Below are positions 1 through 64,000 of a stretch of 64,000 bases of DNA, piece after piece. Numbering within the stretch: the first letter of the stretch is position 1; each line of letters begins with the position of its first letter. Under the pieces are notes generated by a model. It worked only from the letters and a program-made list of their open reading frames with translations. It was not told where the DNA came from and made no database searches. The translations under genes and the position numbers were made by a program. Source of the stretch: Phaeosaccion multiseriatum (lineage: Eukaryota; Protista; Ochrophyta, other classes); contig OZ218951.1 in assembly GCA_965112735.1 (NCBI GenBank), forward strand, positions 1,302,001 to 1,366,000, read 5' to 3'.

Positions 1-1567
1 TGCCTTGCTCGAATCTCCGCGCCTTGCCTCGATCCAGCCTCCTTGTGGGAGCGGCCAAGGCCACTACCGACGACGGCAACTGGGGTGCTCCTCCCCCGTA
101 CCACCCTCCTCCTCCTCTCCCTCCTTCTCCCCCTCCGCCTCCACCTCCCCCTGGTCCCCCTCTTCCCCCCCCCCCTCCTCCTCCTCCTGCTCCTGCAGCG
201 GCTTGGTCGTTGCAGTTGATGAGCCTGTGCACAGCAACAATGGGGCGCTCCTTCTCGCGTACATTGAGCCCAATGGTGCTGCTCCTATGTAAGTCATCGA
301 GCCCTAGGGAGCTCCTGCCGCTGCCCTTGAAGGCTCGAATGATGCGAGCCTCCCTCTCTGCTCCGTGCTCTGCCAGCCAGCGGGATTCCAGTACTTTTTG
401 TTGTAGCGAGTGAAGGAAGGAAGGAAGCGGGCAAGAAAATACGGCGGTTAGGTGAAGGTGAAGGCATTCTCGTCTTCGGTCCCCGCATCCACTACCATTC
501 CCAACTGCACCTCCTTGTCCTCACCCACCTACCCTCCCGCTCGCCTTGTTCTCTACACACGCACACACGCATGCACGCACATACCCACACCCACACGCAC
601 CCACACACTCACGCACCCGCATTGATCACCAGGTGTGCCAGCACGAGCAGCAGGAAGCCGCCCACCGCCAGGAGAGCCGTCCCGGACAGCAGAGACGCCC
701 CGTCCGAGAGGCATTGACCCCGCTCCGCCTCCCTCAGGGCCCTCCCCCCCCCCCCCTCCATCTCCTCCATCATCCCCTCCGATCCCTCCACAGCCAGGCT
801 GCCCTCACTGCCATCACCGCCTTCATCGTTGTCCTCTTGCTGGCCCGTCCCGAACATCGTGTGGTGGTGGTCGCGACCGCCGAACAGTCTGGCGACGCTC
901 GGGCTGTACCACAAGTTGGACCACTTCAGCTCGCCTGTGTGTGGTGCGTATGTGCGTGTGTGTATGTGAAGGAAGTGTGGTCAGCACGCTACGCTGTACA
1001 AAACACCACCACCACCACCACCACCACCACCACCACCACCACCAGCAACAACAACAAGAACACCCCCACTCGTCCTCCTCCTTGCCTGTGAACGCCGCAA
1101 ACTGGCTTGATTGCTCTGCGACGGCCACGAAGGCCAGAAGTGCCACATACTGCATCTGCGCCAGGAGGAGGGTCGCCAAGGTAGCGGATGGACTCCGTTT
1201 GGTACCCGCAAAGAGGGAGGAGGAGCGGCCCCCGGGCACGTTACGTGCGCTGGCGATACCCATGGCGAGGGCCAAGAGAACCGCTCCGGCTCCGACAACC
1301 ATGGCCACCTGGGGGGGCGGGGGTGGGAGGCAGGGTGGTGTTGGCTCTCTCGCTGTCCTCTCTCCCATTCTTGTAGAGCTACCAAGGTGGGTGTGTGTGT
1401 GTGTGGCGTGACTACTGGGCCTGTAACAACCAAAAGAGCTGAGGTATGGCAGTGCTCTAGGAACTTACCTTGCCCAGGAAGCTCCACCGCTCGTCGGGCA
1501 CGTAGTCTGACAAATCGGAAAAAAGCGCCCTCCTCCCCTCATGCAACGGCTCCGCTTCCGCCGTCAT
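1..1567 (-). CDS. Multi-pass membrane protein (possible TRP/FLC-like or GPCR-like TM region); 3' end runs off the window
   Basis: Spliced model: ATG 1567, exons ~1567-1469, 1308-1086, 934-617 and ~392-<1. It reads MTAEAEPLH...WSFLGK|VAMVVGAGAVLLALAMG...LLLAQMQYVALLAFVAV...FAAFTG|ELKWSNLWY...LLAVGGFLLLVLAHLVINA, with several hydrophobic helices. The family guess is weak. Confidence 0.55.
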
Positions 1568-2477
1568 GGTGGCATCGCAGTGAGCTGTTTGGTCTGTAGC
1601 GACGACCAGCACAAAGGATCAGGTGCACACCCGCACATCAGATGCGGAAAGGACGGCAAAAAGTTCAAAGTTGGTCTAAGACGTGATAGGCCCAACACCA
1701 CCACTGGCAGTAGCAACAACACAACAAAGAAACCAGGAAGGCGTGCAGACGAGACTATCCGAAAGGGAACGAGACGCGCTCCGCCCCCCCCCCCTACCCA
1801 GCCCCCTCTCTCCGACCCCCCGTCCCCCACCCTACCCCCGCACCTGAGAGCAGCAACAACAGCAACGCCAAGACGCCACCCCCGCTCATCATCCCATGCA
1901 GGCCCATCCCTGACCCGCCTCGTCTGGCCGCTCCTGGCTTCACACAGTCGCCCACACTTTGTGCCTAGCGTACAACTGCGATGGCCCGCCGTTCATGCCG
2001 AGGGGGCTAGCAGTTTCCCACCCCTCAGAGGCCTTTCGGGTCCCGTTCTATCCTTCTTGCACCGCTTGATCAAAGAGACCAGAGAAAGCAAGACGGTGCT
2101 TGCCGATGTCCCTCTCAGACGCCCAACTCTCGTGCACACACACACACACACACAGCAACCAGCCGGAGGCCCAGAGAGCGGGGAAGAGACTCCACGAGCT
2201 TCTACCCCTCCCTCGCCGGCCTGGTGGGAGGGCAAAATTTAGAAAATGAGTGCGAGTTTAAATTGGGAGGGGTGAAGTAGCTCTTGGTGGACCCCTCGGC
2301 CCCCTCTAAGGGAGAAAAAAGCGTGCACTTCACAACGGAGGTGGAGCCTCCTCCTCCAACTCCGACAAGAGGGAACGTCCGCCAACTCACGAGGACACCA
2401 GAAGGATTGTGGGTGTACCGAAGCCATGTATGTGACTACGCCTTCTCCCCATCCAAACCAATAGCTGTGCTGGGGGA

Positions 2478-4019
2478 ATGGCAGACTTGGCAGCATTAGC
2501 ATTAGCCGAAGGTGAGGCTGAAGCCGAAGCTGGAGCATTAACTCCAGCAGCAGATGACTCAACAACGGTGTGCTCTGATGAAAGCGGTGTGTCTGACAAC
2601 CACCTGGGGGACGTCTCTGAGATGTCCAACTCTCGGCAGCGCCATTTGAAGCCCCAGAAGAAGGGCAAGAGGCGGGGCGGCGGGGCGAGGGAGCCGTCCT
2701 CCACCGCTGCATCAGCGGCGAGTTCTGCTACGGAGGACGGCGTCTCGGAACGAGACTTGCGCTGGGGGGTTGGCGACCACGAGGTCCACCTGGGGGGTGT
2801 TTTGCAGCGACCAGGAGGGAGGGGTGGAAGACAAGATCGAGGAGAAAGGCAGCGAGCGCTTCTTCTCAGCGCGTTCGAGCAGTTGGGGGTCGAAAGGGCG
2901 AAAGGGGCGCCCTTTTCCGACAGAGGAGGTGACGGAGGGGGGGACCAGGAAGGCGGCAGGCGAGAAGGAGGTGGAGCGGGAGAAGGCCTTGCTTCTTCGC
3001 GTCGCCACCCTATGGTGGTGCTACCGCCACACCCTCGCCAGCTGCGGAGAGAGAGTGAGAACTACCAAGCAGCGTTTGACGCGCTGATGGAGCGATTACT
3101 GCGACTTCGAGGATTTACTCCTTCCAAGGAAGAGCGAGAGGAGGAGGACGAGGAGGAGAGTGAAGAGGAAGTGGACAGCAGCAGCCAGAGCCAGGGGGGG
3201 GGGAGAGGAAGAGAGGCCTCCCTCAGCACGACTATAAACTCCTCTCCGGACATTTCGTGCGATGACAGCAGCTCTGCCCCACCTGCCGCTCCTGCTTCGA
3301 CTGTGGCCAGTGGCACCACCGCGCTGCCCAAACCTCCAGCTGCTGCCACGCGCCTGTCTCCCTCGGCGGGTGTGGGATTGGGCATACTCGTGCAAAGCTT
3401 CAAGGTCCGTTGTGCCGAGTGCATAGAGGCTCTGAAGAAAGGAATGCCCATGCGTCTGCTGTCGCGGACTGTTGTGTCCAATACGACGGCGGCGGCGGAG
3501 GTGGAGGAGGAGGAGGAGGAGGGAGGGGGAGGGGGGGGGGAGGAGGATGGTAATGGGGCCTCTGTGGAATGCATCATGACGCTGACCTCAGACGGGAGCA
3601 TTCAGCTTAGAAGACAAGGGAAAAGCAGGGCAGCAGCAGCAGCAGATGGCGACGGCTGTGACGACACGAACGACAGCGCTGGGGCTCTCCTGGCCAGTGT
3701 CAGGGGCGAACATGTCTCCTGCGTCAAGTGCCTTGTGGATGGGGTGCTGCTGGTGGAGATTCACGATGAAGGCGACGGGGCTGCTACCACCAACACCACC
3801 ATCACCACCACCACCAGCAGCAGCAGCAGCAGCGGCAACCGACAGCACTCGCTTCTCCTCGGAGGAGGGCCTCTGCAGCTTGACAGTGACAAGGACCTTG
3901 CAGCTACAGGTACTGAAGGCCAGCGGTGTAGACAGGTTGTAGCGCGGAAGTAACGGGACCTGTTCGAACCTTCTCTTTCTCTTTCTCTCCCTCTCTCCCT
4001 CCCTCCCTCTCTCTCTCTC

Positions 4020-4066
<47 letters not shown>

Positions 4067-4864
4067 ATGTACGTCTGTCTATATGCACCTCATTCTAAAC
4101 CCTTGCCCGGCCTGGTCCCGCCCGGCGTCTTTCATTGCGCTTCTTGTCTGTTCTGTCCTCCAAACGTGTGCTGTGATGCGCTGCGCTCCTCTCTCCCTCC
4201 TTTGCTCACTCACTCACTCACTCACTCACTCACTCACTCACTCACTCCCTAACTCCCTCACTCACTCACTCATTCCCTCGCTCACTCACTCACTCACTCA
4301 CCCACCCGACGACCACACGCAGCACTCGGACTCGTTGCGGTGAAGACCGCCATGGCCACAAAGACCAGTCGAGGCCCCACATCAGGTGCGCAGACACCAA
4401 CAGCAACAACAACAGGGGGGGCACCAGCAGAAGCAGCAGTAGCGACAGCAGCAGCGGCAGTAGGCGCGGGTTCTGCTCTCTTGTGGCAGGGAGCCAGGCT
4501 CTGTGTCAGTGAGCTTTGCAGCAGCAGCAGGAGCGGCGGCAACAGGGGTGTTGGGCACGCCTCGACACGTGGAGGAGGGGGAGAGGGCGACAGCGAAGAC
4601 GACGGAAACCAAGCGGACTACTCAGACGACGAGGGTGTCTGTGACTCCAGTGAGGAGAATGGCTCCGATGAGGAGGTGGGTGAAGCAGCTGCAGGAGGAG
4701 GAGGAGGAGGAGGAGGAAGGGGGGGGCGGAGGAGAAGGAGGGGGAGGCGGAGGGAAGGCCCTCTGGGCTTTCGGGATGCCGTGTCGCTCGTTGAGAAGGA
4801 AGTGGAGCAGCTCTGTCAGCAGTACCGGATCCTCGACCCTCCGCTGCTGCTCCGAGCGGCTTGA
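2478..4864 (+). CDS. Hypothetical low-complexity protein with possible PH-like domain; true start uncertain
   Basis: ORF 2478..3953 joins ORF 4340..4864 through a phase-compatible GT-AG intron (3910-4322) filled with CT/CACT repeats. The junction reads DKDLAAT|ALGLVAVK. The beta-rich segment IEALKKGMPMRLL...CIMTLTSDGSIQLRR...VLLVEI followed by a helix resembles a PH fold. Confidence 0.5.
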
Positions 4865-5189
4865 GAAGGAACAAGTGCTTTACCGCCCCCACCCCTTCCC
4901 ATCGAACACGTCTACTTTTTTTATATATATGTATGCCTATAATACCTGTTGCCTTCTAATTACTATGGTACCTGCCAAATACCTACATTGTATAGAGTCA
5001 ATAAATATCATCCGCGATGGCGTGCCGTTCCCCCCTCATCCCCTCCGCCAGTGCAGCTCAAGGTTGAAGGCTTGTCGGGACATAACTCCCCCATGGGACT
5101 TGACTTCATTTCCTGGTTGTGAAGGGATCTGACTAAAACTAAATCACTGAACCAACTAAAATGGCCCTTTGACGAGCTAAATTTGATGA

Positions 5190-6124
5190 CTAAAATGATC
5201 CGTTGTCTTCTCCATAGTACTTCTCCTCCTCGGCCCTTTGCCTTCGCGTCTCCTTAATGATTTTGTATTTGTACTCCTGCCCCTCGAGCTTCTTGTACAG
5301 GGTGCAGTAGTTGCCCTTATATTTGTTCACGAAGCCCTCGATCTGGAGGGAGAGAAGAGGTAGACACACACGCAAACACACAGAGAGAGAGGGAGACAGA
5401 CAGAGAGACAAAGTGTTAGAGAGAGGGATAGATAAGAGTGAGAGAGAGAGAGAAAAAAAAAGCGCAATACTTGGCGCAGTACTTGGCGCGCTGCACCTGT
5501 TGTCAGACCGAAAGACCTGCTACTTCGATGCAAGAGGGGCTGGGGCGGGGATGGAAACTCAACTCGCTCCCTCGCTCTATACCCTAGTCGCATGCGTGCA
5601 TTCTCTCGCCGAGGAGCAGCGGGGAGGCACCACCCATCCTGACCTAACTAACCCACCTTTGGCAGCTTCGACCGGTCCCACTTGGTGTAAAACTCCTTCA
5701 TGTAGTCTCTGGGGTGCGTCACGAGGCCCGTGTTGATGACCACGTCCATGCAGGACGCGCGGTCCGTGATGAAGACCAACGCGGTCATGACCACCGGGCC
5801 GAACACCACAAACAGCAGAATGAGGGGCAGCAATTTGACGCCCTCCTTCTTCCGGTTCGGGTCCAGCTCCTCGTCCCTGTCACAACAGCCCCCCCCGCCG
5901 CTCCTCCTCTTGTCTCCCTCGCCATCCAAGCCCATGAGTCCGCCTAATCGAATGCCACCGCTGGTCGGCGCTACCCCTCCCTCCTTCTTGGCCTTCCTCT
6001 TCTTCAGCCCATCCTTCCCCTCCTTACTCTTCTTCTTCGCCGCTATCACCGGCTCCGCGTCGTCATCCGCCAGCAGAGGCTCGCCAGAGACCGGGTCCAG
6101 CTCCTGGATGAGCGGCCCGTCCAT
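5190..6124 (-). CDS. Hypothetical single-TM protein with C-terminal FY...KL...KY.G...LY.KLE helical motif
   Basis: Exons 6124-5657 and 5342-5190 with a GT-AG intron rich in CT/GT repeats. TM segment LLPLILLFVVFGPVVMTALVFI. The spliced C-terminus reads YMKEFYTKWDRSKLPK|IEGFVNKYKGNYCTLYKKLEGQEY. Confidence 0.75.
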
Positions 6125-6483
6125 AGTTCCCGCCCTCCGTCACCCGCTGGGCTTTAGGCTCGCTCTCCTCAGACGGAGTCCCCCCACGAGTCTGCGAAGA
6201 TGACTGTCGAGTAGAGTACACGGTGTGGAAAGTGCTGTGGAAAGGGTTTCTTTTGCGCTCCACTCTGGGTCTGTGCGGGGCCCTGTGATAAAATGATGAC
6301 AATCGCCTCGTGTGAAAAAACAGTCCTGACACCACTTCATAAGACTTACGTGAGGATACGTAAGCTGGATCCCCATTCAAGGAGCGGGTGGGCACACCAC
6401 CGTCGCTGTCGATTAGAGCACCTGCTGCCGCCCTCCTCTCTGTGATTAGTAGCCCTCTGCCTCTCCTCTCTCTGCGCTACATC

Positions 6484-6730
6484 ATGGTCAAGTCCCTCCC
6501 AGTTCTCGGGGCGTTTGCGCTCTGCGTATCCAGTGCAGGAGCCTTCAGCCCAGGCGTGTTCCCTGCCCGAGCCGTGGCCCCCAGGCAGCAGCAGGCCCAG
6601 CAGCAGCAGCAGCAGCCACGGTCGCAATGGTAAGTGCTAGCTGGAGAGGGGGGTCGAGGGAGGAGACTTGTCGTCCGAAAATCGCTGGGGGAGAGAGAAG
6701 GAAGGAAAAACAAAGAATGTGAGCGAGAGG

Positions 6731-6763
<33 letters not shown>

Positions 6764-9502
6764 TGGAATCAACAAGCCGCAGCGGCAGCGGGCATTAGCG
6801 GAAGTCGTGGACGGGCTAGGAAGAGGGATGGCATCCTGCTTGTGGGGTCCTTGCTGACCACAAAGCTCATCGCACAACGTATGTATGTGATGCGCATACG
6901 TATTGGGTCAATTTTTGCGCGCAAATAGAGACAGGGGAGGAGCAGCAGCAGCAGTAAGGGGCTCTGGTTGACCATAGCATTTCGGCGGGTTACTAGCGCC
7001 TTCCATGCGCGCAAGAGCATGAGCATTGACGGACCAGAGCAGCAGGGAACTTCTGCTGAACCTGCTGCTACTATCCCCCAAGCCCAAGCCACAGTGGAAG
7101 TGGAAGCGGGGGCCTGCGTTTCTTGCGTGGGCGACACGCTGCTGTTATCTAGACTCTTCGCGCCCTGGCGTGGGGTCTAGCCTTGTGTCTTTGTGGGGGG
7201 GGGGGGGGCGGGGCGGGGCGGGCGGCGAAGGAAGCAGCACCAGAAGCGTTTCGGCAGAGGCGCCGTGGGGTTGGAATGCTACGGATGAGCCCCCGGCGTT
7301 TCAGTGGAAGTCGTTCTCTCGTCGCAGGAGAGTCCTTTCGACGTCGACGTGCACAGCAGCAGCAGCAACAGCAGACGAAACGATGGGAGGAGGGACACAG
7401 CACATTCCATCGACTTTACATGGTTCAGTCGGGGGTGGTGGTGGTGGCGCTGCTGCTGCTACCACCATGCTGTATGCTACTTCACATATCCCCCCTACCA
7501 TATACTCAGCGGCCTCTCATGTCCGTTTCATTCTCACACCCGCCTTTGTGTGTCGTTTCCTCCCTCCTCCTGCCCCCCCCCCCCACACACTCTCTCCTGC
7601 AATATCAGGGTCGCCTCCCCCCTTTCCATGGCGACTGAGGACGCTGAAGTGAAGGCTGTCCCCGCCACCAAACCCGCCTCCTCCTCCTCGTCCTCCTCCT
7701 CCTCCAGCTCCGATACGGCCATTGTACCGATCAACAAGGAGAACATCGAGTTTGGAGTGGGAGTAGTTGGTGGCGTCGCAGGTACGCAGCTCAACTCTAT
7801 GTCTGGCTCGCTGGCTCACCGGGCCGGGCTCTGTCTCCGTCTCTATCTTGTCTCTATCTTGTCTCTTGCTGTTCACAAATTCGCTGCTGGTCTGGCTTTA
7901 CCGCATGTGGCCCCTCCTTTTGGGCCCCGTCCTTAGCTTGCTCTCGTGACATGTGACAAAACAAGCAATATTTTCGTTATGTTCCAAACCCCTAACCATT
8001 TGATTTAACGCCACACTCACCACAGGTTTCGTCACCGGTGGCCCCGTTCTGGCGGCCCTGCTTGCCGTGTTGGTGAACTACGGCTCAAGGCAAGAAGGAG
8101 AGGTTGGCGACGCCGTGCGAGGGGTGGGCAAGTCCGCCATTGAGACGTTCAACTTCTTCATGGGCGTCAACACCAAGTACTCTGTCACCGAGAAGACCAG
8201 CAAGGCCCTGTCCGAGGCAGTGGACAAGCTCAAGGCGGGAGAGAGCGCCGAAGCCGTTGAGAAGGTGAGAAGAAGAAGGAAAAAGGAGCGAGGGAAAGTT
8301 TGCGAGACAAGAGTGACAAAAGTGAGAGGTACAGAGGCAGAGCCAAACGCTCTGGTGCTTTTTGCCCCCCCTCAGCTCCCCTCCTCGCCCTCGCGATTCG
8401 AGTCTAGTGTGAATATGAATAGCACGTAAGGCCTTGTCCTCCCCCCTTAACGCCTTCTCCTCCCTACCCCTCTCTCCACTCACCCTACACCCTCTTGCTT
8501 GTGTGTCTGCTGCTCTGACTGCGGGCTCTGACGGCTTGTGCCTCTCTTCTCTCTTTTCGTATACAAAGGTCGAGAACGTGATCAAGGGTGCCACGTCCCA
8601 GGCCAGCAAGATCACGGCCGAGTACGATCTCTTGGCCAAGGGCAAGCAGGTAAGGGAGTGAGGACATGGAGGTGTATGGGCAGGGCACGGCAGGGGAGAG
8701 GCATATGCGTAGAGGCCAGGGCACCACAGCAGAGTGCGTGGGGGGCTGAGCTAGCTGCACTGAGCTAAAAGAGGGGAAACACAAACCCAAAAGTGTGCGG
8801 ATGGGGAGGGAGGGGGGGCGGAGAATGATGCGTGCGTTGCGAGGAAGCCATGCGCATTGGCGGGGATGCCTTGGACTGACTTGACTGTACTGCTCTGCCC
8901 TCGGATACCTCCCTCCCTCCTTCTGATTCCTTGTGCTTTGCTCTGCCCGCTGATACCTCCCTCCCTCCTACCTGCCTCCTGACACCAGGCATTGGGTGTG
9001 GTGGGCGAGTTCACCGACCAGGCTATCGAGAAGGGCCTCGAGCTTGAGAAGGAGTACAAGGTATGTGCGTGTGTGCGTGCGCGGTGGGGTGGGGTCTCTC
9101 TCTGCATGCCTGTGTGTGTGGGTGTGCTCCCTACACGTTCAAGTCCTCTATAGTATGCGTGCTGCTCCTCCCTCTGGTATGGTAGTCAGGTCACATGTCT
9201 GGCAACCTTCTCTTTTCTCTCCGTATGCGTTTTCCCACTTGAGCTACATGCAAAGAGGGCGGCCGAGGAAACCGAGCTTGTCTATGGTCTGTTTTGTTGT
9301 GTTGTTTGCCTCTGTCCCTTCCTTCCCACCTCCCACCACCTCGTCCTTGTCCTCCTCCTTTTCCTCCTCCTCCTCCTCCTCCTCCTCCTCACCACTGCCC
9401 CCCCCCCCCCTCCTGCTTCTTCCTCTTTCTCAGCTGACGGACCAGGCCACGGCCAAGGCGAAGGAGGCCTACGAGGAGCTCAAGAAGACCACCAAGAAAT
9501 AA
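6484..9502 (+). CDS. Plastid-targeted hypothetical protein (bipartite presequence, Gly-rich TM segment, helical Lys/Glu-rich C-terminus)
   Basis: MVKSLPVLGAFALCVSSAGA-FSP is a signal peptide with an ASAFAP-type cleavage site. Six exons, ~6484-6629, 7609-7781, 8026-8263, 8569-8649, 8989-9060 and 9434-9502, all with GT/AG ends and a continuous frame. Confidence 0.8.
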
Positions 9503-10261
9503 ACACATCAATCGATCCACAATTGATTATGACCACAGCAGACAGACAGGCTACAGCACAGCACAGGATATGGAGCGGAAGAGGGAGCGGGGGAATGCTC
9601 GGGGTGCAGGGCTTGGCAAGTCGAGGAGGGGTGGTGCGGGGGCTGTGAGGAGAGCGAGGGGGGGAGGGAGAGTGAGTCAATGGTCGTAGGGTGAGAGACT
9701 GAATTGAATTGGGTTGGCTTGTTTTGTGCAGTGTCGCTGGCTCCTCTCTGTCTCCCTGCTGGGTCGGTGTTGTTCAGTTCACACACGTGTTGGATTGGAA
9801 AACACAAAGTGCGAGCGACGCTCTCCCGGGCGCCTCGTGCCTGGCAGGGGTGGGGGAGGGAGGAGAGGAGGGAGGGAGGGAGGGGGGGGGGGGGGGTGTA
9901 GACTAGACCCATCCATCGCAACAACGTGCTGCCCTCCCGCGGGCGTTACATAATGCGCACGACATACTAAAAAGGTTGTGTGTGTGTGTGTACGCGAGTG
10001 TACGCCTGTGCGTGTGTGTCGCGTGCATGTGTGAGTGTGTGTGTGTGTGTGTGAGTGGGAATCGGTTTGACCTGCAGCGGCTGCGGCTGCGGCTGCGGCT
10101 GCGGCTGTTTGCATTTTTTTTACGCAAGAACATCACTTGACGGAGAGTATTTAGAGCTCCCCTTGTCAGAGCACATCATTAAATACATTTTATTTCCTTT
10201 CATTTTGTAGAGTGGAGAGTGGAGGACACACACACACACAGAGAGAGAGAGAGGCCATACA

Positions 10262-10725
10262 TCGGCCCCATGCACGCCTAGCGGTTTTGCTCTAGGCCGC
10301 TAGGCCGCTCGGGGGGGGGCCTTCGGCCGATCTACGCCGCTCACTTTTCAGTCCTAGGCGGCCTCTAGCCCGCCTCTAGGCAGCCTCCCAGTGACCGTGG
10401 GCGCGTGCGTGGTGCCGCCCAGCCAGTGGGTAGCAGCACACCTGTAGGTCTGCACTCCTCGTAGGGCCAGCGAGGCGGAAGAGACAACACGAACCAAGTC
10501 ACACTCCTCACTTCCACTCCCATGCAATGAAACTGACTACTCTTTGCACTCTGGGCACTCCCACCGTCCGCCTAGTTGGCTGGCGTCTGCCCTAGGACGC
10601 GCGGGCCTCCGGCCCGCCTAGGCCGCCTAGGCGCCGGCATATAAATAGGCCGAGGGCCTACGGCCCTCGCTAGGCCGGGCAATTTTCCCAAATAGGCCTA
10701 GGCCGCTAGGCGTGCATGGGGCCGA
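10262..10725. mobile_element. Non-autonomous TIR DNA transposon (MITE-like), 464 bp
   Basis: Perfect 23-bp TIRs TCGGCCCCATGCACGCCTAGCGG (10262-10284 and 10703-10725). Flanking direct repeat CCATACA on both sides. Many subterminal (C)CTAGG/CTAGGCCGC motifs. Confidence 0.85.
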
Positions 10726-10776
10726 CCATACATACCTGGGACAGTTCGGCCCCACCCCCCACTTGTTCGGCTGTGA

Positions 10777-10876
10777 TCGGCCCCTGACAAGGTTCTAAAG
10801 GCCCAGGGAGAGGTATTGGCATAATGAGGGCCAGGTTCCAGGTCCTGGCCCCGCTCAGAACCTTGTCAGGGGCCGA
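10777..10876. mobile_element. 100-bp mini TIR element
   Basis: Perfect 20-bp inverted repeat TCGGCCCCTGACAAGGTTCT (10777-10796 and 10857-10876). Flanks CTGTGA and CTGCGA form a one-mismatch direct repeat. It has the same terminal 8 bp as the neighbouring MITE. Confidence 0.65.
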
Positions 10877-10979
10877 CTGCGATGCCCTAAACATAGGGTC
10901 TGAAGCTGTAGTCCCCAGTCTGAAGCGCTCTACTCTTTCTCATGATTCCTCATCAAGTTAGTAAATACCCCAGCAGCGG

Positions 10980-11560
10980 CCTTCTCCCCCAATTTCCGAA
11001 GCCACCTCGAGTATATAGTCTGGGAGTGAACGTCCCTCGCCTGTGGCGGGACCCCCCTCTGTTTGCCACAGGTGGGGTCGATCGCGCGCATCAGGCGCAG
11101 GGCAGTCTGCGATTGGAAGAAATCTGCTGCTATGGCGAGGAGGCGCTCTTTGCATTCACGCCACGAGGTTTACTGCCGTGCACGGAGCAGAGCGATGTCC
11201 ACCGATGCTCCAACTCAGAGGAGCTGTAGGGCGATGCCATGATGACCGTTAAGGAAGGCGCTGAGAAGTGGAGTCCTTCCAGTCGAGTCCAGAGTATCGC
11301 AAGTGTTGAGAAGAAGGTCACTACGGTTCGTGCCCTTCTTGAGCCAGGGGAAAGTGAGTGTTGAGTTGTAGCCACGCCAGTCACAGTTGGCGGCAGGATG
11401 TAGTCTCTCTGTACAACCGATCATCCTGTTCTCACTTTTTGTCAATGCCGCCTCCTCATTGAGCAGCCAGCTAGCGACTCCAGTATTCAACAGGTGAGAA
11501 CGTACGGGAGTACGTGCGTGACCGAGTGGTTGTTCCTCTTTGCGCTCTTGCCTCCAATAT
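10980..11560 (+). pseudogene. Possible decayed transposase fragment (hAT-like)
   Basis: Repeat-free, coding-like DNA broken by stops and frameshifts. Fragments HATRFTAV...MLQLRGAV, KKVTTVRALLEP and DVVSLYN loosely recall the hAT TR(F/W)...L.P region. It lies next to the TIR elements. Confidence 0.3.
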
Positions 11561-11874
11561 CCTCACTTCTCCGTCTCTCCCTCTTCTCCTTCCCCTCACC
11601 TCCCTCCCCCTCTCTTTTATTTCTCTTCAAGACCCGATCAACTCTTCAAAATACCCCCCCCTTTTCGCTTACTCGCCCTTATCGGTCTTGCTTCTTTGTG
11701 ACCACCACTAATGACCAGCATGGACAGATGAGGAGAGGATAGTTGAGAGAGCAAGCGAGGGAGAGAGAGAGAAGAGGAAGAGGGACAGAGCGAGGGAGAG
11801 GAGGAGAAGAGGGAGTGACCGAGGTAGAGAGAGCAAGAGAGTGAGTGAGCCAACAGAGCAACAAGCAAACAGAG

Positions 11875-14800
11875 ATGGCGCCCCCAACGGCAGCCCCAAC
11901 GGCGGTGGAAGGGAACCCACCATCGGACGCCACTCTCCCGGGCTGGAACGACATGCTGCTAACGGCCGTGGCGAGTCTCATCGCCGGCAGCGTCCTCCTC
12001 TTCCTCTTTGAGCTACTCCGCTCCAGACGGCACCGCTACTTTCGCTGTCTGTACCGCCAGCGACACACGCTGCGCTACCGAAAGCTCTCCTACCGCCTCA
12101 AAAATATCAACATGCCCACCTACCCGAGGGGACTGCTGCGCTGGGTGCCGGACACTTTCCGCCGCAGCGACCAGGACTTTCTGGACCTTGTGGGGCTCGA
12201 CGGATATGTAACGCTGAGGTTAGTGGGCGAGTGTGTGAGTGAGTGAGGGCCTGAGGGAGTGAGTGGGGGACAAGTGAGGGAGTGAGGGGGTGAGTGAATG
12301 AGTTCGTGAGTGAGATGAGTGAGTCAGTGAGTGAGTTAGTGAGATGCGTGAGTAAGTGAGTGAGTGAGTTAGTGGATGAGTGACTGAGTGTGTAGATGAG
12401 TGAGTGAGTGAATGAGTGAGTGAGTGAGTGAGTGAGTGAGTGAGTGACAACAACGACAACAACATTGATCGCTTTGACTCACCCTGCGTGCTCCACCCAA
12501 TCCCCCCCCCCCCCTTCCCTCCCCCGGCAGGTACATTCGCCTCTGTCGCAACATTTGCGCAGTGAGCACGGTGGTGGGGCTGTTGGTTCTCACCCCCCTC
12601 TACAGCTTTGGCGACGACGCTGTGAATCGCGTGGACAAGTACACCATGACCAATCTCAAGGACGGCGATGGTACTCTGTGGGCTCCTGTGGTGTGTTGCT
12701 GGTTGCTCTCCATCACCTCCATGGAGCTGTTGCGGCGCGAGTATAGAATGTAAGGCAGAGCAAGCGCACGCACTGATGAAGGAAAGAGAGAAAGACAAGC
12801 ACACACACACGCACACACACATACACACATGCATCAAATTCGCTGCCCAACTCTAACTACCCTTCCGCAACGTTTTCCCTCTTGCTTGTTGTGCCTCTTG
12901 CTGCCGCTGCTGCTGTTGCTCCTCCTCCTGCTGCTGCTGCTGCTGCTGCTGCTACTGGTGCCGTCACACACACACATCATGACACAACACAAACAACACC
13001 CAACATACCGCAACATAATCACAACACAACACAACACAACACAACAGGTTCTCCGACCTGCGCAACGATTGGCTGGCGGAGGGGGACGTCGGCGTCATTA
13101 GACAAACCTCGTACACCGTCATGGTGGAGAAGATCCCTGAGGGTACGGTGCGGAAGGCGGACAGGGCCGTTTGGGGGGGGGGGCACACGCTACCTTACAT
13201 GGGATGGATCTGGGGGCATCTGCGACACCAGGGGTGGGGGACTGTGCGCGGCTGTAGGCGTTTGATTGTTTTTGGTCCAACGCGTGTACCTGCTCTCTCT
13301 TTGCTTTTTGTATGTCCCCCCCCCCCCCCCCCCTCTCTCTCTCTCTCTCTGGTCTCTCCCTCATCTGTCTCCCTGTATCTCTCTCTCCGATTGCCTGCGG
13401 ATGGTCCTAACCTTAATTTCCTTCTTCTTCTTCTTCCTCCTCCTCCTCCTCCTCCTCCTCCTCCTCCTCCTCCTCCTCCTCCTCCTCCTCCTCCTCCTCC
13501 TCCTCCTCGTCCTCCTCCTCCTCCTCCTCCCCTCCAGCCTTCCGAAGCGCATCGATGCTGAAGAAATTCTTCGACGCCTTGTTCCCAGGCATGGTGCACA
13601 GCGCCACCATCGCTTTGGAGCTTCACGACCTCGCAGGCCTAATTGCCAAGAGAGACGAAGCCCTCAACTGCTTGGAGCGATGCATAATCCTCGAGAGGCA
13701 CCTCCAAGCAAGGCAGTTGGTGATACACGGGCAACAGGGCGGCAACAGCATGAGCAGCAGGTGCAAGAAGAAGCTGGCGAATGTGCGGAAGGAGAAGGAG
13801 AAATTTCAGTTTCAATTGGTGGAGCTGAATAACCGTCTCCGCCCGGAGCAAGACCGCAAGCTAAAGGCGGCTCAGACGGTGGAGAAGCACAAGAAGAGGG
13901 AGCTCAAGGCCCTTGGAGACAACGTGAACAACATGGCACACTACTTCTCGGAGCAGCTGCACGACGTGAGTGCTTGCGTGGGGTGGGGCTACTCAGTCAC
14001 TCAGTCACTCCTTCACTGTCCTGACACTCACTCACTCATTTTCTTGACACTCACTCACTCCTTCACTGTCCTGACGCTCGTTCCTTCACTGTCCTGACAC
14101 TCACTCCTTCGCTGTCCTGACACTCACTCACCGCCTTGGCGACGGCTGTACACCCAACACAGGGCGCCACACCGGCAACCATGCGGTGTATCGGTGTGAA
14201 GCCTGCCCCCTGGTGGAAGGACACCGACCAACCATTGGAGCCCCTTCACGAGCAGAGTGAGGAGCAAGAGGGAGCCACAGAGGGGGCTCAGCAGCACCAG
14301 CAGCAGCAGCAGAAACAACAGGAGGAGGAGGAGGAGGAGGAGGAGGAGGAGGAGGAGGAGGAGGAGGAGGAGGAGGAGGAGGAGGAGGAGAAATCAGTGG
14401 TACAGCAAAGAGGCCTCGGCGGGCTCGAGGCGGGGGAGGGCGGAAGAGAGCTGGAGAGGGAGGCACAGGAGGAGGCGGTAGCTTTCTCAAGGCCCTCTGC
14501 AGTAACCCGCATGGAAGAAGGTGGTGGAGGAGGAGGAGGAGGAGGAGGAGGAGGAGGAGGAGGAGAAAGAGAAGGAGGCGATGCTGCTGCTGGGGCAGCT
14601 CAGGCGAACACCTGGGAGAACATCACTGCTCGGCACCGCAGTGCAGCCACCCCGGCCGGAGACTTGGAGCAAGGGCCGGAGTCAGTAAAACAATCACTTG
14701 GGAGTCCCAACGAGGAGGATGAGGAGGAGGAGGAGGAGGAGGGGGAGGGGGAGGAGCAGCCCTCAACTCGGTCCATGAGCTTCTTTGCGGCCGCGGCGGA

Positions 14801-15358
14801 GGGACTCCGGCGACGGGTGGTTAGCAGCAACAACAACAACTCGACAAGCTCGCCTCCCGGAGGAGGAGGAGGAGGAGGAGGAAGCAATGTGATGTCGAGG
14901 GGTCTGAGTGCGGTGGTGCCCTCATCGATTACGAGGGGAACGGGAGGGCTTATTCAGCGGCATCGGAACAACCGGGCGGAACAGAACCTACTGTCGCAAG
15001 AGATTACAGCAGAGCAACTTGACGATGCGGAGGAGGTGCTTCGCAGAGAAGGGCTGCGCGGGATCAAGGTACTGATGGACTGATTGACTGACTGACTGAC
15101 TGACTGACTGACTGACTGACTATTTTGCTGATTGACTGACTTGATGGATTGACTGACTGACTGACTGACTGACTGACTGACTGACTGACTGACTGACTGA
15201 CTGACTGACTGACTGACTGACTGACTGACTGACTGACTGACTGACTGATTGACTGACTGACTGACTGACTGACTGACTGACTATTTTGCTGATTGACTGA
15301 CTTGATGGATTGACTGACTGACTGACTGGCTGGCTGACTGGCTGAAGGATTGACGGAT

Positions 15359-15390
<32 letters not shown>

Positions 15391-16716
15391 TCTCTCACTA
15401 ACTGGCTGACTGACGGACTGGCTGGCGGACTGACTGTCTAACTGACAAACTGACTGACTGACTGACTGAAAGACTAATACTCCTCCCCCTCCTCCTCCTC
15501 CTCCTCGTCCTCCTCCTCCTCCTGTAGGACAAAGTCACCCGGCAGTACCTCCGCTCGAAGGAGCTCCATGCGAATACCAATCTCCGTAGGACCAGAACAA
15601 AAGCCCCCCCTCGCGTGGAGGGGATGGCAGTGGATGTCAGTGGTGGTCCTCAGTCCCGATTTAGGCGGCGAGACAGCCTGTTGAACACCATCAGCGCCTC
15701 ATCACCACGGACGATGCTCCTTAAGAGGAGGGGCTTGGTTCAGACGAATGCAGCAGCGGGAGGGGGGGACGCAGCGGGAGGAGGAGGAGGAGGAGCAGCA
15801 GGAGGAGGAGGAGGCGTGCCGAGAGCCTTCGGAGAGACTCTGAGTGGACTGGGAGCGACTTGGGTGAGACGGAAGAGCAGCGGCAACAAAGCGGGGGGAG
15901 CTGCTAGCGTAGAAGGGTGAGTGAAGCATGAGGTGGCGAGTCGGGTTTGGGCTTTCTTCTTCTTCGTCTTCTTCTTCCCCCCTCTCAATACGGATACGCA
16001 CACTCACACGCACACACACAGGTCCACAAGCCCAGGGGGGAGACGAGGATCGAGATCACCATCCTCCATCAACGCGGGGGGGGCAGAAGGTGCAGATGGT
16101 GCAGGTGGTGCAGGTGGTGATACAGGCTTTCGTTCTACCGCCAGGTCCTCCACTAGCCGGTCGCCAGTTGGGGGCAAGGAAGGGAAAGAAGGAGAGAGTC
16201 ACATGTCAACGAAATCACGCCGCGGTGTCCAGGAGCTCGACTATCCTGTCAAGAGGGCCGGCGGGAGTCGCAGCCCGGCCGGCACCAGTACCGGCGCCAA
16301 TGCTGCGAGAAGACTCACCACAAGAGAGGAAAAAGAGGAAGAGGAGGAGGAGCAGGAGGAGGAGGAGGACGAGGGACCCCCTTCGGATGTGGAAGGGCAA
16401 GGCAGTATCCTGCCGCTTCGTGCTGCGCCAGAGGCTGTCGAGCGTCCTCTCAGCCTCACGGTACCTTTCACAGCGGCACTCGACGAGGGCATGGAGCAGC
16501 AGTTGGTGATACAGCAGAACCAGGAAGCGAAGGAGGAGGAGAAGGAAGAGAGCGAAGCGCAGCACTACAACAATGACGAACATGAAGGTGAAGATGCCAG
16601 TGCTCTGACCACTACTACTACCACTGAGAGGGGAAGAAGCACATTGAAGCAAGAGGCGGCGATGGTGGAGGAGGAGGGACGACAGCAGACGGACAGGGGA
16701 GGACAAAGCGCAGAAG

Positions 16717-16757
<41 letters not shown>

Positions 16758-19700
16758 GTGATGCAGCAGCAAGAGCCACAAGACGTCAAGGAGGGGTCGG
16801 ACGGTTGGGCTCTCTCCTGGAGCTTATCGGACAACGGCGGCGGGCGACGGGTGCTGAGCATCGATGTTGGGGAGGACGAGCGGGCGGGCACCAGCGACAG
16901 TGATTTGTTTCGCAGCACCGGTGGTACTGCCTCCACACGGGGCGGCAGTGGTGGTGGTGGTGGTGCTGGTGGTGGCAGTAGTGGTGTTGGTGGTAATGTA
17001 TCACCAACTGGTGGGGTTGGTGACGACGACTTGATGGCTCAGAGGAGGTATTCGGAGAGTGGGGGGGGGGATAGCGGCATGCAAAGGCGCGACGTCCATC
17101 GAAACAGCTCTCGTCTATTAGTGAAGGACAGTCCGAGAGACAGTGTGAGGGACAGTGTGAGAGACAGCACCCGCTTTAGTCCGGGAGGCACGGCACGCAT
17201 TATGGGAAAGAACATCGGGAACGTTCTGCAGAACATTCAAGCACCGGAGCTTGGAGCCGTCAAGGTGAGAGAGAGGGAGAGGGGGGAGGGGGGGGGGGAA
17301 GGGAGGGAGAGAGGAGTGGAGACTTTTTGTTCTTCTTCTTTTCCAATTAAAACCCAACACCTGATCCCCCCCCAAACGCACCGGCTCGTGTTGTTCGTCC
17401 ACTGTCGTGTGCAGGACCGTGTGGCAGATGCGTCCAACAGACTGCGCGGTAACCTCGCTGAGGTCGTTTCTGTGTCGGCACTCGAAGTGGCCGGGGCAAT
17501 GAGGGTGAGTGTGCGTGCGTGTGTGCGTGTGTGTGTGCGTGTGTGTGTGCATTTGTGCGCGTCCCTGCGGTCGTTGTAGTACCCATCCACTGCCATCCCC
17601 CCCCCCCCATCCCGCGTCTCTCTTGCAACTGCTCATGCTGATTCCCTCCTCCTCCACCCTCCCCACCCGCCGCCGTTCCTGCTCCCTCCCCGTGCACTGC
17701 CATCCTCTTCCTCTTCCTCCCCCATCCAATGTCATTGCCACCCCCCCCCTCCTGCAGCTACTCACCACCAAGAGCATGTCAAGTACAGGATTTGTAACGT
17801 TCAAAACGCTTACAGCGAGAGCGTGCGCGGTGCAGGCCCGTCTGTGCAACATTCCAGGCATCTTCCTCCTCACAGGGGCGCCCGAGAGCAGGGACATCCG
17901 GTACGTCACACAAACTACCAATTGCTGTACCAAGTAATGCACTTTACTTCATTTCTTGCTCTGTGTATATCCTATTTGAGTCATGCGTGCGTGGGTTGGT
18001 TCGCTCGTTTGTTGGGTCGTTTCCGCTCTTCGCCTTTTTCTTTCTGACTTACCGACTGACTGGCCGATTCCCCATTCATTTGTGGCGCAATCTCTATCAA
18101 ATATCGGCTGCTACGCACTCATTCACTCACTCACTACTCACTTACTCACTCGCTCACTCGCCCTCTCACTTACTCACTCGCTCACTCACCCTCTCACTTA
18201 CTCACCCACTTACTCACGCACTCGCTCACTCACTCACTCACTCACTCACTCACTCACTCACTCACTCACTCACCCACTTACTCACGCACTCACTCGCTCA
18301 CTCACTCACTCACTACTCACTTACTCACTCGCTCACTCGCTCACTCACCCTCTCACTTACTCACTCGCTCACTCACCCTCTCACATACTCACCCACTTAC
18401 TCACGCACTCGCTCACTCGCTCACTCACTCTCTCACTCACTCACTCACTCACTTACTCACTCACTCACTCACTCACTCACTCACTCACTCACTGACTTCA
18501 CTCACTCACTCACTCACTCACTCACTGACTTCACTCACTCGCTCACTCACTCACTCACTCACTCGCTCGCTCACTCACAGATGGGATCACGTGACCAACA
18601 GCCCGTCCTCCATCCACCTGCGCCGCACGTTGGTGACTGTGGGGTTGTTCATCGGTGTCATCTTTTGGAGTTCGCTCGTAACCGCCATTCAGGTGGGTGG
18701 GTGCAACATCACTCCAGAAGCATTTGTAGGATGCCTCGTTAGGCCTCCGTATGACTCTGTTTGCCGCCGTATGGTATGCCACTGTCATCCACGCCTCCAT
18801 CCACTGCCATCCACTCACCCACAAATCCGCCCACCTACCTACCCATCCATCCATCCGTTCTTCCCTCCATCGACTGCCATCCATCCGCCCGCCCACCCAC
18901 CCACCCACCCATCTTCTGCCATCCATCCATCCACTGCTATCCGTCCACTGCCATCCCCCAGGCCCTATCGGACATCGAAACTCTGAACAAGGTGCTTCCC
19001 TTCATGAAGCAGCTTGATAAGAACAACCCCACCCTGGGCACGCTCATCACCTCCTACCTGCCCGTGCTGCTCCTGTTGCTGCTCATCAGCAACCTCTACT
19101 TCATCTTCAAGGTGTGTGTGTGTGTGCGTGCGTGAGTGTGTACGTGCGGGCATGTGTGCATGCGTGCACTTACACCTGCCTGCCTGCTGGCCTGCCTGAG
19201 TGAGTGACTGCCTGCCTGTCTGCTTGGCTTGGCTTATCGTGGCATCTAAACGTCTTTGTTTTCTCTCCCTCTCCTTCTCCCTCCCTCCCTCCCTCCCTCC
19301 CTCCCTCCCTCCCTCCCTCCGTCCCTCCCTCCCTCCCTTTCTCCCTCCCTCCCTCCCTCCCTCCCTCCCTCTCCCTTTTTCTCTCTTTCTCCCTCTCCCT
19401 CTCCCTCTCCCTCCCTCCCTCCCTCCCTCCCTCCCTCCCTCCCTCCCTCCCTCCCTCCCTCCCTCCCTCCCTCCCTCCCTCCCTCCCTCCCTCCCTCCCT
19501 CCCTCCCTCCCTCCCTCCCTCCCTCCCTCCCTCCCCCCCTCTCTCCCTCCCTCCCTCCCCTCCCCTCCCCTCCCTCTCTCCCTCCCTCCCTCCCCTCCCC
19601 TCCCCTCCCCTCCCCTCCCCTCCCCTCCCCTCCCCTCCCCTCCCCTCCTTTCCCCTCCCCTCCCCTCTCCTCCCCTCTCCTCCCCTCCCCTCCCCTCCCC

Positions 19701-22700
19701 TCCCTCCCTCCCTCCCTCCCTCCCTCTCTCCCTTTCCCTCCCTCTCTCCCTCTCCCTCCCCCCCTCTCTCCTTCCCTCCCTCCCCCCCGCTCTCCCTCAG
19801 TTCCTGGCTAATGCGTACGAGGGCTACAAGTCCAAATCCGAAGTCGAGCTTGTAGTCATGAGCCGCTATTTCTACTTCCAGCTCGTCAACGTGTACGTCA
19901 CTGTGACCTCAGGTGAGCCTTGTTGGGGGGTAGCACTGCGCCAGAGAGACCCATTTATGTCCCATGTCCACACCCATCATTCCCGTCTGTCTGGGAGGAG
20001 GAGGAGGAGGGGGGAGTCGTATCTCCCTCCTTCCCTCCTCACCTTCTCTTCTTCAACTCCCTCTCTCCCTCCTTCCCTCCTCACCTTCTCTTCTCCAACT
20101 CCCTCTCTCCCTCCTTCCCTCCTCACCTTCTCTTCTCCAACTCCCTCTCCCTCCTTCCCTCCTCACCTTCTCTTCTCCAACTCCCTCTCTCCCTCCTTCC
20201 CTCCTCACCTTCTCTTCTTCAACTCCCTCTCCCTCCTTCCCTCCTCACCTTCTCTTCTCGAACTCCCTCTCTCCCTCCTTCCCTCCTCACCTTCTCTTCT
20301 CCAACTCCCTCTCTCCCTCCTTCCCTCCTCACCTTCTCTTCTCCAACTCCCTCTCCCTCCTTCCCTCCTCACCTTCTCTTCTCGAACTCCCTCTCTCCCT
20401 CCTTCCCTCCTCACCTTCTCTTCTCCAACTCCCTCTCCCTCCTTCCCTCCTCACCTTCTCTTCTCGAACTCCCTCTCTCCCTCCTTCCCTCCTCACCTTC
20501 TCTTCTCCAACTCCCTCTCCCTCCTTCCCTCATCACCTTCTCTTCTCCAACTCCCTCTCTCCCTCCTTCCCTCCTCACCTTCTCTTCTCCAACTCCCTCT
20601 CCCTCCTTCCCTCCTCACCTTCTCTTCTCGAACTCCCTCTCTCCCTTCTTCCCTCCTCACCTTCTCCTCTCGAACTCCCTCTCCCTCCTTCCCTCCCATG
20701 ATCCCAAGGCTCGCTCATGCGGGACATCAACAAAAACACGAGCCCCAATCAAATCCTCAAGATCTTGGGCACCAACCTGCCCACTGTGGCAGTGTACTTT
20801 AGCAACCTCATCATCGCCAAGCTTGTGGGAGGGCTCATGTTGGAGCTTTGCTTCGGAGGGCGGCCGCTCAAGGTTAGAGGCGTATGGGGAGGGGATGGGA
20901 AGGGGGGGGGGGGAGGGGAGTGAAGGGAAGGGTAGGGTAGGAAGGTCGCGAGAGCCCAGGCCCAAGCGAGGGCGATCCGTTTTGATATTAGCCTTGCTTG
21001 TTGCTTGAGGAGCTTTCCTGCCCATATGCCTCCCGTCTTTCGTGTGCCGTGCGGTACTTCGCTGCCCTCAATTCTCTCCCCCCCTCTCTCTGCACCCCCC
21101 TCGTCTCTCTCTCTCTCTCCATCTTTCCCCCCTCCTCTCCCTCCCCCACCTCCCCCTCCCCCCCCCCCCTCTCTCTCCTTCACTCCACTCGTCTCAGTTC
21201 TGGCGCATCCTTGTCACGGAGCTCTTCTCGCAACCCAAGCTGCGCACTCAAAAGGACATGACGAGAGGCTGCTACGAACCATCCGAGCCTTGGTACGGCC
21301 GCTTCTACGCTGACTTCCTGCTCGTGCTGCTCATCTGCTTCACCTACAACATCATCGCACCCTTCGTGGTCGCCATCGGTTTGGTGTACTTTAGTCTGGC
21401 AGAGCTTGTCTACAAGTATAACCTCACCCACTGCTTCTGGCCCATGTATGAGTCCGGGGGCATGTTTTGGTACAAGTTGGGTCGCCAGACTGTGATTGGC
21501 CTCATTGCAGGGCAGATTACCCTCATTGGCTATGTGTCGCTGAAAGGGGGCATCAAACAGGGTCCGTTTATGCTTCCCCTGCCCTTCTTTGTGGGATGGC
21601 TGGGCTGGAAGATGAATAAGAATGCAAAGTTCGCCAGCGATCAGCTCTCCATTGACAAGGTGAGTGAGTGAGTGAGTGAGTGAGGGGGAGAAGTGAGAGA
21701 GGGAGGAGGGCGACATGCAGGCGAAGGGAGGGGGGGGGGGGGCGGAATTCTTCCTAAACCACCTAACCAATCCACCAACCATCCAACAACTAACCATCCG
21801 ACCAACCACCTAACAATCTTATGTATATATATATTATATATAATATATAACCATCCAACCAACCATCCACTATATATATATTTTATATATAATATATAAC
21901 CATCCAACCAACCATCCACCCACCCTCCCAAACCGACTAATCCAACATTGAAGCAACCCCCTTTCTCCTTCCCTCCCTCAGGCCATGGTCATTGACAAGG
22001 AGGATGAGGTATGTGTGCAAGAAGAAGGTCTCTTGCCCACCTGGCATATCTTCGATGCTGCCGCCTACACGCAGCCGTCCCTGCAGGAGAGAGAGCCCGT
22101 GCTGTTCGGACACAGCGCGAAGCACAGAGGGGTAGCGGGGTTGGGTACCGAGGATTACTCTTCGGATGTGGAGTGTGATGGTTTTGTGGAGTTTCCTCCT
22201 GGGTGGAAGGGTGGAGGGCGCTTGTCGGGGGATGGAGGGAGCTTGTGGGAGGGTGGGGACTTCACCACGAGCTCTTCGCTCGACGCGGAGGAGGGAGGAG
22301 GAGAGACATGGCTGGGTAAAGGGGCGGAGGCAGGAGGGGCGGGGGTGGATGGGAAGGACCGAAACGGCTGGGAGGATATGCAGCCGCACCAACAGCAGCA
22401 GCAGCAGTTGGTGATACAGCAGCAGAGAAGGCGGTCGTACGGCCAGCAGCAGCAGTCAATGAAGCCCGCCTCTTCTCCTCCTACGGTCATGGCGTTTGGA
22501 GGGGGGCGGAGGCAGTCGCTTGCCTCGCCCAACATGACGGAGCAGCAGGCGGCAAGGTTCAGAGAGCAGGTGATGAGCAAGGCTGCCGCCTCCGCCTCTG
22601 CCTCCTCCCCATCCTCTCTCCCTGCAAAAGCCAAGGGGAGGGATGAGGGAGACGACGAGGAGGAGGACGAAGAAGAGGATGAGGAGGAGGAGGATGATGA

Positions 22701-22980
22701 TGATGATGATGATGATCATGATGAGGATGACGAAGGCGATGCGGCAGACGACCAATCACCGCAGCAGAGGGGCAGCAGGAGGAGACTGCCGGGGAGGAAG
22801 CTCTTCAGCAAGGCAAGGGCCGGCATCAACAGCGCAGGGTCTACCAGTACCGGGGGCGGCGTGGGGGGTAGGCGTAGGCATGGGAGTGGGAGGGGGGGCG
22901 GGGCTCCTTCCTCCTTGACGGATCTGCCTTCTCCCACCAAGAAGCCGCTGTTGGGCCCGTCGGGGGGGCGAAGTGAGTGA
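11875..22980 (+). CDS. OSCA/TMEM63 (CSC1/ERD4 family) mechanosensitive calcium-permeable channel
   Basis: Family motifs occur in the expected order: GLLRWV...[10 protein letters not shown]|[44 protein letters not shown]|[36 protein letters not shown]. About 15 exons with GT-AG introns; stop at 22980. Confidence 0.93.
14005..14125. repeat. Intronic short tandem repeat (~24-bp CACTCCTTCACTGTCCTGAC unit, ~4 copies)
   Basis: Repeated ccttcactgtcctgac in an OSCA intron. Confidence 0.7.
15078..15470. repeat. (GACT)n microsatellite with an internal higher-order duplication
   Basis: GACT array. The interrupting block ctattttgctgattgactgacttgatggatt occurs twice (15120 and 15281). Confidence 0.9.
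18115..18578. repeat. Degenerate (CACT)n microsatellite in OSCA intron
   Basis: Directly visible. It is the source of the spurious THSL-repeat ORFs. Confidence 0.9.
19278..19797. repeat. (CCCT)n/(CCCCT)n polypyrimidine tract in OSCA intron
   Basis: About 500 bp of almost pure C/T. Confidence 0.9.
20024..20697. repeat. Intronic minisatellite, 40/42-bp unit, ~16 copies
   Basis: Unit ctccctccttccctcctcaccttctcttctc(c/g)aactccct(ct). The accttctc anchors at 20041, 20083, 20125 and 20165 give spacings of 42, 42 and 40. Confidence 0.9.
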
Positions 22981-23269
22981 AGGAAAGCAGGGAGCAGGGG
23001 AGGGGGGCTGCGTGTTTAGGATGGATTGGATACTTATCGAGCTGTGTTCATCCCAATCCAAGGACACGCAACGCCAGTACCAATGCGTGCCTGCGCACCG
23101 GGACTTGCCCATCCGTTGAGATGTTGTTTGTGTGTCAAGCAGTGTGGGTCAAGCAGCGCTTGCCTACTCCAATAGACCGCGACACCGCCACATCCGCTGC
23201 ACGCACGCACAGATGGAGGCGATGCATACTTATATAATCTTTTAAAAAATAAATTTCTTGTTATAATCT

Positions 23270-23356
23270 GAACTGAGGCAACAACGCTCTCGGCCAGTGC
23301 TGCTACCCACTCCGAACTGAGGCAACACGCTCTCGGCCAGTGCTGCTACCCACTCC
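23270..23356. repeat. 44/43-bp tandem duplication (intergenic)
   Basis: gaactgaggcaac(a)acgctctcggccagtgctgctacccactcc occurs twice with a one-base indel. Confidence 0.9.
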
Positions 23357-24214
23357 ACTGTAGAGAGTCGGAGCGGCCCCCGCCAGCTCCTCAAGCTGTT
23401 TAGTCTGTCAGTTCAAAGCTTTGTCTGTCTGCAGCCCCCCCGCCCCACCGGCAGAGGACAGTCAATCCTCTCTCTTGCGGGTCTCGTCACGTTATATAAA
23501 CCTATTACCACTTCCCCTATATCCCGTCCTCCCCCCTCCTTTTTACAGTGCAGTCAGGTGCCATACAGGGCCCCTTCCTTCCTTCCTTCCTTCCTTCTCC
23601 TCCATCCCATCCCCCCCTTCCCCTTTCCCTTCCATTTCTGTGTTAGACCTACCTAACTTCTTTCGTGTTAGACCTACCTAAACCACCTACCCATCGGTCT
23701 TTCTGCTGGTGCTTCGCTCTTTGTTGAGAGTGTCACTCAGTCACTCACTGCATTAGTGCCCATCGCCCGCCCCATCCACCGAACGTCACAGCTTCACTCA
23801 CGGTCAGTCCACTTCACTCAGTAAGTCACCGACCCTTGCCCCTCGAGACCGAAGCACCCCATCACCCCGTCACTGATCGACCACGACCAGTTAAACACCA
23901 CGTCAGAGCACCGTCCATGAGCCCTCCTGACACCTGACACTGGTGCTGTCTTCAAATAACATTCACCTTCCCTGTCCCTTCCTTCCTTCCTTCCTTCCTT
24001 CCTTCCTTCCTTCCTTCCTTCCTTGCTTGCTTATGTCTCTGTACATTGCTCTGCTCTGCTTGAGGAGGTTCTGAAGATTCCTTCCCACTGCAGTACTAGT
24101 TGGTCGTGCTCCCTCTCGCAATCCCTCTCTCCCTCTCTCTCTCTCTCTGTGTGTGTATGTGTGTGTGTGTATGTGTTTCGCTCCCCCCCCCCCCCCCTCC
24201 CTCTGTCTGTCTTG

Positions 24215-26392
24215 CTATTGCGCTCCCTCGAGGTCGAGATGCACGCGAGCACTGCCCATGTTGCTGACGTCACCCAGTGCCGTTCGGGCCTTGGCAGCGA
24301 TGGCGCTGGCCTCGGAGACCCTCAGCTTAGGGTCCACACGGATGAACACCTTCATGCAGATGCATGGATTGATCGGTTGGTTGGTTGATAGGTTGGTTGG
24401 TTCGTTTGTTGGTTGGTTGGTTCGTTCGTTGATAAGTTGGTTGGTTGGTTGGTTGATGGGTTGGTTGATGTATTTTGAGTAGTGGTTGAGTTGACCGTGG
24501 ACACACGCAAGAAGGCAGCGGTGGGAAGGTGGGAAGGGAAGGGAAGGGAAAGAGGTTGAGGTCAGAATAAGTGAACCGTACATGAAGGACTCCCTCTTCT
24601 CTCGGACAAGACAGACAAGAAGGGCCAAGAGAGGGCTTTGAAGCACAGCAGGAGGAGAAGGGGGCGAAAAAGCAATAGCAGGGGCAGCACTCGACACATG
24701 GAGGCGGGCAAGGATTCCACAAGAAAGAGATGGGAGAAGGTGCAGTAGCCAGAGAGCAGGCAGGTAGAGGAAGGCAGGCAGACAGACAGGCGGACAGGCA
24801 TATGGGTAGGCATCCACGCACGCACTCACATCCGCAGAGACGTTCATGTCGAGGTAAAAGACCATAATGTTGGTCACTTCTCGCACGTCGGGAAAGACAC
24901 TGAGCGTTTCGCGAATGGCGCTCTCCACCTCCGCTTGGGGAGGGAGCGCCACGGCGGCGGGGCAGGGCTTCTCATCCACGGCAATGTTCACCAACACGTC
25001 GCTCACCGACGGCAGCTTCTGTAGGATGCTCCAGCGCACCCTCTGTCCTATTTGCTGCCCCGCCGACGCACTGATCATCTTATCTGTCCGAATGGTCAGG
25101 TCCACAAGCGTCTCGCGGCCCATTTGGCGTGCGCGAATGCGGTCATAACCCAACACGCCGTCCACGTTCTCAAAGGCCCTCGCCACGTCCCGCGGCAGTT
25201 GTAGATCCACGGTATCTGTGAGCTGCTTGAGGCTCTCCCAGCACACCTGCAGGCCCGTCAGACTCACCATGCCCGCCACAAAGAGCCCTGCCAGAGGGTC
25301 TAGAATCGGAAACCCACACATGGAGCCGATAATGGCCAAGATGGCCACGACTGAACTAATGGCGTCGCTGCGGTGGTGCCACGCGTTTGCGATGAGGACT
25401 TGGCTGTTTAGTCTCTTGCCCACCCTCTCTGTCACCTGGGGGGGGAGTTGGTGATGCAGACAGTCGCCAGTAGTTCGTTTAGCAGAATTGTGGTGCAGGA
25501 GAGGGCGGGTTACTCCAGAGCACCACCCCTACATGAGGGGGGGGGGGGGGCTCAGGAGGCCGTGTGTCGATGTGAATGTCTGATTGAGAAACTGAATGTC
25601 AGACATGCGGAAAAGAGCGGCAGTCGAGGAAGTGGTAGTAGCAGGAGTATCGCCACGAAACAAGGAGGAGGAGGAGCAGGGGAATGAAGAAGTAGACTAA
25701 CACAAACACACCCCTACACCCCTACACCCCTACCCGCCCCTCCCTCCTCACCTGATAGAGGCCCTCTTTGGAGATGATGGACACTGCAGCCGCCAGCACA
25801 GCAAGCCGAGTGGGCCTAAGGGTGTGGGTGTGCGCGTGCCCTGCCGCCGCCGCCGCCTCCACGGCCCCGCCCACTGCCCCTTTCACGGCCCCAGACACTG
25901 CACCTCCGTCCCCCCCCACCCCTGATAACGCCCCGGCTACGGCACCAGGCCCCACATTTGCCGAGGCCAGGATAGGTACCAGCATCTCGTAGGCGTGGTT
26001 GCCGATGTGGAAACCGGCGAGTAGCAGCATGACGCTGATGACGCACGCACCCACGGCTTCGAAGCGGCCGTGGCCGTAGGGGTGGTCCTTCGAGTAGGTT
26101 GGGAGAGCGGGGGGGGGCGGGGGATGGCAGTGAATGGGAGGAGAGCGGGAGAGTGGTGGTGTTGGCATTGGTGTTTGTTTTGAGGGGGGGAAACAGAAGA
26201 GGTTGGGGGGGTGGGGGGGTGGAGTGAGCTTTTTGTATTGTTGTACAGCGGAAGGGCGGCCAGCAGCAAGATTGAGAGCCTCGACTTCGCCTGCGCCTCG
26301 AAGCCAAACTCAAATTCAGTCCACCCCTTCCTCTCACTCGCTCTCTCTCTCTCTCTCTGTCTGTGATTCTCTCACTCTCTGCCCCCTCTCCT

Positions 26393-26432
<40 letters not shown>

Positions 26433-27972
26433 CTCATCTGGAGGCAGCTTCGAGAGCTTCACAGCCCACAGCGTAACTCCATCGCTGAGAAGGTCCGAGA
26501 GGGAGTGGCCCGCGTCAGCAATCATCGCGGCGCTGTGGCCGTATACCCCCGCAAACATCTTGCTTATGGCGAGGCCCAAATTGATCCACACACCTGCCCA
26601 CGTCACGTGCTCCGCCTCCCTTGTGAGAGAAAGTGAGTGAGTGAGTGAGTGAGTGAGTTAGAGAGAGAGAGAGGGGGGGGGGGGGGGGGATACAAGGGGG
26701 GAGGGGACAGGTGTTGAGACAGAGAGAGAAGGGGGGGCAGAGAGGGAGAGAAGGAGAGGGAGAGAATCACACACACAGAGAGAGAGAAAGGGGCACAGAG
26801 AGGGAGAGAAGGAGGTAAGAGTCACACAGAAGAGAGAGAGAGAGCGAGAATGGGAAAAGAGAGAGGCGCACTGCACTGCACTGCACTGCACTGCACTGCA
26901 CTGCCTGCCGCAGTCACCTCGCTGCATCCGGATTGCTCCCGTACAACGCCTCCGGGGCCGAAGCGAGCTTGGAGTGGCTCATCCAGCCGAGGTAGAGGGA
27001 GCTAAAGTTGACCCTGATGCTGGCAACCAAGCTCTTTCCCGCTTCGATAACGCCCAAAAAGGTGGCCACCAGGGCCACCACGGCCACCTCTCGCCGGCTG
27101 GAGCGACGGTAAATGGGCAGCGCTACGACAATGATGGCGGCGAGGACCACACGGGCTAGACTCCTCTTGCTGCGGAGCTGCGCGGGCGTGAGCGTGTGTG
27201 TGTTTGTGTTTGTGTTGCGTATGTTGTGTTGTGTGTGTGTGTGTGTGTGTGTGTGTTGCATCGCATGGCGTGCATGGAGGAAGGCAGGAAATGCGAAAGC
27301 TTTAGGTTCCTTTAAAGTAGCCGGCAGCTTGCCATCACTCTCTCTAGAAGGGCACAAATAAAGGGGGCAATGATCACTTCTCCCGGCCGCCTCCAACCTT
27401 TGCTCTCTTCATCACTTTGAGCTGATGCCTTGTCTTACCGCATTGAGGTCGATGTGCGCGTGGCTGTGAGAGTGACCCATGTGGTTGTGAGAGTGGCCGG
27501 GCACTGAGACTGCCGGAGCTCCATCCAAGCCCAGTGCTGTTGCTCCTCTTGATGCTGTTGCCACTCCACTGCCAATCGGCTCGGGATCTGCGTGATCATG
27601 CGCATGGTCATGACTTTGGCTGCGGAGAACGCCGCTTCTCTTGCCGTTGTTCGTTCCCGTTCTCCTCCTCTTTTTTTGCCCGCTGTACCAAGGCGTCATG
27701 CTCGCGACGCTCCTAACGGAACCGCCGATGTCCTGTCCCCCGCCCGCCCTGCGCCACAGTAGTCCTGAGAGCAGCCCCATCTGAACACCATGTCTTCTCT
27801 CCCTCACTACACTCGAATGACCATTACTCCTTCCGCCTCCGACAGATCGGGTTTTGTATCTCCCACACGGCCAACAATGTTTCGAGACGGGGATTGTCTG
27901 GAAGGCCGCTGCGTCCTGCTCCGCCGCCAGCGCCACGCAGACAGCCAGAAGAGCCGCCTTGGAAAGCCCCAT
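24215..27972 (-). CDS. Cation diffusion facilitator (Fe/Zn-CDF, MTP6/MMT/FieF-like), probably plastid-targeted
   Basis: Site-A motifs ADAGHSLSDLLSD and NAWHHRSD, the HPYGHGRFE signature, LDPLAG, and two tandem cytosolic dimerisation-type domains. N-terminus MGLSKAALLAVCVALAAEQDAAA-FQ. Exons ~27972-27439, 27177-26918, 26619-26433, 26090-25752, 25435-24829 and ~24352-24215. Confidence 0.92.
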
Positions 27973-28206
27973 GACCTTGGCGTTTTTTTCAATGAAGGGG
28001 GCGCCTGGCACGCTCGCACGGATGTATTTTTGAGTTTCACCTTCGTTGTTTTTGTTTTGGGAAGATCTCGAAAATCGATCGAGATCTCCTCCTCTCCCAC
28101 AAAACGTCCCTCACATCAAACCTCCACAACCTCCTTCCTTCGTCCTCATCCCTCTGAGCCTTCGGAGCAGAGAGGTTTCTGTAGCTGTGCGAGAGATAGA
28201 AAGACG
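27973..28206. promoter_or_regulatory. Probable bidirectional promoter region (head-to-head genes, ~235 bp between ATGs)
   Basis: Divergent ATGs at 27972 (-) and 28207 (+). Similar head-to-head gaps occur at 6125-6483 and 31779-32167. This is inferred from layout only. Confidence 0.45.
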
Positions 28207-29856
28207 ATGGGCGTTCAGCGGCGATCAGCCAAGGCCTTGCTGCCGGTGCTCGGCTCGCTGCTTTTGGTGTCTGCTCAGTTCGGGATGCCCCCAACACCCA
28301 AGGCGGAGCCAGTCAAGAGTGAGTCCAGCCGAAAGGCGTTGGCTTCTGCTGCTTCTGCTGTCAACGCTTGTTATGGCTTGTTCCGAGTGAAAAGGGCAGC
28401 CACGTGGCTATTTGGCAGCCAACTTGATAGCGGGGGGGTAGGTCTGTAGCCTGAAGTGCCTTAACGCAGCCTGATCTAGCCCAAGTACTTCTCCCTACCA
28501 CTCTTGACCCCATTCTTCACTCCTTTGGAGCCTACTCCTCTCTCCCCACCCCCTCCCCCATCCCCCTTCTCTCAACCTTCTTCTCTACATACCCCAACCC
28601 CACCCAATCCTCTGTGTGCGGCCTTTCCCACACAGGTGACCTTCCTCTCATTGGCTGCGGTGTGTGCAAGGAGCTCGTGAAGCAGGCCTTGGTTTCAGCA
28701 GAGGCCATGAAGGAAGCCGCGCCATATAACAAGGTGAGGGTGCTGCTGAGCCCCCCCCCTTCCTCCTCTGAGGATACATCCCACCTCCTCCCTGTTGCGT
28801 CGAAGGCTTGCCGGGAAGCAACTCCTACCCTACCTCACTCCACAACTCACTCACACGCGCTCCCTCTCTACACTACTTGCGTAATACTCTCTCAATCCTC
28901 GCGTGCTACGTAAGGTGCATGAGGACGACATCTTGTCCATGGTGGAGGGGCTGTGCGATGCGGCAGCGGCCGAGGGGCGATGGATCACAGCAACGGACCT
29001 AGAGCTAGACAGCAGTGATCACCTCACCCTCGTCACACACGAGGGCAAGATTGGGCATTGCAAGGAAGAGTGCGAAACCGTCGCAAAGGTGCGTGCTTTA
29101 CGGGGTGATGCGTTGCTTGCGTACGTGAGTGTGAGTGAGCGGGCGTGTTTGTGGCGTGTGTGCAGGCGAGTGCGAGTGTGTGGCTGGACGTGGCTCTTCG
29201 TCCTCGGACACTCTCCTGGCACGCACGCTCGCACGCACGCAGGCAGGCTCGCTCCACACGAACCTTTGCTCCCCAATCGCTTGGAGTGTTCACCCTCTCT
29301 ACGGCTGGTTCGTCAGTTCATTCCATCACGCTGTTCTTCCTCCTCCTCCTCCTCCTCCTCCTCCTCCTCCTCCTCCTCCTCCTCCTCTTCCTTCTTCCTT
29401 CCTTTTCAGAGCTGTCGGAAGCTTGTACAGGAAGATATGGACATGGAGGAGCTCGTGGTGGCCCTGTGGAATAGAGCCAAGAAGAGTAACTGGGACGCAC
29501 CCTCCCTCCAGGATGAGGCTTGCAAAGAGTGGAGCGACCGCTGCTCAGGGAAGGGGGACCCTCCCGTGGGCGCGTCGGGGAGGAAGGACTACCTTTGGAA
29601 AGAGAAGAGCGAAGAGGACGCTCGGATGGAGGAGCTGATGGCGTCGATGGGTGGAATGGGTGGAATGGGTGGGATGGGAGGAATGTTCGATGCGGAGAAG
29701 ATGGCTGAGATGATGGCCAAGGATGGAGGAGCAGGCATGGCAGAGCTCATGGCTGGGATGGGAGGGGGGGGAGGTATGGGCATGGGTATGGGAGGAGGAG
29801 GAGGGGGGGGGGGGATGGGCGACTTTGACCTTCCTCCAGGCTACGAGGATCTGTGA
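28207..29856 (+). CDS. Saposin-like/Canopy-type ER-lumen protein
   Basis: Signal peptide. Cys pattern IGCGVCKELV...EGLCD...GRWI...GHCKEECETVAK|SCRKL...ACKEWSDRC. Met/Gly-rich tail ending YEDL (KDEL-like). Exons ~28207-28317, 28637-28733, 28915-29088 and 29410-29856. Confidence 0.8.
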
Positions 29857-30297
29857 ATAAGTCATGAACCAGACCTACTCGGGGGGGGGGGGAGAAGGAA
29901 GGTGGAGGCGAGGGGAGAAGGAAGGTGGAGGCGAGGGGAGAGGATTTGCGAGATGAGACGGCGGGAAGATTGGGGGCGACTCGCTGACAGAAGGGGAGAG
30001 AGAGGGGGAGGGGTAGGGGGTGGCGAGGGGGGCACCCCATCTGTGGAGGAGGAGAGCAGACCACCGTACGGCTTCTCTTGATTGAAAGCCACATGGTCCC
30101 CTCCCCGAGCAGTGCGACAATGGAGGCAGAGGGCGAGGGTCAGAAGGACAGAGGCTCCCTTAGCATGTTGGGGATTCGGAGCTGGGCAGTTCACACATCG
30201 TAGCCACAGTAACAACTGCCCTCTCTCTCTCTGTGTGTGTGTGTGTGCGTGTTGTTGGAGAGTGCCCCAAGGAACATGCATGTCTTTGCCCTTTGGT

Positions 30298-30334
<37 letters not shown>

Positions 30335-31269
30335 GTGAGTGAGGCAAAGCGCTACAGCGAACGCTGCTATTGGCCATTCACCGCTCATCCGCCCAACCAA
30401 CCAATACATACATAGCATCATTGCATGCCTTCCCTTATCTTCCTCTGCACATTTTGTATTAACAATCACAGGATTACCGCATAGCAGTACAGCAGTCGCC
30501 AACAGTTGCGTATCGGTGGTGTGGGCGAAGTCGACAGGCCGCAGTGCCAAGGTAACAGACCTCTCGCACCATCAACCAACCGTCTCAACCAAGAAAAAGT
30601 ACGCCACCGCCCCCACCACACACACACACACATCTCCAACCTCGCCTTCCAGCAGTTGGTGATACATCAGCAGCAGTGAGTGGTCCCCTCATATTTCGGT
30701 TCCTGCTCCTCAGTGACTTGGCTCATCCCGTGGGGTGCCATCCTCCTTTGGTGTGGAGTACACGCTCCACCCACTCGGTTTGCTGCCCCTCGAATATCTG
30801 GCGTTGTGTGGAGTCCAACCCAATCCAACGGCGTGGCCCTGGAGCGCGGCTCTGAAGCTTCTGTGATATCCGTCACAAATTTTTCGCCTCCTTCTCGTGC
30901 CCCATCCCGGCGGAGCTTGGGGGGGTTGAGAGAGCGTGATGGGGCGTGATGGTAATCGCCGAAGAGGCCCATTTTTTCCCCCTAGGCTCAAGAGACATCC
31001 ATGGCGGTGGGTGGGGCAGAGATAGCAACACGACAACAAAGAGAGAGAGAGTCGAGTCTCGAGTCTGCATCGTCGATGTTGTCCACAACGCCATGCTTCG
31101 TCGCGCCGCGATCCACCGCCTCAGCCCCCCACCCCCCCCTCTTTCTCTTTCATCCTGCACCGAGCCTCTTTGATGAGCCCACTCTCTCTTTCTTCCTGCC
31201 ACCGAGCCCCATCGCAGGTCGGGAGTCGAAGACGGAGAGAGGGCGAGAGAGAGAGTGAGAGAGGGGGGT

Positions 31270-31778
31270 CTATTTGTCCTTGTTTTCGCCCCCCGCTGTC
31301 CCTTGCTGCTTGTCCTTGTTTTGACCGTACCCGTACCGGCCCTTCCATGTGTTGGTGGTCTTGTCCCTGGACGGAAGAGGTGGTCAGACATGTCAGGAAG
31401 AGGGGAAACGACACGCCGGAGGAGCGGAGTTAGAGAAGAAGAAGAGGGGGACGGGAGAGAGTGGTGGTGACAGACAAGCTCATCTTGGTCGCCCTCTACC
31501 TCTGCCGCGGATACCCTCCAGCCGCAGCATCACCACATCTCTCCTCTGGCTTTCCCCCCCGGAGATATAGCCACTCACCAGTCTGGGTCCCAGCCCACGT
31601 CCCTGCTGCCAGTGTTCATGAAGGCCCCCCGCTGTACCTGCGAGCCGGTGAGGGCATCTTCACTCTTGAAGATGTTCTTCCCGTTCCCGGCCAATCGCAT
31701 CCTCACTATGTAGGGTACAGCTCCGAACACCACAGCAAGGCCGAACGCCCCGCTCGCTATCTTCAGGTTACGACTCAT
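31270..31778 (-). CDS. Small (~99 aa) single-TM protein with RGAFMNTGSRDVGxDPDW motif
   Basis: Exon 1 31778-31579 (MSRNLKIASGAFGLAVVFGAVPYIV...QRGAFMNTGSRDVGWDPD), GTGAGT donor, CAG acceptor, exon 2 31366-31270 (WDKTTNTWKGRYG...KDK*). The motif resembles an uncharacterised small protein family I recall from plants and algae. Confidence 0.75.
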
Positions 31779-32167
31779 GTGGAGATTAACTCGTCCCCCC
31801 CAAAAAAAGTTTTGTCCCTCTTGGTGATCAATCTTCAATTTCAGTTCCAGCTCAGAGGGGGTTGGCGATCGGTCTAAGCAGAAAAATGATAGGAGATAAT
31901 TAGATAATAACCATGGAGATGCACAAAGCGTAGGCCTGCACCTCACGCAGCGCAAGATCAGGGGGACTTTCACAAGACGTAGAAAAGAACAACCTCGGAA
32001 GGGAGGAGGAGGGCTGGGACGAGGAACAAAAGCCTTCGAAGGCACCCCTCCCTTTCCCGAGAAGCGCCTTGCTTTATAAGGGCCTGCTTGCAGACAGCAC
32101 AGCGTTCTGGGATCGTCTGGGGATATAGTCCTCAAAGTCCTCGCGGCAGAAGCAGCGACAATCAGGC

Positions 32168-35100
32168 ATGGCGGAGAGCGGAGCGGCCGCTCCCGATTTG
32201 GGAGCTACCGGTGCCGATGAGGCTACCGCGGCGGGCGACGACCTCTCCTCCAATTGGTCATGCTCCGTGTGCACCTATCTCAACACACCCTCTCTGGTCT
32301 CCTGTGAAATGTGCGGGACACCCGCCCCGAAGAGCAGCAGCAGCAGCGGCAGTGGCGGCGGCGGCGGAGGGGAAGAGGAGGCGAAGGCGGGTGGGGGGGA
32401 TGATGCGTTGGGGGGCTTCTGGATCTGCAAGGCGTGCACCATGCAGAACGTCGCGGGATCTTGCCAGTGCTACATGTGCGGAACGACGGACCAGGCGCGG
32501 CAGGCAGAGCTGGAGGCTGCCGGAGGGGGCGGGGCTGGCGGCGGAGGGCTGACACCTGCACTCTTGCAAAAGCTGCACGCCAAGGGACACTTCTCTCTGC
32601 AGGTGCGTGCGTGCGTTCGTGGTCTTGCCTTGCCTTTCCATGCGTTGCTGACTTGTCGAGGCCCAAGAGGAGAGCCGAGAGGAAAGCCCCGTTCCCACGT
32701 TTTCCCGCAAAGGACTTACAATTGCACTCACCCACTCACCGACGCGGATGCAAACGGGAAGGGAGGGGTCCTCGCTTGTCAACAGCCAAGCAATTGGTCA
32801 TACTCCGACTCTCTCACATCAGTCTCCCTCCCTCCCTCCCTCCCGCACTTTCCTCTCGCTTCCTCTGCTCCTCCCCCTCCCCCCCCCCCTCCCCATGCTC
32901 CCCAGGGATACCTGACGGAGCTCTGCCACACACTCGCCCTGGGAGTAGCGGAGGCCGAGGCAGGAATGCGCAGAGGCTCTATTGACTTGGCCTACGTGCC
33001 CGTCCTTCAGTCTATCCTCGACGGCTACGGCCGCTTGGGCCCCGAGCCCAGTCTGCTCGCTGCCAGAGCACTCAACTACATGCTCCAGATGGGCGGAGGA
33101 GCCGCCATGAGCCAGCAGCAGCAGCAGCAGCAGCAGCAGGAGGTGAGTGTGAGTGTCTATGGACGCTTCACTTTGCCTTTGCGTCGATTGACTCGATGCA
33201 AGCAGTGTGCTTGCTTCCCGCTCTCAACACTCAAAACTTTTTTGTTACTCCTCCCGCTCACCAGTCATCCCCTTCCTCCCTCCCTCCCTCCGTCCCTCTC
33301 CTTCCCTCCCTCCTTCCCTCCCTCCCTCCCTCCCTCCCTCCCTCCCCCCTTCCTTCTCCCTCTCATACTCTTTCTCTCCCCCTCCTTCCTTAACCGCCCC
33401 AAAACCCAAAGGAGAGCAAGAGCAGCAGCAGCGGCGGGCAATCGCAGAAGCCGATGGCGCGGTACCTTCGCTGCATGTGCTATGCATCCGACGCCAGCCT
33501 CACAGGTAGTGGTGGTACCTACCAGGAGCTCGCCCAAGAGTGTATGACCGGAATTGAGCTCCTGTCACGCGCTTCAGCGAGTGCCCTGAAGGACCTGGCA
33601 TCGGCCGATGTGGGCGGAGGGGCTATCGCTGTGCTAAGCTCCTTTATACGGTGCACGTACGGCGTTCGTCGGTCTCGTTCCAGCAGCGTAGGAGACACAG
33701 CACCGGGGGGAGGAGAAGAGGCCATGGGTAGTGGTGGGAGTGGAAGGCTCCTACTGGAGGGCGGCAGCAGCAGTGGCAGTGCAGTTTCTTCTTCCTCCTC
33801 CTCCTTACCTTCCCCCAGTATGGACGGAGGGAGGCGGCCAAGTGGTGGTGGTGGTGGAGGAGGAGGAGGAGGGGCCGGAGTGGGGCAGGGGGGCGAGCTT
33901 GCAGTGGGAAAGGCACTGGACATGCTTCCCGTTCTACTCGACGCGCTGCATGCTCCCAGGGCGGCAGGGAGACCGGTGGCCTCATCAGCAGCGTCAGCAG
34001 CTTCTTCCTCCTCCTCGCCCTCCTCGATTGTCAGTAGGCTGTCTGCACCGCGCGGAATGAGCTTGTCGTTCTCCTCGCCCTTCTCGCCTTCGCCTTCGTC
34101 GTCGGCGTCTTCTCCTTCGTCTTCGCCTTTTCCCTTTTCCCCAGCTGCTGTAGACGCGGCCTCGAGGGAGAGAGCAACAGCAGCAGCCGCAGCAGCATCG
34201 CCAGTTGGTGGTACAGCAGCGTCGACAGCAGCAGCGACCGCAGCAGCGGCTCGTGAGCGTCGCTGGGAGGAGATTGAAGACCTCATGTCGTGCTTCTGTG
34301 CGGTGCTGCGGCACGGGGGCACCTCCAACAAGGAAATTGTGCTGGGCCTGCTCGGTTCCAAGCTCCTCACTGCCGATGCGTCGTTGCCCACATCAGCTGC
34401 AGGTGCAGGTGGTGGTGATACAGACACAGCCACAGACGACGACGACGATAGCCCGATGGACTCGGACCGCATGCACAGTCTCTTGGCGCCCCTCTTGTGG
34501 GACGAGTCGCTCCTTCCGGCCTGTGTGCTCGATCGCTCGTCCTCAGCCATGGGCTGCCATATGATGGCTCTAAGTCTCGCCTACCGCTTCATGGCCTCCA
34601 GCGTACACCTCTTCTCCGTGGGGGTGAGTGCGGAGAGTCGACTGTTGCCGGCGGTGCTGGGCACACTCAACGACCTCTATCTGGAGGGGGGGGAGGAGGG
34701 AGTAGGCCTGGGCACCCCCCTGGCAGGGGGAAGGACGTGGGCCTTCAATGACGCTTCGCCTCATACACCGCGCAAGAGGAGCCCTAGCCTAGGGTCAGCA
34801 TCAGGTGTGTTGAGTGGAGGCGGCAGTGGCAGCTTCAAAATGCTCAGCCGGCGACCGTCTCAACCGTCAGGAGGGGCAATGTCAACAGAGCTACTCGCCA
34901 ACAGCGGCTTGGCCATGCTCAGACTACTCGGGCTGGTGTGCCACGGCCTGACGTACGGCTCTCTTCCTCCGGCGATGGACCTGTGGAGCACACGATTCGA
35001 TAAGCAGCAGGCCAAGCGCAGGGCAGGAGGAGAGAGGGCGTTGGCATCTCTCCTGGTGGGCGGGCCCGGAGGCCTCAGTCTCGGCCTAGAAGGCCTGGCG

Positions 35101-38100
35101 GGTGGTGGTGGTTTGGGCGGTTTGGGCGGCTTGGGGAGCTTGGCAGAGCTACTTTCCATGCCGGGAGGGCTTGAACTTGCCGCCGCGGGCCTAGGGGGAG
35201 GAGGAGGTGGTCTGGGGGTAGGACTGAGAGGACTTGTGGGTGGACTCCGGGCTGGGTCAAGTGCTCAACAAGGCTTCGGACAGGGAGGGTGGGCAGGGTC
35301 TTCTGTTGATGTAGTGGTGGGAGGAGACAGGGAAGGGGGGGCGACAGCAGCGGCAACAGCAGCACTGGGAGGAGGAGGAGGAGGAGGAGGAGGAGCAGGA
35401 GGAGCAGCAGCAGGAGAAGGCGAAAGTGGGGGAGGAGAAGAAGGTGGAGGTTCCGCTGCTGGCTTGAGGCCGGGCACAGTGCTGGCAGATCTCGGAGATG
35501 GCACCGTTGTCGTGAGATGGGACGATGACATCAGAGGCGAGGGGAGGGGGGGGCAGCAGGAGGACGGAGGAGGGAAGGAGATGGAAAGGGATGAAGGGCA
35601 GGAGGAGGACGAAGTGCCAGCCAGATTCGTGCTCCTGCCAATGCCCAGGCCGGTCGCTGGCGGTGGTCGTCCAGGGAGCGGCGCTGTGGGGGGCTTTGGA
35701 GGAAGAGGAGGAGCAGGAGGAGGAGGAGCGAGGGGGGCAACAGCAGCCCTGAGCAGCAGCAGAAGTAGTAGGGGAGGAGGGGAAGGGTCAAGAGGCGAAG
35801 ACGGGAGCGGCAGTACAACTGTTACTGGCTTGGCGGCTCGGGCGCGCCGATCCCTAGCGCGGACCCTAATGTCGTTGGGGCAGTCCGACGGCGGCGGAGG
35901 AGACAGCACTGATGACGAGGGCGACGACTCCAATGCCGCGGGGCGAAGGGGGAGGTTTTCTCTCGGTGGGGGCCGTAGTGGTAGTGGTGGCAGTGGTAGC
36001 TCTGGGCTGAGGCCCAGCCCATTTGCTCGAGATGCTCTCTCCGGGGGGGCAGCAGCAGCAGCTCTCCCACCGTGGGGTGCACCCGGGGGGGCACCCGAGG
36101 GGGCAGCAGCCGGGTCGAGAGCGTACATGCTAAACAAGCTTCTGCATCAGGCGCTGTGTAATGGCAGCCCGGCAATCGTACGCCAGGCCTTGGCGGATGG
36201 AGCGGACCCGAACGGCGCTGGGATGGCAGTGGACGGTCTGCCACCGCCCTTAGTGGTGGCTGTTTCTCACGGCACGCCCGAGACTGCCCTGGAGCTTGTT
36301 CGGGTGCTGCTCAAGGCGGGTGCAGATGCGTCGTCGGCGGCGGCCGCTCTTCCTCCCCAAGCAGAGACGGGCGACGAAGTGAAGGCAGCAGCAGCAGCAG
36401 CAGCAGGAGGAGGAAGAGGAGGAGGAGTGGGCGGGCAGGCGTTACGGGCTGTGGTGCAGAAGGAAAGTGGCTATGTTGACGTTGTGAAGGAACTATTGGC
36501 TGCGGGGGCTGACCCCAATGAAGTGGACGATACTGGCGCTAGTGCTCTAGGGATGTGCACAGACGAGGAGGTGTTGCTCCTTCTTACGGAGCACATTGAG
36601 AAGGAAGACGAGGACGTAGAAGGCAGTGGACGTGCAGCTGCTGCTGTAACGGAGGAAGGAATAGCTGGAGGAGGTGCCGCTACCCCTACTACTGACAAGA
36701 AGGCGGCTGCTGCCAATGAACAAGAGGAGGGCGATGGGGAGGAGAAGGAGCAACAGCAGCAGCAGGATTTGGTGAGACAGCAGCAGCAGCAGCAGGCGCT
36801 GGAAGTGGAAAGAGAGAGCAGGAAGGTGGAACTCCCTGCTCATCGCACAGAGCTGCTGAGAGCAATCACGTGCTGCCTGGCACAGAGCTTTATTCGCAAT
36901 GTTGGCACAGAGGGCATCGCCGCCCCGCGTCAAGTGCCGGCATCCCCCGCCCCCCCGGCCTCCTCCTCCACTGGCGGAGAGGCCACTGCGGGGGGGGGCA
37001 GCAGCAGCAGCAGCGGAAGTATCGGCAGTGCCACCAGAAGTAGTGGTGGCATCAGAACTACCACCACCACCACCAGCAGCAGCACCAGCACCAGCGGGGC
37101 TGGAGGAAGCGGCGGCGGTGCCAGTGGTATGAGCAGCAGGAGCAGCCCCGCTACGAGCAGCAGCAGGCTGGCAGCCGCAGTGATGGCTGCTCGATTCCCC
37201 CCAAGCGCTTCTTCCTCTTCCCCTTCCAGCCGACAGCCGGCTGTGTCAGCTGCTCAGGCCCTGGCAGTCGGCTGGCTGGCAGTGCTCGTCAAGTTGCTGA
37301 GGTCGGTGGAACCGGAGGAGGCGCTCGCTGCGCTGTCTGATTCGGCCACTCAGGACTCGCTTCTTGTAATGTGGGAACGGGTATTGGGAGGAGGAGGAGG
37401 AGGAGGAGGTGGTGGAGGGGGGGGGGGTAGCAGCAGCCGCAGTGGTAGCTTCAGTGGCAGCTTCAGTGGCAGTTTCAGTGGCAGCTTGAGCGGTAGCTTC
37501 AAGATGCCCCCGAGGAGTGGCGAGGGGGAAGCAGTGTCAACAGGACCAGCAAGAGGGGCAGCGACGGGGAACAGGGCCAGTCCCGGGGTGGTGAGTAGAG
37601 CCCTTGCTTTGCTGGCAGAGGTGCTCCAGCGGTGCCCTTCCGAGTACGTTACACCCTTGCAGCGGAGAGGCGTTTTCAAGGGGGTGCAACAGATTGCGGC
37701 GGCGAGTGAGTCCACGACGCCCGCTCCAGCTGCCGCCGCGGCATCGGCTGCTGCTGCTTCTCCTGCTGTATCACCAACTGCTGCTGTTGTTCCTACTTCT
37801 GAGCGCACCCTCACCGCCGGTGCGTGTACATCGTCGTCAGTTATGGGAGTAGCAGCGGAGGCCCATCGCGTGGTGTCTCTGTTTGAGGCCCAGCTGCTGC
37901 TCGGGGACCATGGCGGCGGGGGAGGGGCCAGCGAGCAGTCTCGGCGACTTAGGTGTGTGGCCTCCTTGCTCGAAGAGGCAGAAGGGGACCTCAGGGCTCT
38001 AACGAAGAAGGCAAGGAAAAGGAGAAGGAAGGACGAGAAGACGGGTGGTGGCAGAGATGGAGCCATCTGTGATGGTGTGCTGCAGGTGGGCCGGGACGAG

Positions 38101-39115
38101 GCCTTGAAGGTGGAGGATAAGGTCCGACGGGCCATGAGGACTTTTCAGGAGCTGCTGGACGGTAAGCTCGGAGTCACGCCCTTCGAGGCACTCGAGTCTG
38201 GCGTCTTGCAGCCCCTGCAGCATGTGCTTATCACGCTGGAGTGGCAGCAGCAGCGGCAGCAGCAGTTGGTGATGCAGCAGCAGCAGCGCGGACTCCTTGT
38301 TAGTGTGCTGGTACCCATGCCACTGGTGATGGCTCGCTTAGAGCGGACAGTCACGAGGGCGATGTTTGGGGGAAATGAAGCAGCAGATGCCGAAGAAGAA
38401 GACGCAGTACGTGAAGGAAGCGGAGCAAGCGGCGAAGAAGAGAGCAAAGGAGGGGGCAGGGATGATGATGATGCGCGTGGTGGAAATGAAGAAGGCGACG
38501 GCGACGAGCAGGAGGAGAAACAAGGGGCGGCCACATACGACTCGCTGGTGCGCCTACTCCACGGGGTGCTCGATGCAGAGACGCTCCGTCTCAAAGCAGC
38601 GGCTGCCAACTCGGAGACGCTCACCGCCCTCGGCTTTGGGGCAGGAGGAGGAGGTGGAGCAGGCAGAGGTGGAGGTCGTGGAGGAGGAGGGGGAGACTCG
38701 GGCGCGGGTTCGAATAGCCTCAATACTGCTCTGGAGGCACTGTCTACTCCTGTCGCTCTTCAGCTTCGACCCTCTCACCAGGCATATGCGGCCCTTCGGC
38801 CCACCAAGGACATTGAAGGGGGCAGCGGCAGAACCGCAGATGGCGGTCGAAATAACAGTGTCGTCGTTGCGGTACAACCACTTGCTCGACTCAAGCAGCT
38901 CCGTGCCTTTGTGGTGCGATCGGCGCACATCTCCCACCCGGCTTACATGCACTACTGCAGGGCGCTCGTAGGTGGACTCATTGCGGTCAAGAGCTGGCCA
39001 CAGGACCCCACCGCTCCGGCCTCTTCCTACGGGCAGCAAGAGGGTGGAGGTGGGGGAGGAGGACCTCAGGGAGGAACGTGGGCTGCAGGGCCAAGTAGGC
39101 GTCATCAGCGCTTCT

Positions 39116-39150
<35 letters not shown>

Positions 39151-41076
39151 GGGAGGGGGGTGGAAGAGGACGGGCAGCAGCAGCGAGGTACGCAGAGGCA
39201 CGTTCAAACACAGCGTGGGAACCTTCTTTTGGGTCCCGGGGGCGGCTCCGGCTCGCCTCAGATGCTTGCTGTGTACCACGTGGTTGGGTTCGATCACGTT
39301 ACGGGCTCACACCTCCTGCAAGAGGCTCTGCAAGGGATGGCAGTGGATGGGAAGGCCATAGGTGGGACTCTTGGGGACAACAAGTGGGGAGGGACGGAGT
39401 TCCGTCAAGTGGTGCTTGCGGAGTGTGAGTATCGGCTCATCAGGCCGGGGAAGGGCCAAGGCTTGCCTCCGTTGCGGATGAAGACGAAGGAAGCCTACCA
39501 ACATCCTACCGGGAGCAGCAAGAGCGGCTCAGAGATGCAAGGACAAGAACAACAGGAGAAGGGGAAAGGGAAGGGCGGGGGGGTGACCGGGGATGACAAG
39601 GAGAAGAAAGAGGCCCCCCACAGCGGTACAGACGATGGACAAGGGGAGAGCGAACCAGTCTTGGAGGCTGCTTCTCGTTCCCAAGAATTAGCATCCGCAA
39701 AGGCGAGCGTGCTGTCTTGGTCTGCACCGCCATGGACTCCTTCTTTCTCTGCCGGAGATGGCCTACACGACTCCGGGTTAGCGCCGGATTCAGTTTTGGA
39801 TGGGCACGGTGGGGAGGAGGAGGAGGAGGAGGGGGAGGGGGAGGGGGAGGGGGGGGGGCGCCCTTCTGTCGGGCGATCCCAGTCATTGGGCAGCACGGAA
39901 TCACGGCAGCAACGGCGATACCGCCCCTTCTTGAACAAGGCATCCTCGGCCCGGCAACAGGTAGGGGACGCTCCCGTAGAAGAGCGATGCGCATGCTGTG
40001 GGCCTTATTTTGTTGCTTGGCTCCCTCTCATTCTCATTCTGACTGTGTCTCCTCCCGTGTGTGTATATGCGTCATTCTCTCTCTCTCTGTGTGCGTGTGC
40101 CCAGGCGAGTCGTTTGAAGGACGACGTCCTAGTTTCGTCGTCGCACGCCCGTGAGCAAGCCAACAAGGCCAGGCAACACGCTAGCAAGCTCCTCATGGGG
40201 GTTCTGCAAAACAGAGACGGAAGCAGCTCTCCCTCCACGCGGAAGACAGCTGCTAGAGGGCAGGGGCAAGGGCGAGGCCAGGCTTGGGAGGAGGAAGGCG
40301 CTGCTGCTGCTCTTGCACCGGGTGTGCTAGTTGAGGTGAAGGAGGCACAGTTGCCGTCTGCCAGCGACGGGGCGGGGACGAAGGAAGGGCAAGCCAGCAG
40401 CAGCAAAAGATCAGCTGCCACGTGGCTGGTTGGTAGGATCTCGCAGGTGCTACCAGGGGGGGTGGAGACACAAGGCGGAGGAGGAGGAGGAGGGCAGGGC
40501 GGCTTGAAGAAGAAGCCGCTCTCTCCCTTCCCATCCATCGCAGCCGTGGCCGCCGCAGCCGAAGCAGCCCAAGCAGAAGGCCAAGAGGCGACGGATACGT
40601 GTTACGTGGTGACCATGGAGGATGAAGGCAAGACAGGCCAGGTCTTGACGGTTCCTACCGAGCGGTTGAGGCTGTACACCGGCCCAAGTATGGGCAGTTT
40701 GGTGCGGGTGAAGGCGAAGGAGGGGGCGGGCGTGGCGGCGGCGTCCGCTGCTCTCGCTTCATGTCCCTCTGTCTCCGTCGGCAGTGGCAGTGGCGGTCTG
40801 TCTGCTGCTGCTCTTTCTTTCACTCCGCAGGCGGAAGGAGCGCCTGGACCCACATCTGCTTGTGCTTCTGCCGGGGCCCAACCCGCTCGGGCTTGGGCTG
40901 CCGCTTCTTCTGCTGGGGCCCAACATGCACCGGCAGACAACAGCAGTGTTGATGCCGGGGACAAGGCTAACGCCAACACAGAACAAGACGCAGCGCAGGC
41001 TGTGGGAGGAGGAGTATCAAAAGAGAAGAAGGCCAGCGATGGAGCAGAGCAGGCAGATGGTTCTGCTGTATCACCA

Positions 41077-41118
<42 letters not shown>

Positions 41119-41489
41119 TCCTCCCCACCGCCCGCTGCAGACGACAACGGCATAGCTACTCCTCTCCTCCGACGGGGGAGAATTGTGGCGGTGCACGAGA
41201 CGTCGAGTGGTAACAGTGGCTCGAGAATAATGAGCGCCGATATCGAGTTCGAGGACGGGTCACAAGAGACAGTCGCAGAGGACAGTCTTGTTGGGCTGCC
41301 TGCAGGCTTCGGCTTGGGCTCGACCTCCAGGGGGGCAATGGAGACCCTTTCGCAGTCATTGTCTTCACCGGGCGGGGCACGAGGGGGAGCAGGAGGAGGA
41401 AACGGAGGAGGAGGACGAGAGCGGACGGTGGAGACCTCATCACCTCGGCACCGCTTTAGCATGGGCTCCCCGTCGGCAGCGGCGGGTGC

Positions 41490-41521
<32 letters not shown>

Positions 41522-44500
41522 CGGCAGGATCAGCTCACTCGCGCAGTAAGCAGGGCAGCAGCCGACGGGTATGGGTGGAGCACATCGAGGAGGGGTTGGC
41601 TGGGGACGAGGAGGAGCACATGGCAGCCGATGGAAAGTGCGCCGCCGGTGCAAGCCCTCGACCGACGCTGTGGCGACCGGCCACGGTGCTGGGAGTGGAG
41701 CGGGGGGGGAGCAGCGGGCGGAGGAGGACGTTGAATGCCCAACGCCTGTACCACTTGTGTGTGATGGTGGAAGACTTTGAGTTCACGAAGGAGGAGGGGG
41801 ATGATGGCGATGGTGGTGAGGCGGACCCACCCGGCGTCGACAGCAGCAGTGGCTATCCGGTGCGCGAGGTGAGTGAGCGGACCATCATCTTTGGGAATGA
41901 GATGCGGGGTGTGCTGGACTTTCCCACTACCGGCGGTGGCCGCGGTAGCAGTAGCAGCACCGCCAGCGGTAGCAGCGGTAGATTAGGGCTTGGAGGGGGG
42001 ACTTCTGGCGCTGCTTCTGCGTCTCTGATGTCTTCGTTGTCTTCGGGGGCATCATCTTCGTCGTCGTCATCATCATCCTCCGGGGTAGTTGGTGGTTCAG
42101 CAGCTTCAGCCTCAGCCTCCTCATCGGGCGTTGCTGGTCGGCAGAGACAGAGACGGCTACAAGGGGGGGGGAGGAGGAGGAGGAGGAAGCTCTTTCTCTC
42201 TGTCCCGATCACCATCGTCCAATGTGACAGCCGCGCAGAAGCAAGCGGACGCCTCCTCTCCGCGGGCATCAACTCGTGCAAGGATCAAGAGCTCGATGAT
42301 GGGGGTGCTCTCTCGCAGAAGGAGCGGTAGCATTGGAGGAGGGTCACCAGCAAAGTCAGGGGTGTCATCCTCATCAGCAGCAGGTGCGGCAGGTGTTGAT
42401 ACAGCGGCAGCAGCAGCAACGGCGACCGCAGAGAAGAAGGCTGGGGGGGTGCGAGGGAGGGAGGAGGGTAGCGCCCGTCTCTCCCGGCGGTTGGATCTGA
42501 TTCAACCCGAGCCTCTGACGCCACACAGCTGGCTGAGGTACCGCGTCAAGAGAGGAGGTCCCCTCGGCTTCTTACCAAGCCTGCTCTCTCCCACTAGCAC
42601 CACCACCTCCAGCAGCACAGTGAGTAGTACAGCGACAACAACCACGACCACGGCAAGAGTTAGCGGTCGGAGGGAAAGCTGGAAGAAGGATGGTTTGGGA
42701 GGGGGTAAGGGCAGATTGGGTCTGCGAAAACATCTCAGGGTGGGGGGAGGAGGAGGAAGAGGAGGAGACACAGGTCTGGGGGAGTTTGAGGAAGCCGAAC
42801 GAGACAGAGAGGGGGAGGAGGAGGAGGAGGAGGAGGAGGAGGAGGAATGGGAGGAGGGAGAAGGAGGGGGAGAGGAGGACGAAAAGGAAGATGATGATGA
42901 GGACGAGGACGAGGAGGAAGAGAGCGAGGAAGAGGAAGAGGAGGAGGAGGATGAGGATGAAGGATATATAGAGGAGAAGAATGACGGGGGTGGGTACGAC
43001 GGATTTGAGCTTGTCAACGACGGACAGGAAGAGGAGGAAGAGGAGGATGCTGAGATGAACGAAGAGGACGAGGAGGAGATGGGCCTGGAGGGTGGCAAAG
43101 AGGAGGAGGAGGAGGACGAGAAGGCAGCGGGCAGTCAGGCGACTGAGACACCGCCGGACGGGAAGGAACCTCCTGCTGACACGTCACCAGCCGGAGGGGA
43201 TGCACGACCACCGCAGGGCTCGGCAAAGACGTTCCTGGACCCAGAGTTGTCGCCGTCTGCAGCAAGATCAATGCGGAGTAGACGAGGGGCCGCCAGAACA
43301 GCAGCGGCTGTTGGTGATACGACAGCAAACCAGGAGGGGCCTGTCTTGGTGGTGGATGACGAGGGCGTGATGGCGCGGGAAGGTTGGCTCCACCCTCCGA
43401 TGTTGCAGCTGAAGCTGTCGACAGCAGGTCCTGACCCTCCTCCTCCTCGGACACGTGCAGATTCCGGCGGGGGTGCCCTCGCTCATCATCATCATTATCA
43501 GCAGCAGCAGCAAGTGGAGGAGGAGAATGACGGCGGCTGGCCTGTATTGCAGGAAGACGACACGGTACTGCATTGCATAACCAGGCTCCTGGCCAGTGCG
43601 AATGCGGCTCAGCAGCGGCAGAAGGAGCAGCGGGAGGAAGCTGCTGCTGAGGCCGAGGCAGGCGACGGGGCGGGAGGGGCAGCAGGGGTGGGTGGGGGGC
43701 GGCGTAGATTTCAAGGATTTGCCACCACCCGCGCGCTGCTTTTGAATGCGAGGAGGGGCTTCTTTGGCGACACAGGAGAGCACCAAGTGCTGTACTTCCG
43801 AGTGGAATTGGACTCCTCGGAGGGGAGTGGGGCAGACCTGATGGGCTCGGTAGGGAGGGCAAGCGGTGACGGAGGCGGACACACTACTGCTGCTGAGGCG
43901 AGTCTGGTGAGAGGGAGAGGGCGAGGAGGAGGAGGGGGAGGAAGAGGAGTGGTTTCTGCAGCAATGTGGGGAAGGGTGCACTTGCCATCTGTGAATAGCC
44001 TCGTGCAGCTCTCTCCCCGACTGGCGGACTCGCTACTGCTCTCGAGGGCCGTGAAAGGGCTGCTGGGAGGAGTCAGGAGCTCTAACGAAGAAGAAGTGCC
44101 AGGAGGAGGTGGTGTCAGTGATGTGGGCGTGAGGAGGAGGGCGTGGGACGACGCCAACCCGCCCCATTGGGTCAATGGAGCCCTTTCAGACGTGTTCGGT
44201 AACGCCATTTCGGACGTGCTTGCGGTGACGGCGGACTCGTTGCCCGCTTGGGTGGACGCGCTGGCCATGTGCGGCTTTGCCTTTCTCTTGCCCTTTGAGC
44301 TTCGCCTGCGCTACTTTTACAGCACCGCCTTTGGCGTGAGTCGTAGCGTGTCCTGGTTGCAGCAGCACCAGGCCAGGCTGCAGGAGCAGCAGTTGCAACA
44401 GCAGCAGCAGGGAGGGGGCGGAGGCTCCTCGGCCTCTGCTGCGGCCGCGGGACGGAGCCCTCGTCCCCAGGGGGGTGCCGGGGGAAGGAACGCTCGAGCT

Positions 44501-45441
44501 GGCCCGGCCCCTCCTCGAAAGGAGATTGTGACGGTACGTTCGTGTGTGCGTGCGTGTGCGTGTTTCCGTGTGTACGTGTGTGTGTGTGTGAAGCTGCTCT
44601 TCCCTGTTCTCCCCCCCTCCGCCCCTCTTTCCCCCGACACCCGCCGCTCCCTTTGTGACCCCGCTTCACACCCGTTGGCACTGCCTTGGGGGGGAGGAGA
44701 AGGGTCAGGGGGGCATGGGGGAGGACCTAACTTGATTGTTGAAGCGACCCACCACCACGACGTTTCTTCCGTCTGCTGCGCCGCCATAGCTTACTCCCCC
44801 CCTTCCCCTCTCCCCTCCTGTGATATACCCCCCTTGTATATTATATTTACACATCATGTTACATGATGATCGAACCAACCAACCAACCAACCAACCAACC
44901 AACGAACGAACGAACGAACACGATTGATTGCACGAAACAGGTGTCTCGCGACCACTTGCTCGAGCACGCCGAGCAAATCATGCACGCATACCGCTCCTCC
45001 AAGGCTGTTGTGGACTTTCGGTTCCACGGGGAGAAGGGGCTGGGGGCAGGCGTCACGGCGTCCTTCTACACGGCGGTGGCTGCCGAGTTGTACCGCCGAA
45101 GCGCCAACTGTGTTTGCCCCATGTGGGTGGACGAAGACCGTACCAAGGACCCGGAGGCCTTCCTTGCGCATCCCGTAGGCCTCTTTCCCCGCCCGGTCAT
45201 GGTGGTGTTACGCGACCAGGGTAGCCTGCTTGCAGGGCTAACAGGTGACGGGAGTGGTGGTGGTGGTGGTGGTGGCGGTGGGGTGTGTGGCTCTTCCTCT
45301 TGCTCCTCTGAGGAGCCGTTGGCGGTTCTGGCGCGCTTTCGTTTCCTGGGAAGGCTGGCAGGGAGGACTCTCCTGGATGGACAGGTACGAAACGGCCGAA
45401 ACGGCACAAGCAGAGCAGAGACATGTCCATCGGGGCTTTCC

Positions 45442-45476
<35 letters not shown>

Positions 45477-46700
45477 GTGGCTTTGCTTTCGTGGACGTGG
45501 CACCAAAGGGAGAGCTCTCCTGTCGACGTTGGTGGTATGCCCGCACATGTGCCTTTCTCTGATGTGTGTGTATATGTGTGGATGTGTATGTTTGCTTTGC
45601 TTTTCCCTTTTCCTTCTCTTTATGTAACCCTCCCTCCCCTGCCCTGCGATGCACAGGTGCTCCCTCTTCCCCTCTGTTTGGACTTCTTTGCCGTCGTCCT
45701 TCGCGTGGTGCGAGAGGATTTGCAGCAAGAGGCCATGGGTTGCCATCTGGAGGAGGAGGGGGAGGAGGAAGAGGAGGGGGAGGAGGGGGAGGAAAAAGAC
45801 GAGAGCGACGCCAGAGAGGGCAGTAGCAGCGGCAGCAGCAGTTGCAGAAAGGAGGCCTCAGACATGCCTTCTTTCGCCCACACGCTAGCGAAGGAGAGCT
45901 CAAGCTGGCTTCTGACCCCTGCCGACATGCCGAGGCTTTTCCTGCAGCCAGGACAACTCATGCTGGACCTGACCACGGCCTTGACGCAAGCAGGATCAGA
46001 AGGGAGGACCGCAAGCATGCAAGGCATGCCCCTGGAGGAGTGGTTGGAGGCCGCGTGCATCTCCATGGTCGACCCGCTGTCTGGGGTGTCATTGGGAGGG
46101 GAAGAGGACCCGTCGGGGGAGGACCCAGCAACCGTGGACATGGGCAATGTGGAGAGGTATGTGAGGAAGGTGCTTTCTTGTTGGCTTGGCGACGGAGTTC
46201 GAGCGGCGGTCACCTCCTTCCTGCAAGGGTGCGGGGAGGTGTTTCCGGTGCACAAGCTTGCGGCCTTCTCCTCGGCTGAGCTCAGGGCACAGCTTTGCGG
46301 AGAGGAGGTGGAGGAGTGGGACGAGGAGGAGCTTCACACGTTGGTGATACCCGGCGCCGGTTACACGCGCAACAGCGACCCTTACCGAGCTCTCCTCGCT
46401 TACCTTGCCCGCACCACAGCGGCGCAGAAGAAGGAGTTCCTGGCCTTTGTGTTGGGCTGTCCTCACCTGCCTCCGGGCGGGCTGGGAGCACTGAGCCCGC
46501 CTCTGGAAGTGAGTCGAAAGCTCACCTCTCCGCCGAGAGGAGGGGCGGCCTTTGCCGGACAGGAGGATGTGGACAGAGACTTGCCCTTTGCGCGCACGTG
46601 TACGCACACGCTGCACCTGCCGCCTTACACATCAGACTCGCTCCTGGTGCAGAGGTTGGAATTCGCCATGGGCAACAGCCAATGCATCGACAGAGAGTAG
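32168..46700 (+). CDS. Giant HECT E3 ubiquitin ligase, TRIP12/UPL3/HECTD1-like (~4,400 aa), with 2 RanBP2-type zinc fingers, ARM-like, ankyrin and Tudor-like regions
   Basis: Zinc fingers WSCSVCTYLN...CEMC and WICKACTMQN...CYMC. ARM-like YQELAQECMTGIELLS. Ankyrin LHQA...GADPN and LLAAGADPN. Pre-HECT LPFELRLRYFYSTAFGVSR. HECT motifs GEKGLGAGVTASFY, GLFPRP, FRFLGRL, LPPGGL and catalytic LPFARTCTHTLHLPPY. Introns at ~32603-32905, 33142-33411, 39961-40104, 44534-44940 and 45385-45656. One frameshift at the G-run 42163-42171. Confidence 0.92.
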
Positions 46701-47065
46701 GGGTTTGCTATGTCTTGAGTAGTGAGAGGGGTAGTGGGACTCGGAGGGAGGAGGCGGGGAGAGAGAGAAGAGGGAGAGAGAGAGAGAGTGGAGAGGTTGC
46801 GACGTACGTACTTTCACAACTTATGTGTCGTAGCCCATATCGTCTTTGTTCAACTGGACATAGAGAAAAAGAAAATGCATGTAAACAGTGTGCACATCCC
46901 GTTCGTCTTGTCACAAGGTCGTCAAATCTCGGTCAAACTGAATCTCGTCACCTTCTCCCAACTACTAGAGCTCATCAGCTTCGTGAAACTCGGCTTGCAG
47001 TCCAAAATGTAGTGGATGGCACCTGAGGGCCTGAGCCCTTTCGCCCTCTTCTTCAATCCTCCATG

Positions 47066-50000
47066 CTAGAGGGATACATCGAATCTATCGGCATTCTTTG
47101 TCTCGCCAGGCTGATGCCCAGCAACGCTACTGCCACTCTGCCGCAGCAAAGACGCTCCTCCTCGGCGAGGGCTGCTTCTCTCTCGAACCACATGTCTCCT
47201 CGACCCCCTCCTGCCCATTTTGCAAAGATTTTGCTCTTCTTCTGCAGGGCCTCCGCCGCTGTCCAGCCCCGTTCCGTGATGACGCGGCGCAGCGAGCGCT
47301 CGGGAGGACAAGACGTGCTTTCTCAGCGGTATGCCCACCCACGCCACGTCTCCACGCTTTGAATTGGTGACACTTTCACCTCTCATGGCCATGCTCAGAT
47401 CACCAACATTTGCTCCTGCTTCAACGCGGCATCCAGGCTGCAAGTGAGCCCTTACTCCGAGCCACGCGTTCTCCCCGACTTGCACAGTCTTGAAGACGAA
47501 CCCTCCCGTGCCTTCGATGGTGTGCGCGAAGATTGTGGAGTCTTGCAACACCACCGCTGCGTCTCCAATGACGAGAAGATGCGCATCCTCAGGCCCGAGC
47601 CATAAAGATGTGTCCTTGCCAACACTTGCCCCCAGCAGCCGCAGCCACGCCGCGTACACCGGCCCGCCCGCGAAGTACTTGATGCAGAGAGCCTCTATCA
47701 AGGCCGGGCCCATGCTGCCCAAGCGGTATATATTCAGCGAAGGCGAATCGAGCGCTATCGGAGGCTGCCCCTCTCTGGCATGGAAGGATGTGCCCAGAAC
47801 TCGATGGAAAAGAATGGCTGAGCAAGCGCCTGCCAAGGCCATGAGAACTTGAAAGACGAAGCTCCCCAACACAAGAAAGAACACTCCAGTATGGCTCTCG
47901 CTCAGAGTATCCTTCGCCACCACTTCCGGAAGGACGAAGGGACAGAAGGCGGCAGCCGCATGCACATGGCCATTGCGCAGCAGCAGGTCAGATGCCCACG
48001 CGCTGATCAGCACCCCCGGACACCATACGCCGAGGAGCAGCACCACAGTCGCAAGCCCACGGAGCGCATTGTGCGCCCTCGACGGAACAGGAAGACTGGT
48101 TGCTGCATCGACGCCATCCTTCTCAGCAGCAGCACTCACTGGGTTCGGCAATACAAACGGCCGAGGTGCGCCCACTACAGAAGAGTTGCACGGTACGTCG
48201 TCGTCTCCACTCACAACGGTGCGATCTGCGACCGTGCTTCCGTCCCCAATGCAAGCTCCGCCTAGGAGAAGAGCTTCGTTCGCAACAATGCTGAAGCGGC
48301 CGATTGTGATGCTTTGCGTATCCTCGTCTCCACGGGCACCCCTTTCAGCGAAAAGGTGCACACGGCCCGCGAGCTGGGAGTTTTCCCCTATCCTGAGCTT
48401 CTCCCATATCGTAGTGATAGGAAGGGTAAGAAGTGCGCACCACTGCTCCAGGCTGGCGCCCATGGCGGAAGCAAAAGCACGGTTGAGCCCACAGTGTTCC
48501 ACAATAAGGGAGCCAACCTTGAAGAGAGGACTCTCCTGAAGAACTGCGAGTGACAGCCGTGTGGTGGCGCCGGGGCCGAGCAGCAAGAATATACGCTGTA
48601 GCGACAGCACTGCCACCATGTACAGCATGCTTCCGATCAACAGCAGCACGGGGAATGCCAATGCACGAGCGAAGATGGAGACACTCTCCCCCGCGCCGTC
48701 GTCACCACCCCCACCGGCAAGCACAAGTATCCAGAGGGGCAGCAGGTACGACCCCAAGTTGGTCACTGAAAGCAGGGCCAAGGCACAAAGCTCTTTTCCT
48801 ATCCGCCGCAGCCCCTGCTCGCGTTCGACCTCTGCCAGCGGGCCAGAGAGTGACGAATGGCCGAGCGACGCGTACGGACCGAGCTCCATCCCCTCGCCGA
48901 TGACCAAGTCCTTTGGCTCCTCATTCAGGCCCTCCTCCTCCTCCTGCTGCGTCTGCCCCCCCTCCCAGGGAGACGGACACACGTTGGACAGTATGCCCAC
49001 CTTTGCTCCCTTCCCGATCCTCACGCGATGGACATGGAGCATGCCATTCCGAGTAATGACAGACGGGCGAATGACGGCTCCGTACTCGATCACGGCCTCT
49101 TCTCCAACCTCGATCAAGTCATGCTCGTGCAGCAGCCAGCTCTCTAAGCGCGCGCTTCCACTGATTCGTGCCCCCAGCAGGCGGTTCCACACCCGCAAGG
49201 CGAAGGTACCACGGAGAACAGAAATCAGCAGTGCGGCAAGTTTCAGCACATTCTGCACAGCATACCACCGCCAGTAGTACGAGCTCCTCACGGACCATCG
49301 CCCCGGTCGCATGCGGCCAAGCACAGTCCACTTCACCACTACAATCAGGGCAAGGACCCAGCTGACTGACACGACGACGAGGAGTGGCAGCCAAGAAAGA
49401 ATCGTCGTATTGCCGCGCCCTGCTCTACGTAGCAAGTACACGCCAACGAAGCTGGGAGAAAACCCGCCGCTGAGCACAGCAACAACGAGCAGCCAACTCA
49501 GAATCTGCAGCTTCACTTGCTTGCCAGTGCTGAGTCTCCTGTGCGTTTTCATCGCTTCCCCTCCTCCACCGACTGACCCCAAATCGCGCTCCTCGTCCTC
49601 CACTCGGGCTTCGCTTGCCGCCGACGACTTCTCCCCGCTCTCTCCTCTGCCTCCGCCCTCCTCCGCCGCACCAAGCACTGAAACCAACACTGAAAGTGCC
49701 GCAGCGGTTCGGTTCTGGAAGATCTGCATTACTGTCAGAGCCTGCAGGAGTCACACAGACACAGCAGGGTCAGCAACAAGAGCGAGACACAACATGAAAG
49801 TGCGTTGTGCTCAGAGTCACTCACCTCGAAGCCGGGCACCTCTGTCCGGATACGCGAAACCGCCTGAGCCGCACTCAACGAGGTGCCTCCTCCGGCGAAC
49901 AAGTCGTCATTGGCTCGCAGGTCCGGTCGCCCAACGGCCTCTCGCATAATGCCGAGCACTTGACGGGTGGTGTCGTCCATAGGTGCGTCATCGCTGACGC

Positions 50001-53000
50001 CTAGGCTCCGCTGCCTGCCAGGACTACCATGATGTGTCGCTCGGATGACTCTGAGAACCTCTTTCACGTCTCGCTTCCCGCTACTCGTCATCGGCAGGGC
50101 ATCCACGGCCACAGCCTTGCTCGGCACCATGTATGCCGGCAGCAGCTTGCTCACTCCTTGCAGAACCATCTCAACTTTGGCACTAGAAGGTGTCAGAGCC
50201 GCCACAACCGTCTCGCGCTCTCTGTCCACGGCTGCCACAGCGCTCCTCACCCCCTCTTGATGGAGCAACGCAGCCTCCACCTCGCCCAGCTCAATGCGAT
50301 AGCCGCGCACCTTCACTTGAGAGTCTCGGCGACCCCTAAACACCAGCGATCCGTCTGCCAGCTGCCGCACCAAGTCACCCTATCAGAATGTATTAAGTTT
50401 GAGACGCATCAGATCAGAAGAGTGCACAGGGCAACAGAGAGAACTACCTCCATCCCCCCCCCCCCCGTGCGTTTTCCGCTTTTCACTGCATGACAGGCCA
50501 AAAGCAAGCCAAATATACACACAACACACGCACACACAAAAAGCCGCACACCCACCACCATTTCCACTTACCGTACGATACACTCTGCACTGGTCCGTCA
50601 AGAAGGGCGCGGGGATGAAGGCCTTGGACGTGAGCTCTGGGCGATTCAAGTACCCACGCGCCAGCTGTCTCCCCCCAATGCACAGCTCGCCCTCCACGCC
50701 CTGAGGCACCAGCTGCAGACGCTTGTCCACCACATACACTTGCACGCCGACTCGAGGCTTGCCGATGACGAACCCACTCGACTGAGCCCTAGAGGAGTAC
50801 TCATGTGCGGTCACAGCAATAGTTGCCTCGGTTGGACCGTAGCTATTTACAAGGCGCAAACGGTGTCTCCACATGTCCACTTGGCCCTGCTTGATCGGCT
50901 CCCCAATCAACGCGACGGACCGTAAGGTGGCCTCCTTAGATCCATTGGTGATGTCTTCCGGTCGAAGCAGCGACAGCAGTGACGGGGTGCAGTACATGTC
51001 TGTTACCCTCAAAGACCGTATCACCTCCGGCAGGTCGTTCAGCATGGAGCCCTTCGCTGCCAGGCACAGCGTCGCCCCACACGACAACGGCCCAAACAGC
51101 GACGCCACAGACACATCAAATGTCAAAGCAGCACTCAGGAGCACACGAGAAGATGCCGTTATGGTCAGTTCCTCTTCGTAGAGAGTCGCCATGAAGCTGG
51201 CCGTGCTTCTGTGCTCAATCATCACGCCCTTTGGCCGGCCCGTACTACCGGACGTGTGAATCACGTACGCCATGTTCTCGCCCACGGCGTGGCACACAGG
51301 CTCGGCTGTACTCTCCACTTGCATCACAGCCAACACGTCCACACAGCTCACGTCTCCGACACGCCGCGCTAAGCTGGCATCGGCGGTTGCCAGCACCTCA
51401 GACTCGCCTACTGCCTTTTCCGTCGTCAGAACGACGCTCAGCCCGGCGTCTTGTGCGATCATCGACAGCCTTTCGTCAGGATGCTCGGGATCCAGGGGCA
51501 CGTACGCCGCCCCGGCCTTGAGCACGCCCAGCACTGTCACAACCGCCTCCACGCAGTCCCCAGCAATCAGCACCCCCACCAGGCACTCCGGCCCCACGCC
51601 CCTCCCCTGCAGCATGCATGCCACCGCATTCGCATGCCCATTCAACTCCCCGTAGCTCATCACCCGACCCGTCTCATACTCGTGCAGGGCTTCCTGCTCC
51701 GGACTGCGTGAGGCCATCTCTACGAAAGCCGCGTGCAGAAGGGGGGGTGGTGGTGATGCTTCCTCTGCACCTCCCTCCTCATCTCCATTGGCATCCCCCG
51801 CCACCAGTGCAGCGCCGCTCAACGTCTCCACCACCTTCACACGGTCCTCGTGTGCCAAGATACTCAGCTTCCACACGCTCTCGCCCGGCCTGCCCACTGC
51901 ACTCTCCAGCAGCGCCAGGAAGCTCCGCCCCAGGGTTTCCACTGTAGCCTGGTCGAACACCGCCGTATTGTAGCACAGGCTGCCGTGCATGTCCGACGCA
52001 CTGTCCGTGCTGCGCACAAGGTATAGCTCGATATCAGTCGCATTCTTCCAAGTATCCACACCCCCCTCCTGCAGAACAAAGAAGGCCTGCAGCGCGGTGC
52101 CACGATCATCTCTGCCCAGCTGGGCCCGCTCCACCACCTTGTGGAACGGTGCCTCGGCATGCTTCATGGCACCCAGATACGCGACCTGTACGCGAAGCAG
52201 CACCTCCCGAAAGCTGGGGCTTCCTCCCAGGCCCAGACGGAACGCGAGGGTGTTGACGAAGCATCCCAGCACTCCTTCCAGGCCTTGCGCCACGTCTCTT
52301 CCGAAGTGCGCAGTGCCCACCATCACATCCTCTGTGGCACATACACGAGCCAGCAGCACTTGGAACGCGCCCATGAGCCCCACGAACAGTGTAGCGGAGC
52401 TGCCCGCGCACAGCTTACTTAACTTGGCCACCACTGCACTGGGTAGCACCAAGTCCACCTTTCCGCTTCCTCTCTCTTGGATGCCTTCATTCACCATTGC
52501 TCCACTAAGGCCTCGTTGGTCATGCGTCCGATCGAGGGGCAGCTGCAGGGGAGTGGTACCAGCTAGCTGACCCTCCCAGTATTCAAGCAGCTCCTCGATA
52601 CTGCCTTCGTCGTCCAAGCGAACGCGTTGCCACCTGGAGTAGTCCGCGAAGCTGAAAGGCAGAGCCGGTAGGTCTTGTGCAAAGCCTTGCCCGGCCATGA
52701 CAGCCGCGCACACCGCCTTGAACTCGGCGTTGAAGAGCAAGTAGCTTGCACCATCAAAGATGCCATGATGGAACGTAGATACTGCGGTATAGTGCTCCTC
52801 CTCTCCGCTCTGCTTCGGGACGTGCACGACCAGCGTGCGCCACAGCGGCTGTCTCTGCTCCAAATCGAATGGACGAGCAATATCGGCCTCGATCAGGCTC
52901 CGAGCCGCATTAACGCTGCTGACTACGGCTGAAGAGAGACCAGCTGACACCACTTGAGCCGCCGTAATTCCAAGCTGAACCTGCCTCAGAGAGCCCTGCT

Positions 53001-56000
53001 TTGTCCACTCAAGCGCCGTCCGGAGCACGTCATGTCGCTCCACTATACTGCCTAACACTTGTGCTATCATGTCCACAATTTCAGCGGATGCTCGTCCGGA
53101 GATCAGCGAGACTGGCAGCGGCAGCACCACTGGGAGATTGTACACGCTCCCCCCCCCAGGGACAGTCGTCCGCAGTGCTACGTCTGAAAAATACATGTGC
53201 TCCTGCTGGTAAGCCGCGGGGGCGTCGGTATCCGAAGAGGACTGCAAGAGGGCCATGGAGCTGCCATTTGCCCCGGCCCCCGTTGTTTGATCGTCTTGCT
53301 CATTCAGCGGCCCCGAGTCGGCTCCCAGCACTTCCTCTTCGACCCATGCAGCCAGCGCCGTTACCGTTGGATACAAGAAGAGCACGTCGCTGGTCACATT
53401 CACCCCAAATCGAGACTGCAGCCGAGTACGCAGCTCCACTGTTGACAAAGAGTCAAGACCTGCTTCCATCAGAGGAGTGTTCGCGTCCAGCGCCTCCGCA
53501 CCTTTCCCTATGAGCTCCCTGGATACATCAAGCACCGCCAATCGCACTGCTTGTTGTCGCTCGCCAGGAGATAGTCTCGAGAGCTCCTCGCGCACTTCTT
53601 TGCTGAGCGCAATGCTGCTTGACGAGCCTGCTGCATCTGCTGCCACAAGATCTGCCAGTATCGGCACGCAACGGGATGCCCCCAAGCTGCCTGCAAACTT
53701 GCCCCAGTCCATGCCAGGCAGGACAGCCACATCACCCACGGACGCTGACGACATCGCAGCGGCATCTAAGGCAGCCATGCCCAGCTCAGCTGACACCGTG
53801 CCCACACCCGCAAGCTCCAACTGCTTTTGAACGATATCGAGCTGGGCGGCCATACCCACGTCTGCCCACGGCCCCCACTGCAATGACGTCCCTGCGAGCC
53901 CGAGGTGTCGCCTGTGCCGCATCAGCCCATCCACAGCCGTGTTCGCCGCAGCGTAGTTGGCCTGTCCAGCGTTACCCAGTACTCCGGCCATGGATGTGAA
54001 GCAAAAGAAGAAGTCAAGGCCAGGAGCGCGCCCCTCCTCCTTCGCCCAAGCCAACGAAAGCTCGTGCAAGTTCATCGCCCCCTGCACCTTCGGTCGGAAG
54101 ACGTTTGTCACACTCTCCGCCGTTTGCTCTCCCAACAGCTTATCATCCAGCACCCCGGCAGCATGCACCACGCCGCGCACAGGGGGCAGCAGAGGCAGCA
54201 CGCCCCCCAGGCAAGTCCAAAGTGCCTCAGCATCAGCAACATCACAAGTAGGAGTATGGATCAGCTCCACCTTGTTCCGAAGCTGCTGCCACTGTTCTGT
54301 CATGCTCTCGGCGACCTTCCCACTCCTCGACAGCAGCACCAGGTGACGAGCGCCCCTCGACGCGAGGTGCTGGGCCGTTACGAGGCCGAGAGCCCCCAGA
54401 CCGCCGCTGATGACGTACGTGCCATCGGACACCACTGGCACACCGTACGAGGGGTTGGTCAGCACCACCTTGCCGATGTGCTTCGCTTGGCTCATGTATA
54501 CCATGGCCTTTTGAGTATCCTCCCTCATGTCAAAGGGTATGGTCGGTAGGGGCTTCACATTGCCAGACATACAATCGTCAGCAAGACGCTGCAGCCCGCC
54601 ACTGATCCAGCCCGGCTCATGAGCTAGGAAGTCAGACTCAACCCTGCTATGCAGTGCCAGCAGCTCGTACCTCACATCGGGCCGGGCGGTGCGCAACTGC
54701 TCGTGACTCCACACGCCTCGCTTGCCGATGTCAACAAATGTACCACCCTCACTCAGCATGTCCAGCGAGAAGGGAATGTAGTCTTCGCTCAGAGAGTTGA
54801 GCACCACATCGACCTTCACCTCACCCATGGACTGCTTGAACGCCTCTGCGTCTCGCGATGACACAATGTGCTCCACTCCCAAGCTCCGGAGGAAGTCATG
54901 CTTCACAGCAGCACCGGCAGTAGCGTACACCTCTGCGCCGACCCGCTGAGCATACTGTACGGCAGCAAGGCCCACACCGCCCGACGCGGCGTGAATCAGA
55001 ACCTTCTCTCCAGCCTCGAGGCCCTCAAGAGCCTTCATCACGGTGAGGAACACGGTGGGAAGTGCAGCGGCCTGCTCGAAGCTCAGCACGGCCGGCATCA
55101 CGGCCAGACACACATCACTCGTCTTCATATGACTGCGCAAACATCCTCTGTCCGCAAAGCCAAACACTGCGTCGCCGACACTGAAGGAAGACTTTCCTTC
55201 CACACTGATCACTTCGCCGGCGAAGTCGGAGCAGGGATCTCCAGGGTCGCCACCAGGATACATGTCGAGCACATTCAGCACGTCCCGGAAGTTAAGGCCA
55301 ACAGCCCTCACTACCACCTCCACATAGCTGCCAGTCGGGGCCAGAGGCCGATGTTTGCCAACATCAACATCATCGCAGAGGAGAAAGGCGTTGGTTATAC
55401 TACCTCTTGCCTTAAGCTCCAGGGAAAACGGAAGAGTCAAAGCTGGGTGTGCAAGCTGAGGCGTCCAGCACTGCTCATCGTGTACCCACACATCTTCTGT
55501 GGTGCCAGAGAAGGCCAAGCCTAAGGCAAGCTCGCTGTCTGAGGGCTCCTTATCGCTCAGGTCCACCACGCCAATCTGCATGGAGGGGTGCTCCATCCTC
55601 GCAGTCCGCACCAGCCCAGTAACCCAGCTGTGACGCCAGTCCTCGCCACTTTGAACGCCTCTCGTCAAGACAGTCAGCGGTACACTCGACGTAGTGGACA
55701 AGCTCCTGAGTAGAGTCATCAGGGCGTAGGCCGCTCGTGCTTGCTGGCCCCCTTCTGCGTCTTCTTCGCCAGCTCCGGGTATCAGCACGTACAAGACTCG
55801 AGTCCACTCGCCCTCTCCAAGAAGACGAGTACCATCATCCCACGAGGCGTCCATCCCCCCATACTGAGTGTGCACGTGCACGTGCACGTTCTCCGGAACA
55901 CAACGCCGCACTGCAGCAATGATTGCAGTCTCTCCTTCCCTCTCGTCCTGTGGAATAACCACCAGCCACTTCTGTGGCGCCGCCGCCTCAGTAGGGTCAG

Positions 56001-59000
56001 TATCACTACCAGGGGCCTCCTCCTGTGCAGACGGTTCAGCAACATGCCACTCCAATGCGTACATTGCACGACGAACGGGGCTGACGCGCACAAAGCCCCT
56101 CGCCCGCTGCACACGGAAGCCCCGCATCTCCACGAGCACCTCTTTGCTGTCGAAGTCTGCAATCACCACATCGAACTTTGCGCTGTCCGCCACTGACTGG
56201 ACCTCACTCAGCACCGTGTGCACCCACACGTTCTTTCCCGTCATGGAGGCGGAAACGACCACCTCGTCAAAGCCAGCAGGTAGGAATGGAGAGCCCCTCC
56301 TTTCCTTGAGCAGTTTCCTTGGCAGCGCTTGCATGATGGTGTGGGTAGCATTCTCCAGCACCGCGGGGTGCAGAGCAAAGCCCTTCATCTCCCACGGCTC
56401 GCACAGCTCCTCATCCATGGCACAAACGACCGACAGAGCCTCTCCGTCCCCTCCGTACATGTGGCGGGTCCGCTGAAAGCGGGGGCCGTACTGGAAACCG
56501 GCGTCTACGAATGACTTGTAGACCTCACTCGATACGTCATGCTCGCCAACTCTAGCTCGAATGGATTCCACGTGCAGCGAAGCACGCGCCGCGCTACGCT
56601 CCAAGACAGACACGTGCTTCATTCTTGCCATGGTGCCCTTGTCGCCCGTAGCACCTCCGAAGAACTGCCATCTGCCGCGTGAAGGGCACTCATCCCTGCA
56701 CAGACCATTGTATGGCGGTTTTGCGTCTTGTCCGTGCCGGCCTGTTGGAAACCCTCAATCTCCAGTGGAACCACAAAGCTGGCTCCTTGCAGGACTACTT
56801 GCTGTTCCACCCCGAGCTGTCTTCCTCCTAGAGCAGCGACGACGCCCACTTCAATGTACGTCACCTCCGGGATGATCACCACATTATTGACGGCATGGTC
56901 CTTGAGAAGGTCCTTGAGGTGAGGGGAGAAGGGGCTGGGGAGCCGCATTCCGTCTCCCTCCTGGACCACCTCGCCACTCGGCATAAAGGCCAGCGGAGGC
57001 TTGTACCAAGGAAATGATCGGCGAGTCGGACAAAGCTCAAGATGCTCCGGCCCCGCTATACTGCCCAGGGCTGCTCCAAACGAATCCTCAGAGCTCTTCC
57101 CGCGCGTGAGGGAGGAGATCCACGCCAGCCCCTCGCGACGCTCGCACTTGGCTCCCATGTTGCTCAGCACAGGGTTAGGGCCCACCTCAACGACGCTCAG
57201 GCCAGCCCCCCTCCCGTCTCCCATCCAGTGCTCCACCACCGTATGGATGCCTTCCGCGAACAGCACTGGCGACAGCATGTGTTGCACCCAATACTTCGCC
57301 TGCGTCACCTCCTCCTCTCTCACCACCTCACCTGTCACGTTGGACACCAGCGGAATGCGTGGGGCACTGAATGACACCTGCCTCAGAACCTCCTCCAGCG
57401 CACGTACAGCGGGCTCCATCAGAGGAGAGTGGAAGGCGTGCGACACCTCCAGGGCCTTGCAGCCCACCCCATCTGCCGTGAGCTTCTCCACCACCTTATC
57501 CACAGCGCTGCGAGCTCCAGAGATCACGCTCGCCCTCGGTCCATTCGACGACGCCAACACCACCTCGCCTGCCCCCCCCGCGGCGTCGATGCTTGCCAAA
57601 GTCGCCTCCTTGCCTGCCCTCACTGCGAACATCACTCCTTTGCCCTCGGGGCAGGCCTGCATGGCGGCTCCTCTCTTGGCGGACAGCATCAGCCCGTCCT
57701 CCAGCGACATGACGCCGGCCACGCACGCCGCCACCACCTCGCCCAGGCTGTGGCCCATCACCATGGACGGCTCCACGCCCTCCGACTTCCACAGCTCACA
57801 CAGGGCGTACTCCAGCACAAACAGGCACGGCTGGCAGTAGCGTGTCTCCTTCAGCAGCGCTTGTGCAGTCTCCTCCTCCTCCTCCTCCTCCTCCCCGTCC
57901 TCAGCGGCGGCAGGGTACATGAGCTCCACCACAGACTTGTCCAGCCAAGCCCGCTCCATGAGCAGCGTACTGCACCGCTGCACGCACTCGCGGAACACGC
58001 CCTCCTTCTCGTACAGCTCTCTGCCCATGCCCACGTACTGCGAGCCCTGTCCAGTGAACAAGAACGCCACCGGTGAAATGAAAACCTTCTTGCTTTGCTG
58101 CCCATCCAGCTGCAGCAAGACCTCACCCCTCTCAACCAACGTTGGTCCGAAGCTACTGAGCACCGCGTGGGCGTTGGTGCCTCCAAATCCGAAGGAGCTC
58201 ACCCCGACCACCACAGATCCATCGGAGTTGGTGGGTAAAGGGGTCATGGAAGATGGGAACAGGACTGCACTTCCCTCCATGTCGAGCTCTGGATTTTGCT
58301 CAATGAAGTGAAGATTGGGTGGAGCCGTCTTGTGCTGCGCCACCAGGACGGCTTTGATGAGTCCGGCAATCCCTGCCGCTCCCTCCAAGTGCCCGATGTT
58401 TGTCTTGAGCGCCCCTACAATCAAAGGCTTCCCTTCATCGCGGTCGTGGGCGAACACTCCTCTGAGAGCGCTCATCTCGATGGGGTCGCCGAGCGACGTG
58501 CCCGTGCCGTGTGCCTCCACGAAGCCAACGTCGTTTGGAGATAGCCCAGCATCAATCAAGGCGTCTGTGATGAGCTGCTTTTGAGCACCAGGGTTTGGAG
58601 CCGTCATCCGCGCGGTGGGCCCATTATGGTTCACAGCCGAGCCTCGCAGGACAGCCAGCACCTCATCGTCGTTGGTAAGGGCGTCGTCTAGGCGCTTCAA
58701 CACGATTGCTCCGCACCCCTCGCCTCTGACGTAGCCGTTGGCGGACTTGTCAAACGTTTTGCAGTGCCTTGAGAGCGAGGACAGAAGGGGGAAACAGGGA
58801 AGATTTAGCAAGAAGACAGGAGGAGAAGGGCGATTCAAGGTTCTCACTCTGCCTTATTGAACAAAGCAGTGGTGCGTGACCAGGTGCCTACCGACTACCT
58901 TATCGGGCCTTCACCTGCAGAGCATCATACTCATTAACTTCCTCCCCTCCCTCCCTCCCTCCCTCCCTCTTCTCTTTCCTTCCTCCCTGCTCCCCCCCCC

Positions 59001-62000
59001 CCTCTCCTCCTCCCTCACGCACACTCACGCACTCACCCGTCTGGCGAGAGAAACCCTCCTGAGGAAAGGAGCTTGAAGGGCGCCTCGCTGAGAAGCAGGT
59101 TCACTCCACCGACCACAGCTGTGTCACACTTGCCCAATCGCAGGCTGCTGCAGGCGTTGTCAAGGGCGACCAAGGAAGAGGAGCACGCCGTATCTACAGT
59201 TGAGCTGGGCCCCTTCAACCCCAGCGCGTAGGAAACTCGGTTGGCCAAATTCGACATGGAGGCTCCTGACGCCGCCTACACGCCCTCGCTCGCCTCGCCA
59301 GCTCCTTGGCTTGCTTTGGCCTGCAGCCAATCGCTTCCAGCGCAGCCGATGAAGACCCCTGTCTCGCTCTTGCGGAGACTGCTCTTGTCACAGCCTGCCC
59401 TGTGCAGCGCCTCGAAGGCCACCTCCAGCAGCACGCGCTGGTTGGGGTCCATGCTTTCCGTTTCCGCGGACGAAATGCCAAAGAAGGCGTTGTCGAAGAG
59501 GTGGACGCCCTCTATGAAGCCTCCTCGCCACTCTTTAGAGCCGCTTCCCCACCTGTCTCCTGGAGCTGTGGAGATGCAGTTCGATCCCGTGCAAAGCATG
59601 CTCCAGAAACCTTGGGGCGAAGTCACTCCTCCTGGAAAGCGGCACGCCATGCCCACCACCGCCAGCGGAGCTCGCATGCTTTGAGGCGAAGCCGAGGTGG
59701 AGCGCAAATCTCGCATTGGGTCTATGGCGGCCCTTCCCAGTACCTCGCCATCCAACCAGCCCACCAGCTCCGCCAAGCTGGGGTACTCAAAGAGCACATC
59801 GGCGGTGGCTGTCACCCCCAAGTCAGCGTGAAGGCGATTCCGCACCTCCACGAGTGCCATCGAATCCAGGCCTGCCTCCATCAAGGGCACATTGTCCTCC
59901 AGCGGGGGCATGTCTGCATCAACACACTTCAGCACGGTCGCCTTGAGCGCTTCCAGGAGAGCAACGCGTCGATCCTCTGGGGATTGCGCAAAGAGAGTCT
60001 TGCGCAGCTGTGAGAGGGCGTCTCCAGCTGGGAGAGAAGCAGATACAGGACCCTCGCAATCATGTGCTGGTGTTGCCCTCTTAGGGAGAGGAAACTCTCG
60101 CGACGCGGGGAAGCCCTGCCAAGGGGTGCCCACTCTCTCTGCTGCGCCTTTGGGCCTCATGCCGCCATAGCTTCCCAAGATGACGTGGGCGTTGAAGCCG
60201 CCAACGCCGTAGGAATTCACCCCTGCGAGCAGCGTCGAGCCGTCAGAGCAGTGGGAGGAGAGGGGCGTCCTTCGGGTGGGCAGCGTGACGGGCACGCCCT
60301 CCAGCTTCAGGTTGGGGTTGACCTCCTTCAGGTGTAGGTTGGCTGGGGCCTCTCGGTGTTGTACTACCAAGATGGCCTTGATAAGCTGAGCCATCCCTGA
60401 CGCCCCTTCCATGTGGCCTAGAGTAGTCTTGACAGTGCCCACTACAAGGGGGGATGCATCAGGCCTGTTGCGGGTGAACGCTGCCTTGAGAGCGCCTAAT
60501 GAGTATCACGCGACGTGCGTTCATGCGTGCGTGCGTGAGGGACGGAGAGAGAGAGAGAGAGAGGGAGGGAGGGAGGGAGGGAGGGAGGGAGAGGAGGGAG
60601 GGACGAGGGGAGGGCACGAATTATGCTTTGTTTATTATGTCTCATCACAGCATCAGTTTCCTAGTTGAGACGTAAGAGAGACATCACAATGATACTCCAA
60701 CACGCATGCCCCTCTTTAACCCCCTTTGCCTCCTTCAACTTGCCCAGTTCGATGGTGTCGCCCATGACCGTTCCCGTGGCGTGAGCCTCAACGTAGCCCA
60801 CTTCTCTCCCCTCGCACCCTGCCTGCCGCAGGGCGCTCTTCGCCAAGCTCTCTTGGGCGGCTCCCTTGGGGGCGGACAGAGAAGTGCTGACGCCGTTGTG
60901 GCTGACAGCAGCCGCCTTGATGATGGCGAGGATGTTGTCCCCGTCCTTGATGGCGTCCGGCAGGCACTTCAGCACGACGGCCCCGCTGCCCTCACTGCGC
61001 ACGTAGCCGTCCCCGGTCGCGTCAAAGGATTTGCAGTACCTGGAGCAGGATATGGGACACAGGAAGTAGAGTGGGGGGGGGGGTGGATCAGTGTCCAAGC
61101 AAGGGACCAGAGAGAAGAGAAAGGGCGCTTTGGAAGGAAGACTATAGATGCAGCAAGAGCTGCAGGAGCACACTCACACACTCACCCTTCCTTCGACAGA
61201 AGTCCCGCACTGGCCAGGCCGCCAAAGCCTTGGTCGTGGAGCAGCAGGTTGACCCCGCCAACAACGGCAGAGCTGCATTGCCTCAGTTTCAGACTGTTGC
61301 ACGCGTTGCTGAGGGCCACTAGGGCCGACGAACATGCTGCGTCTACGGTTTCGCATGCACCTACGAGGCCGAGCGTGTGCGAAATGCGGCCAGCGAAACA
61401 TGCTCTGCTTGCCCCTGCCAACGTGTAGGCGCTGAGAGAAATGCCATCCGCGCTCTCACGCAGTAATGCGGGCCAGTCACTCCCTGCAGCGCCCACAAAC
61501 ACGCCAACTCGGTGACCTTCAAGCCTGCGTCGGCCCTCGTAGCCGGCTCTGTGCAGAGCCTCGTACGCCACTTCGAGCATGATGCGCTGGTTGGGGTCCT
61601 GGGCCTCCGCCTCGGCGATGGACATACCGAAGAATGCGTTGTCGAACGCTTCAACACCGTCGATGAAGCCACCTGCTCGCATGACGGAGAGAGGAGAAGC
61701 GTCCAAAATGGGGTGAGTGGGGCGCAGATACAGGGAAAGAAGCGCCCAGCAAGGTTGTACATGCCCTGCAAAACAAACATCTGCAAGCCTCGTGAACACA
61801 GGGTAGAAACGCACCTCTCACTCCCCTTCCCAAGCCTCGCTCAAGGGGTGCATCGGTAACGCAATCCTCCTCCTTGCACAGCTTCACCCAGAGCTCTTCC
61901 GGGCTGTTGCAGCCACCGGGGAACCGACAGGCCATCCCAATGACTGCAATATCGCCGCTGCTTCCGTCAGAAGAAGGGGCTCCAGGAATGGAGCGAGGCA

Positions 62001-64000
62001 GTCCGTCAACAGAAGCGTCATCCTCCTCTCCTTCTCCAAACAGGACCGTCTCCAGGTGAGCTGCGAGTAGAGCTGGTGTCGGATAGTCAAAGAAGGCGTC
62101 GGGCCCAACCTCAAAATCCTTGTTGCTTCCGTTCTCGGTCTTCTCGCTGCCCAGAAAGTCCTCGAGCATCACCGCCAGCTCGGCCATCAATATCGACGTC
62201 ATGCCCGCCTCCATGAAGCGGTCGTCGGCGGTCAAATCTCCGTTGTGCGTCACCTCTACGGCAAACTCGAGGAGCTTCTCCAAGATGATGGCCACTCTTG
62301 CCTCCCTACCGAGGCTGTCCATAGCGCGAATGGCCAGACCGCCTTCTCGTCCTCCTCTCCACTCCGAGACATGGTCTTCGACGAAGCAAGCCCTTTCCTC
62401 CGGAGCTGAGCACACGCTGGCAAGGTTCACAGGAGGAGAGTCCTGTCGGGGTGGGTTGGGGGAGAAATGGGCATGACAAGTGGGGTGAGACTCGACGCAG
62501 AACCCTCAGCAGACGATTCTCTCACACAACTGCACGGTAAAAGGGCTGTGAAGGGCACACACGAAAGCACACAGATTGAAGGGGGCAAAGGATTGGAGAG
62601 ATAGGCAAGAGGCCTCCACTTCCGCTCACTCGCACCTGTGACATCGCAGTGCGGTCCTCGATGAGCTCGTGCACCATGTGCAGCTCGCCAGCGTGAAACG
62701 CCTGTCTCGTCGCCCGCCGTCGGATCTTGCCGCTCGTGGTCTTGGGGATGGTCTTCTGCTTGATGGCCACCACCTTCGCCGCTCTCAGACCCAAGGAGGA
62801 CGACAAGGCGGCTTGAGCAGCCTCTACCACTGCCGGGGCCTCGCCCTCTCGCTCCTGGCGGATCTCGAACACCACCTCCAGCACACCGTCCCCTCCCGTC
62901 TCGTCGGAAGAGAAGGCCGCAATGCAGCCCTGCCGAACGGCGCTGGAGGCCTCTTGCACAGCGAACTCGACGTCCTGCGGGTAGTGGTTGACCCCGTTGA
63001 AGATGATGAGGTCATTGATGCGGCCGCAGATGTACAGCAAACCCTCCTCCACAAACCCCACGTCGCCTGTCCGTAGGTACTGGCGAGGAGACGAGCTGTC
63101 ACTGCCCCCGGCCCCACCCTGGAGAGAGAGCTTCGCCTGGAACACCTCCTTCGACAGCTCGGGTTTGCCCCAGTACCCGGCGGCGGCAGAGGGGGAGGAG
63201 AACCAGATCTCTCCTGTGGCTGCTGCTCCGCTGGCCTCGGCCATGGTGTCGGGATTGACGATTCGAATGTCCATAAAGTCTGCTCTCTCGCTCGGGGAGC
63301 CGACGCTGGTAAGCTCTCGTCTCGAAGTGGAGCTGTGCCGAGAGTCGGTCCAGCAACCTGCTCCCAGCGAGGGCGCGAGAGAGGTCAGGGTAGATGAGTA
63401 TTCGCATCAAGAAACAAAGCAGGAGCTTGCTTGCGCAGCCAGCCAGCCCAAATGACCTGCGGTGAACTTTCCAAGTGGGCAGACGCACCTAATACCACGT
63501 GCTCTGCCAAACCGTAGGCCGCCGAGAACCACCTGACAGCGAAGGAAGAGAGCCAGCGAGACCACCACAACCTTCTGAGGATCTGAAACTGCACACTGCT
63601 TCCGGCTGAGCCTCACTACGCTGTACACGGCCAGGTAGTGCCATCAATGCAGCACCCACAGCTGAGTGCACATCACACTGCGAGACAGAGTATAGTACGC
63701 CAAGACGGCACGCCCTTCGACTCACCCGTCAGGGAGGCCGTGGGGGCGGAAGGCTCGCTCGAACCTCTCAATGGTCTCTCTCCGAATCGGCTCGGCGGAG
63801 CTACAAAGGGAGATGACATGTGACAAGTCGATAGACGGCTGCCTCTTGGTGCCGCGCACCTTGGCCATGTAGCGGGCGCAGAGGGCGTAGGCGAAGTCGG
63901 GGGCGACGGACCACTCCACGCAGTGCCGAGAGACAAGCTCCAGCCAGAGCAGGGGCCGCTTGATGAAGCTGACGGGGGACATGTAATGCATAGTCATGCC
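47066..64000 (-). CDS. Hybrid FAAL-PKS-NRPS megasynthetase with Pls/PosA-type membrane terminal domain: FAAL-ACP-KS-ACP-KS-AT-DH-ER-KR-ACP-C-A-PCP-(TM/LbH x3); 5' end beyond the window; in-frame TAG at 59276-59278 and frameshift near 56630-56720
   Basis: Nine phase-compatible introns join all ORFs from 64000 to the stop at 47066 (~15.3 kb exonic, ~5,100 aa in window). Motifs: [43 protein letters not shown]; ACPs GMTS, GLDS, GLDS; KS DAACSS/EAHATG/GHME and DTACSS/EAHGTG/GHLE; AT GHSLG and HAFH; [10 protein letters not shown]; [17 protein letters not shown]; C HHGIFDG; [21 protein letters not shown]; PCP GGTS. Confidence 0.93.
47330..49510 (-). other. Pls/PosA-like NRPS terminal region: paired TM helices alternating with three left-handed beta-helix (acetyltransferase-like) domains
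   Basis: [15 protein letters not shown]....[15 protein letters not shown]...HDLIEVG; AMGASL...LRIGENS...ITIGRFS..VVGAP; [10 protein letters not shown]...LLVIGD...AHTIEG...VQVG...WVGIP. Confidence 0.85.
49690..53230 (-). other. NRPS module: C-A-PCP
   Basis: C domain [24 protein letters not shown]-domain core motifs. [14 protein letters not shown]. Confidence 0.9.
53330..59668 (-). other. PKS module 2: KS-AT(malonyl)-DH-ER-KR(B-type)-ACP
   Basis: AT HAFH (malonyl signature). [12 protein letters not shown] and [21 protein letters not shown] and catalytic Tyr. ACP GLDSL. Confidence 0.88.
59738..61953 (-). other. PKS module 1: KS-ACP with no AT or reductive domains
   Basis: KS 61953-60173 with an intact Cys-His-His triad, a ~70-aa linker, then ACP 59962-59738 (GLDS). 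Confidence 0.88.
62660..64000 (-). other. Domain: fatty acyl-AMP ligase (FAAL) loading domain, N-terminal part off-window
   Basis: [78 protein letters not shown]. It is followed by an ACP (62289-62041). Confidence 0.85.

Follow-up and report, generated by a model that had tools for sequence, protein, structure and literature searches.

A FAAL-PKS-NRPS assembly-line gene of an ochrophyte that ends in a Pls/PosA-type membrane domain

Two described enzymes carry a C-terminal domain like the one studied here: PosA, the delta-poly-L-ornithine synthetase of Acinetobacter baumannii, and Pls, the epsilon-poly-L-lysine synthetase of Streptomyces albulus. In both, this domain has about 730 residues, with six TM helices and three LbH units, and its donor is delivered as a thioester on a carrier protein, as would be the case for the domain in our locus. 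Each is one A-T-Cterm polypeptide roughly 1,300 residues long, with an Asp plus Glu diamino-acid code and no C domain. As for loading, eukaryotes such as diatoms and oomycetes are reported to contain FAAL-PKS or FAAL-NRPS proteins (PMC12820801). We analyzed a 64,000-nucleotide stretch of Phaeosaccion multiseriatum DNA (the window). On its minus strand, from 64000 (where the gene is cut by the window edge) to 47066, Pfam and NCBIfam matches in ten exons outline the order FAAL-ACP-KS-ACP-KS-AT-DH-ER-KR-ACP-C-A-PCP, followed by a Pls/PosA-type terminus (Table 1). Unlike Pls and PosA, to which its end domain is about 20-25% identical, this line exceeds 5,100 residues and includes a canonical C domain and two PKS modules.

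A single nuclear gene, interrupted by introns, encodes the assembly line (more than 5,100 residues). The first-pass annotation had already proposed one spliced gene with these domains in this order, and the proposal is borne out by the Pfam and NCBIfam domains, by the introns within the A7 motif and the PCP, by spliced contigs, and by an open reading frame in Chrysoparadoxa (see below). Eight of the nine introns are GT-AG and one is GC-AG. We compared the window with four public runs from the same organism (X1, X2, X4, and X8; their kind is unrecorded for three) over positions 56550-62549, with transcript evidence spanning 56750-62549. The locus gives rise to spliced transcripts, and four introns are supported by joints or loose ends in the contigs of these runs. 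KS1 is split by three of them (61673-61814, 61040-61185, and the GC-AG intron 60496-60743), all of which appear as contig joints. The X4 contigs skip the first two, and all four runs skip the GC-AG intron. The fourth, 62443-62635, precedes the ACP1 exon; X4 contigs join across it, in the form of a spliced loose end.

For the first domain, NCBIfam FAAL models ranked at the top (NF009124/NF004509, E 2e-44; FadD32, E 3e-39), above the fatty-acid-CoA ligase models. Its mini-exon holds a YGLAE motif, and the exon joins are free of stops. This FAAL-type adenylating domain is directly followed by an ACP (PF00550), and together with the model ranking this arrangement backs the earlier idea of FAAL priming. 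The HAFH motif of the AT is of the malonyl type. The A domain holds PMTSSGK, and its core motifs A3, A7, A8, and A10 were found. Every catalytic motif is intact in the spliced translation, including the four carrier serines (in GMTSI, GLDSM, GLDSL, and GGTSL). A Pfam search of the exons returned no match to PF00975 or PF07993 in any of them, in agreement with the first reading that the line has no TE or R domain. Where a line of this kind would have its release domain (TE, R, or terminal C), the Pls/PosA-type domain is found.

Table 1. Positions in the window of the domains and other features of the assembly-line gene
Feature	Position	Strand	Details
FAAL, middle and C-terminal parts	62636..64000	-	exons 64000-63726, 63532-63489, 63357-62636; N-terminal third outside window
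ACP1 (Ser in GMTSI)	62053..62274	-	PF00550 E 7e-8; in exon 62442-61815
KS1	60164..61953	-	PF00109, PF02801; Cys-His-His present, DAACSS/HATGT/TLGH
ACP2 (GLDSM)	59753..59941	-	PF00550 E 2.5e-12
KS2, split by intron 58768-59036	58149..59668	-	PF00109, PF02801; Cys-His-His present, DTACSS/HGTGT/NIGH
AT (GHSLG, HAFH)	57153..58064	-	PF00698 E 3e-51
DH, both hot-dog halves, His motif present	56101..56957	-	PF21089, PF14765
ER (GGVG)	54460..55323	-	PF08240, PF00107, PF13602
KR (GGLGALG)	53860..54423	-	PF08659 E 2e-58
ACP3 (GLDSL)	53341..53529	-	PF00550 E 3e-13
Condensation domain (HHGIFDG)	51844..53076	-	PF00668 E 2.5e-47
Adenylation domain, interrupted by intron 50380-50571	50074..51720	-	PF00501 E 2e-74, PF13193
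PCP (GGTSL), interrupted by intron 49742-49824	49690..49962	-	PF00550
TM helix pair 1	49310..49516	-	hydropathy peaks 1.8 and 2.9; helices in model
Soluble LbH domain C1	48791..49309	-	best TIGR02353 stretch, residues 85-392; beta-helix strands in model
TM helix pair 2	48605..48790	-	hydropathy; model
Soluble LbH domain C2	48056..48604	-	hexapeptide acetyltransferase model matches, residues 432-525; model
TM helix pair 3	47792..48055	-	hydropathy; model
Soluble LbH domain C3	47261..47791	-	PF00132 E 8e-10
Low-complexity C-terminal tail and stop codon (47066-47068)	47066..47260	-	

The membrane terminus had been assigned to the Pls/PosA (TIGR02353) type, and here the profile search, the topology, and the predicted fold agree. 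The last 890 residues matched TIGR02353 in three stretches (E 2e-39), with a score of 135.5 bits, which lies far below the curated cut-off of 423.1 bits. The six TM helices form three pairs, and each pair is followed by a soluble stretch of 173 to 183 residues. In a structure model of the terminus (pLDDT 85.7, pTM 0.90), the three LbH units of the one chain are predicted to pack as a pseudo-trimer. The top Foldseek match of the model was PosA residues 612-1330 (E 4.5e-26; TM 0.71 by query), and single LbH units matched maltose, serine, and sugar N-acetyltransferases, LpxA, and GlmU.

How the gene was assembled, by us and by the genome project, bears on whether one intact protein exists. The two 3' junctions (introns 50380-50571 and 49742-49824) are based on sequence logic and the homolog and fall outside the read-compared stretch 56550-62549, so a PKS-NRPS gene without a release domain might adjoin a separate gene for a membrane LbH acyltransferase, the two being joined only by our exon model. 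This seems highly improbable. Both introns have consensus ends; the first interrupts the A7 motif between YRT and GD, and the second (GTGAGT..CAG) interrupts the PCP, with VPGFE joined to ALTVMQIF across the junction. Because the A7 motif and the PCP are split in this way, the membrane domain is part of this gene: two genes would halve the PCP at 49825 and split the A domain at A7, and there is no ATG-initiated ORF that would encode a whole separate protein together with a carrier of its own. In Chrysoparadoxa, the same junction lies inside one uninterrupted ORF, with a single tblastn alignment (3037 columns, 37% identity) covering the DH, the C1-C2 part of the end domain, and all that lies between. 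The window copy itself has two breaks, an in-frame TAG in KS2 (59276-59278, minus strand), which aligns with a Tyr of KS1, and a frameshift in the DH between 56668 and 56667, which leaves PF21089 and PF14765 in different frames; in the window sequence, no credible intron joins them. The first-pass annotation had overlooked both. In all runs that cover position 59276 (X1, X2, and X4; X8 has no depth there), the plus strand has G, giving TAC (Tyr) on the coding strand, and loose ends at 56668 in X1, X2, and X8 hold seven extra letters that restore the DH frame. Because public reads give the Tyr codon and the seven letters, the two breaks are probably assembly errors or belong to one allele. Alternatively, the copy may be a pseudogene, dead through both breaks, with the intact reads coming from another allele, strain, or paralog, and about 1% of the positions in the compared stretch do differ between the runs and the window. 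We nevertheless regard a pseudogene as rather unlikely, as the window's letter at 59276 is in no run and X4 contig record 18 equals the window over 641 bases with that letter as the sole difference; moreover, the remaining 15-kb reading frame is open, its motifs are undamaged, and the locus is expressed as spliced RNA. If the breaks are real in the genome of the assembled strain, the window copy yields no full-length protein.

The explanation of the whole that we favor, with somewhat more confidence than doubt, is a FAAL-PKS-NRPS line unloaded once per chain by its membrane LbH domain. The FAAL would adenylate a fatty acid and load it onto ACP1. The single malonyl-type AT would serve both KS modules, so that up to two C2 units could be added, with full reduction of the second unit only. 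The number of extensions is uncertain because no AT accompanies KS1; the roughly two ketide units suggested earlier are plausible, but this first KS lacks reducing domains of its own as well. The C domain would then N-acylate a neutral amino acid on the PCP. With the membrane LbH domain as a stand-in for the missing release domain, an external nucleophile would attack the PCP thioester as in Pls/PosA. Since the donor would be an N-acylated amino acid with no free amine, one reaction per chain is expected. Most probably, a single N-acyl-aminoacyl chain is handed by the end domain to an acceptor, for which an amine, a hydroxyl, and water are all candidates. This would yield a lipo-amino-acid conjugate located at a membrane or on its far side.

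Two other functions of the end domain have to be set against a single transfer. Because the domain is homologous to the polymerizing enzymes Pls and PosA and the sequence forbids no repeated loading of the PCP, it might act iteratively, with the N-acyl amino acid as primer or cap and the A-PCP reloading again and again to give a fatty-acyl-capped poly-amino-acid. The specificity code of the A domain, D V A Y A I S I A K, which we derived by hand from motif landmarks and an alignment with A-T-Pls relatives, matches no substrate familiar to us. Asp is present at code position 1, but position 3 is Ala in the window, Met in the Chrysoparadoxa protein (P0003), and Ser in P0004, versus Glu in seven of seven aligned A-T-Pls relatives. 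This Glu is reported to be conserved and, in PosA, indispensable for side-chain amine binding (PMC10522769). With Ala at position 3, the pocket has no acidic residue for such an amine, and a diamino acid is therefore an unlikely substrate. The C domain would also acylate the alpha-amine, leaving no nucleophile for chain growth, and in our tree, which has long branches, the main A-T-Pls clade does not include the end domain. Polymerization thus appears unlikely, and of the two roles first suggested, a polymerase making a lipid-capped polyamide or a transferase, the position-3 residue and the blocked alpha-amine disfavor the former and transfer is favored. We consider it quite unlikely that the end domain is a mere noncatalytic membrane anchor or export channel, with release by spontaneous or trans-acting hydrolysis. 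Such a role would suit the subthreshold TIGR02353 score and the changes at near-invariant family residues in the window protein (E656D, D658H, K583H, and W97Y). However, the near-invariant His of the family is kept in C3 (FAHTIEG, codon 47522-47524), as it is in 70 of 71 relatives and all fused forms, and so are most of the near-invariant Gly, Lys, Arg, and Asp positions in the window protein and all fused relatives. The fusion itself is conserved at 36-37% identity in two algal lineages.

In the literature that we searched, we found no characterized enzyme with the full architecture, as the first reading had supposed, and only three fused relatives were found, all uncharacterized. The closest homolog is a protein of the ochrophyte Chrysoparadoxa australica (CAM9397790.1, P0003), itself uncharacterized, which fits an ochrophyte origin of the window gene but falls short of proof. 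The two are collinear over (DH)-ER-KR-ACP-C-A-PCP-TM/LbH x3, at 36-37% identity over 2,300 to 3,000 residues (the annotated protein spans ER to the end), and the tree unites their end domains (SH-aLRT 97). They also share the absence of Glu at code position 3, though the replacing residue differs (Met versus Ala). Unlike the window gene, the Chrysoparadoxa locus is intron-free across 8.6 kb, and a contig end cuts it before any FAAL or KS part. The transcript EP01028_P005930 of Stygiella incarcerata (P0069, uncharacterized) encodes a protein that resembles the window protein in its FAAL priming, two-KS PKS, single AT, and TM/LbH end. It differs in having no C-A-PCP, so that the end domain directly follows the PKS ACP, and in carrying the AT in the first rather than the second module. 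P0026 lacks an A domain, and in it the same end domain is preceded by two carrier domains.

A Pls/PosA-type end in place of the usual release domain points to an undescribed unloading route for such assembly lines. Because the end domain follows a PKS ACP without C-A in the Stygiella protein and occurs without an A domain in P0026, a general off-loading role gains support. We tentatively suggest, while leaning slightly against it, that this domain may be a general and so far unrecognized terminator of assembly lines. It would be a pseudo-trimeric, membrane-embedded LbH acyltransferase that passes whatever chain the carrier bears, be it a polyketide, a lipopeptide, or an aminoacyl group, to an acceptor located at the membrane or on its far side. 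Fused to different upstream machineries in ochrophytes, a jakobid, an amoebozoan, and plants, it could give rise to a family of membrane or surface lipo-amino-acid conjugates.

FAAL-primed bacterial hybrid PKS-NRPS lipopeptide lines and eukaryotic FAAL lines (PMC12820801) share with the window gene FAAL-ACP loading, type I PKS extension, and N-acylation of an amino acid by a C domain. Unlike the window line, known FAAL lines finish in a TE, an R, or a terminal C domain, and none of those in PMC12820801 has a Pls/PosA-type membrane end. Bacterial PUFA-synthase/PKS-NRPS clusters (PMC13291983) likewise combine, within one pathway, a Pls/PosA-type domain with a line for lipids or polyketides; in these uncharacterized bacterial clusters, however, the A-PCP-Cterm is a separate, unfused gene. 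Both parts are already known separately, and what appears to be new in the present gene is a Pls/PosA-type end fused to a FAAL-PKS-NRPS line.

The FAAL-PKS-NRPS gene consists of long open segments spread over three frames, which carry an unbroken series of Pfam and NCBIfam domains. The FAAL is followed by ACP, KS, ACP, KS, AT, DH, ER, KR, ACP, C, A, and PCP, and the PCP by an 887-residue open reading frame (ORF) that matches both a hexapeptide repeat and TIGR02353 (Pls/PosA; E value for TIGR02353, 2e-39); we call this C-terminal part the end domain. The Pfam/NCBIfam search returned no thioesterase (TE) or reductase (R) family in the gene. This order, with a Pls-type terminus and no TE or R domain, is the one read in the first-pass annotation, whose observation is thus confirmed and whose interpretation is supported only in part. 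All junctions were read by eye, giving a model of ten exons; its nine introns are 83 to 269 bases long, eight with GT-AG ends and one with GC-AG ends. Splicing yields a protein of 5,114 residues, in which an X stood at each of two breaks in all analyses. It contains Cys-His-His in both KS1 and KS2, GHSLG and HAFH in the AT, HHGIFDG in the C domain, motifs A3, A7, A8, and A10 in the A domain, and the serine in all four carrier domains. The DH His motif has Asn where Gly is usual, and KS1 has neither an AT nor reducing domains of its own. We found no sign of a biosynthetic cluster beside the gene; the adjacent gene, a very large ankyrin/HECT ubiquitin ligase, has a 2,958-residue ORF with weak ankyrin-repeat matches and a HECT domain at 45423-46700, and the two stop codons lie only about 366 bases apart.

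Genes at the FAAL-PKS-NRPS locus (window positions)
Feature	Coordinates	Strand	Remark
FAAL-PKS-NRPS gene	64000 (cut at window end) to stop 47066-47068	minus	
Very large ankyrin/HECT gene	33454-46700	plus	converges on FAAL-PKS-NRPS gene

The two breaks, which the first-pass annotation did not mention, are an in-frame TAG in KS2 (59276-59278), where a Tyr is conserved, and a change of frame within the first of the two DH hot-dog halves. Such lesions could mark a pseudogene in the assembled strain, and public sequencing runs of the same organism speak against this. Place 59276 is G on the plus strand at full depth in runs X1, X2, and X4, giving TAC on the coding strand, and one X4 contig matches the window over 641 bases with this place as the sole difference. 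Seven letters that are absent from the window between 56667 and 56668 appear in the loose ends of X1, X2, and X8 at 56668, and they put both DH halves in one frame. Because the reads show TAC and the seven letters, the breaks are probably assembly errors or belong to one allele, and a pseudogene seems unlikely. A short intron and a reassigned codon were also considered for the TAG and ruled out, since the codon aligns with the conserved Tyr and the reads have TAC. For the DH, we listed all frame-compatible GT/GC..AG pairs as candidate spliceosomal introns; none was credible or kept the hot-dog fold. The frame change is explained instead by the extra letters in the reads. Two lesions of the assembly that seem to kill the gene are, in this case, absent from public reads.

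Across 6 kb (56550-62549), the window differed from X1, X2, X8, and X4 by about 65 single letters, some common to all runs and others restricted to sample S1, which fits two haplotypes or strains with roughly 0.5-1% divergence. Over the AT domain (57150-58150), summed contig depth in X1 and X2 was 10- to 30-fold higher than elsewhere in the gene, and variant letters were numerous. The excess points to several AT-bearing paralogues that are nearly identical, or to highly expressed relatives, in the organism.

Splicing was followed in contigs of the public runs placed on 56550-62549, a region that ends short of the two 3' introns. Run X4 had almost no depth inside introns here; its contigs skip exactly 61673-61814 and 61040-61185, and its loose end at 62446 runs on into the exon end preceding intron 62443-62635. 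The GC-AG intron (60496-60743; donor GCAAGT) is skipped in all four runs and gives the expected KS spacing between the IE and GTVK motifs. Versions of this intron, intron 6, with a GT donor at 60720 or 60739 were dropped, as the reads show the GC-AG form. Since contigs skip the introns and X4 depth within them is almost nil, the locus is transcribed and spliced. The two 3' introns, outside contig coverage, are supported because they cut domain motifs: 50380-50571 splits YRT from GD in A7, and 49742-49824 divides the PCP (VPGFE / ALTVMQIF). Low-complexity tracts occur in two introns, (CCCT)n/(CT)n in intron 6 (60512-60606) and its purine-rich mirror, (GGGA)n, in intron 7 (58933-59038); as repeats, they were left out of contig placement.

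A second ochrophyte, Chrysoparadoxa australica, has a comparable gene. Its locus L001 gave a single uninterrupted tblastn alignment with composite residues 1824-4768 (3,037 columns; 37% identity), running from the DH through the first two left-handed beta-helix (LbH) units, and its annotated protein, P0003, spans ER-KR-ACP-C-A-PCP-TM/LbH. The contig reaches just 2 kb beyond the annotated gene on its upstream side, and the comparison covers the parts that follow the FAAL and KS domains. The locus gives independent support for the fusion in one gene. The proposal of a single spliced gene therefore holds, on splice joints in contigs, on introns that cut the A7 motif and PCP, and on this alignment.

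In hydropathy plots, the end domain has three hydrophobic helix pairs, each followed by a soluble stretch of 173 to 183 residues, the same arrangement that PMC10522769 describes for Pls and PosA. AlphaFold2, given an alignment of 72 end domains, modelled it with a pLDDT of 85.7 and a pTM of 0.90. The top Foldseek match of this model among Swiss-Prot models was PosA residues 612-1330 (E value, 4.5e-26; TM score, 0.71; query residues 3-747); all remaining matches there were single LbH acetyltransferases, and PDB matches were exclusively single LbH units (GlmU, LpxA, CysE, and maltose acetyltransferase). We found no solved Pls-type structure, and a sequence search of solved structures gave one hexapeptide transferase (E value, 0.005). 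The TIGR02353-type terminus of the first-pass annotation is well founded in the HMM match, the topology, and the predicted fold. Near-invariant family residues are mostly retained, including the sole near-invariant His (FAHTIEG; codon 47522-47524); those altered are E656D, D658H, K583H, and W97Y. An exhaustive HMMER search against 1.84 billion representatives yielded 1,125 relatives, the best of them only 31% identical. In a quick tree, the window end domain clusters with that of Chrysoparadoxa and with that of P0026, a metagenomic oxidase-carrier-LbH protein, away from the large clade that holds the ordinary A-T-Pls proteins; with long branches, this placement is tentative.

The product of an assembly line is set by chain release; apart from TE, R, and terminal C domains, few devices for it are known. 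In Pls and PosA, as PMC10522769 summarizes Yamanaka 2008, a free acceptor attacks the carrier aminoacyl thioester through its side-chain amine, and it is the end domain that makes this possible. According to the same paper, every synthetase of this kind has Glu at code position 3 of the A domain, and PosA requires it (PMC10522769). We aligned the window A domain with those of seven ordinary A-T-Pls relatives and two fused ones. FDxSxEE, in which Glu occupies code position 3, is present in all seven ordinary relatives; this position is Ala in the window, Met in P0003, and Ser in P0004, a C-A-PCP-end protein of Phalansterium. The code positions were placed by means of GrsA landmarks and checked against the alignment; read by hand, the window code, D V A Y A I S I A K, describes a pocket without an acidic residue. 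The lack of this Glu is a firm result.

The canonical C domain between ACP3 and the A-PCP pair would make the donor unlike that of Pls/PosA. Because of this position, the PCP-bound amino acid is expected to be N-acylated, and the acyl group would be the polyketide-extended fatty acid. Such a donor product would have no free amine, so iterative growth by the end domain is unlikely. The polymerase envisaged in the first-pass annotation as one alternative is unlikely, with the A domain lacking Glu at code position 3 and the donor amine presumably blocked. The simplest reading of the predicted end function is a single transfer, in which the N-acyl amino acid would be released onto an acceptor. If KS1 extends by using the module-2 AT, a keto group would, we infer, be left at C5 of the final acyl chain. 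A predicted general off-loading role of the end domain fits two relatives: in Stygiella incarcerata P0069, the same end domain comes straight after FAAL-ACP-KS-AT-KR-ACP-KS-DH-ER-KR-ACP, and in P0026 the end domain follows two carrier domains with no A domain. The window protein departs from Pls/PosA in HMM cut-off, architecture, and Glu, three of four testable features, and shares the fold and topology. Its predicted end function is Pls-like, yet by these features it is probably not a poly-amino-acid synthetase.

Among the best 150 of the 1,125 relatives, only P0003, P0069, and P0004 had PKS or C domains. Word-based searches for long fused relatives, with the end domains of P0003 and P0069, returned only those two with PKS/C; a protein search of the C-A region gave bacterial multimodular NRPSs only and was uninformative, and a single-protein search of metagenome contigs found no relative. 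An Atlas search suggests a related domain in many diatom fragments, and the true spread of fused forms may be wider. Other arrangements were also seen. Land plants (the P0139 cluster: Eucalyptus grandis XP_039159797.1 and relatives; Tasmannia; Impatiens) have uncharacterised proteins of about 2,300 residues with amine oxidase, A, carrier, Pls/PosA-type TM/LbH, and catalase-like domains, in that order. P0026 (JGI metagenome; 2,149 aa) has two FAD amine-oxidase domains, two carriers, and a Pls/PosA-type end, and in some bacterial A-T-Pls proteins (P0019, P0288, P0332, and P0333), a 4'-phosphopantetheinyl transferase is fused after the end domain.

To our knowledge, the products of algal type I PKS-NRPSs are almost wholly unknown. 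For this gene, which is transcribed and has kept about 37% identity across two ochrophyte lineages, lipidomics would have a well-defined compound to search for, namely a conjugate of an N-acyl amino acid. If the single-transfer reading is true, a membrane-embedded LbH domain at the release position would be a new release logic tying synthesis to the membrane, and the Pls/PosA domain, so far tied to making homopolymers, would gain a broader role in general acyl transfer from carrier proteins. Both components, the FAAL-primed PKS-NRPS line and the end domain of Pls/PosA, are already known; their fusion is undescribed in the literature searched, which held no paper joining polylysine synthetase with algal terms. 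The proteins treated in papers on Pls/PosA are 1,100 to 1,800 residues long, and lower eukaryotes get only brief mention there. Diatoms and oomycetes are among the organisms with FAAL-PKS and FAAL-NRPS fusions in the 2026 FAAL survey; unlike the window gene, these fusions do not have a Pls/PosA end (PMC12820801). In bacterial PUFA-PKS-NRPS clusters, by contrast, a Pls/PosA-type NRPS is present as a separate gene inside the cluster (2026; PMC13291983).

Follow-up and report, generated by a model that had tools for sequence, protein, structure and literature searches.

Chain release shapes the product of PKS and NRPS assembly lines, and the known repertoire of release domains comprises thioesterase (TE), reductase/Dieckmann (R/DKC), and C-type domains. 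The locus described here raises the question of how a finished chain leaves an assembly line that ends in none of these. It lies in a 64,000-nucleotide stretch of Phaeosaccion multiseriatum DNA (contig OZ218951.1, positions 1,302,001 to 1,366,000; called the window below), where its neighbors are housekeeping genes for a HECT ligase, a cation-efflux protein, and an RNA polymerase III subunit. Pfam searches of all exon pieces detected no TE, R/DKC, or terminal C domain in the gene, and a domain of the Pls type stands in that place. Likewise, a non-exhaustive scan of the window, covering 24 long ORFs and exon pieces, detected no TE. Our literature search found nothing published on an assembly line that ends in a Pls-type domain. 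The mentions found were of an "NRPS_term_dom of unknown function" in Symbiodiniaceae and of a bacterial hybrid cluster that contains an A-PCP-Pls/PosA gene.

Gene structure and domain order

Pfam hits on the exon pieces of this intron-split gene gave the order FAAL-ACP-KS-ACP-KS-AT-DH-ER-KR-ACP-C-A-PCP-terminal domain on the minus strand, which is that of a hybrid PKS-NRPS, with KS-AT-(DH-ER-KR)-ACP followed by C-A-PCP. Core motifs are present in the C domain (HHGIFDG), the A domain (A10 Lys), and the PCP (Ser of GGTSL), and the A domain aligns with the LgrA A domains in the PDB at E=1e-100. An earlier, sequence-only reading of this DNA had noted an intact C domain upstream of the terminal domain, and we find this C domain in the same gene (Table 1). 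C-A-PCP is joined to the terminal domain through two GT-AG introns (50571-50380 and 49824-49742), both in phase 0. The first of these is supported by the LgrA-type A-domain alignment, which ends at RVYRT, and by the A8 motif, which picks up at 50379. Because all four runs in which the locus was matched consist of DNA contigs without joints, and none of RNA, support for the introns comes from sequence and homology. An apparent frameshift in the DH domain (about 56700-56617) was set aside, since an 89-nt GT..AG intron that restores the DH spacing is more likely.

The last exon runs from 49741 to 47069 (891 codons) and is followed by a TAG stop at 47066-47068. It encodes the second half of the PCP and a membrane domain of about 730 residues of the Pls/PosA type. 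The locus is best explained as a single megasynthase gene of eukaryotic (ochrophyte-like algal) type, read from the minus strand, with 47066-49741 as its final exon.

Table 1. Features of the 3' part of the megasynthase gene, in order of transcription (positions in the window; residues numbered from the start of the last exon)
Feature	Position	Strand	Basis
C domain	51844..53076	-	Pfam PF00668, E=2.5e-47
C-domain motif HHGIFDG, intact	52750-52770	-	Alignment with P0013
A domain, N-terminal subdomain, motifs A1-A7	50572..51720	-	Pfam PF00501, E=2e-74; code extracted
Intron, 192 nt, gtaagt...gatag, phase 0, between ...RVYRT and GDLVR...	50380..50571	-	Read from sequence
Exon: A-domain C-terminal subdomain and first half of PCP	49825..50379	-	Pfam AMP-binding_C, PP-binding
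A10 Lys	50074-50076	-	Sequence
Ser of PCP GGTSL	49879-49881	-	Sequence
Intron, 83 nt, gtgagt...tgcag, phase 0, within PCP	49742..49824	-	Read from sequence
Start of last exon: second half of PCP and acidic/Gly-rich linker	49511..49741	-	Translation
TM helix pair 1, residues 78-138	49328..49510	-	Hydropathy; AF2 helices, pLDDT about 90
Repeat 1, helical segment and left-handed beta-helix	48797..49327	-	Alignment; AF2 strands
TM helix pair 2, residues 316-386	48584..48796	-	Hydropathy; AF2
Repeat 2, most diverged, fold still predicted	48074..48583	-	Alignment; AF2
TM helix pair 3, residues 557-650	47792..48073	-	Hydropathy; AF2
Repeat 3, best conserved	47318..47791	-	Alignment
Basic low-complexity C-terminal tail and TAG stop	47066..47317	-	Translation; AF2 pLDDT below 50

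Family and fold of the terminal domain

The final 730 or so residues make up a divergent representative of the Pls/PosA family of membrane domains (TIGR02353). The NCBIfam terminal-domain profile TIGR02353 ("Pls/PosA family NRPS") matched in three stretches at E=2e-39 with 135.5 bits, which is below its curated cutoff of 423.1, and Pfam reported only Hexapep in this region. This agrees with the earlier assignment of a Pls-type domain to 47330-49510, which corresponds to residues 78-804 of the last exon, from the first TM helix to the end of repeat 3. The domain begins about 75 residues past the PCP and continues to the stop. An exhaustive search of a protein library that lacks the window's own protein gave 1122 relatives of the last exon at E<=1e-3, all at 34% identity or less. 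A word-index protein search, whose length window hides megasynthases, returned only distant bacterial Pls/PosA proteins.

Hydropathy indicated six TM-like helices in three pairs (80-104/111-144, 318-342/350-391, and 559-588/616-650), which alternate with three soluble repeats. In an AF2 model of the domain (pLDDT 80.4, pTM 0.87), the long helices match the hydropathy positions and the repeats form three beta-helix blocks, and the model superposes on predicted structures of the Pls/PosA family with TM scores of 0.77-0.81 over about 680 residues. Individual repeats were compared with known structures in VIA-align. Repeat 2 (model residues 344-493) matched type-B chloramphenicol acetyltransferases and sugar N-acetyltransferases at Z=11, and repeat 3 matched maltose/galactoside O-acetyltransferases over about 145 residues at Z=13 and an rmsd of 2.8-3.0 A. 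Together, the model, the TM scores, and the Z values of 11-13 to left-handed beta-helix (LbH) proteins describe three LbH repeats that form one pseudo-threefold domain on a helical bundle, as in the model of PosA (PMC10522769). Of the checks proposed with the sequence-only reading, the TM topology and the pseudo-trimeric LbH fold were borne out. A sequence search of the PDB and a Foldseek search against the PDB found no solved Pls-type domain and returned single LbH acetyltransferases only.

Repeat 1 carries an insert of about 20 low-complexity residues, which is the sole low-pLDDT part of this repeat in the AF2 model, and its W.GSPA family cap is degenerate. A hidden intron at the insert (48930-48985) was rejected, since the sole GT..AG pair there spans about 30 nt.

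Residues retained and lost

The proposed alignment with Pls and PosA was carried out with family members annotated Pls/PosA in place of S. albulus Pls and A. baumannii PosA, and conservation figures refer to 39 aligned relatives in a 40-sequence alignment. The domain keeps 73 of the 156 columns that are conserved at 60% or more. Near-invariant in the family are the repeat-3 His, the R.LGA.IG starts, the E.D of repeat 3, and the S..GE...W.G.P end, and this copy retains them in part. RLLGA occurs at residue 187 in repeat 1 and at residue 701 in repeat 3, and repeat 3 also retains G704, G708, H740, S783, G788-E789, and W801-G803-P805. H740 (47522-47524), the repeat-3 His, belongs to the AHTIEG motif (residues 739-744). 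This His is kept here, in 97% of the 39 relatives, and in each of the six divergent-clade members, and a match to the galactoside-acetyltransferase profile begins at it. The Glu of AHTIEG is 69% conserved in the classic members and absent from the closest relatives. Hence the motifs named in the sequence-only reading (RxLG in repeats 1 and 3, AHTIEG, and a diverged AMGA in repeat 2) are all there, but of its His/Glu pair only the His is a family-wide feature.

Losses are found in repeats 2 and 3. SAMGA at residue 425 in repeat 2 replaces a 97%-conserved Arg by Ser, two Gly residues conserved at 92% are changed to E432 and A487, and a Trp segment conserved to the same degree has been deleted. 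In repeat 3, the family E.D motif reads D719/H721 here, with Asp for the Glu and with His for an Asp that is 95% conserved in the family. The closest relatives, P0013, P0014, and P0078, retain the repeat-2 Arg and Trp segment, and the repeat-3 E.D motif that is lost here is present in these Chrysoparadoxa, Phalansterium, and Stygiella relatives.

Relatives with the same arrangement

The fusion is found in other organisms. Chrysoparadoxa australica CAM9397790.1 (P0013; ER-KR-ACP-C-A-PCP-term) is collinear with our gene and 38% identical over 1474 aa. A Phalansterium solitarium transcript (P0014) and a metagenome protein (P0091) show C-A-PCP-term, and a Stygiella incarcerata PKS (P0078) shows PKS-ACP-term without an A domain or NRPS module. 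Across the relatives, the terminal domain always stands directly behind a carrier domain. The terminal domains from Chrysoparadoxa, Phalansterium, and Stygiella are 21-23% identical to this one in the 40-sequence alignment. In a tree from a quick search, with a placement that involves long branches, the domain lies outside the classic A-T-term clade, in a group shared with P0013, P0035, and P0014. A word search with the Chrysoparadoxa terminal region gave no additional relatives that contain a C domain.

Substrate pocket and the question of a polycation

Motif alignment, with no trained predictor, gave the A-domain code D-V-A-S-A-I-S-I-A-K. The classic relatives have the code DAETIGTVV with a Glu at position 239, an acidic residue that is missing here. 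Because the pocket lacks this acidic residue of the Lys/Orn-type Pls enzymes, the gene is, judged from its code, unlikely to direct polycation synthesis. Cationic homo-poly-amino-acid synthetases are single modules without a C domain and have a diamino-acid pocket; this gene has neither property and contains, upstream in the same gene, a C domain and a full FAAL-PKS line.

The sequence-only reading had argued that N-acylation of the PCP-bound amino acid would block polymerization through its alpha-amine. This argument is not sufficient, because Pls polymerizes through the side-chain amine of the free acceptor and does not use the alpha-amine of the tethered residue (PMC9205021), so that N-acylation alone does not exclude polymerization. 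The predicted pocket without an acidic residue is the stronger argument.

Proposed release and its alternatives

We favor, by a modest margin of confidence, the interpretation that the terminal domain releases an N-acyl-amino acid onto a free nucleophile at the membrane in a single turnover, while this particular copy is possibly non-functional. In the proposed sequence of events, the C domain would N-acylate a PCP-bound neutral amino acid with a reduced fatty or polyketide chain. The repeat-3 His would act as the general base in the terminal domain, and a free nucleophile at or in the membrane, most likely an amine but possibly a hydroxyl or water, would receive the N-acyl-aminoacyl group that the PCP holds as a thioester. 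The product would leave after one turnover, and no polymer would form. In Pls, a donor held on the T domain reacts with a free acceptor, and at no point is the chain bound to the enzyme (PMC9205021). The proposed release is therefore best read as the Pls reaction, with a carrier-bound donor and a freely diffusing acceptor, in which the donor would be lipidated, and it would extend the existing Pls activity. Off-loading of the finished chain to an external nucleophile, as the sequence-only reading had put it, is thus the best-supported interpretation, given that TE, R, and terminal C domains are lacking, the His is kept, and the layout recurs. "Repurposing", by contrast, overstates the case: each Pls condensation is already a transfer from carrier to free acceptor, so that only a small mechanistic step, and no new chemistry, is implied. 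Several observations count against release by this domain, namely the profile score of 135 compared to 423 bits, the retention of no more than 73 of 156 conserved columns, H721, the loss of the repeat-2 Arg and Trp segment, the near-neutral differences between copies described below, the long branches in the tree, and the TAG codon upstream.

This in-frame TAG (59276-59278) lies within KS2 on the 5' side of the codon for the active-site Cys, and the gene itself terminates with the same triplet. It cannot be assigned to an intron, since homologue alignments are collinear through it, although a lone TAG could reflect an assembly error or a single allele. The codon is one of several indications of a different explanation, which we consider possible but distinctly the weaker one, that the gene is a decaying paralogue of a multi-copy family whose terminal domain keeps its fold and no longer works; if the copy has decayed, release chemistry could not be read from it. 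The losses R425S, G432E, the Trp segment, and D721H are specific to this copy at positions that its nearest relatives conserve. Moreover, read contigs that are 3-4% divergent, with a summed depth several-fold above that of the 3' flank, imply additional copies. Comparison with near-identical copies in the reads gave a synonymous:non-synonymous ratio of 12:28, which is near neutral and suggests weak constraint, although the variant sample is small and mixes copies. On the other hand, the last exon (891 codons) and the DH-to-A exon (2082 codons) both remain open, although at their GC content of 60% one codon in about 31 would be expected to be a stop. The C, A, and PCP core motifs and the terminal His are all intact, and both introns retain their GT-AG boundaries and phase.

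Two other explanations assign the terminal domain a different role. It might serve solely as a membrane anchor or export conduit, with release occurring spontaneously, by hydrolysis, or through an enzyme encoded elsewhere. The housekeeping character of the neighboring genes, the fact that eukaryotic biosynthetic genes need no clustering, and the degenerate repeat 2 are consistent with this idea. We nevertheless hold it to be unlikely, because even very distant fused relatives share the His and the repeat-3 motifs around it, for which a simple anchor would have no use, and because the domain is invariably placed directly behind a carrier. Less probable still is continued polymerization, which would give a homo-oligomer of the A-domain's amino acid or, by addition of the lipidated unit onto a growing free oligomer, a lipid-capped oligo-amino acid. 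All characterized family members are iterative polymerases (PMC10522769; PMC9205021), and the TM bundle and three repeats are retained here. However, a second amine is not expected on a substrate selected by a pocket without an acidic residue, the alpha-amine is blocked through the C domain upstream, and repeat 3 has lost one of its acidic motif residues. In addition, the domain falls outside the classic polymerase clade, and the Stygiella relative lacks any amino-acid module. The Pls-type end domain encoded here most likely passes a finished lipo-amino acid to a free acceptor, a release route on which our literature search found no study, but the gene copy itself may be damaged.

Implications and comparison with known systems

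If multi-modular lines use a membrane-embedded hexapeptide-repeat domain as their terminator, this would constitute a new release logic and would tie the hitherto isolated polylysine-synthetase family to the biosynthesis of lipids and lipopeptides in algae, amoebae, jakobids, and possibly plants. We regard as speculative, and on balance doubtful, the broader proposal that the Pls-type membrane domains of a divergent clade, most of it eukaryotic, form a third general class of release catalyst beside TE/R and C-type domains. Such domains would off-load a lipid or lipo-amino acid onto a membrane-proximal amine or hydroxyl (of a polyamine, amino acid, or lipid head group) and perhaps export it through their own helical bundle, and the products would be undescribed algal amino-lipids. 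The fused enzymes would offer a handle on the Pls mechanism as single-turnover versions with a defined donor, and in practice such domains could conjugate assembly-line products to selected amines.

Like epsilon-poly-L-lysine synthetase Pls of Streptomyces albulus and delta-poly-L-ornithine synthetase PosA of Acinetobacter baumannii, the enzyme carries its C-terminal domain behind a carrier, with six TM helices in three pairs, three pseudo-threefold LbH repeats, and the repeat-3 His. Pls and PosA, by contrast, are single-module A-T-terminal enzymes without a C domain and with a Lys/Orn-type A pocket, whereas here a FAAL-PKS line and a C domain precede a neutral pocket. Compared to these enzymes, identity is at most about 30%, the profile score is under the family cutoff, and repeat 2 and one acidic residue are lost. 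The closest relatives are the Chrysoparadoxa, Phalansterium, and Stygiella proteins, all uncharacterized, whose assembly lines likewise finish with a terminal domain of this divergent type.

Taken singly, the repeats can each be superposed on an entire subunit of hexapeptide (LbH) acyltransferases, such as maltose/galactoside O-acetyltransferases, serine acetyltransferase, and sugar N-acetyltransferases (Z of 11-13, rmsd about 3 A), and the His stands, as in these enzymes, where the loop that interrupts the beta-helix begins. Those acyltransferases are soluble homotrimers with three active sites, and their CoA or ACP donors come in trans. In the present domain, by contrast, three unequal repeats share one chain with a TM bundle, the conserved His is in repeat 3 only, and the donor carrier is fused. 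LpxA and LpxD, which depend on acyl-ACP, illustrate that the LbH fold can acylate a hydroxyl or an amine with a group delivered as a carrier-protein thioester. Release by transfer to a free amine is carried out by the amine-selecting domain of insect Ebony, as in CT domains. Like TE, R/DKC, CT, and Ebony domains, the domain described here occupies the final position, after the last carrier of the line, but those domains have unrelated folds (alpha/beta-hydrolase for TE, SDR for R, CAT-like for CT, and GNAT-like for Ebony), and none of them is embedded in the membrane.

Organization of the megasynthase gene

The open stretches on the minus strand, taken from the ORF listing and Pfam, encode FAAL, ACP, KS, ACP, KS, AT, DH, ER, KR, ACP, C, A, PCP, and terminal domains, where the FAAL piece consists of an AMP-binding domain and a DIP2-like C subdomain (Pfam). 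The gene extends past the window end, which it leaves at 64000 within the FAAL. Its final open stretch (≈887-891 codons) has Hexapep as its sole Pfam match. The positions of the GT-AG introns that join these stretches imply that the last exon begins with the second half of the PCP and continues through a linker into the terminal domain, and the segment singled out in the sequence-only reading corresponds to last-exon residues 78-804, exactly from the first TM helix through the end of repeat 3. All searches were queried with single exons rather than a spliced protein, and the runs containing the locus were DNA contigs only and showed no splice joints.

At the loading end, the first KS is not followed by an AT and may be served in trans or be non-elongating; a full KS-AT-DH-ER-KR-ACP module follows. 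The frame change in the DH is best fit by an 89-nt intron, which would restore the DH spacing of the CurF and Rif DH structures. Loose read ends cluster near a run of 13 G in the 192-nt intron, which suggests trouble of assembly or polymerase at this homopolymer.

Features of the synthase locus and its convergent neighbour (window positions)
Feature	Position	Strand	Details
Convergent neighbour	32168-46700	plus	2958 stop-free codons with ankyrin repeats, then pieces ending in a HECT domain; RanBP-type zinc finger upstream
3' flank used for read depth	46900-47150		
Span of DNA read contigs	47150-50700		
Last exon	49741-47069	minus	stop TAG
First TM helix to end of repeat 3	47330-49510		
Length variant among read versions	48944		3 nt
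Length variant among read versions	48956		1 nt, in G-run
Intron, 83 nt	49824-49742	minus	gtgagt..tgcag, phase 0; divides PCP between ...EVPGFE and ALTVMQIF...
Intron, 192 nt	50571-50380	minus	gtaagt..gatag, phase 0; between ...RVYRT and A8 motif GDLVR...
13-G run	50451-50463	minus	
Loose read ends	50466-50479		
C domain motif	52750-52770		FHHGIFDG
DH frame change	56617-56705	minus	weak donor gtctgt, weak acceptor gaag
In-frame TAG	59276-59278	minus	within KS2, upstream of DTACSSS active site
Loading end	59279-62505	minus	FAAL-ACP-KS-ACP

Evidence against polymerization

The C domain upstream is intact, as the sequence-only reading had stated. The A domain aligns end to end with LgrA, TycA, and GrsA, contains the A10 Lys and D235, and has the pocket code D-V-A-S-A-I-S-I-A-K by motif alignment; in the same alignment, classic A-T-terminal relatives read DAETIGTVV with Glu at 239, as expected for Lys/Orn-type substrates. 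That reading had also argued that the amino acid, once N-acylated, could not polymerize through its alpha-amine. In Pls, a free acceptor uses its side-chain amine to attack the residue on the carrier, and at no stage is the growing chain attached to the enzyme (PMC9205021), so that acylation of the alpha-amine alone would not block polymerization of a diamino acid. The A-domain pocket weighs more against polymerization than the N-acylation argument does, since polymerization would be blocked with a neutral amino acid.

Fold and conserved residues of the terminal domain

The terminal domain matches NCBIfam TIGR02353 (now named Pls/PosA family; E=2e-39) in three stretches, with a score of 135 bits that is far under the curated cutoff of 423 bits. 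A PDB sequence search returned no relative apart from single LbH acetyltransferases. Hydropathy indicated three pairs of TM-like helices, and an AlphaFold2 model (pLDDT 80.4; pTM 0.87), built from an alignment with 39 relatives, shows six long helices, arranged pairwise, together with three beta-helix blocks. The model agrees with the published AlphaFold/RoseTTAFold picture of PosA, which has six bent helices and three five-turn left-handed beta-helices in approximate threefold symmetry (PMC10522769). An ESM Atlas shape search gave TM scores of 0.77-0.81 over ≈680 residues to predicted structures of Pls/PosA-named clusters. In comparisons with solved structures, entire subunits of maltose and galactoside O-acetyltransferases superpose on repeat 3 (Z ≈13, rmsd ≈3 Å, ≈145 residues), and both type-B chloramphenicol acetyltransferases and sugar N-acetyltransferases superpose on repeat 2 (Z ≈11).

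Conservation was scored over the same alignment, in which the terminal domain retains 73 of the 156 columns with at least 60% conservation. Repeat 3 keeps R701, G704, G708, H740, S783, G788-E789, and W801-G803-P805, and its E.D motif (95% each) is changed to D719/H721. Repeat 1 keeps its RLLGA start, has an acidic insert of ≈20 residues, and has lost the W.GSPA cap. In repeat 2, an Arg (97%) is replaced by Ser and two Gly (92%) by Glu and Ala, and a Trp segment (92%) is deleted; the fold is still predicted. These scores bear out the earlier description of the RxLG and AHTIEG motifs and the diverged repeat 2. The His/Glu pair described there fared less well: it is present in AHTIEG, where the family motif reads lqtHlfED, but only the His (H740; 97% of rows) is shared by the nearest relatives, whose next residues are A-S (P0013), D-N (P0014), and Q-Y (P0078). 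H740 is retained, D721 is changed to His, and repeat 2 is degenerate.

Integrity of this copy

These losses raise the possibility, which we consider rather unlikely and which concerns the copy and not the family, that this gene is a pseudogene. The repeat-2 losses and D721H are peculiar to this gene copy: the residues concerned are kept in P0013, P0014, and P0078. Moreover, KS2 contains an in-frame TAG, which is also the gene's true stop codon; alignment with the Stygiella KS and Pfam spacing are collinear here, which implies a nonsense codon, allele, or assembly error and not an intron. The differences listed between the terminal exon and read versions are near the neutral expectation (12 synonymous and 28 non-synonymous) in a small, mixed sample. 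By contrast, the two largest exons stay open for ≈3000 codons at a GC content of 60%, with every other core motif intact. Among the DNA read contigs are versions that are 3-4% divergent, and their summed depth is several-fold greater than that of the 3' flank, which indicates several near-identical paralogues of the gene. Two length variants also occur among these versions.

Recurrence in divergent relatives

An exhaustive search with the terminal exon returned 1122 relatives at E≤1e-3, none above 34% identity, and the best 150 of these were screened with domain profiles and Pfam. P0013 (Chrysoparadoxa australica), which is cut by a contig end, has the layout ER-KR-ACP-C-A-PCP-terminal and is collinear with this gene over 1474 residues (38% identity). 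C-A-PCP-terminal layouts occur in P0014 (Phalansterium solitarium) and P0091 (metagenome), and P0136 has a partial C domain. P0078 (Stygiella incarcerata) reads KS-AT-KR-ACP-KS-DH-ER-KR-ACP-terminal, without an amino-acid module, P0035 (JGI metagenome; 2149 aa) amine-oxidase-PCP-terminal, and P0149 (Eucalyptus) amine-oxidase-A-PCP-terminal. These layouts imply that the carrier-bound donors accepted by the terminal domain would vary widely and extend to plain acyl chains, which supports an off-loading role in this clade.

P0035 has two flavin amine-oxidase and three carrier domains, the same divergent terminal domain, and no adenylation domain, and represents another donor type. In the land-plant proteins of the P0149 cluster (E. 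grandis and E. globulus; ≈2313 aa), the Pls-type terminal domain bears a catalase-like insert, and the ESM Atlas contains a Streptophyta cluster named 'Catalase/hexapeptide'.

A quick ML tree, in which these branches are all long, placed this terminal domain with P0013 and P0035 (SH-aLRT 97) and with P0014 (94). The group falls outside the clade, with 99% support, that unites 30 classic A-T-terminal proteins from bacteria and fungi.

Proposed release mechanism

Pfam detected no TE, R, or CT domain in the exon pieces of the gene, and no thioesterase was found among the long ORFs and exon pieces scanned within the window. The neighbouring genes found encode a HECT/ankyrin ligase, a cation-efflux protein, and a subunit of RNA polymerase III; the convergent region is probably a single giant gene for an E3 ligase that has no relation to the synthase.

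We lean towards release of an N-acyl-aminoacyl group by the terminal domain onto a free nucleophile. The FAAL would load a fatty acid, and two KS units, the second with full reduction, would extend the chain, which the C domain would couple to a PCP-bound neutral amino acid. H740 would then act as the base while the terminal domain passes the N-acyl-aminoacyl group on at the membrane, where the recipient would be a free amine, a hydroxyl, or water. Off-loading to an external amine or hydroxyl, as first proposed, is the best reading and gains from the missing TE, R, and CT domains, the conserved His, and the recurring layouts, but it is unproven and was partly mis-argued.

Judged from domain order, a Pls/PosA-type domain is the predicted terminator of a PKS-NRPS, an arrangement that recurs in a few protists. 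The literature searched for this architecture describes only classic Pls and PosA, apart from a bacterial cluster in which an A-PCP-Pls/PosA gene stands separately and from mentions, for Symbiodiniaceae, of an 'NRPS terminal domain of unknown function'. The proposed release mechanism is modelled on Pls and on the LbH acyltransferases, among them LpxA and LpxD, which are acyl-ACP-dependent.
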